Positions 1 to 64,000 of a stretch of 64,000 nucleotides of DNA are shown piece by piece. A program made the translations under genes and the position numbers. How positions within the stretch are numbered: the first letter of the stretch is position 1; every line of letters begins with the position of its first letter. The DNA lies in contig JBAXDB010000001.1 of assembly GCA_037141135.1 (NCBI GenBank), positions 9,191-73,190 on the forward strand. The letters are read 5' to 3'. The stretch comes from a bacterium (lineage in GTDB: Bacteria > Verrucomicrobiota > Kiritimatiellia > CAIKKV01 > CAITUY01). The notes under the pieces were generated by a model. The model made no database searches, was not told the origin of the DNA, and was given only the letters and a program-made list of their open reading frames with translations.

Positions 1-2716
1 GCGTTTCCGCGCCGTGGGATCCACATGGGCCTGGGTCGGTAACAGCATATAGGCATAGGCCTTGTGCTTGGAGCGTCCGACCCGGCCTCGCAATTGATAG
101 AGTTCCGCAAGCCCGAAGCGGTCTGCGCGGTCAATTAGAATGGTATTGGCATTGGGAATGTCCAGCCCGCTTTCGATAATGGTGGTGCAAAGCAGGACAT
201 CGAATTCACCTTGTGAGAATTCGCGCATGATCTCTTCCAACGCGCCCGCTGCCAACTGGCCGTGGCCAACCCCAATCCGGGCTTCGGGAACCAGGCGCTG
301 GATCCGTTCGCGCAACCGTTCAATACTATGTACCCTGTTATGCAGGAAGAAGACCTGGCCCTCCCGGTTCAACTCACGCAGGATGGCCTCGCGTATAACC
401 GCATCGGAGTCGGGTGTAACGATGGTTTCAACAGCCAGCCGGTCCTGGGGCGGCGTCTGGATGGTACTCAAATCCCTGGCCCCGGTCATGCTCATGTAAA
501 GCGTGCGGGGTATCGGAGTGGCGGTGAGGGTCAGGACGTCCACCAGCCGTCGGATATGTTTGAAGCGTTCCTTGTGGAGAACACCGAACTTCTGTTCCTC
601 ATCAATGATTACCAACCCGAGATCCTTGAAGGCAATCGTCGGTTGAATCAAGGCATGCGTGCCGATCACGATATCTACCTTGCCCTCCGCCAGACCCTGA
701 ATCACGCGACTGCTTTCACCGCGGGTGCAGAAGCGGCTGAGCATTTCGATCCGGATGGGAAAGGGGGCCATGCGCTCGGTGAAGGTCTGGAAATGCTGCT
801 GGGCAAGAATGGTGGTGGGGACGAGGACAGCAACCTGTTTGCCGGCCATGACGGCCTTGAACGCCAGACGGATGGCCACTTCGGTCTTTCCATAGCCCGC
901 ATCACCACACAGGAGTCGATCCATGGGCCGTTTGGACTCCATATCCTTTTTCGCTTCCCGGATGGCCGATTCCTGGTCATCGGTTTCCTGATAAGGGAAC
1001 GAGGCTTCAAGTTCATGTTGCCAGGGGTTATCCGGTGGAAACGCGAAACCTTCCTGGGAATCCCGGGCCGCCTGAATTTCGAGCAGGGAGGATGCCATGT
1101 CCTGCACCGCATGCTGGGCGGCGAGTTTCTCGTGAATCCAGCGTTTTCCGCCAAGCTGGTGCAGTGCGACCGAGTGTTTACCCACGCCCACATAGCGGGT
1201 CAGAAGATGGGCATGAGCGACTGGGACATATAGCTTGGCGCCTTCGGCGTATTCAATGCACAACGCTTCCTGAAGCTGGTTGCCCACGGTAATTTCACGC
1301 AAGCCGAGGTACCGGCCAACGCCATGATCGATATGCACCACCAGATGGCCCGGTTCCATGTCCGTCCAATCTGTAATTCTGGCACCCCAGCCTGTCTGAG
1401 TCTTGCGGGTGGGCATACGTTTCCGCTGAATCTTGCGGCCATAAAGGTCCGGTTCGGCCACAACCATCAGATTGAACTCGGCACTTGCGAAGCCACCGGT
1501 CAGCGGTGCCATGATGATATCCGGTTTGGACCCCGTGAAGATTGGAGCGTAAACGTCTTCAAAACGGGCATGAGTCCCTTCACTATCAAAGAAGAAAGCC
1601 GTCCTGGTGCCGTTGGCGAGGCTTGAGGCAGTGGTGGTTAGAAAACGGCGGCGGCTGGTCTCAATGGCATCCGGATGCAGGACGTGCCGGCCGGTAATGG
1701 AGGGGAGGGGCTCCACGGGTTGAAAATCAAGCGAGAGCAGGGGACAGGTCTCATCCGGGCGGGAGCCCATGAAGACCTGTCGCAAGGCCGGGCGTGCCAA
1801 CAGGGCGGCCTCCATGGCGGCGAGTCGTTCGACATAGGCGCCAGCTTTGGCTTCCCTAACGGCTTCCTCGTAAATGGCGGCGTGAGACAGGATGGAGTCC
1901 TTATCAGCCCACACGACAATCATATCATGGTCCCCTCCTTGGAGGGGTAAGGGGTGGGTTCTCCTTTTCAAGTGGTCAAATAGAAACGCGCGATTCTCCG
2001 CCTTGGCGCGCAGGAGTATCCATTCGCTGGCGGGTGGGAGGATGGCCTCCGTCACCGGGGCCAGAGAGCGTTGTTCGGCGGGGTCAAAGGTGCGGAGCGA
2101 CTCTACCGTGGAACCGAAGAATTCGATACGCAGCGGCCAGGGACTGGTCAGTGGCCAGATATCGAGGATTCCCCCGCGCAGGGCGGCATCCCCTTGAAAC
2201 TGGACTTCAGCCGAGAAGGAATAGCCGCTCTGTTCCAGGTGAGTGATTAATTCAGTCGGGTCGACCTCATCGCCGGTTTTCAGGGTTCGGGTATGAGCCA
2301 AAAACGCCTCGCGCGACAAGGTCCGTTCCATGAGCGCCTGGGCGCAGGTGGCGATGACACGTGGTATGCCAGATACCAGTGAGGTCAAGGTGTCCAGACG
2401 GGCACCCATGACGCCAAGATCCGGTGAGGTGGCGGTGTTGGTGGGGAGCACCTCCCAACTCGGGAAGACGAGGGGTGGAAGGGTGTCGGGCGGGGTCAGG
2501 GATTGAAGATTGCGCGCCATCCACTCCAGAGTACGGGGACCGTCGGCGATCCATAGGACAGTTGAGTGTGACCAACGTGCAAGTTCCCAGACCAGCCAGG
2601 CTTCGGCGGCGGAGGGGACATCGGGAATATGAATGAGTTTAGCCCGGGAAAAAGCCTCCGCGAGCTTTGCTTGCAGTCGGCTTTCAATAGCTTTTTCCCA
2701 GAGAAAATAACTCATG
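1..2716 (-). CDS. mfd: transcription-repair coupling factor Mfd (3' end runs off left edge of window)
   Basis: The minus-strand frame is open from the ATG at 2716 to position 1; it is absent from the ORF track only because no stop lies in the window. The translation shows Mfd N-terminal domains, the helicase Walker [13 protein letters not shown], a DEEQ box ([10 protein letters not shown]), and [15 protein letters not shown] motif VI. Confidence 0.9.
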
Positions 2717-2792
2717 CTTCAATCATACCGGAAGAGAATAAGGCGGTCAAAGACGCTCTGTAACTGCAATCCTTGCCATTCTGGCTGGCTTC

Positions 2793-3089
2793 ATGCACAT
2801 TTGTGGCGTGCAAAAGGCCAAAAAGCGGAAGCCCTGGTTCTTATACCTCATTGAGTGTGAGGATAAGAGCATTTACACTGGCATCGCTGTGGATGTCACA
2901 GCACGTTATGCTGCTCACCAAAAGGGGACGGGCGCCCGTTACATGCGCGCTCATCCTCCGCGAAAGCTGCTGGCGGTGGTCGAATATACCAGTCGTTCCG
3001 CCGCCTCGCAGGCTGAGTATATGATCAAGCAAATGACGGCAGGGCAGAAGAGGGACTTTGCACGTAGTGCAAAGTCAGTGGGCAGTTGA
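2793..3089 (+). CDS. GIY-YIG domain nuclease family protein (UPF0213/YhbQ-like)
   Basis: WFLYLIECEDKSIYTGIAVDVTARYAAHQKG is a GIY-YIG signature. It is a 98 aa protein whose stop codon lies inside the heptamer repeat array. Confidence 0.75.
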   Translation: MHICGVQKAKKRKPWFLYLIECEDKSIYTGIAVDVTARYAAHQKGTGARYMRAHPPRKLLAVVEYTSRSAASQAEYMIKQMTAGQKRDFARSAKSVGS

Positions 3090-3181
3090 CAGTAGGCAGT
3101 TAGCAGTATGCAGTTGCCCATTCTTAGTTCTGGTATTTAATTTTTGCCTACTGCCCACTGCCTACTGCTTACTGTCAACTG
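3076..3181. repeat. inverted arrays of tandem heptamers (CAGTNNN x6, 29-nt AT-rich loop, NNNACTG x5), probably a bidirectional terminator between convergent genes
   Basis: Direct reading gives cagtggg cagttga cagtagg cagttag cagtatg cagttgc, then a loop, then cctactg cccactg cctactg cttactg tcaactg. The two arms are reverse complements of each other. The stop codons of both flanking CDSs fall inside the arms. Confidence 0.7.
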
Positions 3182-4037
3182 GCATAATCTGAGCCACCAT
3201 CTCAATATTCAGGTTCTGGCGCTGGCCGGATCGATCTACACCGATCAGAAAGCGGGAATAAAACTCCTGGTTCTGGCCACCCCCACCGATGGTGAAGGGG
3301 ACCCCATCACTAACGACCACTTCCGTGCTGAGCGTTTCAAAACGGGTGCGATAGGGTGAATTATCCACAAGGCCGCTCAGTTCAGGTGTGAGTTTGACCC
3401 GAATCATCGGTCCATCACCGATGACAGTAGGTTCTATGACCAGATAGGAGCCTACTCGCTGCCATTTCACCTGTTGTTCGATAATCCGGTGATGGAAGCC
3501 GTATTCCATGATCCAGTCGATATAAGGAACGTCCTCACCAATGGAAAGCGAGGCTTGTTTTCCGCTGATGACCATCAGCTGTTGCCGGGTATTTGAGCTG
3601 GTGGAGCTGTGTTGGTCGATCACAGATGGGGTGATGTGAATAGTGGATCGCATGCCGCCTTGTCCGGAATGTATGATGCGTCCGCTCCCTGCCACAGAGG
3701 CTCCCGATCGATCGCTATCGCCGGTTCCCTTGAAGGTAACCGTGACGCTAACATTTTTCTGCGGGACATTTAGTTGTTTAACCATCATGGCGATCGTGGC
3801 GTGTTGGTTGCTGGAGGCGAGTACCAGAAGTTGGCGGGTACTCCGGTCATAGACGACATGGATATCATTTCCCAGCATCCCTTTGATCATTTCAATGGAA
3901 CTCGGACCATCGGCAAATCCGAGGGGGTAAGCCTTGAATTCCGGAGTGGTTGTGATGATGTTGGTGGTTGCCCAAGTTGGTATGATCAGCCCCATTAATA
4001 AGATGATACAAAGACCCAGCAGTAATTGTGTTTTCAC
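3162..4037 (-). CDS. secreted mini-secretin-like protein (secretin N-domain plus short secretin-type C-domain), orphan
   Basis: It has an N-terminal signal peptide (MKTQLLLGLCIILLMGLIIPTWA). The region LVLASSNQHATIAMMVKQLNVP resembles secretin N domains. The C-terminal TEVVVSDGVPFTIGGGGQ resembles the conserved secretin core. At 291 aa it is far shorter than GspD or PilQ. Confidence 0.45.
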   Translation of the reverse strand: MKTQLLLGLCIILLMGLIIPTWATTNIITTTPEFKAYPLGFADGPSSIEMIKGMLGNDIHVVYDRSTRQLLVLASSNQHATIAMMVKQLNVPQKNVSVTVTFKGTGDSDRSGASVAGSGRIIHSGQGGMRSTIHITPSVIDQHSSTSSNTRQQLMVISGKQASLSIGEDVPYIDWIMEYGFHHRIIEQQVKWQRVGSYLVIEPTVIGDGPMIRVKLTPELSGLVDNSPYRTRFETLSTEVVVSDGVPFTIGGGGQNQEFYSRFLIGVDRSGQRQNLNIEMVAQIMPVDSKQ

Positions 4038-4213
4038 GTGTCGCCTCCCTTGCTGGTGTCATTATCATCCTGTTCCAGCGGTGAAGCAATGTCTTTTCCA
4101 TCGATGTGAAAAGTCGGCACGATCTGTGTAGCTGCCGCTCTGTGAGCGGCAAGGCCAGTGAGTGGGGACGTTTTTGGTTCGAGTTTTTAAATACGCTCCT
4201 ATACTCTGCCGTT

Positions 4214-4912
4214 ATGAATTTGCAGCATGGCATATTTGTTACTGGAACGGATACGGCTGTGGGAAAAACCTTTGTATCTGCGGGGATCCTTGCGGTCTTC
4301 AGGGCGGCGGGCAGGAATGTGGTGCCGATGAAGCCGGTCCAGACCGGGTGTCAATTGAGAAAAGGCACCTTGATCCCACCAGATTTGATGGTTTCACTTA
4401 AGGCTGGGGGCTTGCGCGTTTCTGCAGCCGACAGGGCAGATATGGCTCCGTACTGCTTTAAGCCCGCTTGCTCGCCTCATTTAGCTGCCAAATTGGCTGG
4501 CACGCGCATTTCCTTGAAACGCATTGAGATTGCCTACCGGCGTTTGAGTCGCAAATATGACGGGATAATTGTTGAGGGAGCCGGTGGAGTCCTGGTGCCA
4601 TTGAATGCGAAGGAAACCATGCTGGACCTGATGGTTCGACTGCAGCTTCCTGTCTTACTGGTGGCTAGACCCGGCCTGGGCACCATCAATCACACACTGC
4701 TCTCGCTGCGGGTTCTTGCTGAAGCCAAATTGAAGGTATTAGGCGTGGTTCTGAATCAAACTTCACCGGGCCGATGGGGCCAGATTGAAGAGGATAACCG
4801 CCGTACGATTGAGCGCATGGGAAACGTCAAGGTACTGGCCTGTATCAGAATTCAACGCTCACCTGCGACACGAGGTCGCAGGGATCCTAAACCTTGGCGG
4901 CGTATTCCTTGA
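4214..4912 (+). CDS. bioD: dethiobiotin synthetase
   Basis: GIFVTGTDTAVGKT is a P-loop, and IIVEGAGG and the LVARPGLGTINHT motifs follow. The ATG at 4214 is preferred over the upstream ORF-track start at 4106. The 3' end overlaps the convergent downstream gene. Confidence 0.85.
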   Translation: MNLQHGIFVTGTDTAVGKTFVSAGILAVFRAAGRNVVPMKPVQTGCQLRKGTLIPPDLMVSLKAGGLRVSAADRADMAPYCFKPACSPHLAAKLAGTRISLKRIEIAYRRLSRKYDGIIVEGAGGVLVPLNAKETMLDLMVRLQLPVLLVARPGLGTINHTLLSLRVLAEAKLKVLGVVLNQTSPGRWGQIEEDNRRTIERMGNVKVLACIRIQRSPATRGRRDPKPWRRIP

Positions 4913-5894
4913 AAAGCCGGACGTAGGTCTTGTAGTTCTCGAAAGAGACACCGGGCGGGGTCTGGTGGTCGACGGATGCTATGAAGCCGCCGGACCGCAT
5001 CACCGGCAGCAGCCGCTCAAACTCGGCGCGCATGGCCGCCTCGTCCCGCGACAGGACCATCTTGTCGTATCCGCCTAACATCAGAAACTTCGGATGATTG
5101 CGGCGGATGCGCGCCACGTCTACGCCGGACTGCCGCTCCAGGGGATACACCCCCTGCACCCCAACCTCTTCCAGCCAGGGGATCATCCCCTCCAGCTGGC
5201 CGTCCGTGTCCACCAGCACATTGATCCCGTGCCGCCGGATGACCGGCACCACCTGGCGGTAGTAGGGCGCAAGGAATTCGTCGAATGTCTCCTTCGAGAG
5301 CATGGGGCCGTTGTTGTAGGACATGTCCTCCGCAATCCCGACCATGTCCGGCTTGAAATTCTGAAGCAAGGCCTCGAGCGTCCGCAAATGGAACGCGGCC
5401 AGGTCCCGGTTGATGCGGTGCATCAGCTCCGGGGTATCGTAGAAGGCGTAAAGATGCTGTTCGATCCCCAGCAGGGTGCGCGGCCACCAGAAGAAGCCAT
5501 CGAGCCAAAGGCGGATAGCCACCTCGCCGCGGTCATGCCTGGCCTTCAACGTCCCGGCCCGCTTGACGAGCGATTCGATCGAAGCGTCCGGGTACAAGTG
5601 CGGCAGGATGGCGTCGTAGGAGGCCTCGTTCGTGATGATGCCGGCACCGTGGTGCGCCGCTCTGGGGCAATCCTGCGTGGTCATCGCCGCACAGATGTTG
5701 ATGAGCACATCCAGCCCGAAATGCCGGATCGACGCCTCCCAGTCCAGATCGGCAGGAAAGCCCTCGCGCTTCCAGCGGTCGGTGGTCTCACCCCACCAGG
5801 CCGCCCATTCAAGCATGGGATGGCGATCCACCGGCTGGAAGTTCATCACGGCCAGAAACCGTTCGCGTTCAGTCATGGGCAGCTTACTTGTCAT
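4887..5894 (-). CDS. uroporphyrinogen decarboxylase (URO-D) family protein (MtaA/CmuA-like methyltransferase-fold)
   Basis: Length and motifs (ERERFLAVMNFQPVDRHP...GGYDK) fit the URO-D/MtaA family. The start is placed at the ATG at 5894, which is preceded by a GGAGA RBS; the ORF track extends to a TTG at 5945. Confidence 0.7.
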   Translation of the reverse strand: MTSKLPMTERERFLAVMNFQPVDRHPMLEWAAWWGETTDRWKREGFPADLDWEASIRHFGLDVLINICAAMTTQDCPRAAHHGAGIITNEASYDAILPHLYPDASIESLVKRAGTLKARHDRGEVAIRLWLDGFFWWPRTLLGIEQHLYAFYDTPELMHRINRDLAAFHLRTLEALLQNFKPDMVGIAEDMSYNNGPMLSKETFDEFLAPYYRQVVPVIRRHGINVLVDTDGQLEGMIPWLEEVGVQGVYPLERQSGVDVARIRRNHPKFLMLGGYDKMVLSRDEAAMRAEFERLLPVMRSGGFIASVDHQTPPGVSFENYKTYVRLFKEYAAKV

Positions 5895-6005
5895 GGACTC
5901 ATCTCCTCTTGTGTTGACAGGCAATATCGGATATCTATCAGACAATAACTAGGCGTATATTATCCTTACGTATGGACAATATTATCTTTTAGGAGGGACT
6001 TGGCG

Positions 6006-6941
6006 ATGTCGGTAAAGAATATCCGGATTAAAGGCAGAAGTCTGCCGACCTTGGCACAAATCGGGTTGGCAACGCAATGGTTCCCCCATTATACGAACGA
6101 CAAGCTGATAACCCACCGGCTTGATGTGGTGCTGTTGAGCTTCATTATACGCGGATCCGGCGAGCATTTGATTGATGACCGCCGGTATCCATTTCAGGGG
6201 CCAAGTATCGGGATTACGCATCTAGCCCAAACGCATTGCATCCTCTCTGGCGCCGAGCCTCTTGACATCATGAACATCTACCTGGATCTGGAGCGCTTGC
6301 GACTCCCTGAACTACCGGAGCCCTTGCAGGAGATGGTTACCCGGCTACTGCCACTGAATGCCCGGTTTGTCAACCGCCTCAACCGGGTGCAGCAGCTGGA
6401 TTTGCCGCCGGACTCGGTATTGCCGGAGGTGGCGCAATGGCTGAACCGCGAATTGACCCGGCAACCCCTGGGATGGGAGGGCATGGTGGCGGGGTATTGG
6501 CAGGTCTTCCTCACGGAACTATGCCGCACCGCCTGTTCAACAGGCTTGAAGGCACCGCCCGACCTGCACCCATCGACGGGTCGGCTGGACACGGTTCGCA
6601 CCTTCATTGACCAACATTTCAGGGAGCCTTTATCACTCGCAAAACTGGCCAAGGTGGCAGGGTTGAGTCCCACCTATCTCTGCCGCGCTTTCCGCGCCTA
6701 TGCGGGCAAATCCCTTTTCACTTATTTGCTGGACCGCCGCATCCAGACCGCCATGCTGCGGTTGCGGCAAACTGATGACAAAGTGATCCGGATCGCCCAT
6801 GAAGTCGGCTTCAACGACCTGAGCTACTTCAACCGGTGTTTTAAGCGGCAATGCGGAAGCTCCCCTCGGACCTACCGCCTCACCGGCGGCAGGCGGGGTC
6901 GCAAAATTGGTCACGTCGAGAGCGATTGTTCTTCTGGCTAA
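6006..6941 (+). CDS. AraC family transcriptional regulator (cupin-like N-domain plus HTH_AraC)
   Basis: The C-terminal KLAKVAGLSPTYLCRAFRAYAGKS...IAHEVGFNDLSYFNRCFKRQCGSSP is a classic AraC dual-HTH. It is divergent from the URO-D-family gene. The ATG at 6006 follows an AGGAGGGA RBS. Confidence 0.85.
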   Translation: MSVKNIRIKGRSLPTLAQIGLATQWFPHYTNDKLITHRLDVVLLSFIIRGSGEHLIDDRRYPFQGPSIGITHLAQTHCILSGAEPLDIMNIYLDLERLRLPELPEPLQEMVTRLLPLNARFVNRLNRVQQLDLPPDSVLPEVAQWLNRELTRQPLGWEGMVAGYWQVFLTELCRTACSTGLKAPPDLHPSTGRLDTVRTFIDQHFREPLSLAKLAKVAGLSPTYLCRAFRAYAGKSLFTYLLDRRIQTAMLRLRQTDDKVIRIAHEVGFNDLSYFNRCFKRQCGSSPRTYRLTGGRRGRKIGHVESDCSSG

Positions 6942-6959
6942 AGAAATTCACACGTAATC

Positions 6960-8108
6960 TCAGGGATTGATGCGGTTGATCTGGGTGCCGGGTGGGGCCT
7001 CGATGGTGAGGTAGCCGTCCAGTTCGGAGAATTTCCCCTTGGGGATGCAGGTGAAGCGAAATAGATTCACCCCGTTGGTTTGGCTCCAGGTGGCGCTGTG
7101 ACGAATGCGGTTCCAGGGCCAACCAAACCCCTGAACTTCGCCAGTAATGATAATGCGATCTGAATGAGCCGCTGAGGGCTTCTGCTCAACAATGCAAAAA
7201 TCGGGATAGGGGTGTCCGGGTTTTTCGACAACCAACTCCACAATGGGACTGCCACCTTTTGGAATCACTTCGTTGTAGTAAATCTCTGCAAACGAGGGCG
7301 TGCTAAGCAGGACGGCCCCGATCGTCGCAATGCCCAGTGGCGGGGCCACCCAAAGCAACCATTTGGACCGCCAGATTGATTTATCAAGTGTGACGGAAGG
7401 GTAATCTTCATGAAAAGGGATGTTCATGACAAAGTAATAGATTGCCCAAGCTGCAAGGCAGGGAAAGACCGCTGACCAGAGAACGTCGGATGCGAAATGG
7501 GCGCCTGCTGCCATGCGGGCTATTCCAATGACGGTTCCGTAAACCATGGCTCCGGCCAGGAGGGAAAACCGGATGAGCCTTTTCCGGCGACGTGCTAGAA
7601 AATAGAGAACTATGAAATAATATCCCATTGAACTGTGGCCGCAGGGGAACGATTTGCCTCGGCCGCCAGTGCCCTTTTCATGGAAGCACTGGTATTCCAT
7701 CCGCCCGCCGAATTCCGAAACCATTTTGGGCCGAGGCCGTCCCCAATGATCCTTGAAGACCGTGTTGACCAGAAAGCCTGGGCCGATGACCAGTGTCAGA
7801 AAGATGAAAGCCGCATGACGACGCCATGGCGTTAAGGAGGGGCGATATCGAACCACGACGAGAAAGCCCAGTCCTGCCAGTGCCGTGATGAGCGCGGGGA
7901 TGGTGCCAAAAGTGTAGAGAAACCGAAAGAAGCCATTGAATTCAAGAGGCCAGGCATGAGGCAGCCCCGGGTGATAAAACCAGGATAATATTTTAAGATC
8001 TAGCCTGGGCGTCAAAAATGGAACTACCGCCAGCAGGGTAAGCAGAAGTATCCACGCCAGATCGGGGATCCATAGTCTGCGATAACGGGATGAAGGAGAT
8101 TCAATCAC
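6960..8108 (-). CDS. PAP2 superfamily phosphatase (LpxE/LpxF/PgpB-like) with an extra ~150 aa C-terminal domain
   Basis: All three PAP2 motifs are present: KDHWGRPRP, SFPCGHSS and GAHFASDV. It is multi-TM, and about 150 aa of C-terminal sequence lie beyond the PAP2 core. Confidence 0.8.
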   Translation of the reverse strand: MIESPSSRYRRLWIPDLAWILLLTLLAVVPFLTPRLDLKILSWFYHPGLPHAWPLEFNGFFRFLYTFGTIPALITALAGLGFLVVVRYRPSLTPWRRHAAFIFLTLVIGPGFLVNTVFKDHWGRPRPKMVSEFGGRMEYQCFHEKGTGGRGKSFPCGHSSMGYYFIVLYFLARRRKRLIRFSLLAGAMVYGTVIGIARMAAGAHFASDVLWSAVFPCLAAWAIYYFVMNIPFHEDYPSVTLDKSIWRSKWLLWVAPPLGIATIGAVLLSTPSFAEIYYNEVIPKGGSPIVELVVEKPGHPYPDFCIVEQKPSAAHSDRIIITGEVQGFGWPWNRIRHSATWSQTNGVNLFRFTCIPKGKFSELDGYLTIEAPPGTQINRINP

Positions 8109-9231
8109 AGCGGTTGATTAGGAACAGGCCAAGACCGGTGGCCAGCACCACGGGTATCCATAATATCAAGTGGGGCTGGGTCCAGGGATACTTGGTCAGG
8201 GTTTCGGCTACAATAACGAAAAGATAGAAAGAGAAAATGAGGCCCAGACTGATGCCGATGCCGATCGTAGTTTCCTGCCGATGGGTTTTGGAGGCAAGAG
8301 GAGCGCCGAGCAGGACGAAGACAAAACAGGATATGGCCATCACGATCCGTTTATTGAATTCCACCTTGAGCGCCATGTCTTGCTTGGCCAGAGCCGCGTC
8401 ATCCATTTCTGGAAAAAAGTTTTTGAGATTGCCGCGGATTTCCATGATTTCCAGCATGGACATGTCGCTTTTCCGTTTCACCTTTTTTGAATTATTCGCG
8501 CCCGTCAGACGAGAAAGATCAATGGAATAAGGGAAATGGCTGGCTGTGCCCGCGCCTGGTCGATCTTCGTAAAACGGGTCAATCCGGACATCGTACAGGT
8601 CAATCAAGATGCTCTTTTTGTCTTCTGCTGTACAGACCAAACCGGAGCGGGCCCGGATCTCGCGGGAAGGCGAATTATTCTGCGGGGCCTGATAGATGAT
8701 GATGTCTTCAATTTTATTGTCACGTTTGCTGCCGATATAGAAGGTCATACCCGAGAAATCCCGGATGGGGCGGCCTTCCTCAATCAATTGCAGGGGGGAT
8801 TCCATCCCCAACTGCTGCAGGGCCTCGCGGCGCATGTGATAGCTTTCCGGGATCAAATCGGCATTGAGGTAGAGGCACACTGCGGACATCAGGACGGCAA
8901 AGAGGATGGGTTGTCTCATGATCTGCAGCATCCGGATACCGCTGCTTTTCATGGCTGTGATTTCGCCGTTGGCAGAGAGCTTGCCAAAAGTGAGAAGCGC
9001 TGCCGTGATGATGCTGAAAGGGATTGAGAACCCGATGGCGGAGGGGAGCCCGGCGAGGAAAATCTTTCCAATCAGATAAATCGAGCCGCCCATGGCGATG
9101 GCATCCGCAATGCGGAAAAGGACCATGACGCACATGACAAATGTCAGTACGAGCAGGGTCATCACGAAGGTGACCAGATAGCTGTCGCGAACGTATCGTG
9201 AAACAATGCGCAAGTCAGGAAATCTCCTCAA
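8101..9231 (-). CDS. LptF/LptG family LPS export permease (YjgP/YjgQ)
   Basis: The topology is N-terminal TM helices, a periplasmic beta-jellyroll region, then C-terminal TM helices, at 376 aa. Its end overlaps the PAP2 gene by 8 nt. Confidence 0.75.
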   Translation of the reverse strand: MRRFPDLRIVSRYVRDSYLVTFVMTLLVLTFVMCVMVLFRIADAIAMGGSIYLIGKIFLAGLPSAIGFSIPFSIITAALLTFGKLSANGEITAMKSSGIRMLQIMRQPILFAVLMSAVCLYLNADLIPESYHMRREALQQLGMESPLQLIEEGRPIRDFSGMTFYIGSKRDNKIEDIIIYQAPQNNSPSREIRARSGLVCTAEDKKSILIDLYDVRIDPFYEDRPGAGTASHFPYSIDLSRLTGANNSKKVKRKSDMSMLEIMEIRGNLKNFFPEMDDAALAKQDMALKVEFNKRIVMAISCFVFVLLGAPLASKTHRQETTIGIGISLGLIFSFYLFVIVAETLTKYPWTQPHLILWIPVVLATGLGLFLINRCD

Positions 9232-9285
9232 AAGGTCCCGTTCTTATACTGGTGGAGAGGGGGCTAAGTCAACGCGGAAGGCGGG

Positions 9286-10875
9286 TTACTTGGTATGGGG
9301 TTCGCGCCAGGGGCCGCGATACTCGTAGGCAAAGTAGACTCGGCCGTAAAAACGGGATCGCTCAATCTGCTGAAAGTAAAGCGCCTTCTCCCAAACCCAC
9401 TTATCGTTATCGAGCAGGATGGCGGGGCGGCCCAGCAACTGCGGATTACCCAGATCCGTGTCTGGAAAGTAATCGTAAGAGGATTCCCGTCCCCCCATAT
9501 AACTGTCGGCGCTGCAAACCTGGGGGTGGTTTTTGACATAGAAGGCCAGCAAGGCGGCCCGCCCATAGGTTGATGCGATATAGAACGGCTCCTGACCTGT
9601 GTCCTTTTTCAGTTCTGCGGCGGCGCATTCGACGCTCTTTACAATTTCCTTGAATCCCGTGACACGCTTTAGCATGGGCTGGGTGCTGATTTTGATTCCT
9701 AGAATTTTGGTCCCATTGATGGCGGCTATGGGATATTTGCCCAATGCGATAAACAGGAGGCTGACGAGCCCGATCCCAACGGTCCATCGCCAGAGCTTAC
9801 GGGTGACGGCATCACTGGCGTGATGTGCGGCCAGATAGCTGGCCAGGGGAATAAGGAAAACAGTAAAACCAGCCGCCGGCCAGTTCAGTTTGACGTCGGT
9901 GCGTGATGAAATCAGCAGGTAGAAGGTCAGGATGGGGATGGCGGTGTGCAGGGCGTAAGACATGATGTCCCGGGCGTTCGATGGGGTGTTTTGCGGCTTG
10001 AAGGCTTCGCGCATGGCCCGGAACAGCAGGAATGCCGCCGGGGGAGCCAGAATGGCCAGTGGATAGATGAAGTAGGAGAGCGTCCAGAGCGGGTTGTATG
10101 GCCAGCCGCTATGGGCGGGGGCATCGCCACCGGGCAGCCGGGTGGCACCTATCAGATGGGCCAGAGTGGGCCAGTCTCTCTGAACATTCCAGATGTATAT
10201 GGGCATGGAGAAAAGAATGATGCCGGTGAGAACCGCGACTAGGGCGGGGAGTCGCTGCTTCCAGGATTGAACCACATGGCGGAAGAGGTATAACAGGATG
10301 CCGGGCAATACCAGCAGAATGGTGTATTTGCACAGCATGCCCACTCCAATCATTGAGCCCAGCAGGAAGAACGCGGCAGTGGATGAGGTTTGTTTTTGCT
10401 TCATGTGCCACCCCGTGAAGGCGGCGGTGATCCAACAGACATAGTAGGGACCGGCAGTGGTCATGAATTGGGCGGTTCCCTGGAAGACCGGGATCAGATT
10501 GAACAGGAGAAAGGCAAACCAGCCCGCCCTCATGTTCCCGCCGGAGGCGGACATGGCAAAGCGCGATAATATCAGGCTGGCGGCGAATGAGGCCAAAGCG
10601 GCGGGGAGCCGAACCGCCCACTCTGTGATGCCGAAAAAGTGGACGCTGGCGGCGATCAGCCAGGCGACCACCGGGCCCTTGCTGTAATAGGACCAATCAA
10701 GGCGTCGGGACCAGTCCCAGTACTGGGCTTCATCGGGGACCAGATCGTAGGGACAGACCCAGATCAGGTAGGCGATACGAATGGCCAGAATGGCCAGGGC
10801 GGCGAGCAAAATGCCCGCCCAACCCTTAGCCATTCGCGAGAATGGGTGGTCCAATAACGACATGGACGCAAACAT
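9286..10875 (-). CDS. GT-C glycosyltransferase, ArnT/PMT family (GT83/GT39-like)
   Basis: It has a DEAQYW aspartate motif in the first periplasmic loop and a KGP..AW motif. A multi-TM N-terminal domain is followed by a soluble C-terminal domain, at 529 aa. Confidence 0.75.
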   Translation of the reverse strand: MFASMSLLDHPFSRMAKGWAGILLAALAILAIRIAYLIWVCPYDLVPDEAQYWDWSRRLDWSYYSKGPVVAWLIAASVHFFGITEWAVRLPAALASFAASLILSRFAMSASGGNMRAGWFAFLLFNLIPVFQGTAQFMTTAGPYYVCWITAAFTGWHMKQKQTSSTAAFFLLGSMIGVGMLCKYTILLVLPGILLYLFRHVVQSWKQRLPALVAVLTGIILFSMPIYIWNVQRDWPTLAHLIGATRLPGGDAPAHSGWPYNPLWTLSYFIYPLAILAPPAAFLLFRAMREAFKPQNTPSNARDIMSYALHTAIPILTFYLLISSRTDVKLNWPAAGFTVFLIPLASYLAAHHASDAVTRKLWRWTVGIGLVSLLFIALGKYPIAAINGTKILGIKISTQPMLKRVTGFKEIVKSVECAAAELKKDTGQEPFYIASTYGRAALLAFYVKNHPQVCSADSYMGGRESSYDYFPDTDLGNPQLLGRPAILLDNDKWVWEKALYFQQIERSRFYGRVYFAYEYRGPWREPHTK

Positions 10876-10911
10876 TAATGCGGTTATTGAGGAGCGTCAA
10901 CCCTGACCTTT

Positions 10912-12672
10912 TCACACCTCATGGTGCGCGTAGTGCGTATGCAGAAGCTCATGAGAGAGATGACTCAGCGGTTTTTCAAGGAACTCCTTGTAGAGCGCCT
11001 TGATCGCCGGGTTCTCGTGTGATTTGCGCAGGGGCATGTCGATGTCTTCCACATAAAGGGACTTTGCCCGCGCCTCGCGTTTTTCGCGGTCCGGCAGCAC
11101 GGGTTGACCGCCGCCGCCAATGCAGCCGCCCGGACAGGTCATCACTTCAATAAATGCATATTCTGATTTCCCGGCAGCGATCTCGTCCAGCAGGACCCTT
11201 GCATTTTTAAGTGTATGCGCCACTGCGACCTTCAGGGTTGTTCCCCCCACATCCAGTGCGGCATGTTTGATGCCCTCAAGCCCGCGTACCGCCGTAAGGT
11301 TGATATTGGGCAGAGGCTGGCCTGTGGCCACTTCATATGCTGTGCGGACGGCAGCTTCCATGACGCCACCGGTGGTGCCGAAAATAACTGCGGCGCCCGT
11401 GGATTGACCCAGGGGATCGTCAAAGGACTCCTCCTCGAGGTGGGAAAAATCCAAACCCACGTTCTTGATCATGCGGGCCAGTTCCCGGGTGGTCAGAACG
11501 TAATCCACATCAAAGTAGGGCTCCACGCCTTTCTGCCCCTTCTGCTTCCACCATTTCCAGGCGGACTGCATTTCAGGACGGTGTGCTTCGAATTTTTTTG
11601 CGGTGCAGGGCATGATGGACACCACCACCATGTTGGCCGGGTCGATGCCGACTTTTTCGGCGTAGTAACTCTTGGCCAGGGCGCCGAACATCTGTTGGGG
11701 CGACTTGCACGACGAAAGGTGCTTGAGCAGTTTCGGGTAGAACGTTTCAATAAACGAGATCCACCCCGGCGAACAACTGGTGATCATGGGCAGGGTCCCG
11801 CCCGTGGTCAGCCGTTGCAGAAGTTCTGTTCCCTCCTCCATGATGGTGAGATCGGCCGAGAACTGGGTGTCGAACACGCGGTTGAAGCCCAGTTTCCGCA
11901 AGGCCGCCACCATTTTGCCAGTCACCAGCGCGCCCATTTCCATGCCCATGGCTTCGCCAATGGAGGCCCGGATGGCCGGAGCGGTCTGGACCACCACGAT
12001 TTTCGAGGGATCCCGCAGGGCTTTGAACACCTCGTCGGTTTCGTCGTTTTCCACAATGGCCGCCGTGGGGCAGACCACCGTGCATTGACCGCAGTTTGTG
12101 CAGACGGAATGTTTCAGTCCCTGATCCATGAAGGTCCCGATATGCGTCCGGATGCCTCGGCCGGCGAAATCAATGGCCGCCACACTTTGCACCTCTTTGC
12201 ACACGGCCACACAGCGGCCGCAGAGGATGCACTTGTTGTTGTCCCGGGTGATGGACGGGCTGGTTCCGTCCAGAGCCACCGTTTTTTTGGTGGCCGGGAA
12301 ACGGGCCTGCCGTACGTTCAGGCGCTCCGCCATGGACTGGAGTTCGCAAGAGCCGTTCCGGATGCAGGAGAGGCAATCCATGGGATGGTTTGCCAGCAGC
12401 AGTTCAACGGCCGTTTTGCGGGCCGCCAGCACGCGGGTGGAGGCCGTCTTCACGTCCATGTTCGGGGTGACCTTGGTGACGCAGGAGCGCGTCAGACTTC
12501 TTCCGCCCTTGACTTCCACCACGCATACCCCGCATGAGGCGTTGTCCGCCACATCGCGCAGGTAACATAGTGTGGGCAGATTGATGCCGGCCGACCGGCA
12601 CGCATCGAGAATAGTGGTTCCGGATTCAACATCCACGCGAACTCCGTCAATTGTCATTGAGATTGTTGCCAT
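10912..12672 (-). CDS. hydA: [FeFe]-hydrogenase catalytic subunit (HydA/HndD, M3 architecture: 2Fe-2S, 3x 4Fe-4S, H-cluster domain)
   Basis: It is strongly CpI-like: MPCTAKKFE (L2), EVMTCPGGCIGGGGQP (L3), and L1 reading TSCSPGW. There is an N-terminal 2Fe-2S ferredoxin domain and ferredoxin-type Cys motifs. The start is at the ATG at 12672, preceded by a GGAGG RBS. Confidence 0.9.
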   Translation of the reverse strand: MATISMTIDGVRVDVESGTTILDACRSAGINLPTLCYLRDVADNASCGVCVVEVKGGRSLTRSCVTKVTPNMDVKTASTRVLAARKTAVELLLANHPMDCLSCIRNGSCELQSMAERLNVRQARFPATKKTVALDGTSPSITRDNNKCILCGRCVAVCKEVQSVAAIDFAGRGIRTHIGTFMDQGLKHSVCTNCGQCTVVCPTAAIVENDETDEVFKALRDPSKIVVVQTAPAIRASIGEAMGMEMGALVTGKMVAALRKLGFNRVFDTQFSADLTIMEEGTELLQRLTTGGTLPMITSCSPGWISFIETFYPKLLKHLSSCKSPQQMFGALAKSYYAEKVGIDPANMVVVSIMPCTAKKFEAHRPEMQSAWKWWKQKGQKGVEPYFDVDYVLTTRELARMIKNVGLDFSHLEEESFDDPLGQSTGAAVIFGTTGGVMEAAVRTAYEVATGQPLPNINLTAVRGLEGIKHAALDVGGTTLKVAVAHTLKNARVLLDEIAAGKSEYAFIEVMTCPGGCIGGGGQPVLPDREKREARAKSLYVEDIDMPLRKSHENPAIKALYKEFLEKPLSHLSHELLHTHYAHHEV

Positions 12673-12691
12673 TTTAAAATCCTCCAATTTG

Positions 12692-15600
12692 TTACCAGGG
12701 AACACGAGCATTATCACGAACATCACAACGCAAACACCGCAGTGACTCACTGCGGGCCTGCTGGCCCGAATAGCCCTGCATAATTTCCGTGAAGTTGCCG
12801 CACCGCTCCTTGACCGGAATATCGCGCACCGTTACCTTCGCGCATTTTTTCGGATTTAAAGGAACCTCCATGCCATAGTCGAATTTGCGGAACAACTTAC
12901 TGAACCGGTCTTCGCCGGTCAGTTGCTTGTCGATCGCCTGTGCGGCCCGTTTGGCAAGTCCCATCGCCTCGCTGGCCGTGGCGGGGCCCGTCACCGCATC
13001 ACCCACCGCATAAATATTCGGCGCGGTAGTCTTCAGGGTGAAATTGTCGATGCGCACCGTTCCATTGCGGGCGCACTCGATGCCGTCCCTGGGCAGATCC
13101 TTTGAGCCTACCCGTTCCCCGATGGCCAGGAGAACCGCATCGCAGGGGATTTCAATGGTTTGCCCGGTGGGGATCGGGGTGGGGCGTCCGCTTTTATCCA
13201 ACGTTCCCGGCTTCATTTGCTGGAATCGCACCGCCCGGACCCGGCCCTTGGCATCGCCCAGGAAGGCTTCGGGGGCCATCATATACATGAAGCGAACGCC
13301 CTCGTCTTCGGCACCATCCAGTTCCGTCGCATTGGCGGGCATATCGCTGCGTCCGCGCCGGTAGGTCACCGTCACATCCGAGCCGAGCCTCCACAAGGTT
13401 CTGGCAGCATCAATGGCGACATTCCCGCCGCCAATGATCAGGGTTTTCTTGCCAGGCACGCCGGTCTTTTGCATGTTGAACGCTTCCAGGAAGTGGTAGC
13501 CGGGATAGACGCCCTTGAGTTCTTCGCCGGGCAGGCCGATCTTCTGGTCTTCCTGCGCTCCGATGGCGATGATGACGGCGTCATTCTGTTTGGCCAGCGT
13601 TTTGAGCGGGATATCCTTGCCCACACGCGTTTCGAACACGAAACGGACCCCGAGTTTTTTTATAAAGTCAACTTCCTTGTCCATCACCTCACGCGGCAGC
13701 CGGTAGGCGGGGATTCCGTAGCGCATGATTCCGCCCGCCTTTTTATGTTCGTCATAGATCGACACGCTATGGCCGAGCCGCGCCAAGTAGAAGGCGGCCG
13801 TAAGGCCGGCCGGGCCGGCGCCCACAATGGCGATTTTCCTGCCGGTGGCCGGTTGCTTTTCATCAATGAGCTTCTTGTAGATCGCCTTTTCCTTGCCCAT
13901 TTTGTACATCGTATCGGCCAGATAGCGGTGGATCTCGTTTTGAGCCACCGCCTGATCCAGATCCTCGCGGCGACACCGCATCTGGCAGTGGAAGTGACAG
14001 ACGCGACCAATGCTGCCGGGGAACGGATTGTCACGCAGGGTAAGCTCGAAGGCGTCCTCGATGCGCCCTTCCTTGAGCAAGGTGAGGTAGCCCGGGATAT
14101 TCATATGCAGAGGACAGGAGTTTTCGCAAAGGGCCAGGTACAGGCTTTCGCAGGCACCCGACGAACACCGCCGTTCGCGGATATGCTCCAGATATTCATC
14201 CTTGAAATATTTGAGTGTCGTCAGCACCGGGTTGGCGGCGGTCTGGCCCAGGCCGCACAATGAGGAATCGCGGATGACCTGTGCGAGTGCTTCAAGCTCG
14301 GCGATGTCCTTTTCCGTGCCTTTTCCGTTTGAAATGGACGTCAGAAGGCGCAGGGACTGGGACAACCCCTCGCGGCATGAGGTACACTTGCCGCAGGATT
14401 CAGCGGCAGTGAACCCGACAAAGTAACGGGCCACATCCACCATGCAGTTGTCCTGATCCATGACCACCATACCCCCGGAGCCCATGATCGCACCCAGGGC
14501 GGCGAGCGAATCGTAGTCGACCGGAGTCTTGAAATGTTCCACAGGGATACAGCCGCCTGAGGGTCCGCCGGTTTGCACCGCCTTGATCTTCTTGTTGAAG
14601 GAACCGGTTCCTTCGCCCATGCCGTAAACGATGGTCTCGATGGGCGTTCCGAGCGGCAATTCCACCAGGCCGGTGTTTTTTACCTTGCCCACGAGGGAAA
14701 AGACCTTGGTGCCCGCGCTTTGCGCCGTTCCGATCCCGTTGAACCACCCGGAACCCGCCGAAAGGATAGCGGGAACATTGCACAGGGTCTCCACATTATT
14801 GATGTTTGTTGGTGAATTGTTATAGCCACGCTCGGCCGGGTAGGGGGGGCGTGGCAAGGGGCGCCCTGCCTTGCTTTCCGCCGAGGCAATCAAGGCGGTT
14901 TCTTCGCCGCATACAAACGCGCCGGCGCCCTGGATGATCTCGATATCGAAACTGAAGCCCGAGCCCAGGATGTTCTTGCCCAGCAACCCGCGACTGCGTG
15001 CCGCCTGGATTGCCTTATTCAGGCGTTCGACGGCAAGGGGATATTCGGCCCGGATATACACGATACCCGACGGCGTCCCCATGGCATAGGCGCCGATGGC
15101 CATGCCTTCAATCAGCATGTGCGGATCGCTTTCAATTTCGTTCCGGTTCATGTAGGCGCCGGGATCACCCTCGTCGGCATTACAGATGATGAATTTGCCG
15201 GGTGAGGTCTGGGCCTGCATCATTTCCCACTTGCGGCCGGTCGGAAATCCCGCGCCCCCGCGGCCGCGCAGCTTGGAGTCCTTGACGGTTTCAATGACCT
15301 GCGTCGGGGTCATTTTCAGCAACGCCTTTGCTAAGGGGGCATAGCCGCCGACGGCGATATAGTCTTCGATCGATTCGGGATCAATCAGGCCGCAATCCCG
15401 GAGAACGATTTTTTTCTGGCCTTTGAAAAAGGGGATCTCATTCCATGCCGGCGTCTCAGGGTAGCCGGTTCCGAACGATACCTTGCCGGTCACAAAGTCC
15501 CAGGCTTCGATCTTGGCGCGGGCGTTCTTAGACAATGTTTCAGCGGCCTGGGAGTTGGTGGCCGCTTTCAACACCTCGGCGCATTGTTTGACCTGGAACT

Positions 15601-15865
15601 TGCTGAACAGCAGGATGGGCTTGCCGGGGAGATACAGCATGACTAGGGGTTCCTCGGCACAGAAGCCGAAGCAACCGGTGCGTTTCAGTGCGACCGGTGC
15701 TTTCATTTTTTTGATCATGGTACCGAACGCCTCAAACACTTTATCGGCGTCGTTGCCAATACCGCAGGTGCCCAGTCCGACGCTGATCATCGGCTTATGC
15801 GGGGCTACGGAGGCCAGGGCGGTTTGGCGCAGTAAATCAAGATCGTGCAGGCTTTGGATGATCAT
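12692..15865 (-). CDS. hndC: hydrogenase flavoprotein subunit: NuoF-like (HndC) fused to a GltD/NfnB-like NAD(P)H-FAD oxidoreductase domain
   Basis: An N-terminal thioredoxin-like 2Fe-2S domain is followed by the NuoF core (GRGGAGFPTG, ESCGKCTSCREG). A Cys-rich linker follows (CSSGACESLYLALCENSCP), then IAIVGAGPAGLTAA and TLIIGGGNVAIDAA Rossmann folds typical of GltD/NfnB. The protein is 1057 aa. Confidence 0.85.
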   Translation of the reverse strand: MIIQSLHDLDLLRQTALASVAPHKPMISVGLGTCGIGNDADKVFEAFGTMIKKMKAPVALKRTGCFGFCAEEPLVMLYLPGKPILLFSKFQVKQCAEVLKAATNSQAAETLSKNARAKIEAWDFVTGKVSFGTGYPETPAWNEIPFFKGQKKIVLRDCGLIDPESIEDYIAVGGYAPLAKALLKMTPTQVIETVKDSKLRGRGGAGFPTGRKWEMMQAQTSPGKFIICNADEGDPGAYMNRNEIESDPHMLIEGMAIGAYAMGTPSGIVYIRAEYPLAVERLNKAIQAARSRGLLGKNILGSGFSFDIEIIQGAGAFVCGEETALIASAESKAGRPLPRPPYPAERGYNNSPTNINNVETLCNVPAILSAGSGWFNGIGTAQSAGTKVFSLVGKVKNTGLVELPLGTPIETIVYGMGEGTGSFNKKIKAVQTGGPSGGCIPVEHFKTPVDYDSLAALGAIMGSGGMVVMDQDNCMVDVARYFVGFTAAESCGKCTSCREGLSQSLRLLTSISNGKGTEKDIAELEALAQVIRDSSLCGLGQTAANPVLTTLKYFKDEYLEHIRERRCSSGACESLYLALCENSCPLHMNIPGYLTLLKEGRIEDAFELTLRDNPFPGSIGRVCHFHCQMRCRREDLDQAVAQNEIHRYLADTMYKMGKEKAIYKKLIDEKQPATGRKIAIVGAGPAGLTAAFYLARLGHSVSIYDEHKKAGGIMRYGIPAYRLPREVMDKEVDFIKKLGVRFVFETRVGKDIPLKTLAKQNDAVIIAIGAQEDQKIGLPGEELKGVYPGYHFLEAFNMQKTGVPGKKTLIIGGGNVAIDAARTLWRLGSDVTVTYRRGRSDMPANATELDGAEDEGVRFMYMMAPEAFLGDAKGRVRAVRFQQMKPGTLDKSGRPTPIPTGQTIEIPCDAVLLAIGERVGSKDLPRDGIECARNGTVRIDNFTLKTTAPNIYAVGDAVTGPATASEAMGLAKRAAQAIDKQLTGEDRFSKLFRKFDYGMEVPLNPKKCAKVTVRDIPVKERCGNFTEIMQGYSGQQARSESLRCLRCDVRDNARVPW

Positions 15866-16377
15866 CGGCGTTCCTCCTTTTGAAGTTTTTCAATGAGCCC
15901 GAGCAATTTGCCAGGGGTGATATGCGAGTGAATGATGCCGTCAATCGCCACCACAGGCGCAAGGGCACACTGTCCGAAGCAGGCGACCGTCCGCACCGTA
16001 AAGATTTTGTCAGGGGTGGTGAACGAGGCTTCCTCATCTTCCTCAAAGTCGCTGAATCCCAATTTTGCGGCCGCCTCCATGAGGAGGGTGCGTGAGCCGC
16101 GGGTGTGGCAGGCGGTGCCCCTGCAAACCACGATCGTGTGTTTGCCCTGTGGCTTAAGGTTGAAGAACGAATAAAAAGTGGCCACCGAATAAACCTGAGA
16201 CATCGGTATGCCCGCTTTTTTTGCGACCTCCTTGAGCGTGTCCTCGCTTAAGTGGTTATGCGCGTCGTTGACTTGAAGCTCCTCGAGAATACTGAGCAGG
16301 CTGCCAGGCTTCCCCTGATATTTATGGATCGCCGATTCAAGCGCAGGAGTTCTCTTCTTTTCTGGTTTTTTCTTCAT
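15862..16377 (-). CDS. hndA: NuoE-like 2Fe-2S thioredoxin-like hydrogenase subunit (HndA/HydC)
   Basis: VCRGTACHTRGS...VACFGQCALAP is the NuoE/24 kDa 2Fe-2S motif. It overlaps hndC by 4 nt. Confidence 0.85.
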   Translation of the reverse strand: MKKKPEKKRTPALESAIHKYQGKPGSLLSILEELQVNDAHNHLSEDTLKEVAKKAGIPMSQVYSVATFYSFFNLKPQGKHTIVVCRGTACHTRGSRTLLMEAAAKLGFSDFEEDEEASFTTPDKIFTVRTVACFGQCALAPVVAIDGIIHSHITPGKLLGLIEKLQKEERR

Positions 16378-16389
16378 ACTTTCCCCTTT

Positions 16390-16405
16390 TTGTCGATGTG
16401 GACAA
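16390..16405. promoter_or_regulatory. palindrome TTGTCGATGTGGACAA 13-28 nt upstream of the hndA start, in the AT-rich divergent hyd promoter region
   Basis: It is a perfect 5-bp inverted repeat (TTGTC/GACAA) with a 6-nt spacer. It sits in the 161-bp AT-rich region between divergent hndA and hydG. The TTGT...ACAA ends resemble Rex-type half-sites but the spacing is shorter. Confidence 0.3.
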
Positions 16406-16538
16406 ATCTACGAAAGTTAGGACATTATCAGGAAATATATTTGACATCAATCCGTAACGTTAAATATTTAACTATTTTTAATTTGATCTCGATGAATGTT
16501 TCCCATGATAATGTAGCCGCAAAAAGTCAGGAAAATAT

Positions 16539-17942
16539 ATGGACGATATACAGATGGGGAAGAGTATAATTTGCGAAGCTGACATCGAGCGGCAGTTACT
16601 CGCGGGGCAGGGTGAGGATGCTGGTAGGATCCGTGAGATACTGGCCAAGGCGGCTCTGGCCCAGGGGTTGACAGATGCGGAAGTGGCGGTTCTGATGGAG
16701 ATCCGGAGCCCTGCGTTGGCCCACGAGTTGTTTCAGACTGCCAGTCAGGTCAAGGACATCATTTACGGCAAGCGGCTGGTTATTTTTGCCCCGCTCTACA
16801 TTTCGAACCTGTGCGGTAACGAATGTCTTTACTGCGCGTTCCGGGCGCGCAACACGGCTATCAAACGCCGCGCGCTCACGCAGGAGGAGATTGCCCACGA
16901 GGTGAAAGCCCTGGTGGAGCAGGGCCACAAACGCTTGTTGGTGGTGGCTGGCGAATCTTATCCGCGGGAGGGGTTCGACTATGTGCTCAAGGCCATCGAA
17001 ACCGTCTACAGTGTCAAGTCCGGCCGCGGCGAGATCCGTCGCGTTAACGCGAACGTGGCGCCCCTCACGATCGATGAATTCAAGCAACTCAAAGCCGCCA
17101 AGATCGGCACTTACCAGCTTTTCCAGGAGACGTATCACAGGGCCACCTACAGCCGGATGCACGTGGCGGGCCGCAAGAAGGATTTCGACTGGCGCGTGAC
17201 GGGGATTGATCGTGCCATGACGGCGGGCATCAATGATGTGGGGATCGGCGTGCTGCTTGGTCTCTGCGACTGGAAGTTCGAGGTTATGGCCCTGCTCCAG
17301 CACATCCATCATCTGGAAAAGGAATTCGGGGTGGGGCCCCACACGATCAGTGTGCCGCGTTTGGAGCCTGCCACTGGATCGGATGTTTCGATTCAGCCGC
17401 CGAGCCCGGTGACCGATGACGATTTCCGCAAGATTGTCGCCATTCTCCGCCTGGCCGTTCCCTATACGGGCATCATCATGTCCACCCGCGAAAACGCGCA
17501 GATGCGGCGCGAAGGGTTTGATCTGGGCATCTCGCAGATCTCAGCGGGCAGCCGCACGGATCCGGGCGGCTATTCGACGGATAGCTCCGGCGAAGTAAAC
17601 GGTCAGTTCTCATTGGGTGACCACCGCTCCCTCGATGAGGTGATTGCAGATGTGGCCGCGCTGGGCTACATTCCATCTTTCTGCACCGGGTGTTACCGGC
17701 TTGGGCGAACCGGCGCGGATTTCATGGACATGGCCAAACCCGGTGAGATCAAGTCGCATTGCGGCCCCAACGCGGTCTCGACCTTTGCCGAATACCTGCT
17801 GGACTATGCTTCGCCCGTTACCCGCGAGGCCGGGTTCCAGTTGATCGATAAGGTTATCGGTGATATGACCGGCGTGGCGAAAGAACGGTCCGAACGCCTC
17901 CTGAAGCAAGTCAAGGAAGGGAAGCGGGACGTTTACTGCTAA
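16539..17942 (+). CDS. hydG: [FeFe]-hydrogenase maturase HydG (radical SAM tyrosine lyase)
   Basis: The ThiH-like radical SAM motif CGNECLYCAF is present, with the C-terminal auxiliary-cluster motif CTGCYRLGRTG...HCGPN. Confidence 0.9.
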   Translation: MDDIQMGKSIICEADIERQLLAGQGEDAGRIREILAKAALAQGLTDAEVAVLMEIRSPALAHELFQTASQVKDIIYGKRLVIFAPLYISNLCGNECLYCAFRARNTAIKRRALTQEEIAHEVKALVEQGHKRLLVVAGESYPREGFDYVLKAIETVYSVKSGRGEIRRVNANVAPLTIDEFKQLKAAKIGTYQLFQETYHRATYSRMHVAGRKKDFDWRVTGIDRAMTAGINDVGIGVLLGLCDWKFEVMALLQHIHHLEKEFGVGPHTISVPRLEPATGSDVSIQPPSPVTDDDFRKIVAILRLAVPYTGIIMSTRENAQMRREGFDLGISQISAGSRTDPGGYSTDSSGEVNGQFSLGDHRSLDEVIADVAALGYIPSFCTGCYRLGRTGADFMDMAKPGEIKSHCGPNAVSTFAEYLLDYASPVTREAGFQLIDKVIGDMTGVAKERSERLLKQVKEGKRDVYC

Positions 17943-17944
17943 TA

Positions 17945-19342
17945 ATGAGAACCGAGCAGGATTCATTGGGTGAGCGGCAGGTGCCTGAGGGCGCACTCTA
18001 TGGTATTCACACGCTGCGGGCATTGGAGAATTTCCCGCTCAGCGGGCGTCCGGTGCATCCGGCGCTGGCCGCGGCGTATGGGACCGTGAAGCTCGCCTGC
18101 GTACGGACCAACCGGCGCCTTGGCATGTGGGCGGATGAGGCCCTGGTGGATGCCCTGGAGTCCGCCTGCCGCGAACTGATGGACGGGCGGCTGGTGGAGC
18201 ATATCCGCGTGGATGCCCTGCAGGGCGGTGCGGGAACATCCACCAACATGAACGTGAACGAGGTGCTGGCGAACCGGGCTCTGGAACTGCTCGGGCAACC
18301 GTGCGGCGCGTATAATGTCATTTCCCCACTCAACGATCTCAACCTGCACCAGTCCACGAATGACACCTTCCCCACGGCGTTGCGGCTGGCTGCCATCAGG
18401 AGTCTGCATGCCCTGGAGGCGCGGGTGACGTCCTTGCAGGAGGCCTTCCAGGCCAAGGAGAAAGAATTTGCGGATGTCGTCAAAGTCGGCCGAACGGAGT
18501 TTCAGGATGCGGTGTTGATCACGTTGGGGCGCGAAATGGGCGCGTATGCCGAGGCCTTTAATCGTGATCGCTGGCGACTCTACAAATGTGAGGAGCGGCT
18601 GCGCGTGGTGAATCTGGGCGGCACGGCCGTGGGCACTGGCCTGGGGGCGCCGCGTGATTACATCTTCCGCGTGGTGGATGAACTGCGCGAACTGACCGGC
18701 ATCGGTTTTGCGCGCGCCGAGAATCTGGTGGACGCCACGCAGAACACGGATGTGCTGGTGGAGGTATCTGGTATTCTCAAGGCCTGTGCGACCTCGCTCA
18801 TTAAGATTGCCAACGATGTACGGCTGCTTTCCAGCGGGCCGGATGCCGGGCTGGGCGAACTGCGACTGCCGGCGATGCAGGCTGGCTCCTCGATCATGCC
18901 GGGCAAGGTGAACCCGGTGATCCCCGAGGCGGTGGTGCAGGCCGCCTTGCGGGTGCTGGGCAATGACAGCACTATTGCCATGGCCTCGGCCATGGGCAGT
19001 CTGGAATTGAATGCGTTTATGCCGCTCATGGCGGATTGCCTGCTTGAAAGCCTGGATCTGTTAACCCGGGCCTGCGCCCTGTTCGATGAGCTTTGCGTAC
19101 GTGGTTTGGTCGCTTGTGCGGAGCAGTGTCGCGTACATGTTGATGGCACGGTCGCTGCCGCAACGGCGCTGGTGCCGGTGTTGGGCTATGAACGGGCTGC
19201 AGAGTTGGCCGCTGAAGTTGCAAGGTCCGGTCGGCCGCTGCGGGACCTGATAGTGGAGAGGGGCATTCTGACCGCCGAAGCTTTCACTGAACTAATTTCC
19301 GCCGAAGCCGTTTGCCGCCTCGGCCATCCTAAACAAAAATGA
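17945..19342 (+). CDS. aspartate ammonia-lyase/fumarase class II family protein embedded in the hyd maturase operon
   Basis: GSSIMPGKVNP is the fumarate-lyase signature. It is translationally coupled: 2 nt after hydG, with a 4-nt overlap to hydF. Confidence 0.85.
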   Translation: MRTEQDSLGERQVPEGALYGIHTLRALENFPLSGRPVHPALAAAYGTVKLACVRTNRRLGMWADEALVDALESACRELMDGRLVEHIRVDALQGGAGTSTNMNVNEVLANRALELLGQPCGAYNVISPLNDLNLHQSTNDTFPTALRLAAIRSLHALEARVTSLQEAFQAKEKEFADVVKVGRTEFQDAVLITLGREMGAYAEAFNRDRWRLYKCEERLRVVNLGGTAVGTGLGAPRDYIFRVVDELRELTGIGFARAENLVDATQNTDVLVEVSGILKACATSLIKIANDVRLLSSGPDAGLGELRLPAMQAGSSIMPGKVNPVIPEAVVQAALRVLGNDSTIAMASAMGSLELNAFMPLMADCLLESLDLLTRACALFDELCVRGLVACAEQCRVHVDGTVAAATALVPVLGYERAAELAAEVARSGRPLRDLIVERGILTAEAFTELISAEAVCRLGHPKQK

Positions 19343-20577
19343 ATAAGACTCCAAAAGGGTATCGGCTGCATATCGGCATCTTTGGCCGGCGCAATGTGGG
19401 CAAATCGAGCGTGCTGAATGCGATTACCAGTCAGCAGGTGTCGATCGTCTCCGACGTGGCCGGCACGACGACTGATCCGGTGGAGAAGCCCATGGAACTG
19501 CTGCCGCTCGGGCCGGTTCTCTTTATCGATACTGCCGGGGTGGATGATGAAGGCATGCTCGGCGACTTGCGCGTGCAGCGCACGAAGCAGGTGCTCGAAC
19601 GGACCGACCTGGGACTGATTATTACCGAGGGCCGCACATGGGGTTCCTACGAGCAGACGCTGGCGGCAGAACTCAAGCGGCGCAAGGTGACGGTTCTTGT
19701 TATCTTTAACAAATCGGATGTGGCCACTGTGGATGCGGACCTTATGGCCCGGCTTCTGGCCGAAGGTATTCGCAGTCTGGCCGTCTCGGCCCGGACGGGT
19801 GCGGGGATCCAATCGCTGCGGCGGCTCCTTGTGGAGTTGGCGCCGGAGGACTTTATTGCCAGTCCCAAGATTGCGGGCGATCTGGTGCCGCCGGGCGACT
19901 GTGCGGTGTTGGTGGTGCCGGTGGATAAAGAAGCGCCCAAGGGACGCCTGATTCTGCCGCAGGTGCAGACGATCCGTGATCTGCTGGACAACGATTCCTA
20001 TTGCCTGGTCGTCAAAGAACGCGAATTGCGTGAGGCCTTGGGGCGGCTGAACCGGCCTCCGGCGCTCGTGGTGACAGATTCCCAGGCGTTTCTCAAGGTG
20101 GCGGCGGATACGCCTGAGTCTGTGCCTCTGACATCGTTTTCGATTCTATTTGCCCGATTTCACGCGGATTTGGACGAGATGGTGCGGGGGGCTCTGGCGA
20201 TTGCGAAGCTCAAGGGCGGTGACCACGTTCTGATCGCCGAGGCCTGCTCGCATCACCCGATCGGTGAGGACATCGGCACGATCAAGATTCCGCGCTGGCT
20301 GACGCAGTATGTGGGTGGTAAGCTGGAGTTCGAGTACACCCGCGGTCATGATTTTCCTGCCGACCTGGCGAAGTACAAGCTCATCATTCATTGCGGGGCC
20401 TGCATGTGGAACCGGCGTGAGATGCTTTCGCGGCACCTGGTGGCACGGGAAGCTGGTGTGCCCATGACCAACTACGGGCTGGCGATTGCGTTCTCGCTCG
20501 GGATCTTTGAGCGCGCCCTGCGGCCCTTTCCCGGTGCCTATGAAATTTACCGGAAAAGTCAGGGAGTGACGATATGA
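19339..20577 (+). CDS. hydF: [FeFe]-hydrogenase maturase GTPase HydF
   Basis: The GTPase motifs GRRNVGKSS and DTAG are present, and the C-terminal cluster-binding motifs CSHHP and HCGAC. Confidence 0.9.
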   Translation: MNKTPKGYRLHIGIFGRRNVGKSSVLNAITSQQVSIVSDVAGTTTDPVEKPMELLPLGPVLFIDTAGVDDEGMLGDLRVQRTKQVLERTDLGLIITEGRTWGSYEQTLAAELKRRKVTVLVIFNKSDVATVDADLMARLLAEGIRSLAVSARTGAGIQSLRRLLVELAPEDFIASPKIAGDLVPPGDCAVLVVPVDKEAPKGRLILPQVQTIRDLLDNDSYCLVVKERELREALGRLNRPPALVVTDSQAFLKVAADTPESVPLTSFSILFARFHADLDEMVRGALAIAKLKGGDHVLIAEACSHHPIGEDIGTIKIPRWLTQYVGGKLEFEYTRGHDFPADLAKYKLIIHCGACMWNRREMLSRHLVAREAGVPMTNYGLAIAFSLGIFERALRPFPGAYEIYRKSQGVTI

Positions 20578-21710
20578 GTGCGCTGGCCGATCTGGTGCAA
20601 CAGACGGAATTCAGCCGCGAGGAGATTGCGTTCCTGCTGGGCAGGCGTGACAAGGCTGAAGTGGAAATGTTGCGTAAGGCTGCGGAGGCATTGTGCTTCG
20701 CCTGCGTGGGCAACAAGGTTCACTTCCGCGGACTGGTAGAGTTCTCAAACATCTGCGTGTGCGACTGTCACTACTGCGGGATCCGCAAAAGCAACCCGGC
20801 CCCAACGCGCTTCTTCCTGACCCTGGATGAGGTGATGCAAGCCGCGCACTGGTGCGCGGAGCAGGGCTACGGGTCGCTCGTGCTGCAGTCGGGTGAGCGG
20901 CGTGATGAGCCGTTCATCCAGTTTGTGGAAAATGCGGTCCGGATGATCAGGGCCGGGACGCGGACGGTGAAGCAGCCCGACGGGCTTGGCATCACCCTGT
21001 GTGTGGGGGAGCAGACGCGGGAGACCTATACGCGGTTCAAGGCGGCGGGAGCGCATCGTTACCTGCTGCGCATTGAATCGTCTTCTCCGCGGCTGTTTCG
21101 CCAGTTGCATCCCCCGGGGCAGACTCTTGAGCAGCGGGTGCAGTGTCTGCATTGGCTGCGCGAAGCGGGTTTCCAGGTGGGGACAGGCGTGATGATCGGG
21201 TTCCCCGGCCAGACGCTGGAAGACCTGGCGGATGATGTGCTGTTTTTCCAGTCGCAGGACGTGGATATGATTGGCATGGGGCCCTACATTGTGCATAAGC
21301 AGACGCCCATGGCGGTGCATGAGGCCGGGATGGCCCTGAGGCGCGATGAGATTTACCAGTTGGCGCTCAACATGATTGCGGTGACGCGGCTGGTACTGCG
21401 GAACGTGAACATTGCGGCGACCACGGCGCTTCAGGCGATGAAGCCCACGGGCCGTGAGGAAGGCCTGACCTATGGGGCCAACGTGATCATGCCGCAACTT
21501 ACCCCCACGGAGTTCCGCAAGGATTACCAGCTCTATGAAGGCAAGCCGTGTCTGGACGAAAATCGCGACTTGTGCAAGATGTGTCTTGAAAAGCGCATTG
21601 CCGGTATCGGCAGGGTCATTGGCTATCACGAATGGGGCGATTCGCGGCACGCCCGCGACCGGCAGGCCGCTGCGCCGCTTCATGAAGATCTGAATTGTCT
21701 TCAGCGATGA
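20574..21710 (+). CDS. hydE: [FeFe]-hydrogenase maturase HydE (radical SAM, BioB-like)
   Basis: The radical SAM motif is CVCDCHYCGIR. It overlaps hydF by 4 nt. Confidence 0.85.
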   Translation: MSALADLVQQTEFSREEIAFLLGRRDKAEVEMLRKAAEALCFACVGNKVHFRGLVEFSNICVCDCHYCGIRKSNPAPTRFFLTLDEVMQAAHWCAEQGYGSLVLQSGERRDEPFIQFVENAVRMIRAGTRTVKQPDGLGITLCVGEQTRETYTRFKAAGAHRYLLRIESSSPRLFRQLHPPGQTLEQRVQCLHWLREAGFQVGTGVMIGFPGQTLEDLADDVLFFQSQDVDMIGMGPYIVHKQTPMAVHEAGMALRRDEIYQLALNMIAVTRLVLRNVNIAATTALQAMKPTGREEGLTYGANVIMPQLTPTEFRKDYQLYEGKPCLDENRDLCKMCLEKRIAGIGRVIGYHEWGDSRHARDRQAAAPLHEDLNCLQR

Positions 21711-21732
21711 CTCCGCATACACTCTCGCCCCT

Positions 21733-22518
21733 ATGATTAGGTTGGCTAAAGATATTTTTGCGCGTCGTGATCTGCTTTCGATGCTGGTGGTCCGGAACGT
21801 CAAGATCCGCTATAAGGAGTCGGTTTTAGGGTTTCTCTGGACCCTGTTGGGGCCCGTTTTCCTGATTGCGATCTATGCCTTTTTCATGAAACTCATCATG
21901 AAGTTCCCGATGCCCATGACCGTGCTGGTGTCGGGTATTTTTGTCTGGCAATTCCTTGCCATGTGTCTTGGCGACTCATCTTTTGCCATTATCGGTAACG
22001 CCAATCTTGTTAAAAAAGCCTGCTTCCCGAGGGTGCTGCTGCCGTTGTCCATTGTGCTGGCCAATTTCGTGAATTTTCTGCTCTCCCTGCTGGTAATGCT
22101 GGTGTATTTGATGTTCATGGGACCTCATCTGGAGGGCTTCGCCTGGTTACCCCTGGCTATGGTGATTCATCTGGCGCTTTGCACAGGGGTCAGCCTGGCA
22201 CTAAGCGCCTTGAATGTTTTCTTCCGGGATGTCCAGCATATGACCGGTATCTTTACCATGGCGTGGTTTTTTCTGACCCCGGTGGTCTACGATATCTCCA
22301 TGATTTCTTCCATTACAGACAAGCATCCGATTCTCGGGCCGTTATATTTTTTGAATCCCATGGCCGGCATTCTGGCGCTTTACCGGTCGGCCTTGTTGGG
22401 GAGTCCGCTGCCGGATTTTTATTTGATTGCCCTCTCGATGGGAATGACATTCGTGGTGTTTGTGGCCGGAATAATGATTTTTCAAAAACTCCAACCCCGA
22501 TTTGCGGACGAGCTGTAA
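21733..22518 (+). CDS. ABC-2 type polysaccharide/O-antigen exporter permease (Wzm/KpsM/TagG-like)
   Basis: It has six TM helices and an ABC-2 family profile, followed by a Wzt-like ATPase. Confidence 0.75.
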   Translation: MIRLAKDIFARRDLLSMLVVRNVKIRYKESVLGFLWTLLGPVFLIAIYAFFMKLIMKFPMPMTVLVSGIFVWQFLAMCLGDSSFAIIGNANLVKKACFPRVLLPLSIVLANFVNFLLSLLVMLVYLMFMGPHLEGFAWLPLAMVIHLALCTGVSLALSALNVFFRDVQHMTGIFTMAWFFLTPVVYDISMISSITDKHPILGPLYFLNPMAGILALYRSALLGSPLPDFYLIALSMGMTFVVFVAGIMIFQKLQPRFADEL

Positions 22519-22519
22519 C

Positions 22520-23704
22520 ATGAGTGATATTGCCATACAGGTTGAAGGGGTGGGGAAGCGGTTCCGGTTAAGGAGTCCCGGTGGCCGCACATTGAAATCC
22601 ATGGTTATGGATATGATTCATGCGCCCGGAAGTGAGCGCGACCTATGGGCGTTGAAAGACGTTAATTTCACCGTCGAGCGCGGGACTACTTTGGGTTTAA
22701 TTGGAGCCAACGGGGCTGGCAAAAGCACGCTGCTGTCCGTATTGGCCGGAACCATGATTCCGACTGAAGGAAAGATCAGGACCACGGGTGTGATTTCCTC
22801 CCTGCTGGAACTCGGGGCGGGTTTCCATCCTGATCTCACGGGACGTGAAAATGTTTTCCTGGCCGGCGCCATCATGGGTTTGACGCGGGAACAAATGACC
22901 CGCCGGTTTGATGCCATTCTAAACTTTGCGGATATCGGCACCTTTATTGACCAGCCGGTGAAGCATTATTCTTCCGGTATGTATGTCCGGCTGGGATTTG
23001 CCGTGGCGGTCGAGGTGGATCCGGACATTCTTCTGATCGATGAAGTCCTTGCCGTCGGGGATGCTTCCTTTCAACGTAAGTGTCTGCGGCGGATGGCTGA
23101 TTTCCGCGAGCAGAAGAAGACGATGTTGATCATTTCACATGATCTGGGCACCATTCAATCCGTGAGTGATAAGATTCTGTTTCTGGATCATGGCCGGGTG
23201 TTGGGGCATGGGGATCCCGGTCAAGTGGTGGGCCAGTATGAAACGTTTGGGCGTAACCAGGCGAGTGCGGAACGGAGTCGGGAATGGGGTACGCGCGATG
23301 TCATTCTGACCGGTGCCGAATTTTCGGATGAGGCGGGAAATGCCACCACGAAATTCAAGTGGGGCGGCTCCCTGACGGTCCGGTTGAGCTATGAGGTCAA
23401 GAACCCGGTGGGGGCGTCGATTTTCGGGTTTGGGATTAGTGACGAGGCGGGGCGGTTGGTTCATGGAAGCAATACGGAGATTGCGTCCGTGACGATTCCG
23501 GGACTGTCCGGTTGCGGGCAGGTCGTATTGAAGCTTCCGCGCCTGAATCTGGCCCGGGGCACTTACTTTTTCTCGTTTTCAGTTCATTCGGCCGATCACA
23601 AGGTGAACTATCACCGGATGGACAATGCCTACGCCATCGGGGTGGAGACGGAAAAGAATTTTGAAGGAATCTGCCATATACCAAGCGAATGGAGCATAGG
23701 GTGA
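22520..23704 (+). CDS. ABC transporter ATP-binding protein Wzt/TagH-like with C-terminal carbohydrate-binding domain
   Basis: Walker A (GANGAGKST), the signature SSGMYVRLGFA, and Walker B (LLIDE) are present. About 150 aa of C-terminal extension are typical of Wzt O-antigen-binding domains. Confidence 0.8.
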   Translation: MSDIAIQVEGVGKRFRLRSPGGRTLKSMVMDMIHAPGSERDLWALKDVNFTVERGTTLGLIGANGAGKSTLLSVLAGTMIPTEGKIRTTGVISSLLELGAGFHPDLTGRENVFLAGAIMGLTREQMTRRFDAILNFADIGTFIDQPVKHYSSGMYVRLGFAVAVEVDPDILLIDEVLAVGDASFQRKCLRRMADFREQKKTMLIISHDLGTIQSVSDKILFLDHGRVLGHGDPGQVVGQYETFGRNQASAERSREWGTRDVILTGAEFSDEAGNATTKFKWGGSLTVRLSYEVKNPVGASIFGFGISDEAGRLVHGSNTEIASVTIPGLSGCGQVVLKLPRLNLARGTYFFSFSVHSADHKVNYHRMDNAYAIGVETEKNFEGICHIPSEWSIG

Positions 23705-24555
23705 GCAATCTTGCCGAAAATCCAGTTGTGCAGGACCTGATTGGCAGGGCTTTGGCCGAAGATATCGGCCAGGGCGATGTGACCACCTTGTCCGTGGTGC
23801 CTGAAACCAGTCGCGGTAAGGCTGTGATTCTGTCCCGTGGAAATTATGTGGTATCCGGGGGCTCTGTTGCAGAGGCGGTTTTCGCCAGGGTGGAACCTGC
23901 GCTCAGGTGCAAATGTCTGGTAGAGGATGGAACGACTGTAAAGCCGGATCAGGTATTGATGACCATTGAGGGGCCCATTAGCGGCATTCTTACTGGCGAG
24001 CGGACCGCGCTGAACTTTATGCAGCGGATGACTGGGATCGCCTCGCGCACCCGTGAATTTGTGGACAAGGTAAAGCCATTCGGGACTAAAATCCTTGATA
24101 CCCGCAAGACGACCCCCACGTTGCGCATTCTTGAAAAATATGCCGTGACTTGTGGTGGCGGGACTAATCACCGGATGGGGTTGTATGATATGGTGCTTAT
24201 CAAGGACAATCACCGTCGGCTTTGGCAGGAGGCTGGTATCAGCAATCTGCAGGGGGCGGTGGCTGCGGCGCGGGCCAGATTCCCCGGTATTCCCGTCGAG
24301 GTGGAAGTGGAATCCGAAGAGGAATTGTGTGATGCGTTGCGTGCCCGTCCCGAATGGATCATGCTGGATAACATGCCGCCTGAGCGGATGAAGGCATGTG
24401 TCGTTCTTTGCGCAAAACGCTGCAAGTTGGAGGCTTCAGGCGGGGTTTCACTGGCCACGGTTGCCTGCATTGCGGCCACGGGTGTGGATGCCATTTCCAT
24501 TGGCGGTTTGACTCATTCTGCGCCGGCAGCGGATTTATCATTGGAATTGGAATAA
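23689..24555 (+). CDS. nadC: nicotinate-nucleotide pyrophosphorylase (carboxylating), quinolinate phosphoribosyltransferase
   Basis: LTGERTALNFMQRMTGIAS...LDTRKTTP...IMLDNM are NadC hallmarks. Confidence 0.85.
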   Translation: MEHRVSNLAENPVVQDLIGRALAEDIGQGDVTTLSVVPETSRGKAVILSRGNYVVSGGSVAEAVFARVEPALRCKCLVEDGTTVKPDQVLMTIEGPISGILTGERTALNFMQRMTGIASRTREFVDKVKPFGTKILDTRKTTPTLRILEKYAVTCGGGTNHRMGLYDMVLIKDNHRRLWQEAGISNLQGAVAAARARFPGIPVEVEVESEEELCDALRARPEWIMLDNMPPERMKACVVLCAKRCKLEASGGVSLATVACIAATGVDAISIGGLTHSAPAADLSLELE

Positions 24556-25313
24556 TGGACTATTTTTTCGTTATAGATATCGGAAATACCAGCACCCATC
24601 TCGGACTGGCGCGTGGCCGGCGGATAATCCGTCAGGGCCGGATGCCGACGCGTGAGGGGCGTGATGAGCGTAAAATCATGGCGCTTTTGCGCAAAATGGC
24701 CGCAGGGCGAACGGTAAATGATGCGGTTCTATGTTCGGTGGTGCCTGGGCTTAATCCGCTATGGGGGCAGGTTCTCCAAAAACTATGCGGGAAGGCTCCC
24801 TTACTGGTGGGCCACCGCATTAATTTGAATATCAAGGTGGATTATCCGCAGCCCGAAACGATCGGTGCGGACCGGTTGGCGGATACGGCGGCCGCGTGGG
24901 AACGATATGAGTCCGCTGTGATTGTAGCCGATTTCGGCACGGCGCTGACCTTTGATGTGGTTACCGGTGATGGCCGTTACGTGGGGGGTGTGATTGCGCC
25001 CGGCCTGCCATTAATGACCGACTATCTTGCCGAGCGGACGGCCTTGTTGCCGGAGATCGGGTTAGATGGGAAGTTTAAAAACATCGGGCGCTCCACCAGT
25101 GAGGCCATGCGAATTGGAGTGGTGGTAGGTTATCGGGGTATGGTTCGTGAAATCCTCAATCATGTGAAGGCCGGGATGACTGAGCGCAAGATCCGGTTCT
25201 GTGCCACGGGCGGGTATGCCGGCCTGGCTTTGAAGGGTCTCGACACCCCGGTGGATATTATTCCGGATTTAACTTTGGATGGCCTGGTTTTATTGAGGGA
25301 GCTTAATCTCTGA
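24555..25313 (+). CDS. coaX: type III pantothenate kinase
   Basis: FVIDIGNTSTHLGL is the N-terminal ASKHA motif of CoaX. The ATG overlaps the nadC stop (TAATG). Confidence 0.8.
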   Translation: MDYFFVIDIGNTSTHLGLARGRRIIRQGRMPTREGRDERKIMALLRKMAAGRTVNDAVLCSVVPGLNPLWGQVLQKLCGKAPLLVGHRINLNIKVDYPQPETIGADRLADTAAAWERYESAVIVADFGTALTFDVVTGDGRYVGGVIAPGLPLMTDYLAERTALLPEIGLDGKFKNIGRSTSEAMRIGVVVGYRGMVREILNHVKAGMTERKIRFCATGGYAGLALKGLDTPVDIIPDLTLDGLVLLRELNL

Positions 25314-25771
25314 TGATTGGACGAATACTGGGTGTTGACTACGGGACAAAGCGGGTGGGGATTGCGATCAGTGATCCCATGGCCATGCTGGCGACCCCGC
25401 TATGCGTGGAGACGATACGCTCGGTCGACGAAGCGATAACCGCAGTGTGCCGGATTGCCCGTGACCGGGGTGCGGTCAAGATTGTTGTTGGGATTCCCAT
25501 AAATATGGATGGCTCCAGTGGTGCCATGGCCTTGGAGGCCGGGAAATTTGTCGAGTTGTTGCGGACGGCCAGTGGCTTGCCGGTGGACATTACCGATGAG
25601 CGTTTAAGCACCAGTTTGGTGGAGCGCATGCTGTTGCAGGCGGATGTATCCCGTGAACGGCGCAAGGAGGTTCGCGACAAACTGGCCGCCCAGGTTATTT
25701 TGCAGGGCTATCTGGACGCCAAGGAGTATAGTAGTAGGCAGTCGGCAGTAGACAGTGAACTTTCGACTTAA
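25313..25771 (+). CDS. ruvX: YqgF/RuvX Holliday-junction-resolvase-like putative pre-16S rRNA nuclease, with a heptamer-repeat-encoded C-terminal tail
   Basis: ILGVDYGTKRVGIAISD is the YqgF signature. The last ~12 codons are encoded by CAGT heptamer repeats. Confidence 0.8.
   Translation: MIGRILGVDYGTKRVGIAISDPMAMLATPLCVETIRSVDEAITAVCRIARDRGAVKIVVGIPINMDGSSGAMALEAGKFVELLRTASGLPVDITDERLSTSLVERMLLQADVSRERRKEVRDKLAAQVILQGYLDAKEYSSRQSAVDSELST
25725..25760. repeat. tandem CAGTNNN heptamers (about 3-5 units) at the 3' end of ruvX
   Basis: aggcagt cggcagt agacagt, preceded by degenerate agt-ending units. Confidence 0.6.
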
Positions 25772-26040
25772 GCTGTTGCTACACCAGTTGAATCTGACCC
25801 TCCCGGATCAGACTCCGCCAAGAATCTATGCGTCGACTTCCGATCACCAATACCTCGGTCCCAGCCACGTTGTCCGCTTTTCATAGGCGGGAACTGAATG
25901 GGTTTGATGATCTGAAATAATTACAATTTGACAGTTGCGTTGATTATATATTTATTGATGGACTTTTGAGCAACTCCCTGCTTTCCGCTGTGTTTGATGA
26001 GTTGCCCGGTGTGTGATGATAATTAAGGAATGTTGCTGAT

Positions 26041-27690
26041 ATGTCTACACGTGATTCTATGCCTTTTGATATTATTGGTGTGGGTTGTGGGGTGGCAACG
26101 CTCTCAACCGTGTTGCAACTGCTTAAACGTGTGAAGCGTGAGCCCGATGGTTCTCTTCAGGCCCCCAGCATTCTGATCATTGATAAGGCACCGTCGGTTG
26201 GGGCTCATAACTTGTCGGGGGCCGTTGTGGACACGGCGTCCCTGGCTGATCTGCTGGAATACGAAGATTTTGCAGGGTTGCCGCAGTATACCACGGTCAA
26301 AGAAGAGAGCTTTCGATATTTAACCCCAACCGGTTCGATGAAAGTCCCCTGGGTGCCGAAAACGATGCATGCGGAAGGCTATCCGATTGTATCCGTTTCC
26401 GCGCTGACCCGTCATCTGGCAGGTTTATGCGAAAGGGCCGGGGCCGAAATTTATTCGGGTTTTGCCGCCGTTGAGTTATTGAGGGAGAATGGACGCATCG
26501 TCGGGGTGCGCGTGGGCGACAAGGGGGTCGGTAAAAATGGCGAGCGCCGCTCGAGTTTTGAACTTGGGCCCGACTTGATGGCGTCCATGGTTATTCTGGG
26601 TGAAGGGGCTTGCGGCTTCCTGACCGAGAAGCTGTTTACTGATGAGGGTATGGCTGGCGCTAATCTCCAGACCTATGCGGTCGGCATCAAAGAATTGATT
26701 GAGACCCCCGAGTGCAAGGGGCGGGCCGGCACCATTATGCACGCTTTCGGATATCCTCTGGATTCCAAGACCTATGGGGGCGGGTTTATTTATTGCCTGA
26801 GTGACACCATGACGGCGGTTGGAATGGTCACCGCGCTGGATTACAGGAATCCCACGACCAATCCCCATGATCTGTTCAGGCTCTTTAAACATCACCCAGC
26901 GGTTCTTCCGTTCATTGCGGGAGGCAAGGTTTTGGAATACGGGGCCAAAGTCCTTCCTGAAGGAGGCATCAATTCCGTTCCCAAGTTGGTTGCGGATGGT
27001 GCTGTGATTGTGGGCGACGGTGCCGGGCTGAGTAATTCATTGCGCCTGAAAGGGGTTCATCTGGCGGTTCAATCTGGAATTGCCGCCGGGGATGCCTTGT
27101 TTGAGGGCTGGAAAAACAACAAGGATTTCTCCGTTGCCGCCCTGCAGAAATATCCTGAAAATCTTAAGGATTCGGTGCCCTGGCGTGAGTTGGAGAAGAT
27201 TAAGAACGTGCGGGCCGGTTTTACTTATGGATCCCTGCCTGGCATGGCGGTGATCGGGATGAGTCATTTCAGCTGCGGCCTGCTGCCGCCCGGGCGGATA
27301 GCCCTGGAAGAGGACCGGGAAGCAATGAAAGCCAAGGCGGATGTGAAGCCCTGCGCTTTGCCCCCGAAGGTTGGCGCGGATGAGGCGAATCTCCAGTTGG
27401 ACAGGCTCTCGGATTTATTCTTATCTAAAACGCACCATGAAGAAAACCAACCTTCTCATTTGAAAATTACGGACCCCGATAAGTGCAAGATTTGCATCAA
27501 GAAATATGGCGCCCCTTGCACGCTGTTCTGCCCTGCGCAAGTGTATGTGCTGACGGACGATCAACAGGGCATTCATATTGATTTTTCAAATTGTCTGCAC
27601 TGCAAGACCTGCCAGATAAAAGATCCCCTGAATAATATCCAGTGGACGCCCCCCGAAGGGGGTGGTGGTCCCGTGTATTCGAAGATGTAA
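26041..27690 (+). CDS. electron-transfer flavoprotein:quinone oxidoreductase (ETF-QO / FixC-like, with C-terminal 4Fe-4S domain)
   Basis: An N-terminal FAD Rossmann fold (DIIGVGCGVA) and C-terminal ferredoxin-like cysteines (CKICIKKYGAPCTLFCP, CLHCKTC) are present, at 549 aa. Confidence 0.8.
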   Translation: MSTRDSMPFDIIGVGCGVATLSTVLQLLKRVKREPDGSLQAPSILIIDKAPSVGAHNLSGAVVDTASLADLLEYEDFAGLPQYTTVKEESFRYLTPTGSMKVPWVPKTMHAEGYPIVSVSALTRHLAGLCERAGAEIYSGFAAVELLRENGRIVGVRVGDKGVGKNGERRSSFELGPDLMASMVILGEGACGFLTEKLFTDEGMAGANLQTYAVGIKELIETPECKGRAGTIMHAFGYPLDSKTYGGGFIYCLSDTMTAVGMVTALDYRNPTTNPHDLFRLFKHHPAVLPFIAGGKVLEYGAKVLPEGGINSVPKLVADGAVIVGDGAGLSNSLRLKGVHLAVQSGIAAGDALFEGWKNNKDFSVAALQKYPENLKDSVPWRELEKIKNVRAGFTYGSLPGMAVIGMSHFSCGLLPPGRIALEEDREAMKAKADVKPCALPPKVGADEANLQLDRLSDLFLSKTHHEENQPSHLKITDPDKCKICIKKYGAPCTLFCPAQVYVLTDDQQGIHIDFSNCLHCKTCQIKDPLNNIQWTPPEGGGGPVYSKM

Positions 27691-27693
27691 AGA

Positions 27694-28845
27694 TCACTCC
27701 AACCTGGGGTTGAGAAACCCGGTATTGGGGTCGGTGATCTTCTGCAGGTAGGTCAGGAGTTCGCGATCATACTCGGCATCCGCATCCAAACCCATTTCCC
27801 GGTAAATGCCGCGCAGGCGGTAGTAGCTTTCTTCAGCCTCGCGGGCGCTGCCATAGCGCTGTTCCGGCTTGGGATCAAGAAAACGTTTCAGGAGCCGCAC
27901 GATGCGTTTACTTTTCTGGAGGTAGGGTGGAAGCATGGTTTCCACCCGGCCAAACATGGAAAGCTTGAACTGCAGCAGGGTCTCGTCATCCATGTCATTG
28001 CAGGCCTGCAAGGATTCGCCGCATAACATTTCCAGGGCTACCAGCCCGGTGCTGAAGAGGTCGGTTTGCGCGCGACCTGGTTCCAGCCGGTGTGTTTCGG
28101 GGGCCATGTAAATGGGGCTCCCGAGCAAAATACTGATTTTTTCGCCTATCTCAACCGCACGGCCAAAGTCAACCAGCTTTACGGAACCCATGCGGTCGAT
28201 CATGATGTTGGAGGGCTTAATGTCGGCATGGAGGTAATTGGCCTCGTGCAGGACCATCAACCCCATGAGAATCTTGCGCAGAATATAAAGGGCCACACCG
28301 GGCTGAAGCATGAAGCGGGCCTCTTCTAACCGGAAGAGGGTATTCATGTAATGGTCCCATTCCTCATCGGTGGACTGACTGCGGGCAATGGCGAGGTGTG
28401 AGCCACTCAAAAGGTATTGCAAATCAATGCCGTCAATCACCGACATCTGAAGATAGCCGATTCCGTTGGACTCATCGTAACTGTCGCGGGTGACAAGATT
28501 ATCGCTGTGGACCGGTTGAAGTTTCGAGACCTGACTGGCAAGGCGGCCCATATCGATCCAGTATTTATCGGCAGATGAATAGATTCCCGGGTCATGGATT
28601 TTAATGGCGTGCCGGGTATGGCAGCCCCGCCCCCCCTGGCGGGTGGCCAGGAAAACCACCCCTTGCCGGCCTTTGCCGAGTTCGCGGGAAAACTGGTAGG
28701 GAATGGGGTGGAGGATGCAGCGGCTTTTGATAATGGAATGATATTCAGCGATGAGCCGGCGAATGTCCGGATCAACAGGCGGGGAGGGCGGCTGGCTCTC
28801 CAGGACTGTTTCATCATCATAGATAAGAGTCGATGGCGTTGTCAT
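27694..28845 (-). CDS. Hanks-type serine/threonine protein kinase
   Basis: The catalytic loop HADIKPSNIMI, DFG, and the APE-like SPIYMAPE motif are present. It is convergent with ETF-QO with only 3 nt between the stops. Confidence 0.8.
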   Translation of the reverse strand: MTTPSTLIYDDETVLESQPPSPPVDPDIRRLIAEYHSIIKSRCILHPIPYQFSRELGKGRQGVVFLATRQGGRGCHTRHAIKIHDPGIYSSADKYWIDMGRLASQVSKLQPVHSDNLVTRDSYDESNGIGYLQMSVIDGIDLQYLLSGSHLAIARSQSTDEEWDHYMNTLFRLEEARFMLQPGVALYILRKILMGLMVLHEANYLHADIKPSNIMIDRMGSVKLVDFGRAVEIGEKISILLGSPIYMAPETHRLEPGRAQTDLFSTGLVALEMLCGESLQACNDMDDETLLQFKLSMFGRVETMLPPYLQKSKRIVRLLKRFLDPKPEQRYGSAREAEESYYRLRGIYREMGLDADAEYDRELLTYLQKITDPNTGFLNPRLE

Positions 28846-28959
28846 TTATAGTATGAACCCTATCATAGCGGATTCTGGCTGGCAATCATGGCGGTAATGG
28901 CTTAGAGTGCATCCGTTTTGATTTTTGCCCGGGATCGGGTATTGAGCGAGGAATCATTT

Positions 28960-31900
28960 ATGCAGTGGTTGTTGAAAAAAATTATCGGGACGAAAAATCA
29001 GCGTGATGTGAAAAAGATGCAGCCGCTGGTGCTTCGAATCAATGAACTTGAACAGCAGTATCAGGCGCTCACCGAGGATCAACTCAAGGCCAAAACTATT
29101 GAATTCAAGGAACGGTTGGCCAAGGGGCAAACGCTGGATGACCTCCTGTGCGAGGCCTTTGCGGTTGTGAAAAATGCCTGCCGCCGGTTGTGTGGCACGC
29201 ACTTTGATGTGTGTGGCCACGAACTGACATGGGAAATGATCCCCTTTGACACCCAGTTGATGGGTGGCATGGCGCTGCATCATGGTAAAATCGCCGAAAT
29301 GGCGACCGGTGAAGGCAAGACCCTGGTGGCCACTCTGCCGCTGTATTTGAACGCGTTAAGCGGTTCAAATGTTCATCTGGTGACGGTTAACGATTATCTG
29401 GCCCGGCGTGACTCGCAATGGATGGGGCTCCTTTTGCAATATCTTGGGCTTTCGGTGGGGTGTATCCAAAACCAGATGAATCCCGAGGAGCGTCGTGCGG
29501 AGTACGGCAAGGATATCACTTATGGCACTAACAGCGAGTTCGGCTTTGATTATCTGCGCGACAATGGCATGGCCTGGCGTGCCGAAGATCAGGTTCAGCG
29601 CGGTCACTTCTACGCCATCGTTGACGAAATCGACAGCATCCTGATTGACGAGGCGCGGACGCCGCTGATCATTTCCGGGCCCGCCCCGGTTTCTTCGCAC
29701 CAGTATCAGGAGGTAAAGCCCCGCGTGGAACGATTGGTGCGGCGTCAGTCCGAATTGTGCAACCAATTGATTGTTGAAGCACGGACCGCCATTGAGCAGA
29801 AGGATGACGATCTGGCCATGGAGAAGCTTTACATGGTCCGGCGCGGCATGCCAAAGCACAAGCAGTTAACGCATCTGCTTGAGGAACCCTCCGTGCGGCG
29901 TCTGGTGGAGAAGGTTGAAGGCATAATGCTGACCGATATGCACAAGGAGCAGGCCCGTGCGCTCCGGGAGCAGCTGTTTTTTGTGATTGATGAGAAGGGG
30001 CACGATGCCACCCTGACGGAAAAAGGATGCGAGGAGATGAGTCCCTCCGATCCTGATGCCTATGTTCTGCCGGACCTGGTGTCGGTGATGTCGGATATCG
30101 ACGGGGATGCCAGCTTGAGCGAATCGGAACGGGCCAAAAAGAAACTGGAGTTCCAGGAGCGGGTGGCTCAACGCAGTGAGCGCATTCATAATGTGGATCA
30201 ACTGATCAAAGCCTACTGCCTGTATGAAAAGGATGTCCAGTACGTGGTGCAGGATAATCAGGTGTTGATTGTGGATGAGTACACCGGTCGCATTCTGCCG
30301 GGTCGCCGCTGGAGTGACGGGCTGCATCAGGCGGTGGAAGCCAAAGAAAGTGTGAAGATCGAGCGGGAAACCCAGACCCTTGCGACGATTACCATTCAGA
30401 ATTATTTCCGGTTATATAAGAAGCTGGCCGGCATGACGGGTACGGCGGAGACGGAAGCGGATGAGTTTCACCAGATTTACAAACTCGATGTGATGGTCAT
30501 TCCCACCAACCGGCCGGTGCGTCGGGTGGATAAGAATGATGTGGTCTACAAGACCCAACGGGAAAAATTCAAGGCGATTGTCGATGAGATTGCCGAGTGC
30601 CATGAACGGCAACAGCCGGTGCTGGTGGGAACGATTTCGGTTGAGACTTCTGAATTGGTCAGCCGGATGTTGAATCGGGCGAAGATTCCCCATAGCGTTC
30701 TGAATGCCAAAAATCATGAGCGTGAGGCGGATATCGTGGCCCGCGCGGGGCAGAAGGGGGCGGTGACCATCGCCACCAATATGGCCGGCCGTGGAACGGA
30801 TATCAAACTGGGTGAGGGGGTTATCTGGGTGCCGCGCGAGGTGATCGTGTCGCAGCTTAAGCTGACAGAAAAACTCGATGGCAAATCCATGAAGGAGCAG
30901 TTGACGGAAAAGCCCTGCGGACTGTATGTGATCGGTTCCGAGCGGCATGAGTCACGGCGTATTGACCGTCAGTTGCGCGGCCGCTGTGCACGCCAGGGTG
31001 ATCCCGGAATGTCACGTTTCTATGTGTCGCTGGAAGACGATCTGATGCGGTTGTTCGGTTCCGACCGGATTGCCAGCTTTATGGAAAAATTCGGCATGGA
31101 GGAGGGCGAAATGCTCGAACATTCCATGTTGAACCGCTCCATTGAAACCGCCCAGCGCCGCGTCGAGCAGCAGAACTTTTCCATTCGCAAGCGTACGCTT
31201 GAGTATGACGACGTGATGAATAAACAGCGGTCGATCATCTATTCGTTCCGGGGGGATATCGTTCGCGGCATTGAAACCCGCGAGCAGCTGTATGATGTCA
31301 TTTACGATGTGATCTCCACCCATGTGGACTCCATGCTGGAGGGGGGCAAAGAGGATGCCATTGAGGCCTTCCTGATCTGGGTGCACACCACCTTCCCGAT
31401 TACCGTGAAGCGTGAGGAGTTAAGCCTGGGGAAAGAGGATCTTGAGAAGGTCGTGAGGATGATCTTTGAACGCGTCAAGGATGCCTACGAGGTCAAAGTG
31501 GCTTCGGAAGGTGGCGCCCTGATGCAGAATGTGGAGCGCCAGGTGATGTTGCAGGCCATTGATCTGCATTGGCAGGACTACCTTAGGGGGATCGACGGGC
31601 TGCGGCAGGGTATCGGGATGCGGGCCTATGGCCAGAGGGATCCTCTAATCGAATACAAGCGTGAAGCGTATGATATGTTTGCCACCTTGATGGATGATAT
31701 CCGTGAAGATATCTGTGAAAAGATTTTCCGGGCTTCGGCCCAGATGCTGGCGTTCGAGCGGTTTATGCGGGAGATGCCCACCCAGACCATCCACGACGGT
31801 GTGGTCGCGCTGGGTCAGCCTGCGGAGTCGACCGCTCAGCCGGCCCGCTCTGCGGTGCGTGGCGGTGATGCCGTTATGCAGGCGGCGTTGAAAGCCGCCT

Positions 31901-32001
31901 CCACGCCGGTCCAGCGCACGACTGCGAAAGTCGGGCGTAATGATGCCTGTCCCTGCGGGAGTGGCAAGAAATACAAAAAATGCTGTGGGGAAAATACTTG
32001 A
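28960..32001 (+). CDS. secA: preprotein translocase ATPase SecA
   Basis: The MATGEGKTL Walker A, DEAD-like motor motifs and the C-terminal zinc finger CPCGSGKKYKKCCG are present. The ATG at 28960 follows a GAGG RBS. Confidence 0.95.
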   Translation: MQWLLKKIIGTKNQRDVKKMQPLVLRINELEQQYQALTEDQLKAKTIEFKERLAKGQTLDDLLCEAFAVVKNACRRLCGTHFDVCGHELTWEMIPFDTQLMGGMALHHGKIAEMATGEGKTLVATLPLYLNALSGSNVHLVTVNDYLARRDSQWMGLLLQYLGLSVGCIQNQMNPEERRAEYGKDITYGTNSEFGFDYLRDNGMAWRAEDQVQRGHFYAIVDEIDSILIDEARTPLIISGPAPVSSHQYQEVKPRVERLVRRQSELCNQLIVEARTAIEQKDDDLAMEKLYMVRRGMPKHKQLTHLLEEPSVRRLVEKVEGIMLTDMHKEQARALREQLFFVIDEKGHDATLTEKGCEEMSPSDPDAYVLPDLVSVMSDIDGDASLSESERAKKKLEFQERVAQRSERIHNVDQLIKAYCLYEKDVQYVVQDNQVLIVDEYTGRILPGRRWSDGLHQAVEAKESVKIERETQTLATITIQNYFRLYKKLAGMTGTAETEADEFHQIYKLDVMVIPTNRPVRRVDKNDVVYKTQREKFKAIVDEIAECHERQQPVLVGTISVETSELVSRMLNRAKIPHSVLNAKNHEREADIVARAGQKGAVTIATNMAGRGTDIKLGEGVIWVPREVIVSQLKLTEKLDGKSMKEQLTEKPCGLYVIGSERHESRRIDRQLRGRCARQGDPGMSRFYVSLEDDLMRLFGSDRIASFMEKFGMEEGEMLEHSMLNRSIETAQRRVEQQNFSIRKRTLEYDDVMNKQRSIIYSFRGDIVRGIETREQLYDVIYDVISTHVDSMLEGGKEDAIEAFLIWVHTTFPITVKREELSLGKEDLEKVVRMIFERVKDAYEVKVASEGGALMQNVERQVMLQAIDLHWQDYLRGIDGLRQGIGMRAYGQRDPLIEYKREAYDMFATLMDDIREDICEKIFRASAQMLAFERFMREMPTQTIHDGVVALGQPAESTAQPARSAVRGGDAVMQAALKAASTPVQRTTAKVGRNDACPCGSGKKYKKCCGENT

Positions 32002-33647
32002 TCCGGCTGCCAGGGTGGATTCGCGAGTCGTGGCGATGGGTGGCAGCCGCAGTCTCGGGCTTGTTGCTGGCGCTCGCGTTTCCCCCTTTTGAGTCTGGTC
32101 AGATTGCCTGGGTGGCCTTGATCCCGCTCTTATTGGCGCTTCTGACGCCAGCACAGGACAAACCCGTATTTTGTTGGCAATCGCCCTTTATGCTGGGGTT
32201 AACCTCAGGCCTGTTCTTCTGGCTTATTACCCTGAGTTGGCTGTTCCGGTTGTTCGATACCTCACCTGCGCCCGCGGTATTGATCGTGGTCAGCTGGCTG
32301 TTGCTGTGTGGCTACTGCGCTCTTTACCTGGGCATTTTTGCCATGTCGGTCACGTGGATAGTCAGTAAAGTGGGGAAGGATAAAATCTGGAAAACGTTGC
32401 TGCTGATCCTCCTGATCCCGATATTGTGGGTGGGTGGCGAGGTCATTCGTTCGTTTCTATTCTCCGGCTTCCCGTGGAACCTGTTGGCGATTTCCCAGTT
32501 CCGGAATGTGGTTTTGATTCAAGCGGCACAGTGGGTAGGGGCGCCCGGTGTGTCAGGGGTGTTGATGCTGGTCAATACAGGCCTTGCATTCACCGTATTG
32601 CGTTATATTCCCTACCGCAGGCAGAAACATTACACCCCGCATTTGGAACTTTTTGTTGCATTGCTGAGTGTGGGGCTTTGTTTCCGTTCAGGAGTTGGCC
32701 TTGTCAGGGAATATGCCCCTTCGAGCGGCTTTGTCACGATTACCGCCATTCAACCGGCGATCCCTCAGATAACGAAATGGACTGAAGAGCAGGTGAATCT
32801 GATACACGCCACATTCCGCCGTTTAATGGCGCAGGCGGTGAAGGATCCGGATGGCAGCCCTGACCTCATTATCTGGCCTGAAACCGCAACGCCGTATTGT
32901 GTCAGGGATGAAAAGGGGGCGTCAAAAGATTTTGTTGAGGAACTCAGCCGGTGGGGAAGTCCCTTGTTGGTGGGATCCGTCGACGAGGTCAGCAGCGGTC
33001 GGAACGTGCTGTATTATAATGCGAGTTTTCTGTTCAATACCAATGGTGTTGTGGCCCGGCACTATTACAAGCAGCATCTTGTCCCATTTGGCGAGTATGT
33101 GCCCCTGAGCGGTATTTTCCCGGGGCTGGCGTCGCTGGCGCCCATGGGCTGGAACTGTTCCGCAGGACAGGAAGCAACTGTGTTTACGCTGGGGACCGGC
33201 AAAAGCTGGGCCTTTTCATGCCTGATTTGTTTTGAAGATATCATGGCGGATTTGTCCCGCAATGCTGTCAGGAACGGAGCCCGGTTGTTGGTGAATCAGA
33301 CGAATGATGCCTGGTTTGACCGTTCTGCAGGGCCGGAACAACATCTGGCACACTGCGTATTCCGGTGTGTGGAAAACCGGGTGGCGGCAGTGCGGGTGGC
33401 AAATTCGGGGATTTCCTGCCTGATTGAACCGACCGGGCTGATTGTTGAGCAGACGGAGAATGGGATTGGTCGATCGCCGGAATCCACCGTGTTGCGGTGG
33501 CAGGTGCCGATTCCCGGGGATGATTTTGAGTTGACCGCTTATACCCGGTATGGAGATTGGTTATTGGGCATTCCCTGCGGAGTTGTCGCCGCAGTGTGTT
33601 TTATGCTAGCCTGTTTGTGCCTGCGGCGTAAGACGTCGCTTGTGTGA
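31980..33647 (+). CDS. lnt: apolipoprotein N-acyltransferase
   Basis: An N-terminal multi-TM region is followed by a CN-hydrolase domain (WPE, ICFE, the Cys of CLICFED). The start overlaps the secA 3' end, so the exact start is uncertain. Confidence 0.8.
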   Translation: MLWGKYLIRLPGWIRESWRWVAAAVSGLLLALAFPPFESGQIAWVALIPLLLALLTPAQDKPVFCWQSPFMLGLTSGLFFWLITLSWLFRLFDTSPAPAVLIVVSWLLLCGYCALYLGIFAMSVTWIVSKVGKDKIWKTLLLILLIPILWVGGEVIRSFLFSGFPWNLLAISQFRNVVLIQAAQWVGAPGVSGVLMLVNTGLAFTVLRYIPYRRQKHYTPHLELFVALLSVGLCFRSGVGLVREYAPSSGFVTITAIQPAIPQITKWTEEQVNLIHATFRRLMAQAVKDPDGSPDLIIWPETATPYCVRDEKGASKDFVEELSRWGSPLLVGSVDEVSSGRNVLYYNASFLFNTNGVVARHYYKQHLVPFGEYVPLSGIFPGLASLAPMGWNCSAGQEATVFTLGTGKSWAFSCLICFEDIMADLSRNAVRNGARLLVNQTNDAWFDRSAGPEQHLAHCVFRCVENRVAAVRVANSGISCLIEPTGLIVEQTENGIGRSPESTVLRWQVPIPGDDFELTAYTRYGDWLLGIPCGVVAAVCFMLACLCLRRKTSLV

Positions 33648-33665
33648 AGAGGGAGTGAAGTAAAT

Positions 33666-34791
33666 ATGAATGAAGATATTCAGGGCCGCATTCAGGAAAT
33701 GCGGGAGAAAACCGATGAGATGCGAGGTTATCTTTGACGTCGCCAAACGCAAAGCCACTTTAAACGAACTTGAGGCCCAAACCGCTATGCCTGGTTTTTG
33801 GGATGACCCGAACAAGGCCAAGGCGCATCTCGGGCGCGTGAATGAAATCAAGGCGGTGTTGGATCCATTCGCCCGGATTGACAAACTGGTGGAAGAAGCC
33901 GGGCTGATGGTCGAATTATCCGAGGCGGAAGAGCCTGGTCCGCTCCGGGATCACGCCCTGAGCGACGCCGCCAAGGACCTTGATCGTGCTGAAGTTCTTT
34001 TTAATGAATTAGAGACGCGGTCGCTTTTGAGCGGTCCACTCGACCGGAGTAATGCCTTTGTGACCGTCCATGCCGGCGCCGGTGGCACGGAATCCTGCGA
34101 CTGGGCCAATATGCTCTTCCGCATGTTTCAACGCTTTGCTTCGAAAAAAGGCTTTGAAGTTGAAGTCCTTGACATTCAGGCAGGGGATGAAGCTGGAATC
34201 AAATACGCTACCTTCGCTGTGCGCGGCCCTTTTGCCTATGGTTTCATGAAATGTGAACGGGGCATTCACCGGTTGGTGCGGATCAGTCCCTTCGACTCCA
34301 ATAAGCGGCGCCACACCTCCTTTGCGTCATTGGACGTCATTGCCGAGTTGGACGAGGATATTGAGGTCGAGATTGATGAAAAGGATCTGCGGATTGACAC
34401 CTTCCGGTCCAGCGGTTCGGGTGGACAGCACGTCAACAAGACAGACTCAGCCATCCGTATCACCCATATGCCGACCGGACTTGTCGTGTCCTGTCAGGCG
34501 GAACGTTCCCAGCACATGAACAAGGCCAAGTCGATGCAGATGCTGAAGGCCAAGATTTATGAGCTTGAGATGGATAAGAAGCGCAAGGAAATGGAGCGCT
34601 TCTATGGCCAGAAGGGCGAAATCGCCTGGGGCAGCCAAATCCGCTCCTATGTTTTCCAGCCCTACACCATGGTGAAAGATCATCGTACGGATGCCGAAAC
34701 CAGTAATGTCGAGGCTGTCATGGACGGTGATTTGGATCGTTTCATTGAGGCTTACCTGAAGAAGGAAAAAGTGGCTGAGAGGAAGGGGTAA
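33666..34791 (+). CDS. prfB: peptide chain release factor 2 with programmed +1 ribosomal frameshift (frame 0 33666..33737, then +1 frame 33736..34791)
   Basis: The frame-0 [26 protein letters not shown] ends at the in-frame TGA of the canonical CTT TGA C shift site, which is preceded by an SD-like GAGG. The +1 frame continues [14 protein letters not shown]... through the SGGQHVN (GGQ) motif and the RF2 domains. Confidence 0.9.
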
Positions 34792-34795
34792 GGCG

Positions 34796-35680
34796 ATGTC
34801 AGTACGCAGCATGACCGGTTATGGGCGTGGCGATGCCACGGCAAAAGGCCTCCGTGTTGAGGTCGAATTGAACTCTGTCAACCGCAAGCAATTGGAAGTC
34901 CGGATTTCGCTGCCGCGCGCCTGGCAGTCATTGGAATCGCGGGTTGGGGAATTGGTTCAGGAAGCCATTTCGCGGGGCCAGGTATCCGGTTCAATCGTGG
35001 TGCATGTTTCCGAAGCTTTGCGCGCGAAAAGCCTGAAAGTTAACAAAGAACTCGCCATGGTCTATGTGACCGAACTTCGCAAGACAGCCAAGGCATTGAA
35101 GTTGAAGGATGACCTTTCCGCGAGTTTAGTGTTGAGTCTTCCGGAGGTGGTGAGTTATTCCGGGGTGGATCAGGATGTGGATTATGTCTGGCCGGTGATG
35201 GAAAAGGGGGTCAAGGCCGCGATGGCCCAGCTCCTGGTCATGCGGCTCAAGGAAGGGGCGGCGCTGACCCATGATTTGGAGAACCGGTTGAAAAAACTCG
35301 AGGAACATCTCGACTGCATCCGGCAGGAAGCTCCTCAAGTGACGAAACGGTATCGTGAAGCACTCCGCAAACGTCTGGCACAGGCGGCGGTGACCTTGGA
35401 TGTCACGGATCCGGTGGTGACGAAGGATCTGGCCCTGTTTGCCGATCGGTCGGATATCACCGAGGAGATTACGCGGTTGGAGAGCCATCTCAAGCAGGCC
35501 TACGCCTTGTTCAAATCCCGCGAACCCGTGGGGCGGACCTTGGATTTTCTCGCCCAGGAGATGTTTCGGGAAATCAATACCATTGGATCAAAGGCCAATG
35601 AGGTCCGGATCACGCGGCAGGTGATTGAATTCAAAACCGAGTTGGAACGGATCCGGGAACAGGTTCAGAATATCGAATAG
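34796..35680 (+). CDS. yicC: YicC/YloC family stress-induced protein
   Basis: MTGYG at the N-terminus and the conserved C-terminal EINTIGSKAN...EFK are present, at 294 aa. Confidence 0.8.
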   Translation: MSVRSMTGYGRGDATAKGLRVEVELNSVNRKQLEVRISLPRAWQSLESRVGELVQEAISRGQVSGSIVVHVSEALRAKSLKVNKELAMVYVTELRKTAKALKLKDDLSASLVLSLPEVVSYSGVDQDVDYVWPVMEKGVKAAMAQLLVMRLKEGAALTHDLENRLKKLEEHLDCIRQEAPQVTKRYREALRKRLAQAAVTLDVTDPVVTKDLALFADRSDITEEITRLESHLKQAYALFKSREPVGRTLDFLAQEMFREINTIGSKANEVRITRQVIEFKTELERIREQVQNIE

Positions 35681-35706
35681 CAATTATGAAGTATGAAGGA
35701 TGAAGC

Positions 35707-36318
35707 ATGAAAGGGGCAGGTCAGAGGAGGGCGTTGTTAATTGTGGTATCGGCACCGTCAGGGGCTGGTAAGACAACGTTGTGTAACCGGCTGCTTGCCG
35801 AGCATGCCTGTATGACACGTTCCATCTCCTGTACGACCCGTGCCCCGCGCGGGGCGGAGGTGGATGGGCAGCACTATCATTTTTTGACACTTGCCGAATT
35901 CAACCGTCGTCTTGCAGAAGGATTGTTCCTGGAGCATGCTGTTGTGCATGGCAATCAGTACGGAACGCTGCGCAGCAACGTGGAGTCAGCGCTTAAGGCG
36001 GGTAAGGATGTACTCCTGGTGATTGATGTCCAGGGGGCGGCTCAAGTTCGCCGGGCGGCCCAAGCCCTGGGGGGGACCCTGGGCCGCGCCTATGTCGATA
36101 TATTTATCGCGCCACCCTCGTTGGAGACCCTGCGTGAGCGGCTTCAAAAACGGGGTGAGGATACCTCGGAAGTGATTGAGCGCCGATTGATCAATGCCCG
36201 GGGTGAAATGGAGCGGGGGCGTGAATACCAATACCGTGTGGTGAACGACAATTTGGAGCAGGCATATGCCGAACTGAATTCCATCATCAACGCGGAACAT
36301 GAACGGACATCATGTTAA
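35707..36318 (+). CDS. gmk: guanylate kinase
   Basis: The P-loop SAPSGAGKTT and the GMP-binding SCTTRAPRGAEVDGQHYHF are present. Confidence 0.9.
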   Translation: MKGAGQRRALLIVVSAPSGAGKTTLCNRLLAEHACMTRSISCTTRAPRGAEVDGQHYHFLTLAEFNRRLAEGLFLEHAVVHGNQYGTLRSNVESALKAGKDVLLVIDVQGAAQVRRAAQALGGTLGRAYVDIFIAPPSLETLRERLQKRGEDTSEVIERRLINARGEMERGREYQYRVVNDNLEQAYAELNSIINAEHERTSC

Positions 36319-37115
36319 TTGATACCCATGCCCATTTCCGGGAAGCCATGACGTCCGGCGATCTTGCCGGGATCATGGAGCGGGCTCGGTTTGCCGGGGT
36401 GGGGCGGATCATGGCGGTGGGGTGCGAACCTGAAACCAATGCGGCTGCCTTGCGCATGGCGACGGCCTATCCGGATCGCGTCAAGGCCGCAGTTGCTTAC
36501 GATCGGAGCCTGGCGGGGTCTGATGCCAAGGTTGACGATATCCGGCTATTGATCCAATCGGCTCCCGTCGGGCAGGTCACGGCCATCGGGGAGATCGGTC
36601 TTGATTTCTATTATGAACCCGAGACAGCTGAACTCCAGCAGGCATTGATGGATGCACAGCTTTCATTGGCCCGGGAACTTCGATTGCCGGTGATTGTGCA
36701 TAGCCGGCAGGCGGATGCCGAAACGTTGGCTTTATTGTCGGCCCATGCAAAAGGATGGGCAGGTGCGCCTGACCGGATCGGGGTTCTGCATTGTTTTACC
36801 GGTGAGGAAGCGTTTGCCAGGCAGTTGCTGGAATTGGGGTTCATGATCAGTTTCAGCGGGATTGTCACCTTCCGGAATGCTGGTCCGTTGCGCATGGTGG
36901 CCAAAATGATCCCTGATGACCGGTTATTGCTTGAGACCGATTCCCCGTATCTTGCCCCTGTACCCCATCGCGGCAAGCCCAATGAGCCCTGCTATCTGCC
37001 TGCCGTGGCGGCCATTATTGCCGGGGTACGGGGAGTAATGGTGGAAGCAATTGCACACATAACTTCGGACAACGCGCTGCGGCTCTTTCAGATGAATATG
37101 CAAAATCAGGAGTGA
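36312..37115 (+). CDS. tatD: TatD family metal-dependent DNase/hydrolase
   Basis: IDTHAHF, EIGLDFYY, VIVHSR and LETDSPYLAP are present. Confidence 0.85.
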   Translation: MLIDTHAHFREAMTSGDLAGIMERARFAGVGRIMAVGCEPETNAAALRMATAYPDRVKAAVAYDRSLAGSDAKVDDIRLLIQSAPVGQVTAIGEIGLDFYYEPETAELQQALMDAQLSLARELRLPVIVHSRQADAETLALLSAHAKGWAGAPDRIGVLHCFTGEEAFARQLLELGFMISFSGIVTFRNAGPLRMVAKMIPDDRLLLETDSPYLAPVPHRGKPNEPCYLPAVAAIIAGVRGVMVEAIAHITSDNALRLFQMNMQNQE

Positions 37116-37468
37116 CTGCTCAGCGATACAAAATTCAGGATTCAAAATTCAGTATTCAGAATTCAGACGTGAAGACCATCGTGCGTAAGGTGCAGTGGCA
37201 GATCAAGTTCCTCAAGCCTTTTGCGTCTGAGCGTGTCATGATTTTCGTGAACGAGCCTGTGCTGGCCGCCTATGGGAGCAGTACTTATATCTATGTTTCC
37301 GAGGAGGCGGATAATCAGTATCAGCCTGCGTTAAATTACGTGCAGGCACAGTTGGCCAAGTATCAGGCTGATGATAATCTGAAATTGGTAGGCCGATATT
37401 GGAAATTGCTCCAGTATTTTGAACATCATCGTGCAAATTGGGTAAAAGACAGGGAGTCCGACTCATGA
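37112..37468 (+). CDS. hypothetical protein (118 aa); N-terminus encoded by NNATTCA heptamer repeats
   Basis: The ORF is translationally coupled to tatD (ATGA overlap) and has no recognisable domain. Confidence 0.4.
   Translation: MTAQRYKIQDSKFSIQNSDVKTIVRKVQWQIKFLKPFASERVMIFVNEPVLAAYGSSTYIYVSEEADNQYQPALNYVQAQLAKYQADDNLKLVGRYWKLLQYFEHHRANWVKDRESDS
37131..37167. repeat. tandem heptamers NNATTCA x5 (aaattca ggattca aaattca gtattca gaattca)
   Basis: The 7-nt periodicity is read directly. The array is related to the CAG-centred heptamer family seen elsewhere in the window. Confidence 0.7.
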
Positions 37469-37648
37469 AAACGACTAATCTGGAAGTGCTAAGGGAAGTA
37501 AGGAATGAAGGCAAAAGTCATTGCGGTGTAGAACATGTACGGGGAAATGGTTATCTGGTTCTGAATTCCCGCCAAAAAATGACCACCCCGGCTACTCTTG
37601 CGAGAGAGCCCCATGGGCTCTTGTTACCGGGGTGGGACCTTTTCTAAT
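37466..37648 (+). CDS. possible small ORF (60 aa, MKTTNLEVLREVRNEGKSHCGVEH...), doubtful
   Basis: It is an ATG ORF in the same frame as the ORF-track 37438..37647 entry. It has no similarity I recognise, and its 3' end is occupied by a terminator hairpin. Confidence 0.2.
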
Positions 37649-37650
37649 TA
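37575..37650 (+). terminator. Rho-independent terminator candidate (nested GC-rich hairpin followed by a TTTTCT tract) ending the prfB-yicC-gmk-tatD transcript
   Basis: CCACCCCGG ... CCGGGGTGG is a 9-bp outer stem around an inner GAGAGCCC/GGGCTCTT stem, followed by GACCTTTTCT. Confidence 0.55.
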
Positions 37651-37727
37651 ATATGTCATAGGAATAACCCGGGGGTGGAACCGTGTCAAAACAAATTGGG
37701 CCAAATAACGTATTGAATATGAACATG

Positions 37728-38918
37728 ATGAAAATCATCTGCGCGACAAATATGCCGTTTGCGATGGAAGCTTTCAGCACCCTGGGGGACACCCGCATTC
37801 TGGAAGGCCGTCATATCAAGCCGGAGGATGTGCGGGAGACGGAGATTCTGGCGCTGCGATCCACTACAAAGGTTAATCGCGAACTACTTGAGGGGAGCAA
37901 GGTCCGGTTTGTTGGCACTGCGACGATCGGGACGGACCACCTCGATATCGCCTATTTTGATAAGGCGGGCATCAAATGGTGTTATGCGCCGGGGTGTAAT
38001 GCCAATAGCGTTTCTGAATATGTAACCGCCGCCTTGCTGTATCTGGCCTGCAAGCATGGGTTCACACTGCGCGGGAAAACCATAGGCGTCATCGGGGTTG
38101 GCAATGTGGGGCGACTTGTGGTGCAGAAGGCACGGGCATTGGGGATGCGGGTTTTGCTGAATGATCCGCCGAGGGAGAGAGCGGAAGCCAGTGGGCAGTG
38201 GGCAGTGAGCAGTGGGCAAAATGGTGAGGAGGCACCCCACTTTGTCAGCTTGGATCAGGTGTTGGCGGAGGCGGATATCATTACGGTGCATGTGCCGCTG
38301 ACCAAAGAAGGGCCGGATAAGACGATTCATCTGGCTGATGCGGCATTTTTCAAGCGGGCAAAAAAGGGGCTTATTTTCCTGAATGCAGCGCGGGGCCCGG
38401 TGGTGGATTCGTCTGCCTTGATCCACGCCTTGGATGAAGGACAGGTCAGCCATGTTATTCTGGACACATGGGAAGGGGAGCCCAATTACCGCCTGAATGT
38501 ATTGGCGCATGTTGATATTGCAACCCCCCATATTGCGGGACATTCCTTTGAAGGCAAGGTGATGGGGACGGTCATAGTTTACCGCGAAGTCTGCAAGTTC
38601 CTGGGGGTTCCGGCGACATGGTCTCATGAGTCCCTGATGCCGCCCCCCTTGGTGCCTGAAGTCAGGGTGGACGTTGCCGGGCGCGACGACCAGTCGGTTT
38701 TACGTGAGGTGGTACGGCAGGTTTATGACCTTGAAGGTGATGATCGCCGGTTCCGGGAATCCGCTGTGCTCGATGAAAAAACAAGAATGAAGAATTTCGA
38801 CCATTTACGCAGCAATTACCCTGAACGGCGGGAGTTTCAGTACACCAAGGTGAAACTGAATGGTGGGAGTAATGATTTGCGTTGTGCATTTACTGGCCTT
38901 GGCTTTAAAGTGATCTGA
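37728..38918 (+). CDS. pdxB: erythronate-4-phosphate dehydrogenase (PdxB; D-2-hydroxyacid dehydrogenase fold plus PdxB C-terminal domain) carrying an in-frame heptamer-repeat insertion
   Basis: MKIICATNMPF aligns to the E. coli PdxB N-terminus. GVIGVGNVGRLV is the NAD Rossmann motif. The start is chosen at the ATG at 37728; the ORF track extends to a GTG at 37683. Confidence 0.75.
   Translation: MKIICATNMPFAMEAFSTLGDTRILEGRHIKPEDVRETEILALRSTTKVNRELLEGSKVRFVGTATIGTDHLDIAYFDKAGIKWCYAPGCNANSVSEYVTAALLYLACKHGFTLRGKTIGVIGVGNVGRLVVQKARALGMRVLLNDPPRERAEASGQWAVSSGQNGEEAPHFVSLDQVLAEADIITVHVPLTKEGPDKTIHLADAAFFKRAKKGLIFLNAARGPVVDSSALIHALDEGQVSHVILDTWEGEPNYRLNVLAHVDIATPHIAGHSFEGKVMGTVIVYREVCKFLGVPATWSHESLMPPPLVPEVRVDVAGRDDQSVLREVVRQVYDLEGDDRRFRESAVLDEKTRMKNFDHLRSNYPERREFQYTKVKLNGGSNDLRCAFTGLGFKVI
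38189..38220. repeat. tandem CAGTGGG-type heptamers x4.5 inside the pdxB CDS (encodes ASGQWAVSSGQNG)
   Basis: cagtggg cagtggg cagtgag cagtggg caaa. Confidence 0.7.
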
Positions 38919-38925
38919 ATCTCTT

Positions 38926-40188
38926 ATGAACGCGATCATTCTATCGATTGGTGATGAGCTAATTCTCGGGCAGACCTTGGACTCCAATTCCGCCTGGTTA
39001 AGTTCCCGTTTGGCTGATCGCGGTATTATCCCCTTATATCATAAAACGATAGCTGACAATCTGGACGCCACTGTTAGTGCCCTGCGACTAGCCTGTGAAG
39101 AGACGGATTTGGTGATTGTTACAGGTGGGTTGGGGCCGACGATGGATGATCTTACCCGGCAGGCGTTTGCTGCCATGATCAATAAACCCCTGGATTTGCA
39201 TCCTCCATCACTGGAGCGGATGCGTGCCTTTTTTAAGCAGCTTGGGCGCGATATGCCGGCATCAAATCGAATCCAAGCCCATGTTCCACGAGGCGCGGAA
39301 GTCCTTGATAATGACTGGGGAACGGCGCCGGGTATCAAACTTAAAGTTGGGAAAACGTTGCTTTTTGCATTACCCGGTGTGCCCATCGAGATGGAAAAGA
39401 TGGCTGAGCGTTATATTTTCCCTCTTTTCGAGCGGAGTTCCGGCAGCGTCGTAGTGGTGGAGTCGCTCTCCACCTTCGGTGCAGGGGAATCTGTGGTTGC
39501 CGAGAAATTGGGTGAAATCATGCGGCGTGATCGCAATCCGCTGGTGGGGACAACCGTTTCCGGCGGGGTGGTGACGATCCGGCTGCGGAGTGAGGCGCCT
39601 ACATCCGATTTGGCGCAGAAACAACTTACCCGGACGGTTGCGCTGGTGAAGGAGCGGCTGGGGGTACTTGTTTTTGCTGAAGGGAAGCAGACGTTAGCAG
39701 AAGTTGTGGGGCAATTGGCGAAGGCAAAATCCAAGCGTCTGGTCACCGCTGAAAGCTGTACCGGCGGGTTGGTGGGCAAGATGCTGTCTGACGTTCCGGG
39801 AGCCAGTGCCTGGTTTGATGGCGGGTGGGTGACGTATTCAGATGCCATGAAGGTCCAGGCACTGTCAGTTCCAGCCACGTTAATTGAGCAGGGAGGGGCC
39901 GTGAGTGAATCGGTTGCCTGCGCGATGGCGGAGGGGGCTCTGAAGAAATCAACGGCTGATTTATCGGCGGCGCTGACAGGTGTTGCCGGTCCGGATGGTG
40001 GGACTGAGGAGAAGCCTGTAGGAATGGTCTGGATCGCCATTGGGTGCAGGCATGGGGCACGGATTGAGACCAAGGCCGAGTGCTTTCGATTTCCTGGCGG
40101 TCGTGAGATGATACGTGACCGGGCCGCCAAAACCGCTCTCAATTTGCTGCGCCTTGAACTGCTGAAAGTCGTTGGTTACCGGTTGTAA
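38926..40188 (+). CDS. cinA: competence/damage-inducible protein CinA (MoCF-like domain plus PncC nicotinamide-nucleotide amidohydrolase domain)
   Basis: MNAIILSIGDELILGQTLDSNSAWL is the CinA N-terminus, and the C-terminal CinA/PncC domain is TAESCTGGL. Confidence 0.85.
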   Translation: MNAIILSIGDELILGQTLDSNSAWLSSRLADRGIIPLYHKTIADNLDATVSALRLACEETDLVIVTGGLGPTMDDLTRQAFAAMINKPLDLHPPSLERMRAFFKQLGRDMPASNRIQAHVPRGAEVLDNDWGTAPGIKLKVGKTLLFALPGVPIEMEKMAERYIFPLFERSSGSVVVVESLSTFGAGESVVAEKLGEIMRRDRNPLVGTTVSGGVVTIRLRSEAPTSDLAQKQLTRTVALVKERLGVLVFAEGKQTLAEVVGQLAKAKSKRLVTAESCTGGLVGKMLSDVPGASAWFDGGWVTYSDAMKVQALSVPATLIEQGGAVSESVACAMAEGALKKSTADLSAALTGVAGPDGGTEEKPVGMVWIAIGCRHGARIETKAECFRFPGGREMIRDRAAKTALNLLRLELLKVVGYRL

Positions 40189-41698
40189 CACTGTTGCTGC
40201 GCAGAGGACCAACGGCAGGGGTTGGTTTGCGGTGTTCCCGTTTCGGGATGCCGTAAAGCATGGCGATCCGGCGATTGGCTTCCGGGAGCATGGCTTTATC
40301 CATCACAAGATCCAGTCCCAGGCTTTTTAGCCGAATGCGGGTGATTCCTTCATCTTGATCCCGGATGGCAAAGACGTCCTTCATACTTGTCACCGGCTTG
40401 TTGTTGAGTTGGGTGACCAACTCATCGCGAATTTCCTGATATCCGACATTGATTGGATCTGGAAGGACGCCGGTGAGGATGATGACCCGCTCGCCTGGTT
40501 TGGTGGGGGCCTGCGCACGTGTCAGGTAAAGATCGACCAGGCGCGGGTTGGATCGAACCATCCACTGCGCTCCGTAGGCGAGTAGATAATCGGCAGAAAG
40601 CTCCCGGAAGATAAAGCCGCCTTCCACGAGATATTCGGCCTGTTCACCCTCAATATTCAGTGGAACCAGGGATTTTGAGTCGCTATAGGCGTCCAGCTTG
40701 AGTTGCACCTCTTCACTTTTCTTGTTTCGCCAGCGTGTGATGGTGATGATATCGCCGGGGTGCCGGCGGCCGGATATTTGATGGATCAGAACCAGTCGCC
40801 CGAAGTCTGGATCGGTATAATACCCCTGCGAATCAACGGCGTATCCATCCCATTTCAATATGACATCTCCTGACTGCAGAACAGCAGCAGCACCGCTCCC
40901 GGGAATGGTTCTCAAGACCAGTACACCTTGGCGGTCATCGGTGAGTCCATAAAACTTCCGGGCGGCCGGAGCGACCAGGGGAGCCCAGGTCATCCCGGCA
41001 ATCGCAATGCCGCGATAGGGTGGGGCGCTGACATCATCGACGAACCGTTTCAGGATGGCGGTCGGCAGCACTAGACTGGTCTGGGTGGCGTCGTCATATT
41101 CCATGATCAGACCGGCCAACTTTCCCTCGTGGTAGGCAGGTGACCCCACACGCTCCAGTTTGAGGTCGGTCAGGGCTTGAAAGGTTAAAATGCTGAGGGG
41201 CGCATTGGGAAGTTGCGCGATCTGAATCGCGGTAATTCGGCCTTCCCCGCTTTGCTGCTGGCCCGCCGCGTCGAATTGAACGAGTTGGATTTTGGCGCCC
41301 GTCCTGAGGGGGGCACCCCACTGGACCGGGACATAGCCAGTGGTTGGGGCCGCCAACAGGGCGGCATTGATCCGGGGATCGGCTTCAATCACCCGGGCCG
41401 TGGTTTTGCTGGCACCGCCAGGAGGCTGTATCTCTATCAGTGTGGCATTTCTGACGAGATCCTCGGTGGTGATCAACTGGCCGTCCGTGATAACGATTCC
41501 ATAGCCGGTACGTGATTCCGGACGGGCTTTTTTCCATGGAAAATGGGAGTCAAATTTCTGGACGGTGACCAGGACTTCGACCACGCTGGCGGGAAGGCTG
41601 TTGGTTTCGGCCCGGGTCGCCGGAGTGATCAACACCGCCAGACCCAGCGCTAAAACCGTTTGTCTTATAAATTGAGAGATGTGCGAGGTGAGTTTCAT
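40139..41698 (-). CDS. S1C protease-like pseudoenzyme with PDZ domain; a paralog of the upstream DEG/Nma111-like protease that has lost the His/Asp/Ser triad
   Basis: It is clearly homologous to the protein at 41698..43221 (SVVEVLVTVQKFDSHFPW versus SVVKIFVTVQQEDFRQPW). TNAHVV is replaced by TTEDLV, DIAVL by INAALL, and GNSGGP is absent. It has a signal peptide. The start overlaps the upstream stop (TAATG). Confidence 0.7.
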   Translation of the reverse strand: MKLTSHISQFIRQTVLALGLAVLITPATRAETNSLPASVVEVLVTVQKFDSHFPWKKARPESRTGYGIVITDGQLITTEDLVRNATLIEIQPPGGASKTTARVIEADPRINAALLAAPTTGYVPVQWGAPLRTGAKIQLVQFDAAGQQQSGEGRITAIQIAQLPNAPLSILTFQALTDLKLERVGSPAYHEGKLAGLIMEYDDATQTSLVLPTAILKRFVDDVSAPPYRGIAIAGMTWAPLVAPAARKFYGLTDDRQGVLVLRTIPGSGAAAVLQSGDVILKWDGYAVDSQGYYTDPDFGRLVLIHQISGRRHPGDIITITRWRNKKSEEVQLKLDAYSDSKSLVPLNIEGEQAEYLVEGGFIFRELSADYLLAYGAQWMVRSNPRLVDLYLTRAQAPTKPGERVIILTGVLPDPINVGYQEIRDELVTQLNNKPVTSMKDVFAIRDQDEGITRIRLKSLGLDLVMDKAMLPEANRRIAMLYGIPKREHRKPTPAVGPLRSNSVTTGNQRLSAVQGAAN

Positions 41699-43221
41699 TA
41701 CTTGGACTCCTGCGACTGGACATGACTGAAGGCGGGAATGCTGTATTGCGGCAGAATCTGGGCATCAGCGTCCACGGTTTGGGTGGCATCCATGATCAGG
41801 GGATCATCCCGTCCTTCAAACCGGAACACGTGGAAGCCCTGCGATGTTTTTTTCAAGGCCTCTGGAATATCGCTGATGTTACGGATGGGCTGACCATTGA
41901 TCGAGGCTAGAATCTGGTTGAAGTGACTGGCGCAATAAGTGTTGATGGGATGAGGAAGGCGGCCGGTGAGCAGGACGAACTGGGTGCGGTCCTTAATCAG
42001 GTTATCCAGTTTGGCATAGCGAGCGGTGTAGAGCAGGTGTTGGGCTGCCGGGGTATTGAGTTCGGCGCCAAGGGTGGCCAGATAACCGCGACTGAGCGGG
42101 GAAAATATCAGACCGCCGACAATATAGTATTCCGACTTTTCGTCGTAGGTTTGACGAAAGATGAAGAGATCCGGCTTGCGCTTGAGTGGAACCACGATGG
42201 CGAGCGTATTATCCTCGCGCCAGATGGTGAAGTTTATGGTCTCGGTGCACTGTTTGCGCTCGATGAATTCACTATATTCAACGCTATTGCCATCCAGCCG
42301 GACCGAGCCGTCGTTGGCAATGGAGTGGCCGTCAATGGAAAGCAGGACGTCGCGTGGCTTGAGCAGGCCTGCGGCGGCGCCATAGGGATCCACATTGGCA
42401 ACTACCACGCCGCTTGCGCTGGCGGGAAGCTTGAGATTGGCGCGCAGTGCCGGGTTTTCCGTGCGCAGATAATCAACTCCCATTTCCGGATAACCATCAT
42501 AAACGCCGTCTTCAATATCTTTTAGAAAGTGCTCAATCACGGGAAGGGGGATGGTGTAGCCGATGTTTTGAGCGCCGACAATTCCCTGGAAGGCAATGCC
42601 AATCACCTTATTATTGAAGAGGACCGGCCCGCCGCTGTTACCGGGATTAATGGCGGCATCCACCTGCATTACAAGATGTGAATCGATGGAACTGTGGGTA
42701 TAGAGGTTGTAGTCAATCCGGGAAACGACGCCCTTGGTGAGGGAAAGTCGACCGCCTCCCATTGGATAGCCGAGCACAATCACGGCGTCATTTAAACTGG
42801 GGAGGGTGGAGCCGAATGTCAGGGGTTTGGTCCCCTCAAAAAACGATTCATCTTTAACTTCCAGCACGGCGATGTCGCAGTCGTGGGCGATAAAGCGAAC
42901 CTTGGCCGGGAATTTCCTGGTATCGCCTTCTCGCTGCACCTCGATAAAGCGTGCATCGGAGACAACGTGGGCGTTGGTCAGCAGGCGTTTCCCTTTAATG
43001 ATAAAGCCTGAGCCGCTGCCGCTCATAGGCGGGCTGGACTGCCATGGTTGACGAAAATCCTCCTGTTGCACAGTAACGAATATTTTGACAACAGATTGGC
43101 GCTGCTGGTCAATCCCTGCGATGCTTGCAAAGGGGAGGCCCATGGCGACGGCCAGTAGAAGACCCCGGAGGTTATTATAACGAAGATGTTTTGATAATTG
43201 CATGGGTGCGACAATATCCAA
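41698..43221 (-). CDS. trypsin-like S1C serine protease with PDZ domain, DEG2/DEG9/Nma111-like
   Basis: TNAHVV (His), DCDIAVL (Asp) and GNSGGPVL (Ser) are present. KVIGIAFQG...NIGYTIP..IEHFL is characteristic of plant DEG2-type and yeast Nma111-type proteases. It has a signal peptide. Confidence 0.75.
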   Translation of the reverse strand: MDIVAPMQLSKHLRYNNLRGLLLAVAMGLPFASIAGIDQQRQSVVKIFVTVQQEDFRQPWQSSPPMSGSGSGFIIKGKRLLTNAHVVSDARFIEVQREGDTRKFPAKVRFIAHDCDIAVLEVKDESFFEGTKPLTFGSTLPSLNDAVIVLGYPMGGGRLSLTKGVVSRIDYNLYTHSSIDSHLVMQVDAAINPGNSGGPVLFNNKVIGIAFQGIVGAQNIGYTIPLPVIEHFLKDIEDGVYDGYPEMGVDYLRTENPALRANLKLPASASGVVVANVDPYGAAAGLLKPRDVLLSIDGHSIANDGSVRLDGNSVEYSEFIERKQCTETINFTIWREDNTLAIVVPLKRKPDLFIFRQTYDEKSEYYIVGGLIFSPLSRGYLATLGAELNTPAAQHLLYTARYAKLDNLIKDRTQFVLLTGRLPHPINTYCASHFNQILASINGQPIRNISDIPEALKKTSQGFHVFRFEGRDDPLIMDATQTVDADAQILPQYSIPAFSHVQSQESK

Positions 43222-43394
43222 TCACTCAAAGGCTGTACAGAGGAATGACGCTTACTTAAGGTAATTTTCCGCACAACCAACCCCTAACCCCTCCAAGGAT
43301 GGGATCCATCCTATCCAACACATGGTGGTTGGCACTAAACAACTCATTAATCTGGTGCGGTATTAATGGCCACTGATGTACAGACTCCGTAAAT

Positions 43395-45143
43395 TCAGAA
43401 AAAGGCAGCCGTAAGGATAGCCTCGGCTGCGTTTGTCCAGGTCTTTGAGATTGCCCGGCCTTTCGGCAGTTGAATCATCAGCCGCCGGGAGGCTATTTTG
43501 TTTGCAAGCGAGACCGAGGCATACCGGTCAATCAGATGCGGTGGGGCGTGGTGAATGATGGCAATCAGGTTATCCAACAAATCCAAAGGTTCTTCGGTTT
43601 GCGGAACCAGTACAAATTGAAAAAGGTTGTCCGGTAATGTCCGCATGGCCTGCTGGATGAATTTCGTGAGGGGTGCCCGCTGTGTGAACAGGTCAGGTCC
43701 TTTGAAAAGAAAAGCCCGGCGGGTTTGAGTGCCTGAAAGTTTTTCCTTCCCGTGGTCCGTTACTGTGATTTGTTCGGGAAAAAGGTCGAGCTTCCTTCCG
43801 ATGAATTGCGGAGTGGGCACATCCGAGCGGAGTTTGGGGTGCCGGGCGACAAAAGTTTCAATAGCCTGAAAGGCCGGGTGATCCATGCTGGACGTTTTTG
43901 TCACTGCATAAGGGGGGAGGGGCAGCGATTGGATACCCCACTCATGTTGCCGGTCTCTCAATTCGGTGCCTGGCAGGAGCAGGGTTTGCAGGCATTGGAT
44001 GTTGGTGCTTCTCAATTTGAGTGCCCATCTCAATGACTCCTTGACCTCTTCGACTCGCTGAAGCGGGAGCCCATACATGATGTCCACGGTAACTTTGATG
44101 CCGCGTCGGGTCAAGAGGTTGATCCCCGCATCCAACCGGGACAGGGTGGTCGGGCGGCGGATAGCCTTGAGAACGGTGGCATCCCGGCTTTGCACACCGA
44201 CTTCAATCTCCACAAAATGGGCGGCAACCATCAGGCCGGCCTCTTCCGTGGTCAAACGACTGGCATTGAGTTCGGCAAAAAAGGAGAGGGCGCCGTCCTT
44301 ATTGAAGGCGGCAAGTCGGGTCAGAATCTCATGGAATCTGGGATGGGCATTAAAGGTGGGATCCACAAAGCGGATTTCGCGGGCTCCGATTTTTTTCAAG
44401 GCGTCAATTCGTGCCATGATGGCGTCGGGGTTAAGAAACGACATGGAACGGCGCAGGTGCGGGTAGCGGCAGTAAGTGCAGCGCATGGGACAGCCCCGCG
44501 AGGTTTCCAGGTAGGCCATGCCCTTGGCGTCAGGCCGGCAGGCGGCATGGCCGGGTGGTGGGATTTGGTGCGACAGTTCGACGGGACGGGGGATGGTATG
44601 CCCCCAGCGGTAGCCTTTGGGTGTCCGGAGCGCGACAGAGGAATAATTCACCGGTTTTCGGGTTCGGAAGGACCGGAGCAAGGCGGGAAAAACCACCTCT
44701 CCTTCGCCAACCGTGATGGCGTCGGCAATGGTTTTTTTGAACAGGAATGGATGCGAATAGGCCGCCTCGGGCCCGCCCAAAAGGATGCGGGTATGAGGGC
44801 GGTGCTTTTTCAAGGCCTGCATCAAACGCAGGGTTCTTTCAATGTTCCAGAGATACATGGTGCAGGCGATGAGGTCGGGCTTTCTGATGAGAATCTCCGC
44901 AAGCATGGTCGGATTGTCATGTGAGCAAGCAGTGGCGGGAAGCTGGAGAAATTCATAGTAAGCATCTTCCCCCGCCCGTTCGGCCGCGTATTGTAGATAG
45001 GTGGCAGCAAGTGGGATGTTTTCAGTATCCCCATGAATATCATTATCCAATTGGGGTAGCTGGAGAAATAAGATTTTCTTGCGTTGTGCCATAGCCGTGC
45101 TTTTAGCATTGGCCATTGAGAATGGCAAGGAGGGGTAGGACAT
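43395..45143 (-). CDS. B12-binding domain radical SAM protein (class B radical SAM) with ~200 aa C-terminal extension
   Basis: An N-terminal B12-binding-like domain is followed by CPMRCTYCRY (CxxxCxxC). The start is uncertain: 45143, or the internal Met at 45116 or 45092. Confidence 0.7.
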   Translation of the reverse strand: MSYPSLPFSMANAKSTAMAQRKKILFLQLPQLDNDIHGDTENIPLAATYLQYAAERAGEDAYYEFLQLPATACSHDNPTMLAEILIRKPDLIACTMYLWNIERTLRLMQALKKHRPHTRILLGGPEAAYSHPFLFKKTIADAITVGEGEVVFPALLRSFRTRKPVNYSSVALRTPKGYRWGHTIPRPVELSHQIPPPGHAACRPDAKGMAYLETSRGCPMRCTYCRYPHLRRSMSFLNPDAIMARIDALKKIGAREIRFVDPTFNAHPRFHEILTRLAAFNKDGALSFFAELNASRLTTEEAGLMVAAHFVEIEVGVQSRDATVLKAIRRPTTLSRLDAGINLLTRRGIKVTVDIMYGLPLQRVEEVKESLRWALKLRSTNIQCLQTLLLPGTELRDRQHEWGIQSLPLPPYAVTKTSSMDHPAFQAIETFVARHPKLRSDVPTPQFIGRKLDLFPEQITVTDHGKEKLSGTQTRRAFLFKGPDLFTQRAPLTKFIQQAMRTLPDNLFQFVLVPQTEEPLDLLDNLIAIIHHAPPHLIDRYASVSLANKIASRRLMIQLPKGRAISKTWTNAAEAILTAAFF

Positions 45144-45160
45144 TTAAATCCGAGAATAAG

Positions 45161-45251
45161 CACCCTCACCCCAGCCCTCCCCTGAAGGGAGAGGGGTTGG
45201 GACCTCCAATCTTACCTCGCCCCTTGGGGGAGAGGACTAAGGTGAGGGGTA
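45161..45251. repeat. REP-like GC-rich palindromic element, two inverted units (caCCCTCaCCCcagCCCTCCCCTgAAGGGAGAGGGG ... ACCTCGCCCCTTGGGGGAGAGGACTAAGGTGAGGGGT)
   Basis: It is intergenic between divergent genes. The same ~37-nt unit recurs at 52251..52287 and 60415..60451. Confidence 0.7.
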
Positions 45252-45362
45252 TCGAATGCAAAATCTTGAAGTTGTGTAAATTGTGTCGATTATGATAGAA
45301 AAGATATTTCGTTATGTGGTTACGAGGAAGAGTTATCAAACAGCCGAAGGGATAATGCGAGC

Positions 45363-47399
45363 ATGAAGGACATTGCAGTTAGCGACGTTCGGAATTTTGT
45401 TTTATTGGGTCATACGGCGAGTGGGAAAACGACGTTGGCGGATGCGTTATTATATAAAATGGGCGCCAGTGACAGGCTGGGTTCGGTGGATCAGGGGTCC
45501 AGTCTGGGTGATTACACTGATGAGGAAAAAGCCCGCAAAACAACCATTTATGCAAAGTCTTTCTGTGGCACCTATAAAAGTTCCGATGGCCACAACATGG
45601 ACATTGTTTTCTGTGATACTCCCGGGTATGCCGACTTTTTTGGACAGGTCATTCAGGCGAGTCGTATTGCCGGCGCCGCCCTGATCACCGTGGATGCGCA
45701 TGCCGGTATTCAGATTGGCACCATGAAAGCCTGGAAGCAGGCCTCGACGCTGGATATCCCCCGCGCCATTGTGGTGACGGGACTGGATCGCGAGAATTCG
45801 CCTTTTGATAAGGTCATGGCTGATATCAAGGCGACCTGGGGTGATCGCTGTATTCCCGTTCTGATGCCGCTGCCAGATAACAGCGGGGTGGTGGATGTGT
45901 TGGCGGCGACCAATGTGCCGGACGAGGTCAGTGAGGCATTAACGGAGGCCAAGAACGCCCTGGTGGAAATGGCCGCGGAGACGGATGACACCCTGATCGA
46001 GAAATATCTTGCAGGTCAACCTTTGTCCGCCCGGGAAATTGCCGATGGCTTGCGGCATGCCGTGTTCGATCGCAAATTGGTTCCGGTATTTGCCTGCATG
46101 GCCCTTAAGAACATCGGGGTGGGTGAACTGCTGGATGGAATTGCCCGTTTCTTTCCATCTCCTGCTGATCGTCCTGTGAAGGATGCCGACGGCAAAGCCA
46201 TTGATACGGCTCCCACCGCCCCGTTTGTCGGTTATGTCTGGCGTACGGTTAATGATCCCTTCATTGGCCACATGAGTTTCGTCTATGTCTGTGGGGGGAC
46301 GTTGAAACCCGACATGGAAGTGATGAATATCAACAAGGATCAAAAGGAACGTGTAGTCCAGTTTGTATCGTTGAACGGCAAGAAGCAGACGCCGATCACC
46401 GAGGCGGAAGCTGGTGATATCGTGGCGATTTCAAAGCTGAAGGTCACGACTCTTGGCGATGCGCTTTGTCAGGCTCCGGCGAAGAGCACCTTCGCCCCGT
46501 TTTCCTTTCCAAATCCTGTGATGTGGTATGCCGTGGCAGCCAAAACACAAGGGGATGAGGACAAGATCGGTACCGCCTTGCATAAACTGGCGGAAGATGA
46601 TCCCACGATTCATGTGGAGCGCCATGCAGACACCCATGAGACGATTATTGCTGGAATGGGTGATACCCATCTGGCGGTGGCCGTGGAGCGCATGAAGAAG
46701 CGGAACAATGTCGAAGTGACCATGAGCACGCCGAAGGTGGCTTATAAAGAAACGGTGACCGGACGCGGCGAAGGGCATTACAAGCACAAGAAGCAGTCTG
46801 GCGGGCGCGGTCAGTATGGTGAGGTTTACCTGAAGGTCGAGCCGCTTCTGGAGGGGGATGAAGATATTTTTGTGGATGCGCTTGTCGGTGGGTCGATTCC
46901 CCATAATTTCGTGCCGGCCGTTCATAAGGGTGTGGTTGATGGGATGACGAAGGGCTCGCTGGCTGGGTGCCCGGTGGTCCGGATTAAATCCACCGTTTAT
47001 GACGGATCCTACCATGATGTTGATTCCTCGGAAGTGGCATTTAAGATTGCCGCCGGCCGTGCGTTCCGTGAGGCGATGAGTAAAGCCAAGCCTGTCCTGC
47101 TGGAGCCGATCATGTCGGTAAAGATTACGATCCCCGACCACTTTATGGGGGACATCAACGGAGATATGAGCCATCGGCGCGGTCGGATTGTGGGGATGGA
47201 TGCAGGGGATGGCCTGCAGGTTATCACGGCCGATATTCCCCAGTCGGAACTGTTCAATTATTGTGCCGAACTGCGCAGTATGACCGGGGGCCGGGGTTCG
47301 TTTGAGATGGCATTTGCGAGGTATGATGTCGTGCCGGCTTCGGTGGCCCAGAAGATTATTGCGGCCGCTGCCAAGAATAAAGAAGAGGAGCAGGATTAA
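45363..47399 (+). CDS. elongation factor G family protein, divergent paralog (His-to-Tyr change in G3, NKxD replaced by TGLD)
   Basis: It has full EF-G architecture at 678 aa. G1 is GHTASGKTT and G3 is DTPGYADF (canonical DTPGHVDF). G4 is VVTGLDR (canonical VNKMDR). The domain IV loop SYHDVDSSE is conserved. Confidence 0.8.
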   Translation: MKDIAVSDVRNFVLLGHTASGKTTLADALLYKMGASDRLGSVDQGSSLGDYTDEEKARKTTIYAKSFCGTYKSSDGHNMDIVFCDTPGYADFFGQVIQASRIAGAALITVDAHAGIQIGTMKAWKQASTLDIPRAIVVTGLDRENSPFDKVMADIKATWGDRCIPVLMPLPDNSGVVDVLAATNVPDEVSEALTEAKNALVEMAAETDDTLIEKYLAGQPLSAREIADGLRHAVFDRKLVPVFACMALKNIGVGELLDGIARFFPSPADRPVKDADGKAIDTAPTAPFVGYVWRTVNDPFIGHMSFVYVCGGTLKPDMEVMNINKDQKERVVQFVSLNGKKQTPITEAEAGDIVAISKLKVTTLGDALCQAPAKSTFAPFSFPNPVMWYAVAAKTQGDEDKIGTALHKLAEDDPTIHVERHADTHETIIAGMGDTHLAVAVERMKKRNNVEVTMSTPKVAYKETVTGRGEGHYKHKKQSGGRGQYGEVYLKVEPLLEGDEDIFVDALVGGSIPHNFVPAVHKGVVDGMTKGSLAGCPVVRIKSTVYDGSYHDVDSSEVAFKIAAGRAFREAMSKAKPVLLEPIMSVKITIPDHFMGDINGDMSHRRGRIVGMDAGDGLQVITADIPQSELFNYCAELRSMTGGRGSFEMAFARYDVVPASVAQKIIAAAAKNKEEEQD

Positions 47400-47408
47400 G
47401 TCCAGCTG

Positions 47409-48317
47409 GTGAATCCCTTTGTTGCATCCATGACGCGTTGTGAGTTGTGTCCCAGGCGATGCGGGGTCAACCGGGCGGAAGGACAGTTGGGGTATTGCCA
47501 GGCGGGTGGGACGGTTGAGGTCTATCGATACGGGTTACATCACGGTGAAGAGCCGCCGGTCTCGGGGGTGAGAGGCTCCGGGACGGTGTTTTTCAGCCGT
47601 TGTACGTTAAGTTGTTTGTACTGTCAGAATTATCCCTGGAGCCAGGAGGGACAGGGCCGGGCGGTGACGGTGGATGAGATGGCGGAAATGCTGAGGTCAC
47701 TGTGCCGGGATGGGTGTCATAATTGGAACCTGGTGAGCCCGACGCCCTGGTTGCCATGGATTCATGAGGCCTGGAGCCGGGTGGTTGCGGATGGACTCTC
47801 GCGGCCAATCGTGTATAACACGAGCGGATTTGAGAGGGTTGAGCAGCTGCGTGCGCTGGCTGGCTGGGTAAATGTCTATTTGACGGATTTGAGGTATGCG
47901 CAGGATACGTCGGCGAAGGCCGGTTCAGATTGTGCCGGTTATGTCGAGGCGGCGCGGGCGGCGCTGTTGGAAATGTGGAGCCAGACGGGCCCGTTGAAAA
48001 TGGATGAGGAGGGCGTGGCGGAACAAGGGACGATTTGCCGGTTGCTGGTGTTGCCGGGACGCGCCGCTGAGGCGGTGGCCAATCTGGAATGGTTGGCGGC
48101 AGCCGTGGGGACGGAGATCCCAGTGAGTGTCATGGCCCAGTATACGCCGGCATACAAGGCTCTGAATGAGGCGCCGTGGGATCGACGCCCGACACAGGAT
48201 GAGTACGGGGATGTGGTTGAGGCAATGGAGCGGTTGGGATTTTCTGAAGGTTGGATTCAGGAATATGAAACCCCGTCGCAGGACAGTTTGGTTGGATTCA
48301 AGATGAGCCCGGGTTAA
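47409..48317 (+). CDS. radical SAM protein, PflA-like; N-terminal CxLCPxxC(x9)GxC plus CTLSCLYCQN pattern resembles AmmeMemoRadiSam-system radical SAM enzymes
   Basis: TRCELCPRRCGVNRAEGQLGYCQ precedes the CxxxCxxC motif. It starts 10 nt after the EF-G paralog stop (GTG start). Confidence 0.55.
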   Translation: MNPFVASMTRCELCPRRCGVNRAEGQLGYCQAGGTVEVYRYGLHHGEEPPVSGVRGSGTVFFSRCTLSCLYCQNYPWSQEGQGRAVTVDEMAEMLRSLCRDGCHNWNLVSPTPWLPWIHEAWSRVVADGLSRPIVYNTSGFERVEQLRALAGWVNVYLTDLRYAQDTSAKAGSDCAGYVEAARAALLEMWSQTGPLKMDEEGVAEQGTICRLLVLPGRAAEAVANLEWLAAAVGTEIPVSVMAQYTPAYKALNEAPWDRRPTQDEYGDVVEAMERLGFSEGWIQEYETPSQDSLVGFKMSPG

Positions 48318-48354
48318 TCGGGTTTGATTAAATATCAGGAAAGCGAGGAATGAG

Positions 48355-49113
48355 ATGAGCGGTCATAGTAAGTGGAAGACAATTCAGCACAAGAAGGGCG
48401 CGGCGGATGCCAAGCGTGGTAAGATTTTCAGCAAGATGGCGAAGGAATTGATGGTTGTGGCCAAGGCCGGAGGCGGGAGCCCCGATACCAATGCCGCCCT
48501 GCGCAACCTGATCGTCCGATGCAAGGCAGCCAGTATGCCCAATGAAAACATTGACCGTGCCATCAAGAAGGGTACCGGTGAATTGGCGGCGGAAATCATG
48601 GAGGACATCACCTACGAAGGTTTTGCCGCCGGCGGCGTCGGGGTGGTGGTCAAGGTGTTGACTGATAATAAAAATCGGGCAGCGGCAGAACTGCGTCACA
48701 TTTTCTCCAAGAACGGCTCGAGCCTTGCGGCGCCGGGTTCGGTGTCACGCGGCTTCAAGCGGCGTGGCCAGATTTTCGTGGATGCGAAGACCATTGAGGA
48801 GGACAAGTTGATGGATATCGTCCTGAACGCCGGTGCGGATGACATGAGCCAGGATGGCGAGCAGTTTGAGATTCTCACCGATCCCAATGCGTTTCAAGTG
48901 GTTCTGGACGCCCTTGAGAAGGCTGGCGTAAAAACTTCCGAGGATTCAGCCATCCGACTTGTGCCCGAGACATATGTGTCCATTACCGACAAAACCGTGG
49001 CCAAGGCGGTTATGAAGTTTGTGGAGACGCTGGAAGATAATGATGATGTACAGGACGTGTACACCAACATGGATATGGACGACAGCGTTCTGGCACTGAT
49101 CTCAGCGGAATAA
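48355..49113 (+). CDS. yebC: YebC/PmpR family DNA-binding transcriptional regulator
   Basis: MSGHSKWKTIQHKKGAADAKRGKIFSK is the hallmark N-terminus. Confidence 0.9.
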   Translation: MSGHSKWKTIQHKKGAADAKRGKIFSKMAKELMVVAKAGGGSPDTNAALRNLIVRCKAASMPNENIDRAIKKGTGELAAEIMEDITYEGFAAGGVGVVVKVLTDNKNRAAAELRHIFSKNGSSLAAPGSVSRGFKRRGQIFVDAKTIEEDKLMDIVLNAGADDMSQDGEQFEILTDPNAFQVVLDALEKAGVKTSEDSAIRLVPETYVSITDKTVAKAVMKFVETLEDNDDVQDVYTNMDMDDSVLALISAE

Positions 49114-49610
49114 TGCGCGTTCTCGGGATAGATACCTCGTTACGTTCAACTGGCGTGGGCGTGGTGGAGTCCTGTGCCGGCAAAATGGTGGCGATCGAGT
49201 ACGGTCGGATTCACAATGCCGACCGTCTTTCTTTGTCGGAGTGTCTCCGGCGGATTGATGGCGGGATCCGCGAGATGATCGCGCGGACGAAGCCGGAGTT
49301 GGCGGCCATAGAGGATATCTTTTTCGCCAAAAACGCCCGGACGGCCATGGTGCTTGGTGAAGCCCGGGGCGTGGTGATTGCCGTGTGCGCAACCTCCGGG
49401 ATTCCGGTGTACGAATATGCGCCGCGCCGGGTCAAGCAGTCTGTCACCGGGATTGGATCCGCCGACAAATTGCAGGTGCGTAAAATGACCATGGTGGTTC
49501 TGGGTTTGAAAGAAGAGCCGCAGGAGGATGCCGGGGATGCATTGGCGATCGCCCTGTGCCATCTCAACAGCCGGAATCCAATCGCTGAACTGGCCCCGAA
49601 ACCAATCTAG
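49113..49610 (+). CDS. ruvC: crossover junction endodeoxyribonuclease RuvC
   Basis: MRVLGIDTSLRSTGVGVVE is present, together with the acidic catalytic residues. It is coupled to yebC (ATGA-type overlap). Confidence 0.9.
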   Translation: MRVLGIDTSLRSTGVGVVESCAGKMVAIEYGRIHNADRLSLSECLRRIDGGIREMIARTKPELAAIEDIFFAKNARTAMVLGEARGVVIAVCATSGIPVYEYAPRRVKQSVTGIGSADKLQVRKMTMVVLGLKEEPQEDAGDALAIALCHLNSRNPIAELAPKPI

Positions 49611-49638
49611 GATTGGCGACAACCGCGAGGGACTATTT

Positions 49639-50232
49639 ATGATTACATTCCTTGAGGGAATTCTTGACGAGAAAGAACCTACACACGTCGTGCTTAATGT
49701 TGGCGGGGTGGGGTATGAAGTGGTGATTTCCCTGAACAGTTATGATCGTCTGCCAGCGCCGGGTGAAAAGGTGCGGTTGTTGACCCATGATCACATCCGG
49801 GAAGATGAGCATAGGCTGTTCGGGTTCATGACGGCGGATGAACGGCGGGTGTTCACCCTGTTGCTGGGGGTGTCCGGTATAGGGCCCAAGATTGCTCTCT
49901 CCGCGCTCAGCGGAATGACAGTCCGTGAAATCAAGGTGGCTATCAAGGATGGCGATGTGAAGAGGCTTAGCTCCATTTCCGGGATAGGCAAAAAGACGGC
50001 CGAACGCATGGTCATCGAACTACGTGACAAATTCGGTGCCGGAGAAATCCTGGCGGCCTCAACCACGGGGCAGTCCGAAACGGATGTCAAATTGCGTGAC
50101 GCGATTCTGGCGCTGATTTCACTGGGTTACAAACGCACTGAGGCCCAGGAACTGGTGCTGCGGGTTATCAATCAGCCCAACATGGCGGGTGCGACAGTTG
50201 AAGACATTGTGAGAAAATCTCTGGCAGGGTAA
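49639..50232 (+). CDS. ruvA: Holliday junction DNA helicase subunit RuvA
   Basis: MITFLEGIL...VLNVGGVGYEV is present, with HhH motifs (GIGPKIA, GIGKKTAERMV). The ATG at 49639 is preferred over the ORF-track start at 49528. Confidence 0.9.
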   Translation: MITFLEGILDEKEPTHVVLNVGGVGYEVVISLNSYDRLPAPGEKVRLLTHDHIREDEHRLFGFMTADERRVFTLLLGVSGIGPKIALSALSGMTVREIKVAIKDGDVKRLSSISGIGKKTAERMVIELRDKFGAGEILAASTTGQSETDVKLRDAILALISLGYKRTEAQELVLRVINQPNMAGATVEDIVRKSLAG

Positions 50233-50257
50233 ATGAAAAACTAAACAGGAGAAAAAT

Positions 50258-50794
50258 ATGGCAGAACTAAAGGGATCGAAGACGGAAAAGAATTTGCAGG
50301 ACGCATTTGCTGGTGAATCCCAGGCCCGCAACAAGTACTCCTATTTCGCCTCGACGGCGAAGAAGGAAGGCTATGAGCAGATCGCGGCGATTTTCCTGGA
50401 AACAGCCGAACAGGAAAAGACGCATGCCAAATTGCATTTTAAGGCCTTGAGTGGCATTGGGGACACGCTTGCGAATTTGAAGGCGGCGGCAGGGGGTGAG
50501 CATGAGGAGTGGACGGAAATGTATCCTCGCATGGCCAGGGAAGCCCGCGCGGAAGGTTTTGACGAGATTGCCCGGCTATTTGAAGGGATTGCCAAGATTG
50601 AGAAGGAGCACGAGGAACGTTATAAAGCCCTGCTGAAGAACTTGGAAGAGGGCAAAGTGTTCAAGAAGGATGTTAAGGTCAAATGGCGTTGCCGTGAGTG
50701 TGGCTTTGTCTACGAAGGAACCAACGCCTTGTCAAAGTGCCCGGTTTGTGAGCATCCGCAAGCCTTTTTCGAGATCACCCCGGCAAATTATTGA
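50258..50794 (+). CDS. rbr: rubrerythrin (diiron ferritin-like domain plus C-terminal rubredoxin-like CxxC...CxxC domain)
   Basis: EAQEKTHAK and the ExxH diiron motifs are present, with the C-terminal CRECGFVYEG...CPVCEHP. Confidence 0.9.
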   Translation: MAELKGSKTEKNLQDAFAGESQARNKYSYFASTAKKEGYEQIAAIFLETAEQEKTHAKLHFKALSGIGDTLANLKAAAGGEHEEWTEMYPRMAREARAEGFDEIARLFEGIAKIEKEHEERYKALLKNLEEGKVFKKDVKVKWRCRECGFVYEGTNALSKCPVCEHPQAFFEITPANY

Positions 50795-50833
50795 TCGATC
50801 TGAATAAATCCTGCGTCTCATTCGTCTAAATTC

Positions 50834-51436
50834 ATGGAGGCAATTGTTTCAATCGAGCTTCTTGAACGTGCCAGGAAGGGCGATATGGACGCTTTTCTGG
50901 CATTGTTCGAGGAGTCACGTGCAACGATTCATGCGGTGGCGTGGCGGTTGGTTGGGCCGGATGAAGCTGAAGATGTTGTGATGGAAACCTATCTGCGGGC
51001 CTGGAAGTCGGTCCCCGGCTTCACAGGGCGGTCCAGTGTAAGGACATGGTTGTGCAGGATTGCGCATAACTGCTCGGTGGACTGGTTAAGGAAACGGCGC
51101 CATGTGGTTCAGCCGCAAGACTTTGGAGAGGATGATGAGTCGGGGACTGGGGGCGGTGAGGGGGGGCAATTTGCTGATACCAGCCAGCGTGCCCCTTCCG
51201 AGGTTATGGCAGGAGCTGAATTGCAGGTTGCGATTGATTCGGCCTTGGAAACAGTCTCTCCCGAGCATCGTGTGGTGTTATTATTGAGATTTTCGGATGG
51301 TTTGAGTTACTCCGAAATTGCGGAGGCCACCGGGGTATCGATCGGTACTGTCATGTCCAGGCTGTTTAATGGGCGACGTAAACTTATTAAGGCACTTGCG
51401 AACCTTGGCATAAAGACGTCAGGAGGGTGGCTATGA
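50834..51436 (+). CDS. RNA polymerase sigma-70 factor, ECF subfamily
   Basis: Region 2 (VVMETYLRAWKS) and region 4 HTH (LSYSEIAEATGVSIGTVMSRL) are present. Confidence 0.85.
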   Translation: MEAIVSIELLERARKGDMDAFLALFEESRATIHAVAWRLVGPDEAEDVVMETYLRAWKSVPGFTGRSSVRTWLCRIAHNCSVDWLRKRRHVVQPQDFGEDDESGTGGGEGGQFADTSQRAPSEVMAGAELQVAIDSALETVSPEHRVVLLLRFSDGLSYSEIAEATGVSIGTVMSRLFNGRRKLIKALANLGIKTSGGWL

Positions 51437-51804
51437 ACAAAGGCACATGGCTAGAAATTGAGGCAGGCTTGATACGCCGGAAAACGCCGGCGATGCGAAG
51501 CGCGGTTGAATCGTTTCAGCAGGACTTCAAGGCGCGCGCCACTTTTATTCGGCAGGAAACTGTAGCTGAGACAGCGCTGTCATGGTTCCCAGTTTTGAAC
51601 TGGCGTTATGTGGTTCCCGCGGCAGCGGCGCTACTGATTGCAGGGCTTGTGATGTGGCCTTCTCCAACCGCTCTGGTTACCCAGATTAAGTCGTTGCAAG
51701 TGTTTTCACCCCACAGCTCTGTGATTATTATGGTGGATGAGAAAGAGCCCGGAACGGTGGTTTGGGTGACTGATTTGGAGTCCGGCGATGGGAATGCGGG
51801 ATAA
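51427..51804 (+). CDS. putative single-pass anti-sigma factor
   Basis: It overlaps the sigma-factor 3' end, at 125 aa, with a central TM helix (VVPAAAALLIAGLVMW). Confidence 0.5.
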   Translation: MAMNKGTWLEIEAGLIRRKTPAMRSAVESFQQDFKARATFIRQETVAETALSWFPVLNWRYVVPAAAALLIAGLVMWPSPTALVTQIKSLQVFSPHSSVIIMVDEKEPGTVVWVTDLESGDGNAG

Positions 51805-51807
51805 GAC

Positions 51808-52218
51808 ATGAATGTTAACCTTAAAATAATCTTGTTCCTTGGCATGATGTTAAGTGCGGGAGTAGCTTTTGCGGGTTCAACCTTGAGCATCAGGTTGGTT
51901 GAAGCCAGTAATGCCGGCCAGGGGATGGGTACCGGATTAGGTGATGTTGCGCACTTGCTACAGAATAATCTGCCCTATAAAACATTTCAATTGCTGGCGA
52001 GTCGTTCCATGTCGTTGCCGGCAAGTAGTGCGGCTTCATTAAGCGCCGGAATTGTCGCCCGTTGTTCTGGCGGGCAGGATAACATGCATGTGATTCTTGA
52101 ACGCGGTGGCAAAAAAATCATGCAGACCACCGTTGAACTCCGTGATGGAACCCCTTTAATCATTGGCGGGATTTCGTCCGGGCAGGGGAAGTTGATTGTC
52201 GTGCTGCTTGCGAAATGA
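51808..52218 (+). CDS. secreted hypothetical protein (signal peptide), third gene of the ECF operon
   Basis: MNVNLKIILFLGMMLSAGVAFAG is a signal peptide. No domain is recognised. Confidence 0.5.
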   Translation: MNVNLKIILFLGMMLSAGVAFAGSTLSIRLVEASNAGQGMGTGLGDVAHLLQNNLPYKTFQLLASRSMSLPASSAASLSAGIVARCSGGQDNMHVILERGGKKIMQTTVELRDGTPLIIGGISSGQGKLIVVLLAK

Positions 52219-52221
52219 AAG

Positions 52222-52350
52222 CAGTATTCAGAATTCAGGTCGAAACTTTTCCCTCGCCCCTTGAGGGAGAGGGTTAGGGTGAGGGGTTTCCATAGTCAGA
52301 ATCCAGAATGTCCACCATTCGGAATCCTGACTACTGATGACTGAATCCTG
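52222..52350. repeat. composite intergenic repeat between convergent genes: CAG-heptamers (gcagtat tcagaat tcaggtc), a REP-like unit (52251..52287), then inverted heptamers (actactg atgactg aatcctg)
   Basis: Direct reading. The architecture mirrors the 3076..3181 element, with a REP unit inserted in the loop. Confidence 0.6.
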
Positions 52351-52355
52351 ATTTC

Positions 52356-52817
52356 TTAGAATCCGTACGCGACTTTCAATTGATCTTCAGTAGGCAATGC
52401 CGGGTAATACTCGCCTCGTGGCCCGACATATTGATTGCCCAAGCGCCGCATGGTCACCGGAGTATACGAGCCATTGGAGTTTTTTACATTAATGACCGTC
52501 GTGTTGGCGGCTTCGTTGGCAGCGCCGATTTGAGCGTTCATGGCGCCCATTTGAGCGTTCGATTTATCTGTTTGGTGTCCCATAGCCCCGCCCATCAGTC
52601 CGCCCAGCGCCGCGCCAGCAACCATGCCTTCACGGTTGCCGAATGCGCCGTGACTATTATTGCCTATGATACCGCCAGCGATGGCTCCTAAAGCTGCGCC
52701 AATTGCCGCTTGATTAAAAGTTGAAGGATTCTCCTGATATTGAGGAGTGGAACATCCCACCATGACGAGCCCAGCCATTGCGATGCCTGCCGATTTGAGA
52801 ATCATTGTCTTTTTCAT
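52356..52817 (-). CDS. glycine-zipper-containing lipoprotein (lipobox LVMVGC; 17-kDa-antigen-like)
   Basis: A signal peptide plus lipobox is followed by a Gly-rich GxxxG zipper (AIGAALGAIAGGIIG...GAALGGLMGGAMG). Confidence 0.65.
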   Translation of the reverse strand: MKKTMILKSAGIAMAGLVMVGCSTPQYQENPSTFNQAAIGAALGAIAGGIIGNNSHGAFGNREGMVAGAALGGLMGGAMGHQTDKSNAQMGAMNAQIGAANEAANTTVINVKNSNGSYTPVTMRRLGNQYVGPRGEYYPALPTEDQLKVAYGF

Positions 52818-53025
52818 ATCAATCTCCCTTTAGTGAATCTTTTCATCATTAAGTCTGGTCTTTTTTATACCATGACCGTTTATATTCGTATAGACGGAAG
52901 TGATCGCTTTTTTATTCATTGATTGTAATAATCCTGGTAGTCAGAATGTTGGTATTAAACAACATGAATAATAATAAAATAACAATGCAATAAATGATGG
53001 GTTTGACACGTTATACATATCAACA

Positions 53026-54141
53026 ATGCAGATGCAAAATCAGCCCAGGATTGAAAAAAAAACGCTCATTTGCGGTCAGGCGGAATTAGTCGCCTCCAAA
53101 CTGTTTTTGCCAGCTCGTACCGAGCACGTGATTACGGCTTGTGGCCATGATGGTGTGGCATTGGAGCAGTTGCTGCACGACGAAATGATGGCTGAAGAAG
53201 CGCAGCCTGTCAGCCGGTTAATTTTTGGAGGGGGCCGTTACTATGAGGCGTTGGGCGAGGCCTATTTACGGGAGGACGGCTGTCTTCTGCGGCTAAAAGA
53301 GGCAACCTGTAGTGACGGCCAAATGTGCGCCATGCAGGCCACGGCCATTTCGGGGACATCATTGTTTCCATTGCGTCAGAAAGGGCGCAACATAGGCGTG
53401 ATTTATGAAGATGAGTGTGCCCGCTATTGTCGCTTAACGGGGGTTATTCCTCTTGTTATGACCGCCTCGCGGGAAGAGCAGACACTTGCCGTTTTTGAGA
53501 TGCTGGATTGGATTCTTACGACCAATGGGTTCTGCTTTACGGACACCATTCGCACCTGGTTCTATCTTGATCATTTGCTGGACTGGTATAAGGAGTTTAA
53601 TGATGTCCGGACTCGTTTTTTTGAAGTGCGAGGAGTCTTTAACAAACTTGTGCCGGCCAGTACGGGCATCGGGGCGGCCAATCCCTGGGGGGCGGCCTTG
53701 ACCTGCGATCTGCTCGCCATTCAACCGAGGACGGCGGATGTTTCCATTGAAGTTGCGTCTTCGCCCCTGCAGGACTCGGCTCTCAGATATGCCAGTTCTT
53801 TCAGCCGTGCCGTTGAAGTTCGCATGCCATCGCACCGCAGCCTGCTGATATCAGGAACCGCGAGTATTGATGCTGAGGGTAAAACACAATTTGCGGGTGA
53901 TCATACCCGCCAGATCGAGCGGACCCTTGAGGTCGTGACGGCCCTCCTTGAATCCCGCAACATGGCTTGGAAGGATGTGAACCGGGGAATCGCTTATTTT
54001 AAGGATATGGAAGATCGATCGATTTTCGATGCCATTTGCCGAACTTATGGTATACAACTATTCCCGTTGGCGTTGTCGCAGGCGGATGTGTGTCGACATG
54101 ACCTGCTGTTTGAACTGGAAGTTGATGCCGTCAAAATATAG
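53026..54141 (+). CDS. tandem RidA/YjgF-fold protein, possibly chorismatase (FkbO/Hyg5/XanB2-like)
   Basis: It is about 370 aa, with two YjgF-like halves. The C-terminus HDLLFELEVDAVKI matches RidA-type ends. Confidence 0.4.
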   Translation: MQMQNQPRIEKKTLICGQAELVASKLFLPARTEHVITACGHDGVALEQLLHDEMMAEEAQPVSRLIFGGGRYYEALGEAYLREDGCLLRLKEATCSDGQMCAMQATAISGTSLFPLRQKGRNIGVIYEDECARYCRLTGVIPLVMTASREEQTLAVFEMLDWILTTNGFCFTDTIRTWFYLDHLLDWYKEFNDVRTRFFEVRGVFNKLVPASTGIGAANPWGAALTCDLLAIQPRTADVSIEVASSPLQDSALRYASSFSRAVEVRMPSHRSLLISGTASIDAEGKTQFAGDHTRQIERTLEVVTALLESRNMAWKDVNRGIAYFKDMEDRSIFDAICRTYGIQLFPLALSQADVCRHDLLFELEVDAVKI

Positions 54142-54154
54142 GAAAAAAGATATT

Positions 54155-55363
54155 ATGCACACAATTTGGTTTGCTGTTCTGTCCCTGATGTTATCGTTTG
54201 TTTCTCTTTCAAATGCAGGAAACGCGACCGGTTGGCGTGGCGATGCCACCGGCCGTTATCCTGCGGCCACTCCACCTGTTTCCTGGTCTAAAACCAACAA
54301 TGTCGTCTGGAATACGCGTTTGCCTCATTTTTCCAATGCGACTCCATTGCTCCTCAAAAACAGACTTCTGGTATGTGCCGAGCCCTCTACTTTAATTTGC
54401 CTCGATGCCGTCAACGGGCAGATTTTGTGGCAGAAGACTAACACGTACGCGGATGTCCTCTCACCGTCCGAAATTGAACAGGCCAGACTTGTTTATACCA
54501 ATCTGGCATCCAACCCGCGAACTCATGATGTTACAGGGTTTACTTCGCCTTCGCCGGTAACGGACGGGAAGCGCATTTATGCGGTGTTTGGGAATGGTGT
54601 GGCGGCTTGCTATGAATTGGATGGAACGCGGGTATGGGGCCGGCTGATTGAACGGCCGCAACATGATTGGGGCCACAGTGCGTCACCGTTGTTGATTGGC
54701 AATAAGATGCTGGTACATGTGCTCAAGATGACCGCTTTGGATGTGTCCACTGGAAAGACATTGTGGGCTACCGAATCACCTCCGGGATGGGGGACATCCG
54801 TTTCTGCGCGGCTGGGTGAAGTGGAAGTGGTGATCACACCTAAAGGTGACATTTTCAGGGTTTCTGATGGGACAAAACTCGCTAAGTCTGTAGCCAAGCT
54901 GGATTACTGTGCACCGGTGGTTGAGAAAGATATTGTCTATTTTGTAGAAAATGGCGGCAAAGCTATTCGTCTTCCTGCCACAGTTTCCGAGCCGGTAAAA
55001 GTTGAGACTCTTTGGCAGACCAGCCCGGTGGCGGAGCGCTATTACGCCTCACCGGTATACTATAAGGATCGTCTCTATGCGGTCCAGCAAAGGGGAGTCC
55101 TCAGTACCATCGATGCGGTTACCGGCAAGGTCTTGTCTGAGAATAAATTAGAACTTGGCGGCACCTTTTATCCCAGCGTTACTCTGGCCGGACACAATCT
55201 TTTCGTGAGCAGTGACAATGGTGTGACGGTTGTATTTGATGTGGACGATGCAGGAAAAGAAATTGCGCGGAACTCGCTGGAACCTTTCCGGAGTTCTCCC
55301 GTTTTCGATGGCACCCGCCTCTACATACGTACGCTTGCCGGCGTTTATTGCATTGGTAAATGA
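54155..55363 (+). CDS. PQQ-like beta-propeller repeat protein (BamB-like), secreted
   Basis: A signal peptide is followed by repeated G.v.A.D..tG..lW motifs (e.g. CLDAVNGQILWQ and ALDVSTGKTLWA). Confidence 0.7.
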   Translation: MHTIWFAVLSLMLSFVSLSNAGNATGWRGDATGRYPAATPPVSWSKTNNVVWNTRLPHFSNATPLLLKNRLLVCAEPSTLICLDAVNGQILWQKTNTYADVLSPSEIEQARLVYTNLASNPRTHDVTGFTSPSPVTDGKRIYAVFGNGVAACYELDGTRVWGRLIERPQHDWGHSASPLLIGNKMLVHVLKMTALDVSTGKTLWATESPPGWGTSVSARLGEVEVVITPKGDIFRVSDGTKLAKSVAKLDYCAPVVEKDIVYFVENGGKAIRLPATVSEPVKVETLWQTSPVAERYYASPVYYKDRLYAVQQRGVLSTIDAVTGKVLSENKLELGGTFYPSVTLAGHNLFVSSDNGVTVVFDVDDAGKEIARNSLEPFRSSPVFDGTRLYIRTLAGVYCIGK

Positions 55364-56733
55364 GGGATTTCCACGACGTGATAATGCCCTTGATTGAAGA
55401 CCTGTCTGGCGGAAGAGGGCGGCTTCCATTGAAATCGATCTGAATAGATTAGTAGGCTGCCAAGCTTGAGGGGGGTTGGCGCAAGGTGCAGCGGGGTAGG
55501 CCAATAGCCGGCTTTCAGGAAGATCGTACTTTCATCAATGGTCGTCATGGCGGCAGAAACAACTTGAGTCGGATTCTGCGCGCGTGCCCATTCAACTAAG
55601 GCCGTGAGATTCTTTTCCGGCGGATCTTGAAAATGGATGGGCAGGAGTTGGATGGCCAGGCTGACAGCAATGATGAGCAGGGCGGTGAGGTTCAGTCCCC
55701 GCCGGTACCATTGGCGTAAGGGACTCCATGCACATGTGGCAATGCCATAGGCGGCGATCATGGCCATCATCGGATAAAGCGGGAGCTCGTAGCGTGGTCG
55801 CTTGTCCGGGAACAGGGTGAGTCCGATCGCCCAGAATCCTATCCACACTGAGGCAAGTAAAAACATTTGGCGGTGATGTCGGGAGACAGGGTGTCGCCAC
55901 CAGCGAAACAGGCCTGCAATCAGGGCAATCATCCAGGGCCAATAGGAGCGCCCAATTTCAACAATGTAGTACCATACGGGTTCACGGTTGCGGAGTCCTT
56001 GTAGCCGGGCCACCACCTCATGGCCGAAGTATTGGCGGGTGAAGGCCTCGCCATAGAGGTGAATCATGGAGGCGTGCCATGGAAGGGCAATGAGAAGCGC
56101 CGTCAAGGTAAGGGCGAGAATGGATGAAGCAGATCCTAACCGGTTCTTTCGCTCAAAAAACTGCCAGACGAAAAGAATGGGAATCACCATAAACGCCATT
56201 AATGGTTTGCACATCAGGGCCAGCCCGAGGGGAATTCCGGCGAGCCAGGATACGTTTTGACGATTGCCTTTGATGGCTGCCAGCCAGATCCAGACGGCGG
56301 CCAGCATAAACAGGAGCTGCCACATATCCAGACAGATCTCGCGGGAGCGGCGGAAGAACTCATAAGAGAGGGCCATCACGGAACCGGTGAGCAGGGCGAG
56401 GATTCTGCCTGAAAGTCGACGGGAAATCCCGACGGTGAGCAACACGCACCCAGCGGCGGCGAGAATGGAGGGGAGTCTTGCGGCGGCGAGGTTGATGCCG
56501 AATAAATGCAGGAAAAGCCCGTGGATCCAGAACACCAGCGGTGGTTTGTTGAAATAGCAGACAGACGGATGCTCATGGGGCGTCCAGAACAGGGTGGGGT
56601 TTTGCCAACCTTGCAATCCGACCGCGGCATAATGCGCGGTTTCTGCCCTGAAATCGCCCTGATCAAGATGGGGCAGGGTGACGGCCAGAAGGAACAACAC
56701 CGGCAACGCATAGATCCAGAATCGTCGTTTCAT
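55345..56733 (-). CDS. GT-C glycosyltransferase, ArnT/PMT family (GT39/GT83-like), second copy in the window
   Basis: KPPLVFW and RLPSILAAAG motifs typical of ArnT/PMT_2 are present, at 462 aa and multi-TM. Confidence 0.7.
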   Translation of the reverse strand: MKRRFWIYALPVLFLLAVTLPHLDQGDFRAETAHYAAVGLQGWQNPTLFWTPHEHPSVCYFNKPPLVFWIHGLFLHLFGINLAAARLPSILAAAGCVLLTVGISRRLSGRILALLTGSVMALSYEFFRRSREICLDMWQLLFMLAAVWIWLAAIKGNRQNVSWLAGIPLGLALMCKPLMAFMVIPILFVWQFFERKNRLGSASSILALTLTALLIALPWHASMIHLYGEAFTRQYFGHEVVARLQGLRNREPVWYYIVEIGRSYWPWMIALIAGLFRWWRHPVSRHHRQMFLLASVWIGFWAIGLTLFPDKRPRYELPLYPMMAMIAAYGIATCAWSPLRQWYRRGLNLTALLIIAVSLAIQLLPIHFQDPPEKNLTALVEWARAQNPTQVVSAAMTTIDESTIFLKAGYWPTPLHLAPTPLKLGSLLIYSDRFQWKPPSSARQVFNQGHYHVVEIPHLPMQ

Positions 56734-56795
56734 AATGAGTTAGTCGTTGGAAGATATTGCATCTGGGGGCGGCTTGCACTAATTTTCTGGCACAC

Positions 56796-57998
56796 ATGTT
56801 AACTGCATTCATAGGGCGATCCATCGAAGAGCGGGCGTTTGCGGCGTTACTGGCGACCGTTTGTACCATCACTTTCTCCATTGCGTTGGGACAACTCTGT
56901 GCCGCAGTGTGTTTGTTGCTGTTCCTGATGGGGCTTTTTGCGAAACAGATTACGTGGCGCAATCCGCCCGGTTTGGGAATCGCGGTAGCGTTTGTGGTTT
57001 TTGCGATCATACTCTCTGCCATTCTGGGAGACATCGCCGGTCTCTGGACGAGAGTCGGGCGGTTATTCTGGTTTATTCTTATACCTGTCACGGCTTCCCT
57101 GGTGGCAGTAACTGGGCGCGATCGCAAAGTGATTGCGGCATTTCTGGGCGGTTGTGCGGTGTTGGGGGTTAAAGATCTTGTGGTGTATCCGATACTGGCC
57201 TGGCGTAAACCCCTTCCGGATTATCTGACTGCCCTGATTGACAAAGGATCCATGACCGATGGGCAGATGCTGATGTTGGGAGTGGTGGGGACGGTGCTGA
57301 TTTTGTTGATGGCGGTCAAGGAGCGGCGCTCCATGCCCTGGTGGTGGTGGGTGATCCTGCTGGCCCAAGTAGCGGGCCTCGTGATCAACTTCAAGCGCGG
57401 ATCATGGTTCTGTGCCATGATCCTGATCGGGATTGCGGTGTTGTTGCAACTCCGGTGGCGTGCCTGGGTGGTCATGGCGTCATTACTTGTGATCTTTTTC
57501 GCGCTCCCTCCTGTACAAACCCGGATGCTTCAATTGAAGCGGGAATTCAATGTTGAGGGTGGGGGCCGGTTGACCATGTGGTTCAAAATCGCCCCCGCCT
57601 TGATACGGGACCACCCTGCCGGAATTGGATTCGGGTGTCTGACCAACGAAAAAATGAAACAGGTTTTCAGGCATGTGGAGCCGAACCGGAATCATCTGCA
57701 TGCCAATTGGGCGCAGGTGTTGGTTGAAACAGGCTGGGCCGGGCTGGCGCTGTATCTCGTATGGATGGTGAAAATGTTGCTGAACAACCTCGCCTGGGTG
57801 CGGCGCTTACGAACGGCGACAGCGGCGGAAAGAGGTGTGGCGTGGGTGGCGCTTTCCATTTTGGCCGGACTATTGTTAAACGGCCTGGTTGAGTATAATT
57901 TCGGGGATACCGAATTGATGTTTATCTATGCCGTCATTATGGGCTTAACAGGTGCTTGCATAGGCAAGTCTGTATCGGTAAAGTGGCGCGCATTATGA
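56796..57998 (+). CDS. O-antigen ligase/polymerase family protein (Wzy_C domain; WaaL-like)
   Basis: It is multi-TM with the conserved periplasmic-loop motif NRNHLHANWAQVLVETGWAGL. The ORF track starts at a TTG at 56757; the ATG at 56796 is preferred. Confidence 0.7.
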   Translation: MLTAFIGRSIEERAFAALLATVCTITFSIALGQLCAAVCLLLFLMGLFAKQITWRNPPGLGIAVAFVVFAIILSAILGDIAGLWTRVGRLFWFILIPVTASLVAVTGRDRKVIAAFLGGCAVLGVKDLVVYPILAWRKPLPDYLTALIDKGSMTDGQMLMLGVVGTVLILLMAVKERRSMPWWWWVILLAQVAGLVINFKRGSWFCAMILIGIAVLLQLRWRAWVVMASLLVIFFALPPVQTRMLQLKREFNVEGGGRLTMWFKIAPALIRDHPAGIGFGCLTNEKMKQVFRHVEPNRNHLHANWAQVLVETGWAGLALYLVWMVKMLLNNLAWVRRLRTATAAERGVAWVALSILAGLLLNGLVEYNFGDTELMFIYAVIMGLTGACIGKSVSVKWRAL

Positions 57999-58399
57999 AA
58001 CAGGGCGACAAATTGAAATGTAAACCGGCAATAAGTTCGGTGCTCATTCAAGCCATTGTGCCGGCTGTAGTCGGGCTGATTTTTTTGGTTTTGAAAAAGC
58101 CTGTGACCGCCAAGGTGTTATGGGGCATCAGCGGTTTATTACTCGTTTCCGGGCTCTTTATTCCTGCCGTTTTCAACCGGATTGAGCAGTTTGGCCGCTG
58201 GTTCGGGAAATGGGCGGGAACCGTCATTACCTGGGGCCTTATGGTTCCGGTATTCTATCTTGTTTTTGTGCCTGGCCGCTTGATTTTAAAGTTGCGCGGC
58301 ATCGACCCGATGTGTCGGAAATTTCCGACGGATGCCAAGACTTACTGGGTGCCCCGCAAGCCGGTAACGAACATGGCGGAATATAAGAGGCAATTCTGA
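57995..58399 (+). CDS. small 3-TM membrane protein, SxtJ-like (partner of carbamoyltransferases)
   Basis: It is 134 aa. The start overlaps the upstream stop (ATGA), and the stop overlaps the carbamoyltransferase start. The family assignment is made from size, topology and context. Confidence 0.45.
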   Translation: MKQGDKLKCKPAISSVLIQAIVPAVVGLIFLVLKKPVTAKVLWGISGLLLVSGLFIPAVFNRIEQFGRWFGKWAGTVITWGLMVPVFYLVFVPGRLILKLRGIDPMCRKFPTDAKTYWVPRKPVTNMAEYKRQF

Positions 58400-60228
58400 T
58401 GAATATTCTAGGCATCAGTGCATTTTATCATGATTCAGCGGCCGCTTTGGTTTGTGACGGCGAAATCATTGCTGCCGCACAGGAAGAGCGTTTTACCCGG
58501 AAAAAGCACGACCCCAATTTCCCTCTTAACGCTGTGAAGTATTGCCTGGCGGAACTTGAGAAGCGTGGCGGCACCCTCGATGCCGTCACCTTTTATGACA
58601 AACCTATCCGCAAGTTTGAGCGTATTTTAAAAACCTACTTCAGCACGGCTCCGGCAGGGTTGCAGTCCTTTATGATGGCCGTTCCGCTCTGGTTGAAGGA
58701 AAAACTCTGGATTCCGATGGAAATCGAGGAAACACTTGAGAAATGCGGGCTCAAAACAATCCCCACCATTTTTTTCCCCGAGCATCATGAATCCCATGCC
58801 GCAAGTGCCTTTTTCCCGTCACCTTTCAAATCCGCGGCGATTTTGACATTGGATGGAGTCGGGGAGTGGGCTACAAGTACGATCGGTCGTGGGGACGGCA
58901 ACAAGTTGGAGATCCTTGAGGATTTGCATTTTCCGCACTCGCTGGGATTGCTTTATTCCGCCTTTACTTATTTTACTGGGTTCCGCGTGAATTCCGGGGA
59001 ATATAAACTCATGGGCTTGGCCCCTTATGGGGAGCCGAAGTATGTGGATGTCATATGGGATAACCTTCTGGATATGCGCGAGGATGGCTCCTTCCGGTTA
59101 AATCTGAAGTATTTTGGTTTTGTCGACGGGCTCACCATGACCAATGATGCCTTCGCCGGTCTGTTTGGCGGGCCTGCCCGATCCTCCGAGAGTGAAATAA
59201 CCCAGCGTGAAATGGACATCGCCCGCTCCATTCAGGTCGTGACTGAAGAAATTGTGATCCGCATGGCGCGTCACGCCAAAAAAATTACCGGCGAAGATTA
59301 TTTATGCATGGCGGGCGGTGTGGCCCTGAATTGCGTGGCCAATGGCCGGCTTTTACGTGATGGCATTTTCAAGGATATCTGGATTCAACCGGCGGCCGGG
59401 GATGCCGGTGGCGCCTTGGGTGCGGCTCTCATGGTCGCTTATCAGGTCATGAAGCATCCGCGTCAGGCGGATAATGTTCATGACTTTATGAAAGGGTCGT
59501 TACTGGGGCCGGATATTCAGGATGCTGCCGTTGAGGCATTCCTCAAGGCCAATAACTATCCCGGGCACAAGTATGATCGTCAGCCGTGGGCCGATGAAAT
59601 TGCGAAGCTCATTGCCGCGGAAAACGTTATCGGCCTTGTCCAGGGGCGAATGGAATTCGGGCCCCGCGCCTTGGGTGGCCGTTCCATCATCGGGGATGCC
59701 AGGTCGCGGAAAATGCAGTCGGTCATGAATCTCAAGATCAAGTATCGCGAGTCTTTCCGGCCCTTTGCGCCGGCCTGTCTGGCGGAGCGGGTGAGTGATT
59801 ATTTTGAACTGGATCGGCCATCGCCTTATATGTTGCTGGTGGCGCAGGTACAAAAAGCGCGTTGCAAGGGGCTTGAGGATGCGGGGCAGCTATCGATTCG
59901 TGACCGCATCAATCAGGTGCGGTCGGATATCCCCGCCATAACCCATGTTGATTATTCTGCGCGGGTACAGACGGTGTCACCCGAAAGCAATGCGGGTTAT
60001 TACGATATCATTAAGGCGTTTGAAAAGCAGACGGGGTATGGCGTGGTCATCAATACCTCCTTCAATGTCCGGGGCGAGCCGATTGTCTCAACGCCTGAGG
60101 ATGCCTATCGCTGCTTTATGCGGACGGAGATGGATTACCTTGTGTTGGGCTCGTTTATTTTATCGAAAAAAGAACAGCCGCCGTGGCAGGATAAAGCCAA
60201 TTGGCGGACGGAATATGCTTTAGATTAA
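58399..60228 (+). CDS. carbamoyltransferase, NodU/CmcH family
   Basis: MNILGISAFYHDSAAALV is the ASKHA/Kae1-like N-terminus, with the carbamoyltransferase C-terminal domain, at 609 aa. Confidence 0.85.
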   Translation: MNILGISAFYHDSAAALVCDGEIIAAAQEERFTRKKHDPNFPLNAVKYCLAELEKRGGTLDAVTFYDKPIRKFERILKTYFSTAPAGLQSFMMAVPLWLKEKLWIPMEIEETLEKCGLKTIPTIFFPEHHESHAASAFFPSPFKSAAILTLDGVGEWATSTIGRGDGNKLEILEDLHFPHSLGLLYSAFTYFTGFRVNSGEYKLMGLAPYGEPKYVDVIWDNLLDMREDGSFRLNLKYFGFVDGLTMTNDAFAGLFGGPARSSESEITQREMDIARSIQVVTEEIVIRMARHAKKITGEDYLCMAGGVALNCVANGRLLRDGIFKDIWIQPAAGDAGGALGAALMVAYQVMKHPRQADNVHDFMKGSLLGPDIQDAAVEAFLKANNYPGHKYDRQPWADEIAKLIAAENVIGLVQGRMEFGPRALGGRSIIGDARSRKMQSVMNLKIKYRESFRPFAPACLAERVSDYFELDRPSPYMLLVAQVQKARCKGLEDAGQLSIRDRINQVRSDIPAITHVDYSARVQTVSPESNAGYYDIIKAFEKQTGYGVVINTSFNVRGEPIVSTPEDAYRCFMRTEMDYLVLGSFILSKKEQPPWQDKANWRTEYALD

Positions 60229-60237
60229 GGGACACTC

Positions 60238-60402
60238 ATGCGCTTTTTAAAACATTTGGGTAGGTTGCTTAAAGAGTTCGGGAGCTTTGCCTGGCACAAC
60301 AAGGCCTGGTGGATCATTCCCGTCGTGTTGGTGCTCCTGTTGCTGGGGTTCTTCATTGCGACCAGCACCGCCGTAGCCCCGTTCATCTACACTCTTTTCT
60401 GA
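60238..60402 (+). CDS. DUF5989-like small membrane protein (54 aa), not in the ORF track
   Basis: ATG at 60238 follows an AAGGGA RBS. The translation is MRFLKHLGRLLKEFGSFAWHNKAWWIIPVVLVLLLLGFFIATSTAVAPFIYTLF. The KxWW...APFIYTLF pattern matches the small proteins found 3' of carbamoyltransferases. Confidence 0.55.
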   Translation: MRFLKHLGRLLKEFGSFAWHNKAWWIIPVVLVLLLLGFFIATSTAVAPFIYTLF

Positions 60403-60414
60403 GTCTGAAATCTG

Positions 60415-60451
60415 CACCCTCGCCCTTCAGGGGAGAAGGCTGGGGTGATGG
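60415..60451. repeat. REP-like GC-rich palindromic unit (CACCCTCGCCCTTCAGGGGAGAAGGCTGGGGTGATGG)
   Basis: This is the third locus of the same element, lying between convergent genes. Confidence 0.65.
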
Positions 60452-60459
60452 TGTATACC

Positions 60460-61179
60460 TTATGAGCTCTTGATCAGGCTGGCATCAAGCTGGCGCAAAT
60501 AGCGCTTCCGATACCATACAAATCCGAACAGGTCGAAAATCGTCCGGGGTAGGCGTTTCATGTTGGTGTATTTAGACGTCCCCATGGTGCGGGCGCGGTG
60601 ATCCACTGCTACTTCCTTGATTTTGCGGCCGTTCAGTGTGAAGTAGGCCGGCATGAATCGATGCACCCCTTCGACATGAGGAAGGTCGTTGACGCACACT
60701 TTGCGAAAAACCTTAAGACTGCACCCCGTGTCGCGGATCCCATCGTGAGTGGCCCAGTTGCGGACACGGTTGGCAAGGCGTGAGCCCACGCGCCGGGCCC
60801 AGGTATCCTTGCGTTTTGCCCGGTACCCGCACACCGCATCATAGCCCTGGAGTTCCTCCAGCATGCGGGGAATATCGGCCGGATTGTTTTGCAGATCACC
60901 GTCAATGGTCACCAGGATATCGCCGGCCGCCAGTTGGAGGCCTACCAGCATCGCATGACTTTGGCCGCGGTTCTGGTCGTAGTGAAGCCCCCGAACGGTC
61001 GGGAAGCGGGTTTGAGCTTCCATGACGCGAGCCCAGGTCTGATCGCGGCTGCCATCGTCGACAAGCAGGACTTCCAGATCTGGAATGGCGGGATGGAGTT
61101 TGTGGAGTTCCTCCGCGAGCGGCATGACATTGTCCTGTTCATTATAAACCGGTGCTACGATGGAAACCTTCATAGTCAT
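60460..61179 (-). CDS. GT2 polyprenyl-phosphate glycosyltransferase (ArnC/GtrB/DPM1-like)
   Basis: VSIVAPVYNE, LLVDDGSRD, the DGDLQN (DxD) motif and the C-terminal amphipathic region are present. The start ATG overlaps the ftsQ stop (TAATG). Confidence 0.8.
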   Translation of the reverse strand: MTMKVSIVAPVYNEQDNVMPLAEELHKLHPAIPDLEVLLVDDGSRDQTWARVMEAQTRFPTVRGLHYDQNRGQSHAMLVGLQLAAGDILVTIDGDLQNNPADIPRMLEELQGYDAVCGYRAKRKDTWARRVGSRLANRVRNWATHDGIRDTGCSLKVFRKVCVNDLPHVEGVHRFMPAYFTLNGRKIKEVAVDHRARTMGTSKYTNMKRLPRTIFDLFGFVWYRKRYLRQLDASLIKSS

Positions 61180-62054
61180 TAATACTCCTGTGCTGGGATA
61201 TACTGATCGGAAAACGTAAGGTCCAGATTAACCAACCGGCGCCCGCGTTCCTCGGAGGCGCGCAGGGCACTGGCAAGCGTTATCAGTTTATGCTCCGCCT
61301 TTTGCCGGAGGTCCGGCAGGTTTTTATCCATATTTTCCCAGCCGACCTTGATTTTTTCGCCAGCCGTCAGATACATCTCGAGGTGATCTTTCAGGCCTAC
61401 CTCAAGGGACGCGATTTTAACCTGTTCTCCTAATTTTGACCGGTTGCAGATATCGATGATTTCAATCGCATTCATGGCAGATTGGTCCACCCGGCCTCCG
61501 GGCTTGAGGCCGGTATCCGCGTAACCGGTGATGAGGGGATAATCCCGCCCGCCTGCCCGCAGGTTGAAGACGTAGCCTTCCCGATCCACTGCCAGCGATC
61601 CCCAACGGCCCAGGCGGGCGACTGGGATGCGTTCAATGACTTCGATGATCAGGGTGTCGGGTAGGCGGCGTTGTAATTTAACCGACTTGGCGATGGGTGC
61701 TTTGCGCAGGAAATCAGAGCGAAGCGAGGTGAGGTTTGCTGCGAACATGTTGGTCCCTTCGCCAATGTGCATGTACTCCCGAACATGCGCCGGGGTGATG
61801 GTGGCACCTTCAACATGTATTTCTAGTTTGCGAATGGTGTATTTCGGATTATCCCAGAATAAAACCGCGCCAAGTTTCCACGTCAACATGGCGCCCAGGC
61901 CAACAGCAAGAAGGCCGGCAAGGGGGATCCAGACAACTTTAGGTAGAGGCAGTTGTTTTTCATTCTGCCGCTGGTCGCGTCGGGTATTGATCTTTGCAAC
62001 GTCTCCGCGGCGGCCTTTGTCAGGTTCCGCAGTTTTATCCTGTTTAAACCACAT
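61179..62054 (-). CDS. ftsQ: cell division protein FtsQ/DivIB (POTRA domain)
   Basis: A single TM helix (VWIPLAGLLAVGLGAMLTW) is followed by POTRA and beta domains, directly downstream of ddl. Confidence 0.7.
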   Translation of the reverse strand: MWFKQDKTAEPDKGRRGDVAKINTRRDQRQNEKQLPLPKVVWIPLAGLLAVGLGAMLTWKLGAVLFWDNPKYTIRKLEIHVEGATITPAHVREYMHIGEGTNMFAANLTSLRSDFLRKAPIAKSVKLQRRLPDTLIIEVIERIPVARLGRWGSLAVDREGYVFNLRAGGRDYPLITGYADTGLKPGGRVDQSAMNAIEIIDICNRSKLGEQVKIASLEVGLKDHLEMYLTAGEKIKVGWENMDKNLPDLRQKAEHKLITLASALRASEERGRRLVNLDLTFSDQYIPAQEY

Positions 62055-62985
62055 ATTGCCCTCCTGCCTGCGGTATAACCGCCGAATCCAGCGTTGCCAT
62101 TTCCATGATCTGCCGGCATAGCGCGGGGAATGAAATTCCTGCAGCTTGAGCGGCCTCGGGAAGCAGGCTGGTTTCTGTGAACCCCGGAATGTTATTCAAC
62201 TCCAATACGAACAATTCGCCCGACTCCGTAAGCCTGAAGTCCACCCGGCCCAGTCCACGGCAGCCGAGCGCCTTGAAGGTGTGTAAGGCAATGTCACGGG
62301 CTCGATCGGCCAAATCCTTGCTGAGAGGGGCCGGGCAGAGATGTTGGGACTGGCCCTTGCTGTACTTTGCATCGAAATCGTACCACCCATCAGGTGCCAG
62401 AATTTCGATGGCTGGCAGGGCGGTGCTGCCGATCACGCCCACTGTCAATTCACGTCCCGAGATAAAAGCTTCAACGATGATTTCCCCGTCATACCGGAGT
62501 GATTCTAGAAAAGCGGCATCCCATTCATCTGGGCGGCTGACTTTAAAGATGCCAATGGTTGAGCCCTGACATGGTGGCTTAACCACAACCGGCAAGGGGA
62601 GGGTAAGGCGACCTGACGGTCCGAGCGTCTCGTAAGTGGCCGTCGGAATTCCTTCCCGGACGAATACCCTTTTGCTCAGTCGTTTATCAAAGGCGGTCAG
62701 GCTGGACTTGGGGCCCGAGCCGGTGTAGGGGATTTGTCGGGACTCGAGAAGTTTCTGAATTTGGCCATCCTCGCCAAACTCCCCGTGCAGGGCGATAAAT
62801 ACGGCATCGACAGGTTCCGGAAGATCAAGAGTCCGTCCCGTGACATCCACTTCCAGCACGTCATATCCCGCTGTCCGCAGGCCGGCGGCAACCGCCGCGC
62901 CTGACTTCAGTGAAATCGCTCGTTCTGAAGATGGGCCGCCTTTGAGAACGGCAACTTTTTTAAATGGGCCCGGTGGGGTTTTCAC
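62044..62985 (-). CDS. ddl: D-alanine--D-alanine ligase
   Basis: VAVLKGGPSSERAISLKSG, ALHGEFGEDG and ATP-grasp motifs (ELNNIPG) are present. Confidence 0.9.
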   Translation of the reverse strand: MKTPPGPFKKVAVLKGGPSSERAISLKSGAAVAAGLRTAGYDVLEVDVTGRTLDLPEPVDAVFIALHGEFGEDGQIQKLLESRQIPYTGSGPKSSLTAFDKRLSKRVFVREGIPTATYETLGPSGRLTLPLPVVVKPPCQGSTIGIFKVSRPDEWDAAFLESLRYDGEIIVEAFISGRELTVGVIGSTALPAIEILAPDGWYDFDAKYSKGQSQHLCPAPLSKDLADRARDIALHTFKALGCRGLGRVDFRLTESGELFVLELNNIPGFTETSLLPEAAQAAGISFPALCRQIMEMATLDSAVIPQAGGQYVV

Positions 62986-62998
62986 GTTTTGTCCTGAT

Positions 62999-64000
62999 CT
63001 ATATATAGAGTTTAAGAACGGCCTCGCCGGTATCCCAGCGTTTCAGACGGTTGATATCGGTTGTTAATTGCGCCCACTGGGCGGAAAGGTCGGCACGGGT
63101 GGTTTCATCCGTGTCCATCTGTAGTTGTTGTTCGATCTGACTGCGGCGGTTTTGCAACTCATTACGCCACATCCCCAGAATCAGGCCTTCGACCGCCTGC
63201 CTGTCATTCCCCTCCACCCCGGCCTTGTGTGGTGCACTCAGCACCTGTGCGGCGAATGTGGAAAGATTGCGCTCCGCGTCATCACGCTCGGTCAGCAATT
63301 GCATGACATCCACTCCTTCCCGTGAGCTGTCGCGCAGTATTTCGAGAAATGCGCGGCAGGTGGGGTCGGTGATCATGGTGAAGGGCAGGAAGAGTTCCAT
63401 GATGGTCACCAGATCGGGATTGGTGCCCAGATGTTCCGCGAGAAGAACTTCGCTGATCGGCCGTTGGACTGCGACGGGTTGGGTACTCGTGCTGGCAGCC
63501 GGGGGCGGGGTGTTTCGCCGCAAGTGTTTCAGTTCGACGTTCAGGGCATCGGACGAAATGCCAAGACGCCGTGCAACGGTTTGAACCAATACGTCCCTTT
63601 GGATTGCGTTGGGACTCTGGCTGATGGTCGCCAATGCGGCCCGGCTGACCTTCATCATGCCCACTTCCGTGCGGATATCTTCCTGGCTCAGCAGGAGGTT
63701 TAGCTGGAAGTCTATGGCGGGAACGGCTTGGGATAGTGCCCTTGCGAAAGTCGGGGCCCCTTGTTTTAAAATGATCGAATCAGGATCCTCGCCTTGCGGC
63801 AGGCTGGCGACTCTGACCGCCAGGCCCATCTGCATGAAGATGACTGATGCCTTGAGAGCGGCGTTGCGTCCGGCTTCATCAGAATCAAACACCAGCACCA
63901 CGCCATCGGCGTACCGCTTCAGGATCCTGGCATGATCCTCGGTGAAAGCCGTGCCTTGTGCCGCGACGGCGGTCTTGAAGCCAGCCTGATGGCAGCGGAT
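62999..64000 (-). CDS. dnaG: DNA primase DnaG, C-terminal part (5' end beyond right edge)
   Basis: The minus-strand frame is open from beyond 64000 to a TAG at 62999. The Toprim end LVFDSDEAGRNAALKA...GEDPDS aligns to E. coli DnaG. The ORF-track Met at 63901 is internal. Confidence 0.8.
   Translation of the reverse strand: MRCHQAGFKTAVAAQGTAFTEDHARILKRYADGVVLVFDSDEAGRNAALKASVIFMQMGLAVRVASLPQGEDPDSIILKQGAPTFARALSQAVPAIDFQLNLLLSQEDIRTEVGMMKVSRAALATISQSPNAIQRDVLVQTVARRLGISSDALNVELKHLRRNTPPPAASTSTQPVAVQRPISEVLLAEHLGTNPDLVTIMELFLPFTMITDPTCRAFLEILRDSSREGVDVMQLLTERDDAERNLSTFAAQVLSAPHKAGVEGNDRQAVEGLILGMWRNELQNRRSQIEQQLQMDTDETTRADLSAQWAQLTTDINRLKRWDTGEAVLKLYI

What the first reader, a model, noticed from the sequence alone, without database searches (positions are those of the whole stretch)
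3076..3181. Bidirectional terminator built from inverted arrays of tandem CAGTNNN heptamers that also encode both genes' C-terminal residues
Six CAGTNNN units, an AT-rich 29-nt loop, then five NNNACTG units form a long imperfect hairpin. The GIY-YIG stop TGA lies inside the first array (cagt TGA cagt), and the last six codons plus the stop of the convergent secretin-like gene lie inside the second. The same heptamers recur at other convergent junctions and inside CDSs, which suggests an actively spreading microsatellite-like element rather than a simple terminator.
Basis: seen in the sequence. Interest (0 to 1): 0.55.

Follow-up and report, generated by a model that had tools for sequence, protein, structure and literature searches.

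The report
Convergent CAGT heptamer microsatellite hairpin
Two facing arrays of a 7-base repeat (CAGT plus three variable bases) sit between two convergent genes; they are a bacterial heptanucleotide microsatellite that gains and loses whole units between strains, and nothing shows they are a dedicated transcription terminator.

Summary
Window 3076-3117 carries six CAGTNNN units. A 29-nt AT-rich spacer follows, then 3147-3181 carries five NNNACTG units. Both genes' stop codons lie inside the arrays.

It is a heptanucleotide simple-sequence repeat of the known STRR / long-SSR kind, in a Kiritimatiellia/Verrucomicrobiota-like genome. Five results support this:
- Period 7 is over-represented in the window.
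- Relatives at 74% identity have no array here, and relatives at 76-91% have only a 2-3-unit seed.
- Six otherwise identical contigs split 3:3 between five and four units in the second arm, by an exact 7-nt indel. This is the signature of slippage.
- The array-encoded residues are non-conserved protein tails.
- There is no U-tract and no Rfam match, and the simple terminator scan finds no more sites than in shuffled sequence in the 40 kb scanned. A canonical terminator is therefore not supported. A role for the hairpin at transcript 3' ends cannot be tested here.

Two features are not explained by slippage alone. CAGT is invariant in 11 of 11 units while NNN varies. Across metagenomic and viral contigs, paired CAGT arrays are oriented CAGT...ACTG 105 times and the reverse once, around AT-rich spacers. 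Xanthomonas GGGAATC repeats show the same 'convergent pair' habit.

Verdict: a new variant of a known kind, of moderate interest.

The parts
3076..3117 (+). Arm 1: six CAGTNNN units, in the sense orientation of the GIY-YIG gene. It contains that gene's last 3-4 codons and its stop.
3118..3146 (.). 29-nt AT-rich, T-skewed spacer. TTTTTGCCT at 3141-3149 straddles the end of the spacer and the first three bases of arm 2, and resembles the TTTTGCCTTT/AAAGGCAAAA spacer motif of CAGT hairpins in IMG/VR contigs.
3147..3181 (-). Arm 2: five CAGTNNN units read on the - strand, in the sense orientation of the secretin-like gene. It contains that gene's last 5-6 codons and its stop.
3150..3156 (.). Polymorphic unit (ACTGCCC or an equivalent register). 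It is present in 3 contigs and absent in 3 otherwise identical contigs. It lies in the intergenic part of arm 2.
2793..3089 (+). Small GIY-YIG domain protein (98 aa). Stop TGA at 3087-3089 lies in unit 2. The tail after ...KRDFAR is not conserved in orthologues.
3162..4037 (-). Short secretin-domain protein (291 aa). Stop TAG at 3162-3164. The C-terminal tail varies among homologues.
3054..3076 (.). Perfect 10-bp stem with a 3-nt loop (GACTTTGCAC gta GTGCAAAGTC) inside the end of the GIY-YIG CDS, abutting arm 1.
25732..25759 (+). Four units (TAGTAGG CAGTCGG CAGTAGA CAGTGAA) encoding the tail of RuvX, beyond its Pfam domain.
38189..38216 (+). Four stop-free CAGTGGG/CAGTGAG units, in frame, inside a loop of PdxB.
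37136..37170 (+). CAGGATT CAAAATT CAGTATT CAGAATT CAGACGT array, starting 21 nt after the TatD stop.
52222..52354 (.). Second convergent junction. It has sense CAG-core units after each gene (52222-52242 on +, 52324-52354 on -) flanking a G-rich stem region, in the same polarity as the finding.

Best explanation
The locus is a pair of convergently oriented, degenerate heptanucleotide simple-sequence-repeat arrays. This is the class described as cyanobacterial STRRs, as long SSRs with 7-nt units, and as Xanthomonas GGGAATC repeats.

Shown:
- The arrays grew in this lineage from a 2-unit CAGT seed at the end of the secretin-like gene.
- They still change by whole 7-nt units between otherwise identical strains. 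This is what replication slippage (slipped-strand mispairing) produces.
- They persist here because they touch only non-conserved protein tails, and because units of the form CAG-TAG, CAGT-TGA and CAG-TAA stop any reading frame within three units.

Inferred:
- Because the two arrays face each other, each transcript, and single-stranded DNA, can fold into a long imperfect hairpin that can pair in several registers.
- That hairpin may act as a 3'-end structure, blocking 3' exonucleases, serving as an RNase III substrate, or damping read-through into the convergent gene. It is not a canonical intrinsic terminator, and this gene pair does not need it.
For: Repeat class:
- A 4-mer recurring three times at period 7 occurs 30 times in the window, against 0-11 for other periods.
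- Tandem Repeats Finder finds the arrays without being given the core.

Growth in this lineage:
- The 74%-identical relative L014 has the same secretin|GIY-YIG|Mfd synteny, a plain 25-nt spacer and no heptamers.
- The 76% relative L013 has 2 units (GSGQ*). The 90-91% relatives L001/L012 have 2-3 units.

Slippage:
- Alignment A4 shows an exact 7-nt indel, 5 vs 4 units in 3 vs 3 contigs, with every other aligned base identical.
- Both alleles keep the hairpin: -50.0 vs -46.8 kcal/mol.

Tolerance:
- The array-encoded residues lie beyond the conserved GIY-YIG core.
- They lie in a variable secretin tail.
- They lie beyond the RuvX domain.
- The in-CDS pdxB array is stop-free and sits in a loop that varies by 0-30 aa across homologues, with heptamer-type peptides.

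Precedent:
- Heptamers are the most abundant long SSR class in many bacteria, and polymerase slippage has been proposed (PMC4679880, PMC4692102, both citing Mrazek 2007).
- Xanthomonas has heterogeneous (GGGANTN)n arrays, 70-75 convergent pairs per genome, placement next to ORF ends, and length variation between close species (PMC4692102).
- STRR hairpins occur between hupS and hupL (PMC2670836).
- TAACTGA repeats overlap stop codons and protein termini (PMC4679880).
Against: - Plain slippage followed by random decay does not predict that CAGT is intact at 44 of 44 core positions while 12 of 33 NNN positions depart from the majority.
- It does not predict the 105:1 polarity of paired CAGT arrays in other contigs, nor their shared AT-rich spacers. 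These point to some extra constraint or machinery.
- The four other arrays checked in the window showed no length variation in 1-4 further contigs.
- No expression data exist, so the RNA-level role is inference only.
Confidence: 0.65

Rival explanations
1. It is a selected, factor-independent bidirectional terminator or transcript-end stabiliser. The long hairpin made by the two arrays stops or protects both convergent mRNAs, and the heptamer repeats are just how the stem is built.
For: - The hairpin is stable on both strands.
- It sits exactly at two gene ends.
- The second convergent junction has the same layout.
- In other contigs, pairs abut ORF ends within about 3-15 nt.
- 15% of pairs elsewhere are followed by a T-rich tail, against 5% in the background.
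- The polarity (purine/G-rich 5' arm, pyrimidine-rich 3' arm) matches the known bias of terminator stems. This last point is from my own recollection of d'Aubenton Carafa 1990 and was not checked.
- STRR hairpins have been proposed to raise transcript stability (PMC2670836).
Against: - No U-tract follows either arm here.
- A 37-bp stem with a 29-nt loop is not terminator geometry.
- Terminator-like sites are no more frequent than in shuffles in the 40 kb scanned.
- Close relatives with the same gene pair have no hairpin.
- Among 106 pairs there is no bias for the sense transcript to fold better.
- 85% of pairs elsewhere lack a T-rich tail.
Confidence: 0.2
2. It is a copy of a sequence-specific element class recognised by a dedicated protein, such as a nuclease, transposase or nucleic-acid-binding protein specific for CAGT at 7-nt spacing. 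In that case it is a small mobile or protein-bound hairpin element, in the manner of REPINs or of the cyanobacterial small dispersed repeats embedded in heptamer arrays.
For: - The CAGT core is invariant while NNN is free.
- Polarity is 24:0 in metagenome contigs and 81:1 in viral contigs, whereas control cores GCAT and CGTA form almost no pairs.
- CAGT arrays are mostly degenerate (about 19% perfect), against 68% perfect for GCAT.
- The spacer motif AAAGGCAAAA occurs in 41 of 106 pairs, and the window spacer ends in TTTTTGCCT.
- A Mu-like phage contig (L247) carries 13 such hairpins in 11 kb, with repeated spacer subtypes.
Against: - Within the window the spacer is unique, and there is only this one CAGT pair.
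- The array can be traced to a local 2-unit seed in relatives. That fits in-place growth rather than insertion.
- I saw no target-site duplication.
- No candidate protein was identified.
- The resemblance of the window spacer to the motif is short (8-9 nt) and was found post hoc.
Confidence: 0.12
3. It is a contingency (phase-variation) locus. Unit gain or loss shifts the reading frame and switches the C-termini or the expression of the flanking genes.
For: - The period is not a multiple of 3.
- The arrays overlap both stop codons.
- Unit number is polymorphic.
- Heptanucleotide phase variation is known in Haemophilus hmw1A (PMC8262952).
Against: - The polymorphic unit lies beyond the stop codon and changes neither protein.
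- Only 3-6 non-conserved tail residues could ever be affected.
- The units are imperfect, which lowers slippage rates.
- The associated genes are housekeeping-like (ruvX, pdxB, tatD).
Confidence: 0.03

Closest known systems
Xanthomonas GGGAATC / (GGGANTN)n heptamer repeats (Rehm et al. 2015, PMC4692102)
   Same: - 7-nt units with some fixed and some free positions.
- Mostly intergenic and close to the end of the upstream ORF.
- More common at convergent than at divergent junctions.
[quoted passage not shown]
- Length and sequence differ between close relatives.
- Function unknown.
   Different: - The core here is CAGT, not GGGA.
- Most units cannot form G-quadruplexes.
- The phylum is different (Kiritimatiellia/Verrucomicrobiota-like).
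- Both stop codons lie inside the arrays here.
Cyanobacterial STRR heptanucleotide repeats (Mazel et al. 1990; as described in PMC2670836 and PMC4692102)
   Same: - Tandem 7-bp repeats.
- They form hairpins in intergenic regions (hupS-hupL).
- Function is unknown; transcript stability or translational coupling has been proposed.
- From memory, STRR1 (CCCCAGT) and STRR3 (CAACAGT) contain CAGT. Both unit types turned up in my metagenome scan (L040, L021).
   Different: - STRRs are defined in heterocystous cyanobacteria and are usually near-perfect repeats of fixed units.
- Here the three non-core bases differ from unit to unit, and the host is not a cyanobacterium.
TAACTGA direct repeats of Beggiatoaceae, Cyanobacteria and Bacteroidetes (MacGregor 2015, PMC4679880)
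   Same: - The heptamer contains ACTG (reverse complement TCAGTTA).
- Repeats overlap stop codons or sit at protein termini.
- They have a patchy distribution across phyla.
- One orientation gives stops in all three frames.
   Different: - TAACTGA sets are short, near-perfect and mostly just upstream of start codons in 'forward' orientation. Only one inverted set was found in 170.
- Here the arrays are at 3' ends, degenerate and paired.
REP / REPIN elements (Bertels & Rainey 2011, PMC3116915)
   Same: - Extragenic inverted doublets that form hairpins, often at gene ends.
- Dispersed in many copies in genomes that have them.
   Different: - REPINs are doublets of a conserved sequence of about 20-25 nt, tied to a RAYT transposase.
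- Here the arms are tandem 7-mers, the spacer is unique in the window, and no RAYT was looked for or seen.
Intrinsic (Rho-independent) bidirectional terminators
   Same: - A hairpin centred between two convergent genes.
- The 5' arm is purine-rich and the 3' arm pyrimidine-rich on both strands.
   Different: - There is no U-tract.
- The stem is about 37 bp with mismatches and the loop about 29 nt.
- The hairpin is absent in close relatives with the same genes.

Membership tests
Heptanucleotide long SSR / STRR-type repeat | Head-to-tail copies of a 7-nt unit, three or more | tested here: met
   Six and five units.
Heptanucleotide long SSR / STRR-type repeat | More and longer arrays than chance gives in the same genome | tested here: met
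   10 matches against 0.00 expected. 7 matches against 0.01 expected. Period 7 stands out among periods 4-15. Only 64 kb could be surveyed.
Heptanucleotide long SSR / STRR-type repeat | Copy number varies by whole units between strains | tested here: met
   Exact 7-nt indel, 5 vs 4 units, in 3 vs 3 otherwise identical contigs.
Heptanucleotide long SSR / STRR-type repeat | Placed mainly outside conserved coding sequence | tested here: met
   The arrays lie at gene ends, in tails, or in a variable loop.
Cyanobacterial STRR (strict sense) | Occurs in heterocystous cyanobacteria with the STRR1-3 unit sequences | tested here: not met
   The nearest genomes are Verrucomicrobiota/Kiritimatiellia MAGs. 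The units are CAGT plus variable NNN.
Intrinsic terminator | Short GC-rich stem, 3-8-nt loop, then a U-tract | tested here: not met
   No site was called at 3050-3200. The stem is 37 bp, the loop 29 nt, and there is no T-run after either arm.
Intrinsic terminator | Transcript 3' ends map to the hairpin base | not testable with these tools
   No RNA data were available.
REPIN / REP | Many near-identical copies of a 20-25-nt palindromic unit in the genome | tested here: not met
   The spacer has no second copy within 3 mismatches in the window. The arms are generic heptamers.
REPIN / REP | Associated RAYT (Y1 transposase) gene | not tested
   Only 17 window ORFs were scanned against Pfam. None was a transposase.
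Phase-variable contingency locus | Unit change switches the frame or expression of a gene | tested here: not met
   The observed indel is downstream of the stop and leaves both proteins unchanged.
MITE | Terminal inverted repeats with a target-site duplication and multiple copies | tested here: inconclusive
   Inspection of the flanks shows no duplication, and there is one copy in 64 kb. The rest of the genome was not available.
Known RNA family (Rfam) | Match at the gathering score | tested here: not met
   0 matches in the whole window.

The most novel reading that the evidence does not exclude
CAGT-core heptamer hairpins may be a widespread, so far unnamed class of element. Its layout is (CAGTRRT)n, then an AT-rich strand-skewed spacer, then (AYYACTG)n. 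It appears in many environmental bacteria and in Mu-like phage contigs. The invariant tetranucleotide and the near-absolute CAGT...ACTG polarity (105:1) would then reflect a dedicated sequence-specific machinery or a directional generating mechanism, not generic polymerase slippage. The window locus would be one member caught while still changing unit number.
Probability: 0.25. Interest if true: 0.7.

Novelty: new variant of a known kind. Interest (0 to 1): 0.45.

Why it matters
Heptanucleotide repeats have been known in bacteria since 1990 and are the commonest long microsatellite class, yet their origin and function remain open. This locus gives a clean natural example:
- a traceable history (no array, then a 2-unit seed, then 5+6 units);
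- a live one-unit polymorphism;
- both stop codons inside the repeat.

The wider scan adds three rules: an invariant CAGT with three free bases, a strict convergent polarity, and an AT-rich spacer. Any explanation must account for these, and they can be tested on complete genomes. Practically, such arrays break short-read assemblies and shift predicted gene ends in metagenome-assembled genomes.

Tried and rejected
- Rfam over the whole window: no match. tRNA/tmRNA search: none.
- Consensus terminator scans over 1-20 kb and 44-64 kb: no site at the locus and no excess over shuffles.
- Second copy of the spacer in the window: none.
- Recent inverted duplication as the origin of arm 2: unlikely. 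Outside the CAGT cores, the arms agree at only about 7 of 12 variable positions in the best register.
- G-quadruplex reading: only the pdxB array has repeated GGG tracts. The finding's arrays have one GGG each.
The loci were still useful for comparing polarity and degeneracy.
- Sense vs antisense RNA stability across 106 pairs: no bias.
- Orientation of single arrays relative to neighbouring ORFs in mixed metagenome contigs: no clear rule, and the ORF calls were rough.
- Taxonomy of the array-dense phage-like contigs: not resolved. Protein search and cluster look-up gave no organism names. The phage database gave only distant Mu-like transposases at about 26% identity.
- Papers by Mrazek 2007, Vioque 1997 and Elhai 2008 were not held. 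What I say about them comes from secondary citations or from memory.
- Literature search for heptanucleotide repeats in Verrucomicrobia/Kiritimatiellia, and for the literal repeat strings: nothing relevant.
- Exact look-up of the pantothenate kinase next to ruvX: not on record. Polymorphism of the 25.7 kb array is therefore untested.

Full report
WHAT IS THERE

Window 3076-3117 reads CAGTGGG CAGTTGA CAGTAGG CAGTTAG CAGTATG CAGTTGC. A 29-nt spacer follows (3118-3146, 72% A+T). Then 3147-3181 reads CCTACTG CCCACTG CCTACTG CTTACTG TCAACTG, which is five CAGTNNN units on the minus strand.

Tandem Repeats Finder reports both arrays without being told the core. The inverted-repeat search gives 37-nt arms that are 78-84% complementary. 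The region folds into one long imperfect hairpin:
- as RNA, + strand: -56.9 kcal/mol, z = -5.3;
- as RNA, - strand: -53.4 kcal/mol, z = -4.0;
- as DNA: -28.1 kcal/mol, z = -5.4.

The pattern CAGTNNNx3 matches 10 times in the window against 0.00 expected. CAGNNNNx4 matches 7 times against 0.01 expected.

The plus-strand ORF 2793-3089 is a 98-aa GIY-YIG domain protein ending ...SVGS*, with its TGA at 3087-3089 in unit 2. The minus-strand ORF 3162-4037 is a 291-aa secretin-domain protein ending ...PVDSKQ*, with its TAG at 3162-3164.

THE WINDOW HAS MORE OF THEM

A 4-mer recurring three times at period 7 occurs 30 times in the window. Every other period from 4 to 15 gives 0-11, and the non-multiples of 3 give 0-10. 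The arrays are listed below.

| Position | Units | Context |
|---|---|---|
| 3076-3117 and 3147-3181 | CAGTNNN x6 and x5 | the finding |
| 25732-25759 | TAGTAGG CAGTCGG CAGTAGA CAGTGAA | tail of RuvX, beyond its Pfam domain |
| 35686-35712 | ATGAAGN x4 | at the gmk start |
| 37136-37170 | CAGGATT CAAAATT CAGTATT CAGAATT CAGACGT | 21 nt after the TatD stop |
| 38189-38216 | CAGTGGG/CAGTGAG x4 | in frame, inside PdxB |
| 52222-52242 (+) and 52324-52354 (-) | CAG-core units | convergent junction, flanking a G-rich stem |

Every CAG-core array of three or more units is in the sense orientation of the gene it follows or enters (7 of 7). The arrays at gene ends contain stop codons. The one inside a CDS has none.

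WHOSE GENOME

The secretin-like protein's nearest genomic relatives are Verrucomicrobiota and Kiritimatiellia MAGs. Simple terminator-like sites are no more frequent than in shuffles in the 40 kb scanned: 19 vs 20.6 and 25 vs 22.6. Rfam and tRNA searches find nothing.

HISTORY OF THE JUNCTION

The secretin|GIY-YIG|Mfd gene order is conserved in relatives. The junction itself changes with distance.

| Locus | Secretin identity | Junction |
|---|---|---|
| L014 | 74% | plain 25-nt spacer, no heptamer |
| L013 | 76% | gene ends ...GGCAGTGGTCAGTAG (GSGQ*), two units, no hairpin |
| L001, L012 | 90-91% | GTAGGCAGTG(C/G)GCAGTAA, 2-3 units |
| Window lineage | 100% | five plus six units and the spacer |

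The array-encoded residues are the non-conserved tails of both proteins. The structure is therefore a recent, lineage-specific expansion of a local seed. It is not an ancestral functional site of this gene pair.

IT IS STILL CHANGING

Looking up contigs that encode exactly the same GIY-YIG protein gave five more contigs from different samples. In the alignment, the window and two contigs (ERZ27300176, ERZ27299992) have five units in arm 2. Three contigs (JGI 3300021602, ERZ27300037, ERZ27300181) have four. The difference is an exact 7-nt deletion (ACTGCCC, window 3150-3156 or an equivalent register). All 184 other aligned bases are identical.

The indel lies past the secretin stop codon, so neither protein changes. 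Both alleles keep the hairpin: -50.0 vs -46.8 kcal/mol. A whole-unit indel flanked by direct repeats in otherwise identical DNA is the classic product of slipped-strand mispairing.

The four other arrays checked in the window (35.7, 37.1, 38.2 and 52.2 kb) were invariant in the 1-4 further contigs I could find.

A RECURRENT HOT SPOT IN pdxB

In an alignment of 34 PdxB homologues down to 60% identity, the segment between NDPPRERAE and FVSLD varies from 0 to about 30 residues. Its peptides are three-frame readings of heptamer DNA: SGQWAVSSGQ, KSGQWGVGSGQ, SRIQDPESRIE, SGVRNTESGVRNTESGVRNTESG.

DNA of two relatives confirms this. L008 carries CGGAATC CAGAATC CAGGATC CAGAATC CAGAATT at that spot. 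L010 carries a remnant, GGGCAGA AGGCAGT GGGCAGG. Heptamer arrays are therefore a trait of the whole clade. The same tolerant site is occupied again and again by different unit types.

WHAT IS KNOWN

- Heptanucleotide units are the most abundant long-SSR class in many bacteria. A 7-nt footprint of the replicative polymerase has been proposed to favour slippage (Mrazek 2007, as summarised in PMC4679880 and PMC4692102).
- Xanthomonas carries about 186 heterogeneous (GGGANTN)n arrays per genome. [quoted passage not shown] Most are intergenic, on average 28 nt from the upstream ORF. They are twice as common between convergent as between divergent genes. They vary in length between close species. 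Their function is unknown (PMC4692102).
- Cyanobacterial STRRs are 7-bp repeats that form hairpins, for example between hupS and hupL. Proposed roles are transcript stability or translational coupling (PMC2670836).
- TAACTGA repeats (reverse complement TCAGTTA) in Beggiatoaceae, Cyanobacteria and Bacteroidetes overlap stop codons and protein termini. They give stops in all three frames in one orientation (PMC4679880).

The window locus fits this kind in every respect I could test.

WHAT SIMPLE SLIPPAGE DOES NOT EXPLAIN

First, across the 11 units of the finding, CAGT is intact at 44 of 44 positions, while 12 of 33 NNN positions depart from the majority.

Second, I scanned for CAGTNNNx5. The scan hit its 120-locus limit both in the metagenome collection (GC 0.28-0.69) and in IMG/VR. 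In those loci:
- Only about 19% of CAGT arrays are perfect repeats, against 68% for a GCAT control core.
- Arrays of three or more units lying within 150 nt of each other in opposite orientation are ordered CAGT...ACTG 24:0 in metagenomes and 81:1 in viral contigs.
- Control cores GCAT and CGTA give 0:1 each. GACT gives 2:7, and these look like the same objects read one base over.
- The pairs abut predicted ORF ends within about 3-15 nt. They occur at convergent, tandem and a few divergent junctions.
- Their spacers are AT-rich (GC 0.41 against 0.60 for the loci) and strand-skewed.
- 41 of 106 spacers contain AAAGGCAAAA/TTTTGCCTTT-like motifs. TTTTTGCCT ends the window's inter-array gap (3141-3149, its last three bases being the first bases of arm 2).
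- Long ORFs often stop inside the arrays, mostly as CAG-TAA/TGA/TAG: 119 in sense against 77 in antisense. The secretin gene here stops the same way (...SKQ*).
- One IMG/VR contig, L247, is a Mu-like phage region with a distant BcepMu-type transposase. It has 13 such hairpins in 11 kb, about one after each gene.

I could not tell whether this polarity reflects selection or a directional generating mechanism. It matches the purine-rich 5' arm and pyrimidine-rich 3' arm bias I recall for terminator stems, but I did not check that. There is no bias for the sense RNA to fold better. Only 15% of pairs have a T-rich tail.

MECHANISM, WITH ITS STATUS

Shown:
- It is a heptanucleotide SSR.
- It expanded from a local seed in this lineage.
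- It changes by whole units between strains.
- It affects only dispensable protein tails, and its units supply the stop codons.

Inferred:
- The two facing arrays fold into a register-shifting hairpin in each convergent transcript. The hairpin may protect 3' ends, be cut by RNase III, or damp read-through.
- It is not a canonical intrinsic terminator, and relatives do without it.

Unexplained: the invariant CAGT and the strict polarity. These keep open a dedicated recognition or generating machinery. I put that reading at about 0.25 as the novel case. Its more specific form, a small mobile or protein-bound hairpin element, is rival 2 at 0.12.

VERDICT

This is a real feature and a member of a known kind of bacterial repeat. 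It is in a new lineage, with a new core and an unusually clear evolutionary record. The terminator reading is not supported. The microsatellite reading is supported. Interest is moderate.

Noticed in passing
window 38150-38240; alignment A2; L008 10459-10485; L010 10453-10471: The PdxB loop between NDPPRERAE and FVSLD is a recurrent site for heptamer arrays across homologues down to 60% identity. It carries different unit types (CAGTGGG, CAGAATC and others) and varies by 0-30 aa, always in frame.
   Followed up: partly
window 37116-37733: A segment of about 570 nt lies between tatD and pdxB and is absent from the syntenic relative L011, which has a 37-nt gap there. It holds two ORFs without a Pfam match on record (118 aa and 60 aa), and its 5' edge is the CAGGATT/CAGAATT array. 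It could be an insertion whose border is marked by the repeat.
   Followed up: partly
window 35686-35712: Four units, ATGAAGT ATGAAGG ATGAAGC ATGAAAG, sit at the gmk start, so four ATGs occur 7 nt apart in rotating frames. The relative L011 has a single GTGAATGAAAAG here. The array therefore looks like an expansion of the start-codon heptamer, again with one free position per unit.
   Followed up: partly
window 52246-52300: Between the two CAG-core arrays of the second convergent junction lies CCCTCGCCCCTTGAGGGAGAGGGTTAGGGTGAGGGG. This is a C-rich/G-rich stem followed by four GGG tracts (TGAGGG-like, period 6), which could form a G-quadruplex.
   Followed up: no
L247 1-11465 (IMG/VR); also L173, L181, L201, L212: These are Mu-like phage-type contigs (GC about 0.6). 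Nearly every gene in them is followed by a CAGT-heptamer hairpin with the spacer AAAGGCAAAA or a few other repeated spacers. Many ORFs end ...ISNQ*, ...SSKQ* or ...ISDQ*, encoded by the arrays. The host is unknown.
   Followed up: partly
L007 1381-1405; L557 end: Short-read contigs from other samples end inside the heptamer arrays or junctions. Such repeats therefore break assemblies and may be under-represented in MAGs.
   Followed up: no
window 3054-3076: A perfect 10-bp stem with a 3-nt loop lies inside the last codons of the GIY-YIG gene, directly abutting arm 1. It is identical in all six contigs.
   Followed up: no
window 1-64000: GC skew is positive in all but one of the 2-kb windows (12-14 kb is slightly negative), and cumulative skew otherwise rises throughout. 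This holds even across the first 16 kb, where most genes are on the minus strand. The window thus appears to lie within one replichore.
   Followed up: no

What the first reader, a model, noticed from the sequence alone, without database searches (positions are those of the whole stretch)
11761..11781. HydA H-cluster L1 motif reads TSCSPGW instead of TSCCPxW
Translation of the minus-strand DNA (ACC AGT TGT TCG CCG GGG TGG) gives PMITSCSPGW. This aligns without gaps to CpI PMFTSCCPGW, so the second cysteine of L1 is Ser. In characterised group A [FeFe] hydrogenases the two L1 cysteines are the proton-relay Cys and a ligand of the [4Fe-4S]H subcluster. L2 (MPCTAKKFE) and L3 (EVMTCPGGCIGGGGQP) are intact, and hydEFG sit adjacent. 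This is therefore either a naturally Ser-ligated or relay-altered H-cluster in an otherwise A3-type bifurcating hydrogenase, or a catalytically unusual or sensory variant.
Basis: partly seen in the sequence, partly recalled or inferred. Interest (0 to 1): 0.6.

Follow-up and report, generated by a model that had tools for sequence, protein, structure and literature searches.

The report
Known serine variant of hydrogenase motif
The hydrogen-producing enzyme gene really does carry a serine where textbooks show an iron-binding cysteine, but about one in five related enzymes do the same, including a purified, structurally solved and fully active one, so the finding is real but ordinary.

Summary
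Window 11761-11781 (minus strand) encodes TSCSPGW inside a 586-aa group A [FeFe]-hydrogenase HydA (10912-12672). A gapless alignment puts Cys300 on the CpI proton-relay Cys299 and Ser301 on CpI Cys300, a ligand of the [4Fe-4S] part of the H-cluster.

It is not a sequencing error. The same protein occurs in two independent metagenome assemblies, and TCG needs two base changes to become a Cys codon. All 120 nearest homologs (66-93% identity) carry xSCSPxW.

It is also not new:
- Acetobacterium woodii HydA1 (PDB 7Q4V) has the identical LPMITSCSPGW. Katsyv et al. 2023 assign Ser301 as cluster ligand and report normal FTIR and activity.
- Earlier papers report Ser here in about 20% of HydA sequences. 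My count is 18% of 50%-identity cluster representatives.

The relay-altered and sensory readings are rejected. The relay Cys, the proton-pathway residues and motifs L2 and L3 are intact, there is no extra sensory domain, and hydG, hydF and hydE are adjacent.

The less ordinary feature is the neighbouring 1057-aa HydB, which is fused to a GltD/NfnA-like NADPH module. This fusion is widespread, and I found no biochemical study of it.

Verdict: already known, low interest.

The parts
11761..11781 (-). L1 (P1) H-cluster motif TSCSPGW, residues 298-304 of HydA
   Evidence: gapless alignment to CpI TSCCPGW and identical to A. woodii HydA1 TSCSPGW
11773..11775 (-). TGT, Cys300; aligns to the CpI Cys299 proton-relay cysteine (retained)
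   Evidence: alignment; invariant in 34 homologs
11770..11772 (-). TCG, Ser301; aligns to CpI Cys300 and T. kivui Cys299 ([4Fe-4S]H ligand) and to A. woodii Ser301
   Evidence: invariant in 34 homologs; Ser in 120 of 120 nearest homologs
11587..11613 (-). L2 motif MPCTAKKFE (Cys356 cluster ligand, Lys359)
   Evidence: alignment
11101..11148 (-). L3 motif EVMTCPGGCIGGGGQP (Cys513 ligand and Cys517, aligned to the CpI bridging Cys503)
   Evidence: alignment
10912..12672 (-). hydA, 586-aa M3-type group A [FeFe]-hydrogenase catalytic subunit (NCBIfam 'group A6')
   Evidence: AF2 model with TM 0.85-0.86 to 8a6t_A, 7q4w_A and CpI
12692..15865 (-). hydB::gltD fusion, 1057 aa: NuoF-like FMN/NADH module (residues ~26-576) fused to a GltD/NfnA-like module with 2x[4Fe-4S], FAD and an NAD(P)H site (~578-1051)
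   Evidence: Pfam Complex1_51K, NADH_4Fe-4S, Fer4_20 and Pyr_redox_2; PDB halves match HydB/NfnB and StnC/NfnA/NfnI-L
15862..16377 (-). hydC, NuoE-like thioredoxin-like [2Fe-2S] subunit
   Evidence: Pfam 2Fe-2S_thioredx 5.6e-40
16539..17942 (+). hydG, H-cluster radical SAM maturase
   Evidence: TIGR03955, 516 bits against cutoff 312
17945..19342 (+). aspartate ammonia-lyase-like gene lying between hydG and hydF
   Evidence: NF008909, 616.5 bits against cutoff 510
19339..20577 (+). hydF, H-cluster maturation GTPase
   Evidence: TIGR03918, 552.9 bits against cutoff 325.55
20574..21710 (+). hydE, H-cluster radical SAM maturase
   Evidence: TIGR03956, 323 bits against cutoff 254.6

Best explanation
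The gene encodes a functional, catalytic group A [FeFe]-hydrogenase large subunit. In it the [4Fe-4S] subcluster of the H-cluster is held by three cysteines (Cys356, Cys513 and the bridging Cys517) plus the side-chain oxygen of Ser301, in place of the fourth cysteine (CpI Cys300). The adjacent relay cysteine (Cys300, CpI Cys299) and the rest of the proton pathway are unchanged. H2 chemistry at the di-iron site should therefore proceed as in standard enzymes. This is the normal state of a large natural subfamily that includes Acetobacterium woodii HydA1. Shown here: the residue identities, the alignment, conservation across relatives, an intact operon and adjacent maturase genes. Inferred by homology to the A. 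woodii cryo-EM structure and FTIR data: that Ser301 actually ligates iron and that activity is normal. HydA is expected to work in a HydA/HydB::GltD/HydC complex that exchanges electrons with pyridine nucleotides. The organism is probably a Kiritimatiellia (PVC group) bacterium.
For: (1) Gapless alignment to CpI, T. kivui HydA1 and A. woodii HydA1. A. woodii has the identical LPMITSCSPGWI.FIET and the same residue number, Ser301.
(2) Katsyv et al. 2023 (PMC10021017) state that in A. woodii HydABC one Cys ligand of the A1 cluster (Cys299 in T. kivui) is replaced by Ser301. [quoted passage not shown]
(3) 120 of 120 nearest homologs at 66-93% identity have xSCSPxW. Ser301 and Cys300 are invariant in a 34-sequence alignment.
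(4) Synonymous Ser codons (TCG, TCC, TCT, AGC, AGT) occur at the site across 17 related loci, which shows selection for Ser at the amino-acid level.
(5) The query residues aligned to CpI E279, E282, R286 and S319 are conserved, and L2 and L3 are intact.
(6) HydG, HydF and HydE score above their curated NCBIfam cutoffs and lie next to the operon.
(7) The AF2 model superposes on 8a6t_A, 7q4w_A and CpI with TM 0.85-0.86.
(8) The published frequency of Ser at this site is about 20% (Kertess 2017). My count is 28 of about 157 aligned H-domains.
Against: Ser-O ligation rests on a 3.4 A cryo-EM map of a 48-53% identical homolog, not on this protein. The engineered equivalent in Chlamydomonas HydA1 (C115S) lost most of its [4Fe-4S] cluster and all activity, so Ser is tolerated only in the right protein context. 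I could not identify the compensating residues: no position co-varies cleanly with Ser301. No expression or activity data exist for this protein. The tools return no model coordinates, so the geometry around Ser301 could not be measured.
Confidence: 0.85

Rival explanations
1. Sequencing or assembly error: the true codon is Cys and the motif is the canonical TSCCPGW.
For: None found. This is only the general prior that a single unusual residue in a metagenome contig may be an error.
Against: TCG needs two substitutions to become TGT or TGC. An identical protein with the identical TCG codon occurs in two independently assembled contigs from different projects. Relatives at 85-91% identity carry TCG or TCC. 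120 of 120 homologs have Ser.
Confidence: 0.01
2. Sensory or regulatory hydrogenase (group C, HydS-like), or a non-catalytic HydA-like electron-transfer subunit as in the Stn/Nfn complexes, with the L1 change marking loss of catalysis.
For: Non-canonical L1 motifs are typical of group C and group B enzymes. The partner HydB carries an Nfn/Stn-like GltD module, and Stn complexes use a HydA/NuoG-like subunit without an H-cluster.
Against: The protein passes the NCBIfam group A6 model and the TIGR02512 group A cutoffs. There is no PAS or other extra domain. The relay Cys, the proton-pathway residues, L2 and L3 are all intact. hydG, hydF and hydE are adjacent. The A. woodii enzyme with the same motif is catalytically active.
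Confidence: 0.04
3. The Ser is an adaptive tuning device. Oxygen ligation shifts the [4Fe-4S]H potential or stabilises the oxidised cluster (for example against O2), giving this subfamily a different catalytic bias matched to NAD(P)H-coupled partners.
For: Boyd et al. 2014 proposed stabilisation of an oxidised state and O2 tolerance. Ligand exchanges at other [4Fe-4S]H cysteines change the catalytic bias of CrHydA1. Ser is strictly conserved in the subfamily. Both Ser codon families occur among close relatives and Cys-type clades are interleaved with Ser-type ones, which suggests repeated gain or retention.
Against: Katsyv et al. saw no apparent effect on FTIR signatures and similar activities for the Ser-type (A. 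woodii) and Cys-type (T. kivui) enzymes. Ser-type HydA occurs with both plain HydB and fused HydB::GltD partners, so there is no clean link to partner type. The scattered distribution could equally reflect near-neutral exchange.
Confidence: 0.1

Closest known systems
Acetobacterium woodii HydA1 of the electron-bifurcating HydABC(D) hydrogenase (PDB 7Q4V, 7Q4W, 8A5E; Katsyv et al. 2023)
   Same: Same M3 domain architecture and length (586 vs 583 aa), 48% identity in the Foldseek alignment, phmmer E = 1.1e-181. Identical L1 context LPMITSCSPGWI.FIET with Ser at residue 301. Same L2 and L3. Also has Cys at the position of Cys322. TM-score 0.85.
   Different: A. woodii HydB is a stand-alone NuoF-like subunit with its own C-terminal 2x[4Fe-4S] domain. 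Here HydB is fused to a GltD/NfnA-like module. The organisms differ: a Gram-positive acetogen versus a probable Kiritimatiellia.
Thermoanaerobacter kivui HydA1 (PDB 8A6T)
   Same: Best-scoring solved relative (E = 1.4e-191, 50% identity, TM 0.86). Same architecture and proton-pathway residues.
   Different: Has canonical TSCCPSW, with Cys299 as the cluster ligand where this protein has Ser301.
Clostridium pasteurianum CpI (reference group A1 enzyme)
   Same: 40% identity, TM 0.86, gapless alignment through L1. The residues aligned to C299, E279, E282, R286 and S319 are conserved.
   Different: CpI is monomeric, ferredoxin-dependent and has TSCCPGW.
Engineered CrHydA1 C115S (Kertess et al. 2017)
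   Same: Same substitution at the homologous ligand position.
   Different: The engineered variant binds little [4Fe-4S] and is inactive. The natural Ser-type scaffold, by the A. woodii precedent, is active.
Stn and NfnABC (Bfu-type) transhydrogenases, and the archaeal hybrid hydrogenase HydB with a glutamate-synthase-type domain
   Same: They combine NuoE-like, NuoF-like and GltD-like NADPH modules. The C-terminal half of the window's HydB matches StnC, NfnA and NfnI-L. A HydB with a glutamate-synthase-type domain was modelled in Greening et al. 2024.
   Different: In Stn the GltD-like domain is fused to the NuoG/HydA-like subunit, which lacks an H-cluster. Here it is fused to the NuoF-like subunit and the HydA has a complete H-cluster site.

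Membership tests
Group A [FeFe]-hydrogenase catalytic subunit (HydA) | H-domain fold and sequence (Fe_hyd_lg_C plus the small-subunit-like C-terminus) | tested here: met
   Pfam 1.7e-98 and 3e-23; TIGR02512 529 bits against cutoff 406; TM 0.85-0.86 to solved HydA structures
Group A [FeFe]-hydrogenase catalytic subunit (HydA) | L1 motif TSCCPxW with both cysteines | tested here: not met
   The motif is TSCSPGW: the relay Cys is present and the ligand Cys is replaced by Ser. The literature now writes the motif as xTSCxPxW because Ser is common in group A3, so this is a known permitted variant and not an exclusion.
Group A [FeFe]-hydrogenase catalytic subunit (HydA) | L2 MPCxxKxxE and L3 ExMxCxxGCxxG, with three Cys ligands including the bridging Cys | tested here: met
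   MPCTAKKFE and EVMTCPGGCIGGGGQP
Group A [FeFe]-hydrogenase catalytic subunit (HydA) | Proton-transfer pathway (CpI C299, E279, S319, E282, R286) | tested here: met
   All five aligned positions are conserved in the CpI alignment
Group A [FeFe]-hydrogenase catalytic subunit (HydA) | H-cluster maturases HydE, HydF and HydG available | tested here: met
   All three lie adjacent and score above curated cutoffs
NCBIfam NF040763 'NADH-dependent [FeFe] hydrogenase, group A6' (the Ser-type subfamily that includes A. woodii HydA1) | Score above the curated cutoff | tested here: met
   871.8 bits against cutoff 765, aligned over positions 1-570 of the 571-position profile
Ser-ligated H-cluster as in A. 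woodii HydA1 | Ser side chain bound to an iron of [4Fe-4S]H | not testable with these tools
   Identical local sequence and residue number to Ser301 of A. woodii. Metal ligation itself needs a structure or spectroscopy.
Electron-bifurcating HydABC (group A3 / Bfu family) | Operon with HydA, NuoF-like HydB and NuoE-like HydC | tested here: met
   hydC, hydB and hydA are contiguous on the minus strand. The synteny is conserved in Kiritimatiellia, PVC-group and Spirochaetales MAGs.
Electron-bifurcating HydABC (group A3 / Bfu family) | HydB with a C-terminal ferredoxin-like 2x[4Fe-4S] domain, the proposed ferredoxin branch | tested here: not met
   After the NuoF [4Fe-4S] region (residues 477-561) the chain continues directly into the Fer4_20 and Pyr_redox_2 domains of a GltD-like module. 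No separate bacterial-ferredoxin domain was detected.
Electron-bifurcating HydABC (group A3 / Bfu family) | Ferredoxin- and NAD(P)-dependent bifurcating activity | not testable with these tools
   Requires enzyme assays
Group C sensory [FeFe]-hydrogenase (HydS-like) | Additional sensory (PAS) domain and loss of the relay Cys and proton pathway | tested here: not met
   No extra domain; the relay Cys and the pathway residues are conserved

The most novel reading that the evidence does not exclude
The hydC-hydB::gltD-hydA operon may encode an uncharacterised class of trimeric hydrogenase. In it a Ser-ligated H-cluster would be wired through a NuoF-like FMN site to a fused NfnA/GltD-like FAD/NADPH site, in effect a hydrogenase-transhydrogenase hybrid linking H2, NAD(H) and NADP(H). 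The strictly conserved Ser301 would tune the [4Fe-4S]H potential for that coupling. The evidence shows that the fusion is widespread and syntenic with Ser-type HydA. It shows nothing about the enzyme's substrates or about any effect of the Ser.
Probability: 0.2. Interest if true: 0.45.

Novelty: already known. Interest (0 to 1): 0.12.

Why it matters
As a discovery it matters little. A natural Cys-to-Ser exchange at this H-cluster ligand has been reported repeatedly since at least 2013 and has been characterised structurally and spectroscopically in A. woodii. This exact protein is already in public databases under the name 'NADH-dependent [FeFe] hydrogenase, group A6'.

One open question remains in the field. 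Natural Ser-type scaffolds keep a stable, active H-cluster, yet the same substitution engineered into Chlamydomonas HydA1 destroys cluster binding. This sequence adds one more natural example, from a Kiritimatiellia-like lineage, but no new leverage on that question.

The fused HydB::GltD partner is the part more worth biochemical attention. It suggests NADP(H) involvement in a large, uncharacterised group of multimeric hydrogenases.

Tried and rejected
1. Compensating cysteine. Cys322 (CpI Ala321) is present here and in A. woodii but absent in CpI and T. kivui, so I tested whether it co-varies with Ser301. It does not: Cys322 is the commonest residue in Cys-type enzymes too (CC/C 61, CC/A 23, CS/C 20, CS/A 7). 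Rejected.

2. Search for any second-sphere position that tracks Ser versus Cys at 301, across 27 Ser-type and 111 Cys-type H-domains. The best total-variation distance was 0.61, at variable positions, with no clean partner.

3. Single origin of the Ser clade. A crude NJ tree with Fitch parsimony gave at least 16 state changes and no large pure-Ser clade. The tree of 50%-identity representatives is poorly resolved, so I treat this only as a hint of recurrent exchange. Codon data (TCN and AGY families in neighbouring lineages) point the same way.

4. A second hydA copy in the window. tblastn found only the one gene.

5. Literature on the NuoF-GltD fusion. The Bfu family paper, the Hydrogenedentota paper and a flavin-bifurcation review had nothing on it. 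Only the archaeal hybrid hydrogenase paper mentions a HydB with a glutamate-synthase-type domain.

6. The AF2 model confirms the fold. Coordinates are not returned, so it could not be used to measure the Ser301-cluster geometry.

Full report
**Observation.** The reverse complement of window 11761-11781 reads ACC AGT TGT TCG CCG GGG TGG, which translates to TSCSPGW. The motif sits in frame in an ORF whose biologically sensible start is the ATG at 12672 (MATISMTIDG...), giving 586 aa and ending at 10912. The mechanical ORF list extends this to a GTG at 12750, but all homologs are about 586 aa and the upstream gene ends at 12692.

The protein is an M3-type [FeFe]-hydrogenase large subunit:
- Pfam: Fer2_4, NADH-G_4Fe-4S_3, two ferredoxin-type 4Fe-4S motifs, Fe_hyd_lg_C (1.7e-98) and Fe_hyd_SSU.
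- NCBIfam: TIGR02512 'group A', and NF040763 'NADH-dependent [FeFe] hydrogenase, group A6' at 871.8 bits against a cutoff of 765.

**Which residue is changed.** phmmer against PDB sequences aligns the protein without gaps through L1 to CpI (PMFTSCCPGW), T. kivui HydA1 (PMFTSCCPSW) and A. woodii HydA1. Counting along the printed alignment, query Cys300 falls on CpI Cys299 and query Ser301 on CpI Cys300. From established knowledge of CpI and CrHydA1, the first Cys is the proton relay next to the azadithiolate amine. The second is one of the four ligands of the [4Fe-4S] subcluster (CpI C300, C355, C499, C503). The query residues aligned to CpI E279, E282, R286 and S319 are all conserved.

**Not an artefact.**
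- Exactly the same 586-aa protein is encoded on two independently assembled metagenome contigs (JGI 3300021602 and ENA ERZ27300181). Their DNA identity to the window gene is 99.9%, and both carry the same TCG codon.
- TCG is two substitutions away from either Cys codon.
- Relatives at 85-91% protein identity have TCG or TCC.

**Not rare.**
- All 120 best homologs in a 5.8-billion-protein collection (66-93% identity) carry xSCSPxW, and 117 of them are exactly TSCSPGW.
- Cys300 and Ser301 are invariant in a 34-sequence alignment.
- Among the 150 best representatives of 50%-identity clusters, 28 of about 157 aligned H-domains (18%) have Cys-Ser and 111 have Cys-Cys.
- Across 26 related genomic loci, the 17 Ser-type genes use TCG, TCC, TCT, AGC and AGT.
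- Neighbouring Spirochaetales lineages at 68-69% identity use different Ser codon families. One AGC lineage is closest to a Cys-type Mollicutes/Izemoplasmatales cluster.
- A crude NJ and parsimony analysis also scatters the Ser state. That tree is weak.

Together these results suggest repeated Cys/Ser exchange, but they do not prove it.

**Already described.**
- The second-best PDB hit, A. woodii HydA1 (7Q4V; E = 1.1e-181), has the identical LPMITSCSPGWI.FIET.
- Katsyv et al. 2023 (PMC10021017) write that in A. woodii HydABC one cysteine ligand of the A1 cluster (Cys299 in T. kivui) is replaced by Ser301. [quoted passage not shown]
- Di Rienzi et al. 2013 noted TSCSPGW in Melainabacteria hydrogenases.
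- Boyd et al. 2014 reported the Cys300-to-Ser change as common in hydA amplicons from Great Salt Lake and Guerrero Negro, and speculated about O2 stability.
- Kertess et al. 2017 cite Ser at this position in about 20% of putative hydrogenases. They showed that the engineered CrHydA1 C115S loses the cluster and all activity.
- A 2024 Hydrogenedentota study writes the motif as xTSCxPxW, with Ser common in four of five A3 subtypes.

**What it is and how it works.** The best-supported reading is a normal catalytic hydrogenase with a 3-Cys/1-Ser [4Fe-4S]H site.
- The AF2 model (mean pLDDT 77) superposes on T. kivui HydA, A. woodii HydA1 and CpI with TM 0.85-0.86.
- hydG, hydF and hydE, with an aspartate ammonia-lyase-like gene between hydG and hydF, lie divergently next to the operon.
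- The window holds no second hydA.
- The sensory and non-catalytic readings fail on domain content, the retained relay and the intact L2 and L3.
- Iron ligation by Ser301 and normal activity are inferred from the A. woodii homolog. They are not shown for this protein.

**Context.** The operon on the minus strand is hydC (15862-16377), a 1057-aa hydB (12692-15865) and hydA.
- HydB is a fusion. Residues ~26-576 match NfnB and HydB (9n5u_B, 7q4v_B). Residues ~578-1051 match the GltD-like modules of StnC, NfnA and NfnI-L.
- Read directly from the translation, the fused module carries a GGGNVA glycine motif, which fits the GxGxxA pattern proposed to bind NADP(H).
- The usual separate ferredoxin-like C-terminal domain of HydB is not detected.
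- The fusion is widespread. All 120 listed best homologs (60-100% identity) are of similar length (1041-1121 aa), and source names include Spirochaetes, Paludibacter and Goldbacteria.
- It is syntenic with Ser-type hydA in Kiritimatiellia, PVC-group and Spirochaetales MAGs, and in one Clostridiaceae MAG.
- Ser-type HydA also occurs with plain HydB (A. woodii; loci L012, L014 and L021), so the two features are not strictly linked.
- A HydB with a glutamate-synthase-type domain has a precedent in archaeal hybrid hydrogenases. Stn fuses the GltD-like domain to the NuoG-like subunit instead.
- I found no biochemical characterisation of the bacterial fusion.

**Source organism.** The nearest genomes are Kiritimatiellia and PVC-group MAGs at 87-93% identity. 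The rest of the window examined (27 ORFs; ORFs beyond 47400 were not scanned) is housekeeping: LptF/G, SecA, Lnt, RF, EF-G, an HtrA-like protease and ETF-QO.

**Verdict.** The feature is already known and common, so interest is low (0.12). The remaining questions are why natural scaffolds tolerate Ser when CrHydA1 does not, and what the HydB::GltD complex does. This sequence alone does not make either question more tractable.

Noticed in passing
window 12692-15865 (-): HydB is a 1057-aa fusion of a NuoF-like FMN/NADH module with a GltD/NfnA-like module (2x[4Fe-4S], FAD, a GGGNVA motif fitting the NADP(H)-type GxGxxA pattern). This module takes the place of the usual ferredoxin-like C-terminal domain. 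The fusion is widespread (Spirochaetes, Paludibacter, Goldbacteria, Kiritimatiellia) and syntenic with hydC and hydA. I found no biochemical characterisation of the bacterial form in the searches made.
   Followed up: partly
window 11770-11772 and loci L008-L014, L023 (Ser codon of L1): Ser at the ligand position is encoded by both codon families (TCN and AGY) in closely related lineages, for example Spirochaetales L008/L009 with TCG versus Sphaerochaeta L010 with AGC at 68-69% protein identity. Switching between the families needs a double change or passage through Cys or Thr, which hints at repeated Cys/Ser exchange.
   Followed up: partly
window 11707-11709 (-), HydA Cys322: There is an extra cysteine in LSSCKSPQQ (CpI Ala321), shared with A. 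woodii HydA1. I tested it as a possible substitute ligand. It is equally common in Cys-type enzymes, so it is not linked to Ser301.
   Followed up: yes
window 15386-15865 (-), N-terminal ~160 residues of HydB: The thioredoxin-like N-terminal domain appears to keep only three of the four usual [2Fe-2S] cysteines (GLGTCG...GCFGFC). This recalls StnB, in which two of the four are lost. The judgement rests on reading the sequence only.
   Followed up: no
window 17945-19342 (+): An aspartate ammonia-lyase-like gene (NF008909, 616 bits) is inserted between hydG and hydF in the maturase cluster, and it overlaps the start of hydF.
   Followed up: no
P0121 (representative-library hit, not in the window): A 4122-aa protein in which seven stretches match HydA was the top-scoring representative. 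It could be a giant multi-H-domain protein or an assembly or gene-calling artefact.
   Followed up: no
window 26041-27690 (+): An ETF-ubiquinone oxidoreductase-like protein (Fer4_ETF_QO, ETFQO_UQ-bd) is encoded in an organism that otherwise looks like an anaerobic fermenter with an [FeFe]-hydrogenase.
   Followed up: no

What the first reader, a model, noticed from the sequence alone, without database searches (positions are those of the whole stretch)
12692..15865. Hydrogenase flavoprotein subunit is a NuoF-GltD fusion (1057 aa)
Within one protein, a complete HndC/NuoF-like module (GRGGAGFPTG, CGKCTSCREG) is followed by a Cys-rich ferredoxin-like linker and a two-Rossmann GltD/NfnB-type NAD(P)H:FAD oxidoreductase domain. 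Together with a three-gene hndA-hndC-hydA operon lacking a separate HndB, this suggests an NADPH-coupled, possibly electron-bifurcating or confurcating [FeFe] hydrogenase with a built-in second pyridine-nucleotide site.
Basis: partly seen in the sequence, partly recalled or inferred. Interest (0 to 1): 0.5.

Follow-up and report, generated by a model that had tools for sequence, protein, structure and literature searches.

The report
Hydrogenase flavoprotein with NADPH arm
The middle gene of a three-gene iron-iron hydrogenase operon really encodes one 1057-residue protein in which the usual ferredoxin-reducing tail of the NADH-binding subunit is replaced by an NADPH-type flavin module; this architecture is widespread and was noted in a 2024 genomics paper, but nobody has tested what it does.

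Summary
ORF 12692-15865 (-) is one continuous 1057-aa protein. A NuoF/HydB-type module (aa ~1-572) is followed by a GltD/NfnL-type 2x[4Fe-4S]+FAD+NAD(P)H module (aa ~575-1049). It lies between a NuoE-like gene and a group-A [FeFe] HydA gene, next to a divergent hydG-lyase-hydF-hydE set.

It is not a frameshift. More than 120 cluster representatives and about 40 genomes from many phyla carry the same uninterrupted ORF.

- The NuoF module is not a complete HndC. Its C-terminal ferredoxin-like domain (clusters B3/B4, the ferredoxin site of bifurcating Bfu enzymes) is replaced, not supplemented.
- The 'Cys-rich linker' is half of the NfnL Fe-S domain. The other half (CxxC) sits at the extreme C-terminus, a circular permutation shared with StnC and Bfu-type NfnA.

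The architecture is already published as 'sub-type I BfuABC' (Zheng & Huang 2024, PMC11406978), including BfuD-less homologs in Kiritimatiellota, the likely phylum here. I found no biochemistry.

Most likely it is a ferredoxin-independent hydrogenase coupling H2 to both NAD(H) and NADP(H). This is inferred, not shown.

Verdict: new member of a described but uncharacterised kind; moderate interest.

The parts
15862..16377 (-). hydC / bfuC: NuoE-like thioredoxin-fold [2Fe-2S] subunit (171 aa); cluster C1 ligands C85, C90, C133, C137
   Evidence: Pfam 2Fe-2S_thioredx 5.6e-40; NCBIfam HoxE/NuoE models; Cys positions; stop overlaps the hydB start, ATGA
12692..15865 (-). hydB-nfnL fusion (1057 aa): flavoprotein subunit with an FMN/NAD(H) module and an FAD/NADP(H) module
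15461..15865 (-). aa 1-135: N-terminal thioredoxin-like domain with a 'B5'-type site, C34, C65, C69, E72 (3Cys+Glu, as in the Zn site of C. saccharolyticus NfnB)
   Evidence: alignment to 9n5u_B, 9bov_B and 8oh5_B; invariant in 42 close homologs; C34 and E72 co-vary with Gly/Ala in distant members; Zn 3C1E assignment from PMC11829005
14438..15376 (-). aa 164-476: NuoF core with the FMN and NAD(H) site (GRGGAGFP loop; F207, K212, E322, Y342)
   Evidence: Pfam Complex1_51K; residue mapping onto the NADH contacts of Csac NfnB, F159, K164, E274, F294; K212 and E322 conserved 41/41
14183..14437 (-). aa 477-561: four-helix-bundle [4Fe-4S] cluster B1 (C491, C494, C497, C537)
   Evidence: Pfam NADH_4Fe-4S 1.2e-31; Cys conserved 41/41
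14150..14185 (-). aa 561-572: hinge with B2-type 3Cys+His (Zn) site, H561, C567, C572 plus C474; the fusion junction follows 3-8 residues later
   Evidence: HIxxxxCxxxxC aligns to all solved Bfu B subunits; conserved 41/41; Zn 3C1H assignment from PMC11829005. That C474 is the third Cys is inferred.
13898..14143 (-). aa 575-656: helical Fe-S domain of the NfnL/GltD module. Inferred ligands: FAD-proximal [4Fe-4S] C584, C623, C627, H646; distal [4Fe-4S] C580, C631 (plus C1044, C1047)
   Evidence: Pfam Fer4_20, profile positions 23-111 only; alignment to Csac NfnA, whose A7 ligands are C108, C147, C151, K170; conservation
12911..13858 (-). aa 670-985: two-Rossmann FAD (GAGPAG, aa 682-687) and NADP(H) (GGGNVA, aa 812-817; Y835-R836-R837) domain
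   Evidence: Pfam Pyr_redox_2 1.3e-35; alignments to NfnA, StnC and NfnL; Foldseek to 5jca_L, TM 0.82, rmsd 2.1 A
12719..12823 (-). aa 1015-1049: permuted segment equivalent to the N-terminus of canonical NfnL/GltD; supplies C1044-x2-C1047
   Evidence: matches 5jca_L residues 13-47 and 9bov_A up to residue 570; the tail alone hits Fer4_20 positions 2-29, E=0.001; moving it in silico raises Fer4_20 from 74 to 90 bits with full profile coverage and gltA from 357 to 375.5 bits, positions 1-448
10912..12672 (-). hydA: group-A [FeFe] hydrogenase catalytic subunit (586 aa, M3-type N-terminus; motifs TSCSPGW at 298, MPCTAKK at 354, EVMTCPGGCIGGGGQP at 509)
   Evidence: Pfam Fe_hyd_lg_C 1.9e-98 and Fe_hyd_SSU; NF040763 871.6 bits against cut-off 765; best PDB matches are T. 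kivui and A. woodii HydA1 of bifurcating HydABC; motifs
16378..16538 (.). AT-rich divergent intergenic region with promoter-like sites in both directions
   Evidence: GC 0.47 for 16000-16499; sigma-70-like matches on both strands. These are consensus matches only.
16539..21710 (+). divergent maturase operon: hydG (16539-17942), Lyase_1 aspartase/fumarase-like gene (17945-19342), hydF (19339-20577), hydE (20574-21710)
   Evidence: Pfam families of the called genes on the identical contig L001; Lyase_1 9.9e-83

Best explanation
The three genes encode a soluble HydC-HydB*-HydA [FeFe] hydrogenase of the type published as 'sub-type I BfuABC'. HydA makes or splits H2. HydC and the N-terminal 572 residues of HydB* form the usual Bfu core: FMN with an NADH-type pocket, [4Fe-4S] B1, [2Fe-2S] C1 and the Zn hinge. 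The small ferredoxin-like domain (B3/B4) normally takes the low-potential electrons from C1 and hands them to ferredoxin. Here it is replaced by a circularly permuted NfnL-type module: distal [4Fe-4S], then a His-ligated proximal [4Fe-4S], then FAD, then NADP(H). The most likely reaction is therefore ferredoxin-independent and uses two pyridine nucleotides: 2 H2 + NAD+ + NADP+ <-> NADH + NADPH + 2 H+. NADP(H) occupies the branch that ferredoxin occupies in HydABC. Using in-vivo potentials quoted in the papers read (about -280 mV for NADH, about -370 mV for NADPH), coupling would allow H2 evolution up to roughly 100 Pa. NADH alone would allow only a few Pa. In the other direction, NADPH could be formed from H2 at pressures where direct reduction is unfavourable. 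Shown: gene order, domain architecture, conservation of every cofactor ligand, loss of B3/B4, the permutation, and wide distribution. Inferred: cofactor occupancy, NADH versus NADPH specificity, electron path, coupling, and physiological direction.
For: Architecture and absence of a Fer4 dicluster domain. Alignments to all solved HydB/NfnB/StnB chains end at aa ~576. Ferredoxin binds at the B3/B4 domain in Tsi NfnABC (PMC12018979), and enzymes lacking B3/B4 do not use ferredoxin (PMC9304861; PMC11406978). Ligands of B1, the B2 Zn site and both NfnL-type clusters, plus K212, E322 and R722, are conserved 41/41; YRR is conserved 40/41 at 40-60% identity. E322 equals Csac NfnB E274, which H-bonds the adenine ribose of NADH. 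The YRR motif is shared with the NADPH-specific enzymes NfnL, StnC and NfnA. The module is closest to Bfu-type NfnA: 362 bits against 294 for NfnL, with the same permutation. In those enzymes FAD is a simple NADPH entry point wired through two [4Fe-4S] clusters (PMC10482914; PMC11829005). HydA is closest to the HydA1 of bifurcating HydABC. The fold is confirmed. The operon is conserved in Paludibacter, a Spirochaete MAG and others.
Against: There is no biochemical or structural data for any member, as far as six literature searches showed. So it is unknown whether the distal cluster can come within electron-transfer distance of C1 or B1. NAD and NADP have the same standard potential, so a need for bifurcation rests on assumed in-vivo ratios. 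The FAD-proximal cluster has His646 instead of the Lys reported as strictly conserved in StnC, so its potential may differ. Ferredoxin could still dock at the distal cluster, as proposed for NfnSL. Nucleotide specificity cannot be read with certainty from motifs.
Confidence: 0.45

Rival explanations
1. Uncoupled dual-nucleotide hydrogenase. The NfnL arm is just a second, independent entry or exit port. The enzyme reduces protons with NADH or with NADPH (or reduces either with H2) without obligatory coupling, like the non-bifurcating S. wolfei or S. aciditrophicus enzymes but with an added NADPH port.
For: B3/B4-less HydB homologs characterised so far are non-bifurcating (PMC9304861; PMC7311640; PMC11406978). 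FAD in the homologous StnC module is non-bifurcating. The B5 site is degenerate in 17 of 41 family members.
Against: An uncoupled enzyme would also act as a futile NADPH-to-NAD+ transhydrogenase. The HydC C1 ligands and the Zn hinge, which are the gating elements of Bfu enzymes, are strictly conserved. HydA and the B core are closest to bifurcating enzymes.
Confidence: 0.25
2. Four-substrate enzyme with two bifurcation centres, as suggested by Zheng & Huang. FAD in the NfnL arm bifurcates as in NfnSL, ferredoxin docks at the distal cluster, and the enzyme links H2, NAD, NADP and ferredoxin.
For: The module is homologous to bifurcating NfnL (5jca_L: 294 bits; TM 0.82). The Arg near FAD N5 (R722, equivalent to NfnB R201) is invariant. 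The NIPGY motif resembles NfnL rather than StnC. The proposal is in PMC11406978.
Against: A bifurcating FAD needs a second, high-potential exit (the NfnS [2Fe-2S] and FAD), and none is encoded in the operon. The same Arg is present in non-bifurcating StnC, so it does not discriminate. The module is closer to the non-bifurcating NfnA/StnC type and shares its permutation; the ancestral fourth ligand in the family is the StnC-type Lys (27 of 41).
Confidence: 0.15
3. The C-terminal module serves another acceptor or partner. It could work as a SudA-like sulfur/polysulfide reductase, or as a GltD-like electron donor to a glutamate-synthase-type subunit, so the complex links H2 to something other than NADP.
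For: GltD-family modules serve many partners (PMC5736913). In the Asgard locus L013 the fused subunit lies beside a Glu_synthase-domain protein and two glutamate dehydrogenases.
Against: No such partner gene is near the operon in the window or in the Paludibacter or Spirochaete loci. The NADPH-type YRR motif is conserved in 40 of 41 members.
Confidence: 0.05
4. Assembly or frameshift artefact joining a hydB and a gltD gene.
For: None found.
Against: The identical ORF is on three assemblies. More than 120 full-length clusters exist. About 40 genomes of many phyla carry uninterrupted ORFs. The junction lies 3-8 residues after the conserved Zn-site Cys.
Confidence: 0

Closest known systems
'Sub-type I BfuABC' group A3 [FeFe] hydrogenase (Zheng & Huang 2024, mSystems, PMC11406978)
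   Same: BfuB with B3/B4 replaced by a DPD_II (Fer4_20) domain plus an FAD/NAD(P) domain. Homologs are reported in Kiritimatiellota, Verrucomicrobiota, Spirochaetota and other phyla and generally lack BfuD. HydA is M3-type without a C-terminal [2Fe-2S].
   Different: Nothing architectural; this is another member, from a PVC/Kiritimatiellota-like MAG. That paper is purely genomic. It does not mention the permutation, the His/Lys ligand split, or the pairing of the fused subunit with non-[FeFe] partners.
Electron-bifurcating HydABC (T. maritima, A. woodii, T. kivui; PDB 7p5h, 7q4v, 8a6t)
   Same: Same three-subunit layout. HydA scores 608-641 bits against A. woodii and T. kivui HydA1. The B core scores 503-556 bits with the FMN, B1 and Zn-hinge ligands. 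HydC carries C1.
   Different: The HydB C-terminal 2x[4Fe-4S] ferredoxin-like domain is absent and replaced by a ~480-aa FAD/NADP(H) module. The N-terminal site is 3Cys+Glu.
Bfu-type transhydrogenase NfnABC/StnABC (PDB 9bov, 9n5u, 8oh5)
   Same: Best structural and sequence match for both halves. It has the same permuted NfnL-like module, with two [4Fe-4S] clusters leading from FAD, and the same 3C1E and 3C1H sites as Csac NfnB.
   Different: There the NfnL-like module is inside the A subunit (with an Fdh-like domain), feeds the mid-potential path, and B keeps B3/B4 for ferredoxin. Here it is on B in place of B3/B4 and A is a hydrogenase. The fourth ligand of the proximal cluster is His646, not the Lys reported as strictly conserved in StnC.
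NfnSL / NfnAB (PDB 5jca, 4ylf) and GltD
   Same: Fold (TM 0.82, rmsd 2.1 A), both Fe-S sites, the FAD and NADPH motifs and the NIPGY motif.
   Different: Canonical order is CxxC segment first; here it is last. There is no NfnS partner. The proximal-cluster ligand is Glu in NfnL and His here.
Non-bifurcating NADH-dependent [FeFe] hydrogenases (S. wolfei Hyd1ABC, S. aciditrophicus HydAB)
   Same: The B subunit lacks B3/B4 and hence the known ferredoxin site.
   Different: Those simply lack the domain; this one carries a second flavin/nucleotide module in its place.
NADP-linked multimeric [FeFe] hydrogenases (D. fructosovorans HndABCD; C. autoethanogenum Hyt-Fdh)
   Same: Multimeric [FeFe] hydrogenases that use NADP(H). 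Hyt per PMC6288185; Hnd from my own knowledge.
   Different: In those enzymes NADP(H) is taken to react at the NuoF-type FMN site and ferredoxin is the second substrate (own knowledge). Here the FMN site looks NADH-type and NADP(H) would use a separate FAD module.

Membership tests
Bfu family, BfuB as defined by Schut et al. 2022 (PMC9304861) | NuoF-type FMN/NAD(H) site and [4Fe-4S] B1 | tested here: met
   Complex1_51K and NADH_4Fe-4S; C491, C494, C497, C537, K212 and E322 conserved 41/41
Bfu family, BfuB as defined by Schut et al. 2022 (PMC9304861) | B2 site (now assigned as Zn, 3Cys+His) after the helix bundle | tested here: met
   H561, C567 and C572 align to all solved B subunits; conserved 41/41 together with C474
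Bfu family, BfuB as defined by Schut et al. 2022 (PMC9304861) | C-terminal ferredoxin-like domain with [4Fe-4S] B3 and B4 (the ferredoxin site) | tested here: not met
   No Fer4 dicluster hit in the protein; alignments to HydB, NfnB and StnB end at aa ~576; an NfnL-type module takes its place
Bfu family, BfuB as defined by Schut et al. 2022 (PMC9304861) | N-terminal thioredoxin-like B5 site | tested here: inconclusive
   C34, C65, C69, E72 match the 3C1E Zn site of Csac NfnB rather than a 4-Cys [2Fe-2S]; degenerate in 17 of 41 family members
Bfu family, BfuB as defined by Schut et al. 2022 (PMC9304861) | Adjacent BfuC (NuoE-like) with [2Fe-2S] C1 | tested here: met
   15862-16377; four Cys in C-x4-C...C-x3-C spacing; present upstream in nearly all of the fetched fusion loci whose contig extends that far
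Sub-type I BfuABC (Zheng & Huang 2024) | BfuB with DPD_II (Fer4_20) plus an FAD/NAD(P) domain instead of B3/B4 | tested here: met
   against the description
Sub-type I BfuABC (Zheng & Huang 2024) | Clustered with bfuC and an H-cluster BfuA of M3a type; BfuD usually absent outside Hydrogenedentota | tested here: met
   Gene order hydC-hydB*-hydA with no fourth gene; the 586-aa HydA has no C-terminal [2Fe-2S] extension
Sub-type I BfuABC (Zheng & Huang 2024) | Phylogenetic placement in their concatenated ABC tree | not tested
NfnL / GltD-type iron-sulfur flavoprotein module | Two [4Fe-4S] sites in a Fer4_20 helical domain | tested here: met
   Eight ligand positions conserved 41/41. The Fer4_20 match is complete only after in-silico un-permutation (74 to 90 bits, profile 2-112)
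NfnL / GltD-type iron-sulfur flavoprotein module | FAD Rossmann (GxGxxG) and NADPH Rossmann with a basic pair after beta-2 | tested here: met
   GAGPAG at aa 682-687; GGGNVA at aa 812-817; Y835-R836-R837. Actual nucleotide specificity is not testable here.
NfnL / GltD-type iron-sulfur flavoprotein module | Canonical (non-permuted) order and an NfnS or GltB partner | tested here: not met
   The CxxC segment is C-terminal; no NfnS/PyrK-like or GltB gene is near the operon
Stn / Nfn-Bfu transhydrogenase | NfnL-like module located in the A subunit with an inactive Fdh/NuoG-like domain; Lys ligand on the proximal cluster | tested here: not met
   The module is on B; A is a hydrogenase; His646 at the K170 position
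[FeFe] hydrogenase group A (HydA) | H-cluster motifs P1-P3 and a family model score above cut-off | tested here: met
   TSCSPGW, MPCTAKK, EVMTCPGGCIGGGGQP; NF040763 871.6 against 765; the P1 variant is identical to that of active A. woodii HydA1

The most novel reading that the evidence does not exclude
This is a ferredoxin-independent, pyridine-nucleotide-only electron-bifurcating/confurcating hydrogenase. The Bfu flavobicluster would split electrons from H2 between NAD+ (high-potential branch) and NADP+ (low-potential branch, through a His-ligated NfnL-type arm). The same fused 'NAD+NADP' flavoprotein would then be a portable module also plugged into Hox-type [NiFe] hydrogenases, formate dehydrogenases and HdrA-like subunits across bacteria, and into at least one Asgard archaeal MAG.
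Probability: 0.35. Interest if true: 0.65.

Novelty: new member of a known kind. Interest (0 to 1): 0.4.

Why it matters
The mechanism of Bfu-type bifurcation is still debated. Nature has here replaced the ferredoxin arm with a different two-electron acceptor module. If the enzyme couples H2 to NAD and NADP together, it would be a new reaction class. It would link the catabolic and anabolic nucleotide pools directly to H2 without ferredoxin. It would also change how H2 thresholds and NADPH supply are modelled for abundant fermenters such as Kiritimatiellota, Spirochaetota, Bacteroidota and Acidobacteriota. If it is uncoupled, it still explains how these organisms dispose of or obtain NADPH-level reductant. 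The family is large, and it occurs in at least one genome that appears to be from an isolate (Paludibacter, GCA_001618385.1), so the question is directly testable.

Tried and rejected
- Frameshift or assembly artefact: rejected.
- Rfam scan of the window for rRNA or other RNA to place the organism: no hits. SecA was used instead and points to Kiritimatiellia/Verrucomicrobiota at ~68% identity; closer hits are unnamed.
- The genome-contig scan hit its 600-stretch limit. Its best match was only 60% identical, so the window's own species was not recovered.
- I tried to decide bifurcating versus non-bifurcating FAD from the Arg near N5 (NfnB R201 / StnC R239). The residue (R722) is invariant in the family but is present in both reference enzymes, so the test does not discriminate.
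- C1008 and C1022 in the tail looked like extra ligands. They are not conserved, so I dropped them. D39 as a fourth B5 ligand was also dropped; E72 is the conserved residue.
- The AlphaFold model has good domains but pTM 0.66 and no coordinates, so cluster-to-cluster distances and docking of the NADPH arm could not be assessed.
- Six literature searches for a biochemical or structural study of this architecture found none. The 2022 Bfu classification, the 2018 multimeric-hydrogenase review and the 2020 HydB comparison do not mention it.
- NuoF and GltD are so abundant that the counts would not have separated fusions from single-domain proteins.

Full report
**1. What is in the sequence**

The minus strand carries an ATG-started ORF at exactly 12692..15865 that encodes 1057 aa.

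Pfam places four domains on it:

| Domain | Residues | E-value |
|---|---|---|
| Complex1_51K | 194-365 | 1.5e-44 |
| NADH_4Fe-4S | 477-561 | 1.2e-31 |
| Fer4_20 | 566-656 | 2e-20 |
| Pyr_redox_2 | 677-968 | 1.3e-35 |

NCBIfam matches NuoF over residues 164-562 and NADPH-dependent glutamate synthase (gltA, TIGR01316) over 572-981.

Upstream on the same strand is a 171-aa NuoE-like gene (15862..16377). Its stop overlaps the fusion's start codon (ATGA). Nineteen bases downstream, behind a GGAGG site, a 586-aa HydA starts at 12672. HydA scores 871.6 bits on the NCBIfam model 'NADH-dependent [FeFe] hydrogenase, group A6', whose cut-off is 765.

Across an AT-rich 161-bp spacer lies a divergent operon: hydG, a Lyase_1 gene, hydF and hydE. 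There is no HndB/BfuD gene.

**2. It is not an artefact**

- The identical protein is encoded on three independent metagenome assemblies.
- The 120 best database clusters are all 1041-1121 aa and cover 98-100% of the query at 60-100% identity.
- A pattern scan of one genome per species returned about 55 full-length copies at 39-60% identity. They come from Bacteroidota, Omnitrophota, Acidobacteriota, Chloroflexota, Desulfobacterota, Firmicutes, Verrucomicrobiota, Planctomycetota, Armatimonadota, Gemmatimonadota, Alphaproteobacteria and an Asgard MAG.
- I translated 41 of these loci in frame. 35 read through to the end of the match, 5 stopped 12-24 nt before the end of the tblastn match, and L024 failed only because I started it in the wrong frame. 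That left 40 ORFs of 1004-1058 aa for the family alignment.

**3. Anatomy of the N half**

Residues 26-576 align end to end with the B subunits of every solved Bfu enzyme. The scores are 600 bits for T. sibiricus NfnB, 600 for A. mobile NiFe-HydB, 578 for C. saccharolyticus NfnB, 567 for S. ovata StnB, and 503-556 for the three HydB proteins.

Residue mapping onto the C. saccharolyticus structure paper (PMC11829005) gives the following:

| Site | Residues in this protein | Note |
|---|---|---|
| NADH pocket | F207, K212, E322, Y342 | Correspond to F159, K164, E274, F294 of Csac NfnB; E274 H-bonds the adenine ribose of NADH |
| B1 [4Fe-4S] | C491, C494, C497, C537 | |
| B2 hinge site (3Cys+His, now assigned as Zn) | H561, C567, C572, probably C474 | C474 as the third Cys is inferred |
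| N-terminal site (3Cys+Glu) | C34, C65, C69, E72 | Same pattern as the Zn 'B5' site of that enzyme |

All of these are invariant in 42 close homologs. Apart from the N-terminal site, they are conserved 41/41 in the 40-60% identity set.

All alignments stop at about residue 576, while the reference chains continue into their 2x[4Fe-4S] ferredoxin-like domain. No Fer4 dicluster domain is detected in the protein. So the NuoF/HndC module is not complete: B3/B4 is missing.

**4. Anatomy of the C half**

Residues 580-1051 align best to the NfnL-like domain inside the A subunit of Bfu-type transhydrogenases. Scores are 362 bits for Csac NfnA 104-570, 331 for Tsi NfnA and 312 for StnC. Canonical P. 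furiosus NfnL follows at 294 bits, and GltD at 205.

The extreme C-terminus (aa ~1015-1049, ...ERCGNFTEI...RCLRCDV) matches residues 13-47 of NfnL, which is the N-terminal CxxC segment of the canonical protein. This explains why Pfam's Fer4_20 match starts only at profile position 23.

I tested the implied circular permutation directly:

- The tail alone hits Fer4_20 positions 2-29 (E=0.001).
- Moving the tail in silico in front of residue 578 extends the Fer4_20 match to positions 2-112 and raises it from 74 to 90 bits.
- The same move raises gltA from 357 bits (positions 31-448) to 375.5 bits (positions 1-448).

The permutation is shared with StnC and Bfu-type NfnA, which suggests that kind of module was the donor.

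Using the published A7 ligands of Csac NfnA (C108, C147, C151, K170), the FAD-proximal cluster here is C584, C623, C627 and H646. The distal cluster is inferred to be C580, C631, C1044 and C1047. All eight positions are occupied in 41/41 sequences.

Position 646 is Lys in 27 members and His in 14. The His form defines the window's subclade and is invariant in the 42 close homologs. NfnL has Glu at this position. In StnC the Lys is reported as strictly conserved, and K170A and K170C variants largely lose activity (PMC10482914).

The FAD motif is GAGPAG and the second Rossmann motif is GGGNVA. It is followed by Y835-R836-R837, the same YRR found in the NADPH-specific NfnL, StnC and NfnA, and conserved in 40/41 members.

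An AlphaFold model built on the 42-sequence alignment has mean pLDDT 83. Confidence is low only in the cofactor loops. Foldseek superposes the N half on Bfu B subunits (TM up to 0.94) and the C half on NfnL (TM 0.82, rmsd 2.1 A). No solved chain covers both halves; the maximum query-normalised TM is 0.50.

**5. Context and distribution**

SecA from the window finds unnamed 'bacterium' MAGs at 94% identity. The nearest named relatives, at about 68%, are Kiritimatiellia, Verrucomicrobiota and Lentisphaerae MAGs. The organism is therefore a PVC-group, Kiritimatiellota-like bacterium.

The same hydC-hydB*-hydA operon is present in a Paludibacter genome that appears to be from an isolate (GCA_001618385.1) and in a Spirochaete MAG.

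In the fetched loci the fused subunit is preceded by a NuoE-like gene in nearly every case where the contig extends far enough. The downstream partner varies:

| Partner | Loci |
|---|---|
| H-cluster HydA | L004, L005, L017, L019-22, L024, L032-34, L037, L044 |
| HoxU-, HoxY- and HoxH-like genes (a Hox-type [NiFe] hydrogenase) | L008 |
| FdhA-type molybdopterin subunit | L025 |
| HdrA-like fusion | L018 |
| HoxU-like subunit, then a Glu_synthase-domain protein and two glutamate dehydrogenases (Asgard MAG) | L013 |

The fused flavoprotein is therefore a portable module, not a hydrogenase-specific invention.

**6. What is already known**

Zheng & Huang (mSystems 2024, PMC11406978) classified the group A3 [FeFe] hydrogenases of Hydrogenedentota into five sub-types. 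[quoted passage not shown] They speculate about a second, FAD-based bifurcation centre, with no experiments.

The JBC 2025 NfnABC paper notes that NfnL-like domains occur in proteins annotated as [FeFe] hydrogenase group A. The 2022 Bfu classification requires B1-B5 and does not discuss this type.

Six full-text searches found no biochemical or structural study of this architecture.

**7. How it most likely works (inference)**

In solved Bfu enzymes the bifurcation site is the B1-FMN-C1 flavobicluster. The mobile HydC/NfnC C-terminal domain carries C1 to B3/B4, and ferredoxin binds between that domain and the B3/B4 domain (PMC11829005; PMC12018979). Homologs without B3/B4 do not react with ferredoxin.

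In this protein the B3/B4 domain is replaced, just after the Zn hinge, by a module that in its closest relatives is a plain NADPH:FAD entry port wired through two [4Fe-4S] clusters.

The simplest reading is that NADP(H) takes ferredoxin's place on the low-potential branch, while the FMN site keeps NAD(H). The reaction would be 2 H2 + NAD+ + NADP+ <-> NADH + NADPH + 2 H+.

I used in-vivo potentials quoted in the papers read: about -280 mV for NADH (PMC9304861 abstract) and about -370 mV for NADPH (PMC6288185). With 29.6 mV per decade of H2 pressure (my calculation), a confurcating NADH+NADPH enzyme would equilibrate near 100 Pa H2. NADH alone would equilibrate at a few Pa and NADH+ferredoxin near 0.1 bar. 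The few-Pa figure agrees with the 2.2-40 Pa measured for the S. aciditrophicus enzyme (abstract). Coupling would also prevent a futile NADPH-to-NAD+ short circuit.

I put this reading at about 0.45. The uncoupled dual-port enzyme gets about 0.25, a four-substrate enzyme with ferredoxin about 0.15 and another acceptor or partner about 0.05. The remainder is unassigned.

**8. Verdict**

However, the NADPH module replaces the ferredoxin arm rather than adding to it, and the 'linker' is part of a permuted Fe-S domain.
- The architecture is published but biochemically uncharacterised. This locus is a new member from a Kiritimatiellota-like MAG.
- Details I did not find in the papers I read are the permutation shared with StnC/NfnA, the Lys/His split at the proximal cluster, the 3Cys+Glu N-terminal site, and the pairing of the fused subunit with [NiFe], Fdh, HdrA-like and glutamate-synthase-like partners.
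- Interest is moderate (0.4). It would be higher only if the NAD+NADP coupling is demonstrated.

Noticed in passing
L008:5992-11850; L025:6001-11696; L018:6001-12430; L013:5992-14169: The same NuoF-NfnL fused subunit, with a NuoE-like gene upstream, is paired with partners other than [FeFe] HydA. These are HoxU-, HoxY- and HoxH-like genes (a Hox-type [NiFe] hydrogenase) in a Bryobacterales MAG; an FdhA-type molybdopterin subunit in Dehalococcoidia; an HdrA-like fused subunit; and, in a Promethearchaeota (Loki) MAG, a HoxU-like subunit followed by a Glu_synthase-domain protein and two glutamate dehydrogenases.
   Followed up: partly
window 13928-13930 (codon of His646 of the fusion): The fourth ligand position of the FAD-proximal [4Fe-4S] is His in the window's subclade (14 of 41 diverse members; invariant in 42 close homologs) and Lys in the rest. 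The same position is Lys in StnC/NfnA and Glu in NfnL. In StnC the Lys is reported as strictly conserved, and K170A/K170C variants largely lose activity.
   Followed up: partly
window 15650-15766 (codons of C34 to E72 of the fusion): The N-terminal 'B5' site is 3Cys+Glu, like the Zn site of C. saccharolyticus NfnB. Across the wider family C34 and E72 co-vary: both are present in 24 members and both are replaced by Gly/Ala in 17. The site therefore seems dispensable.
   Followed up: partly
window 17945-19342 (+): A 465-aa Lyase_1/FumaraseC_C (aspartase/fumarase-like) gene sits between hydG and hydF inside the maturase operon, with overlapping or abutting reading frames. Its role in H-cluster maturation, if any, was not examined.
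   Followed up: no
window 11776-11796 (HydA aa 293-299 region; motif TSCSPGW at aa 298-304): The HydA P1 motif is TSCSPGW rather than the textbook TSCCPxW. The same variant is in the active A. woodii HydA1 (7q4v_A), and Zheng & Huang note Ser as common at this position, so it is compatible with activity.
   Followed up: partly
L024, L031, L037, L043, L045, L014: In several genomes the fusion-type operon lies directly next to a second, conventional hydC-hydB-hydA set. This suggests the two hydrogenase types are used side by side.
   Followed up: no
window 26041-27690 (+): An ETF:quinone oxidoreductase-like protein (Fer4_ETF_QO and ETFQO_UQ-bd domains) is encoded about 4 kb beyond the maturase operon. 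This hints at membrane-linked electron transfer in this putative fermenter.
   Followed up: no
window 9286-10875 (-) and 55345-56733 (-): Two PMT_2-type (ArnT/dolichyl-phosphate-mannose-like) membrane glycosyltransferases. One lies immediately downstream of hydA on the same strand, but it is probably not part of the hydrogenase function because it is absent from the Paludibacter and Spirochaete loci.
   Followed up: partly
fusion aa 529-1047 against NCBIfam PRK12771 (profile 2-511 of 566): A stand-alone 566-aa family (PRK12771, 'NAD(P)-binding protein') aligns from aa 529 of the fusion. That start lies inside the end of the NuoF helix bundle and the Zn hinge. This suggests that split or ancestral forms of the C-terminal half exist as separate proteins.
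   Followed up: no
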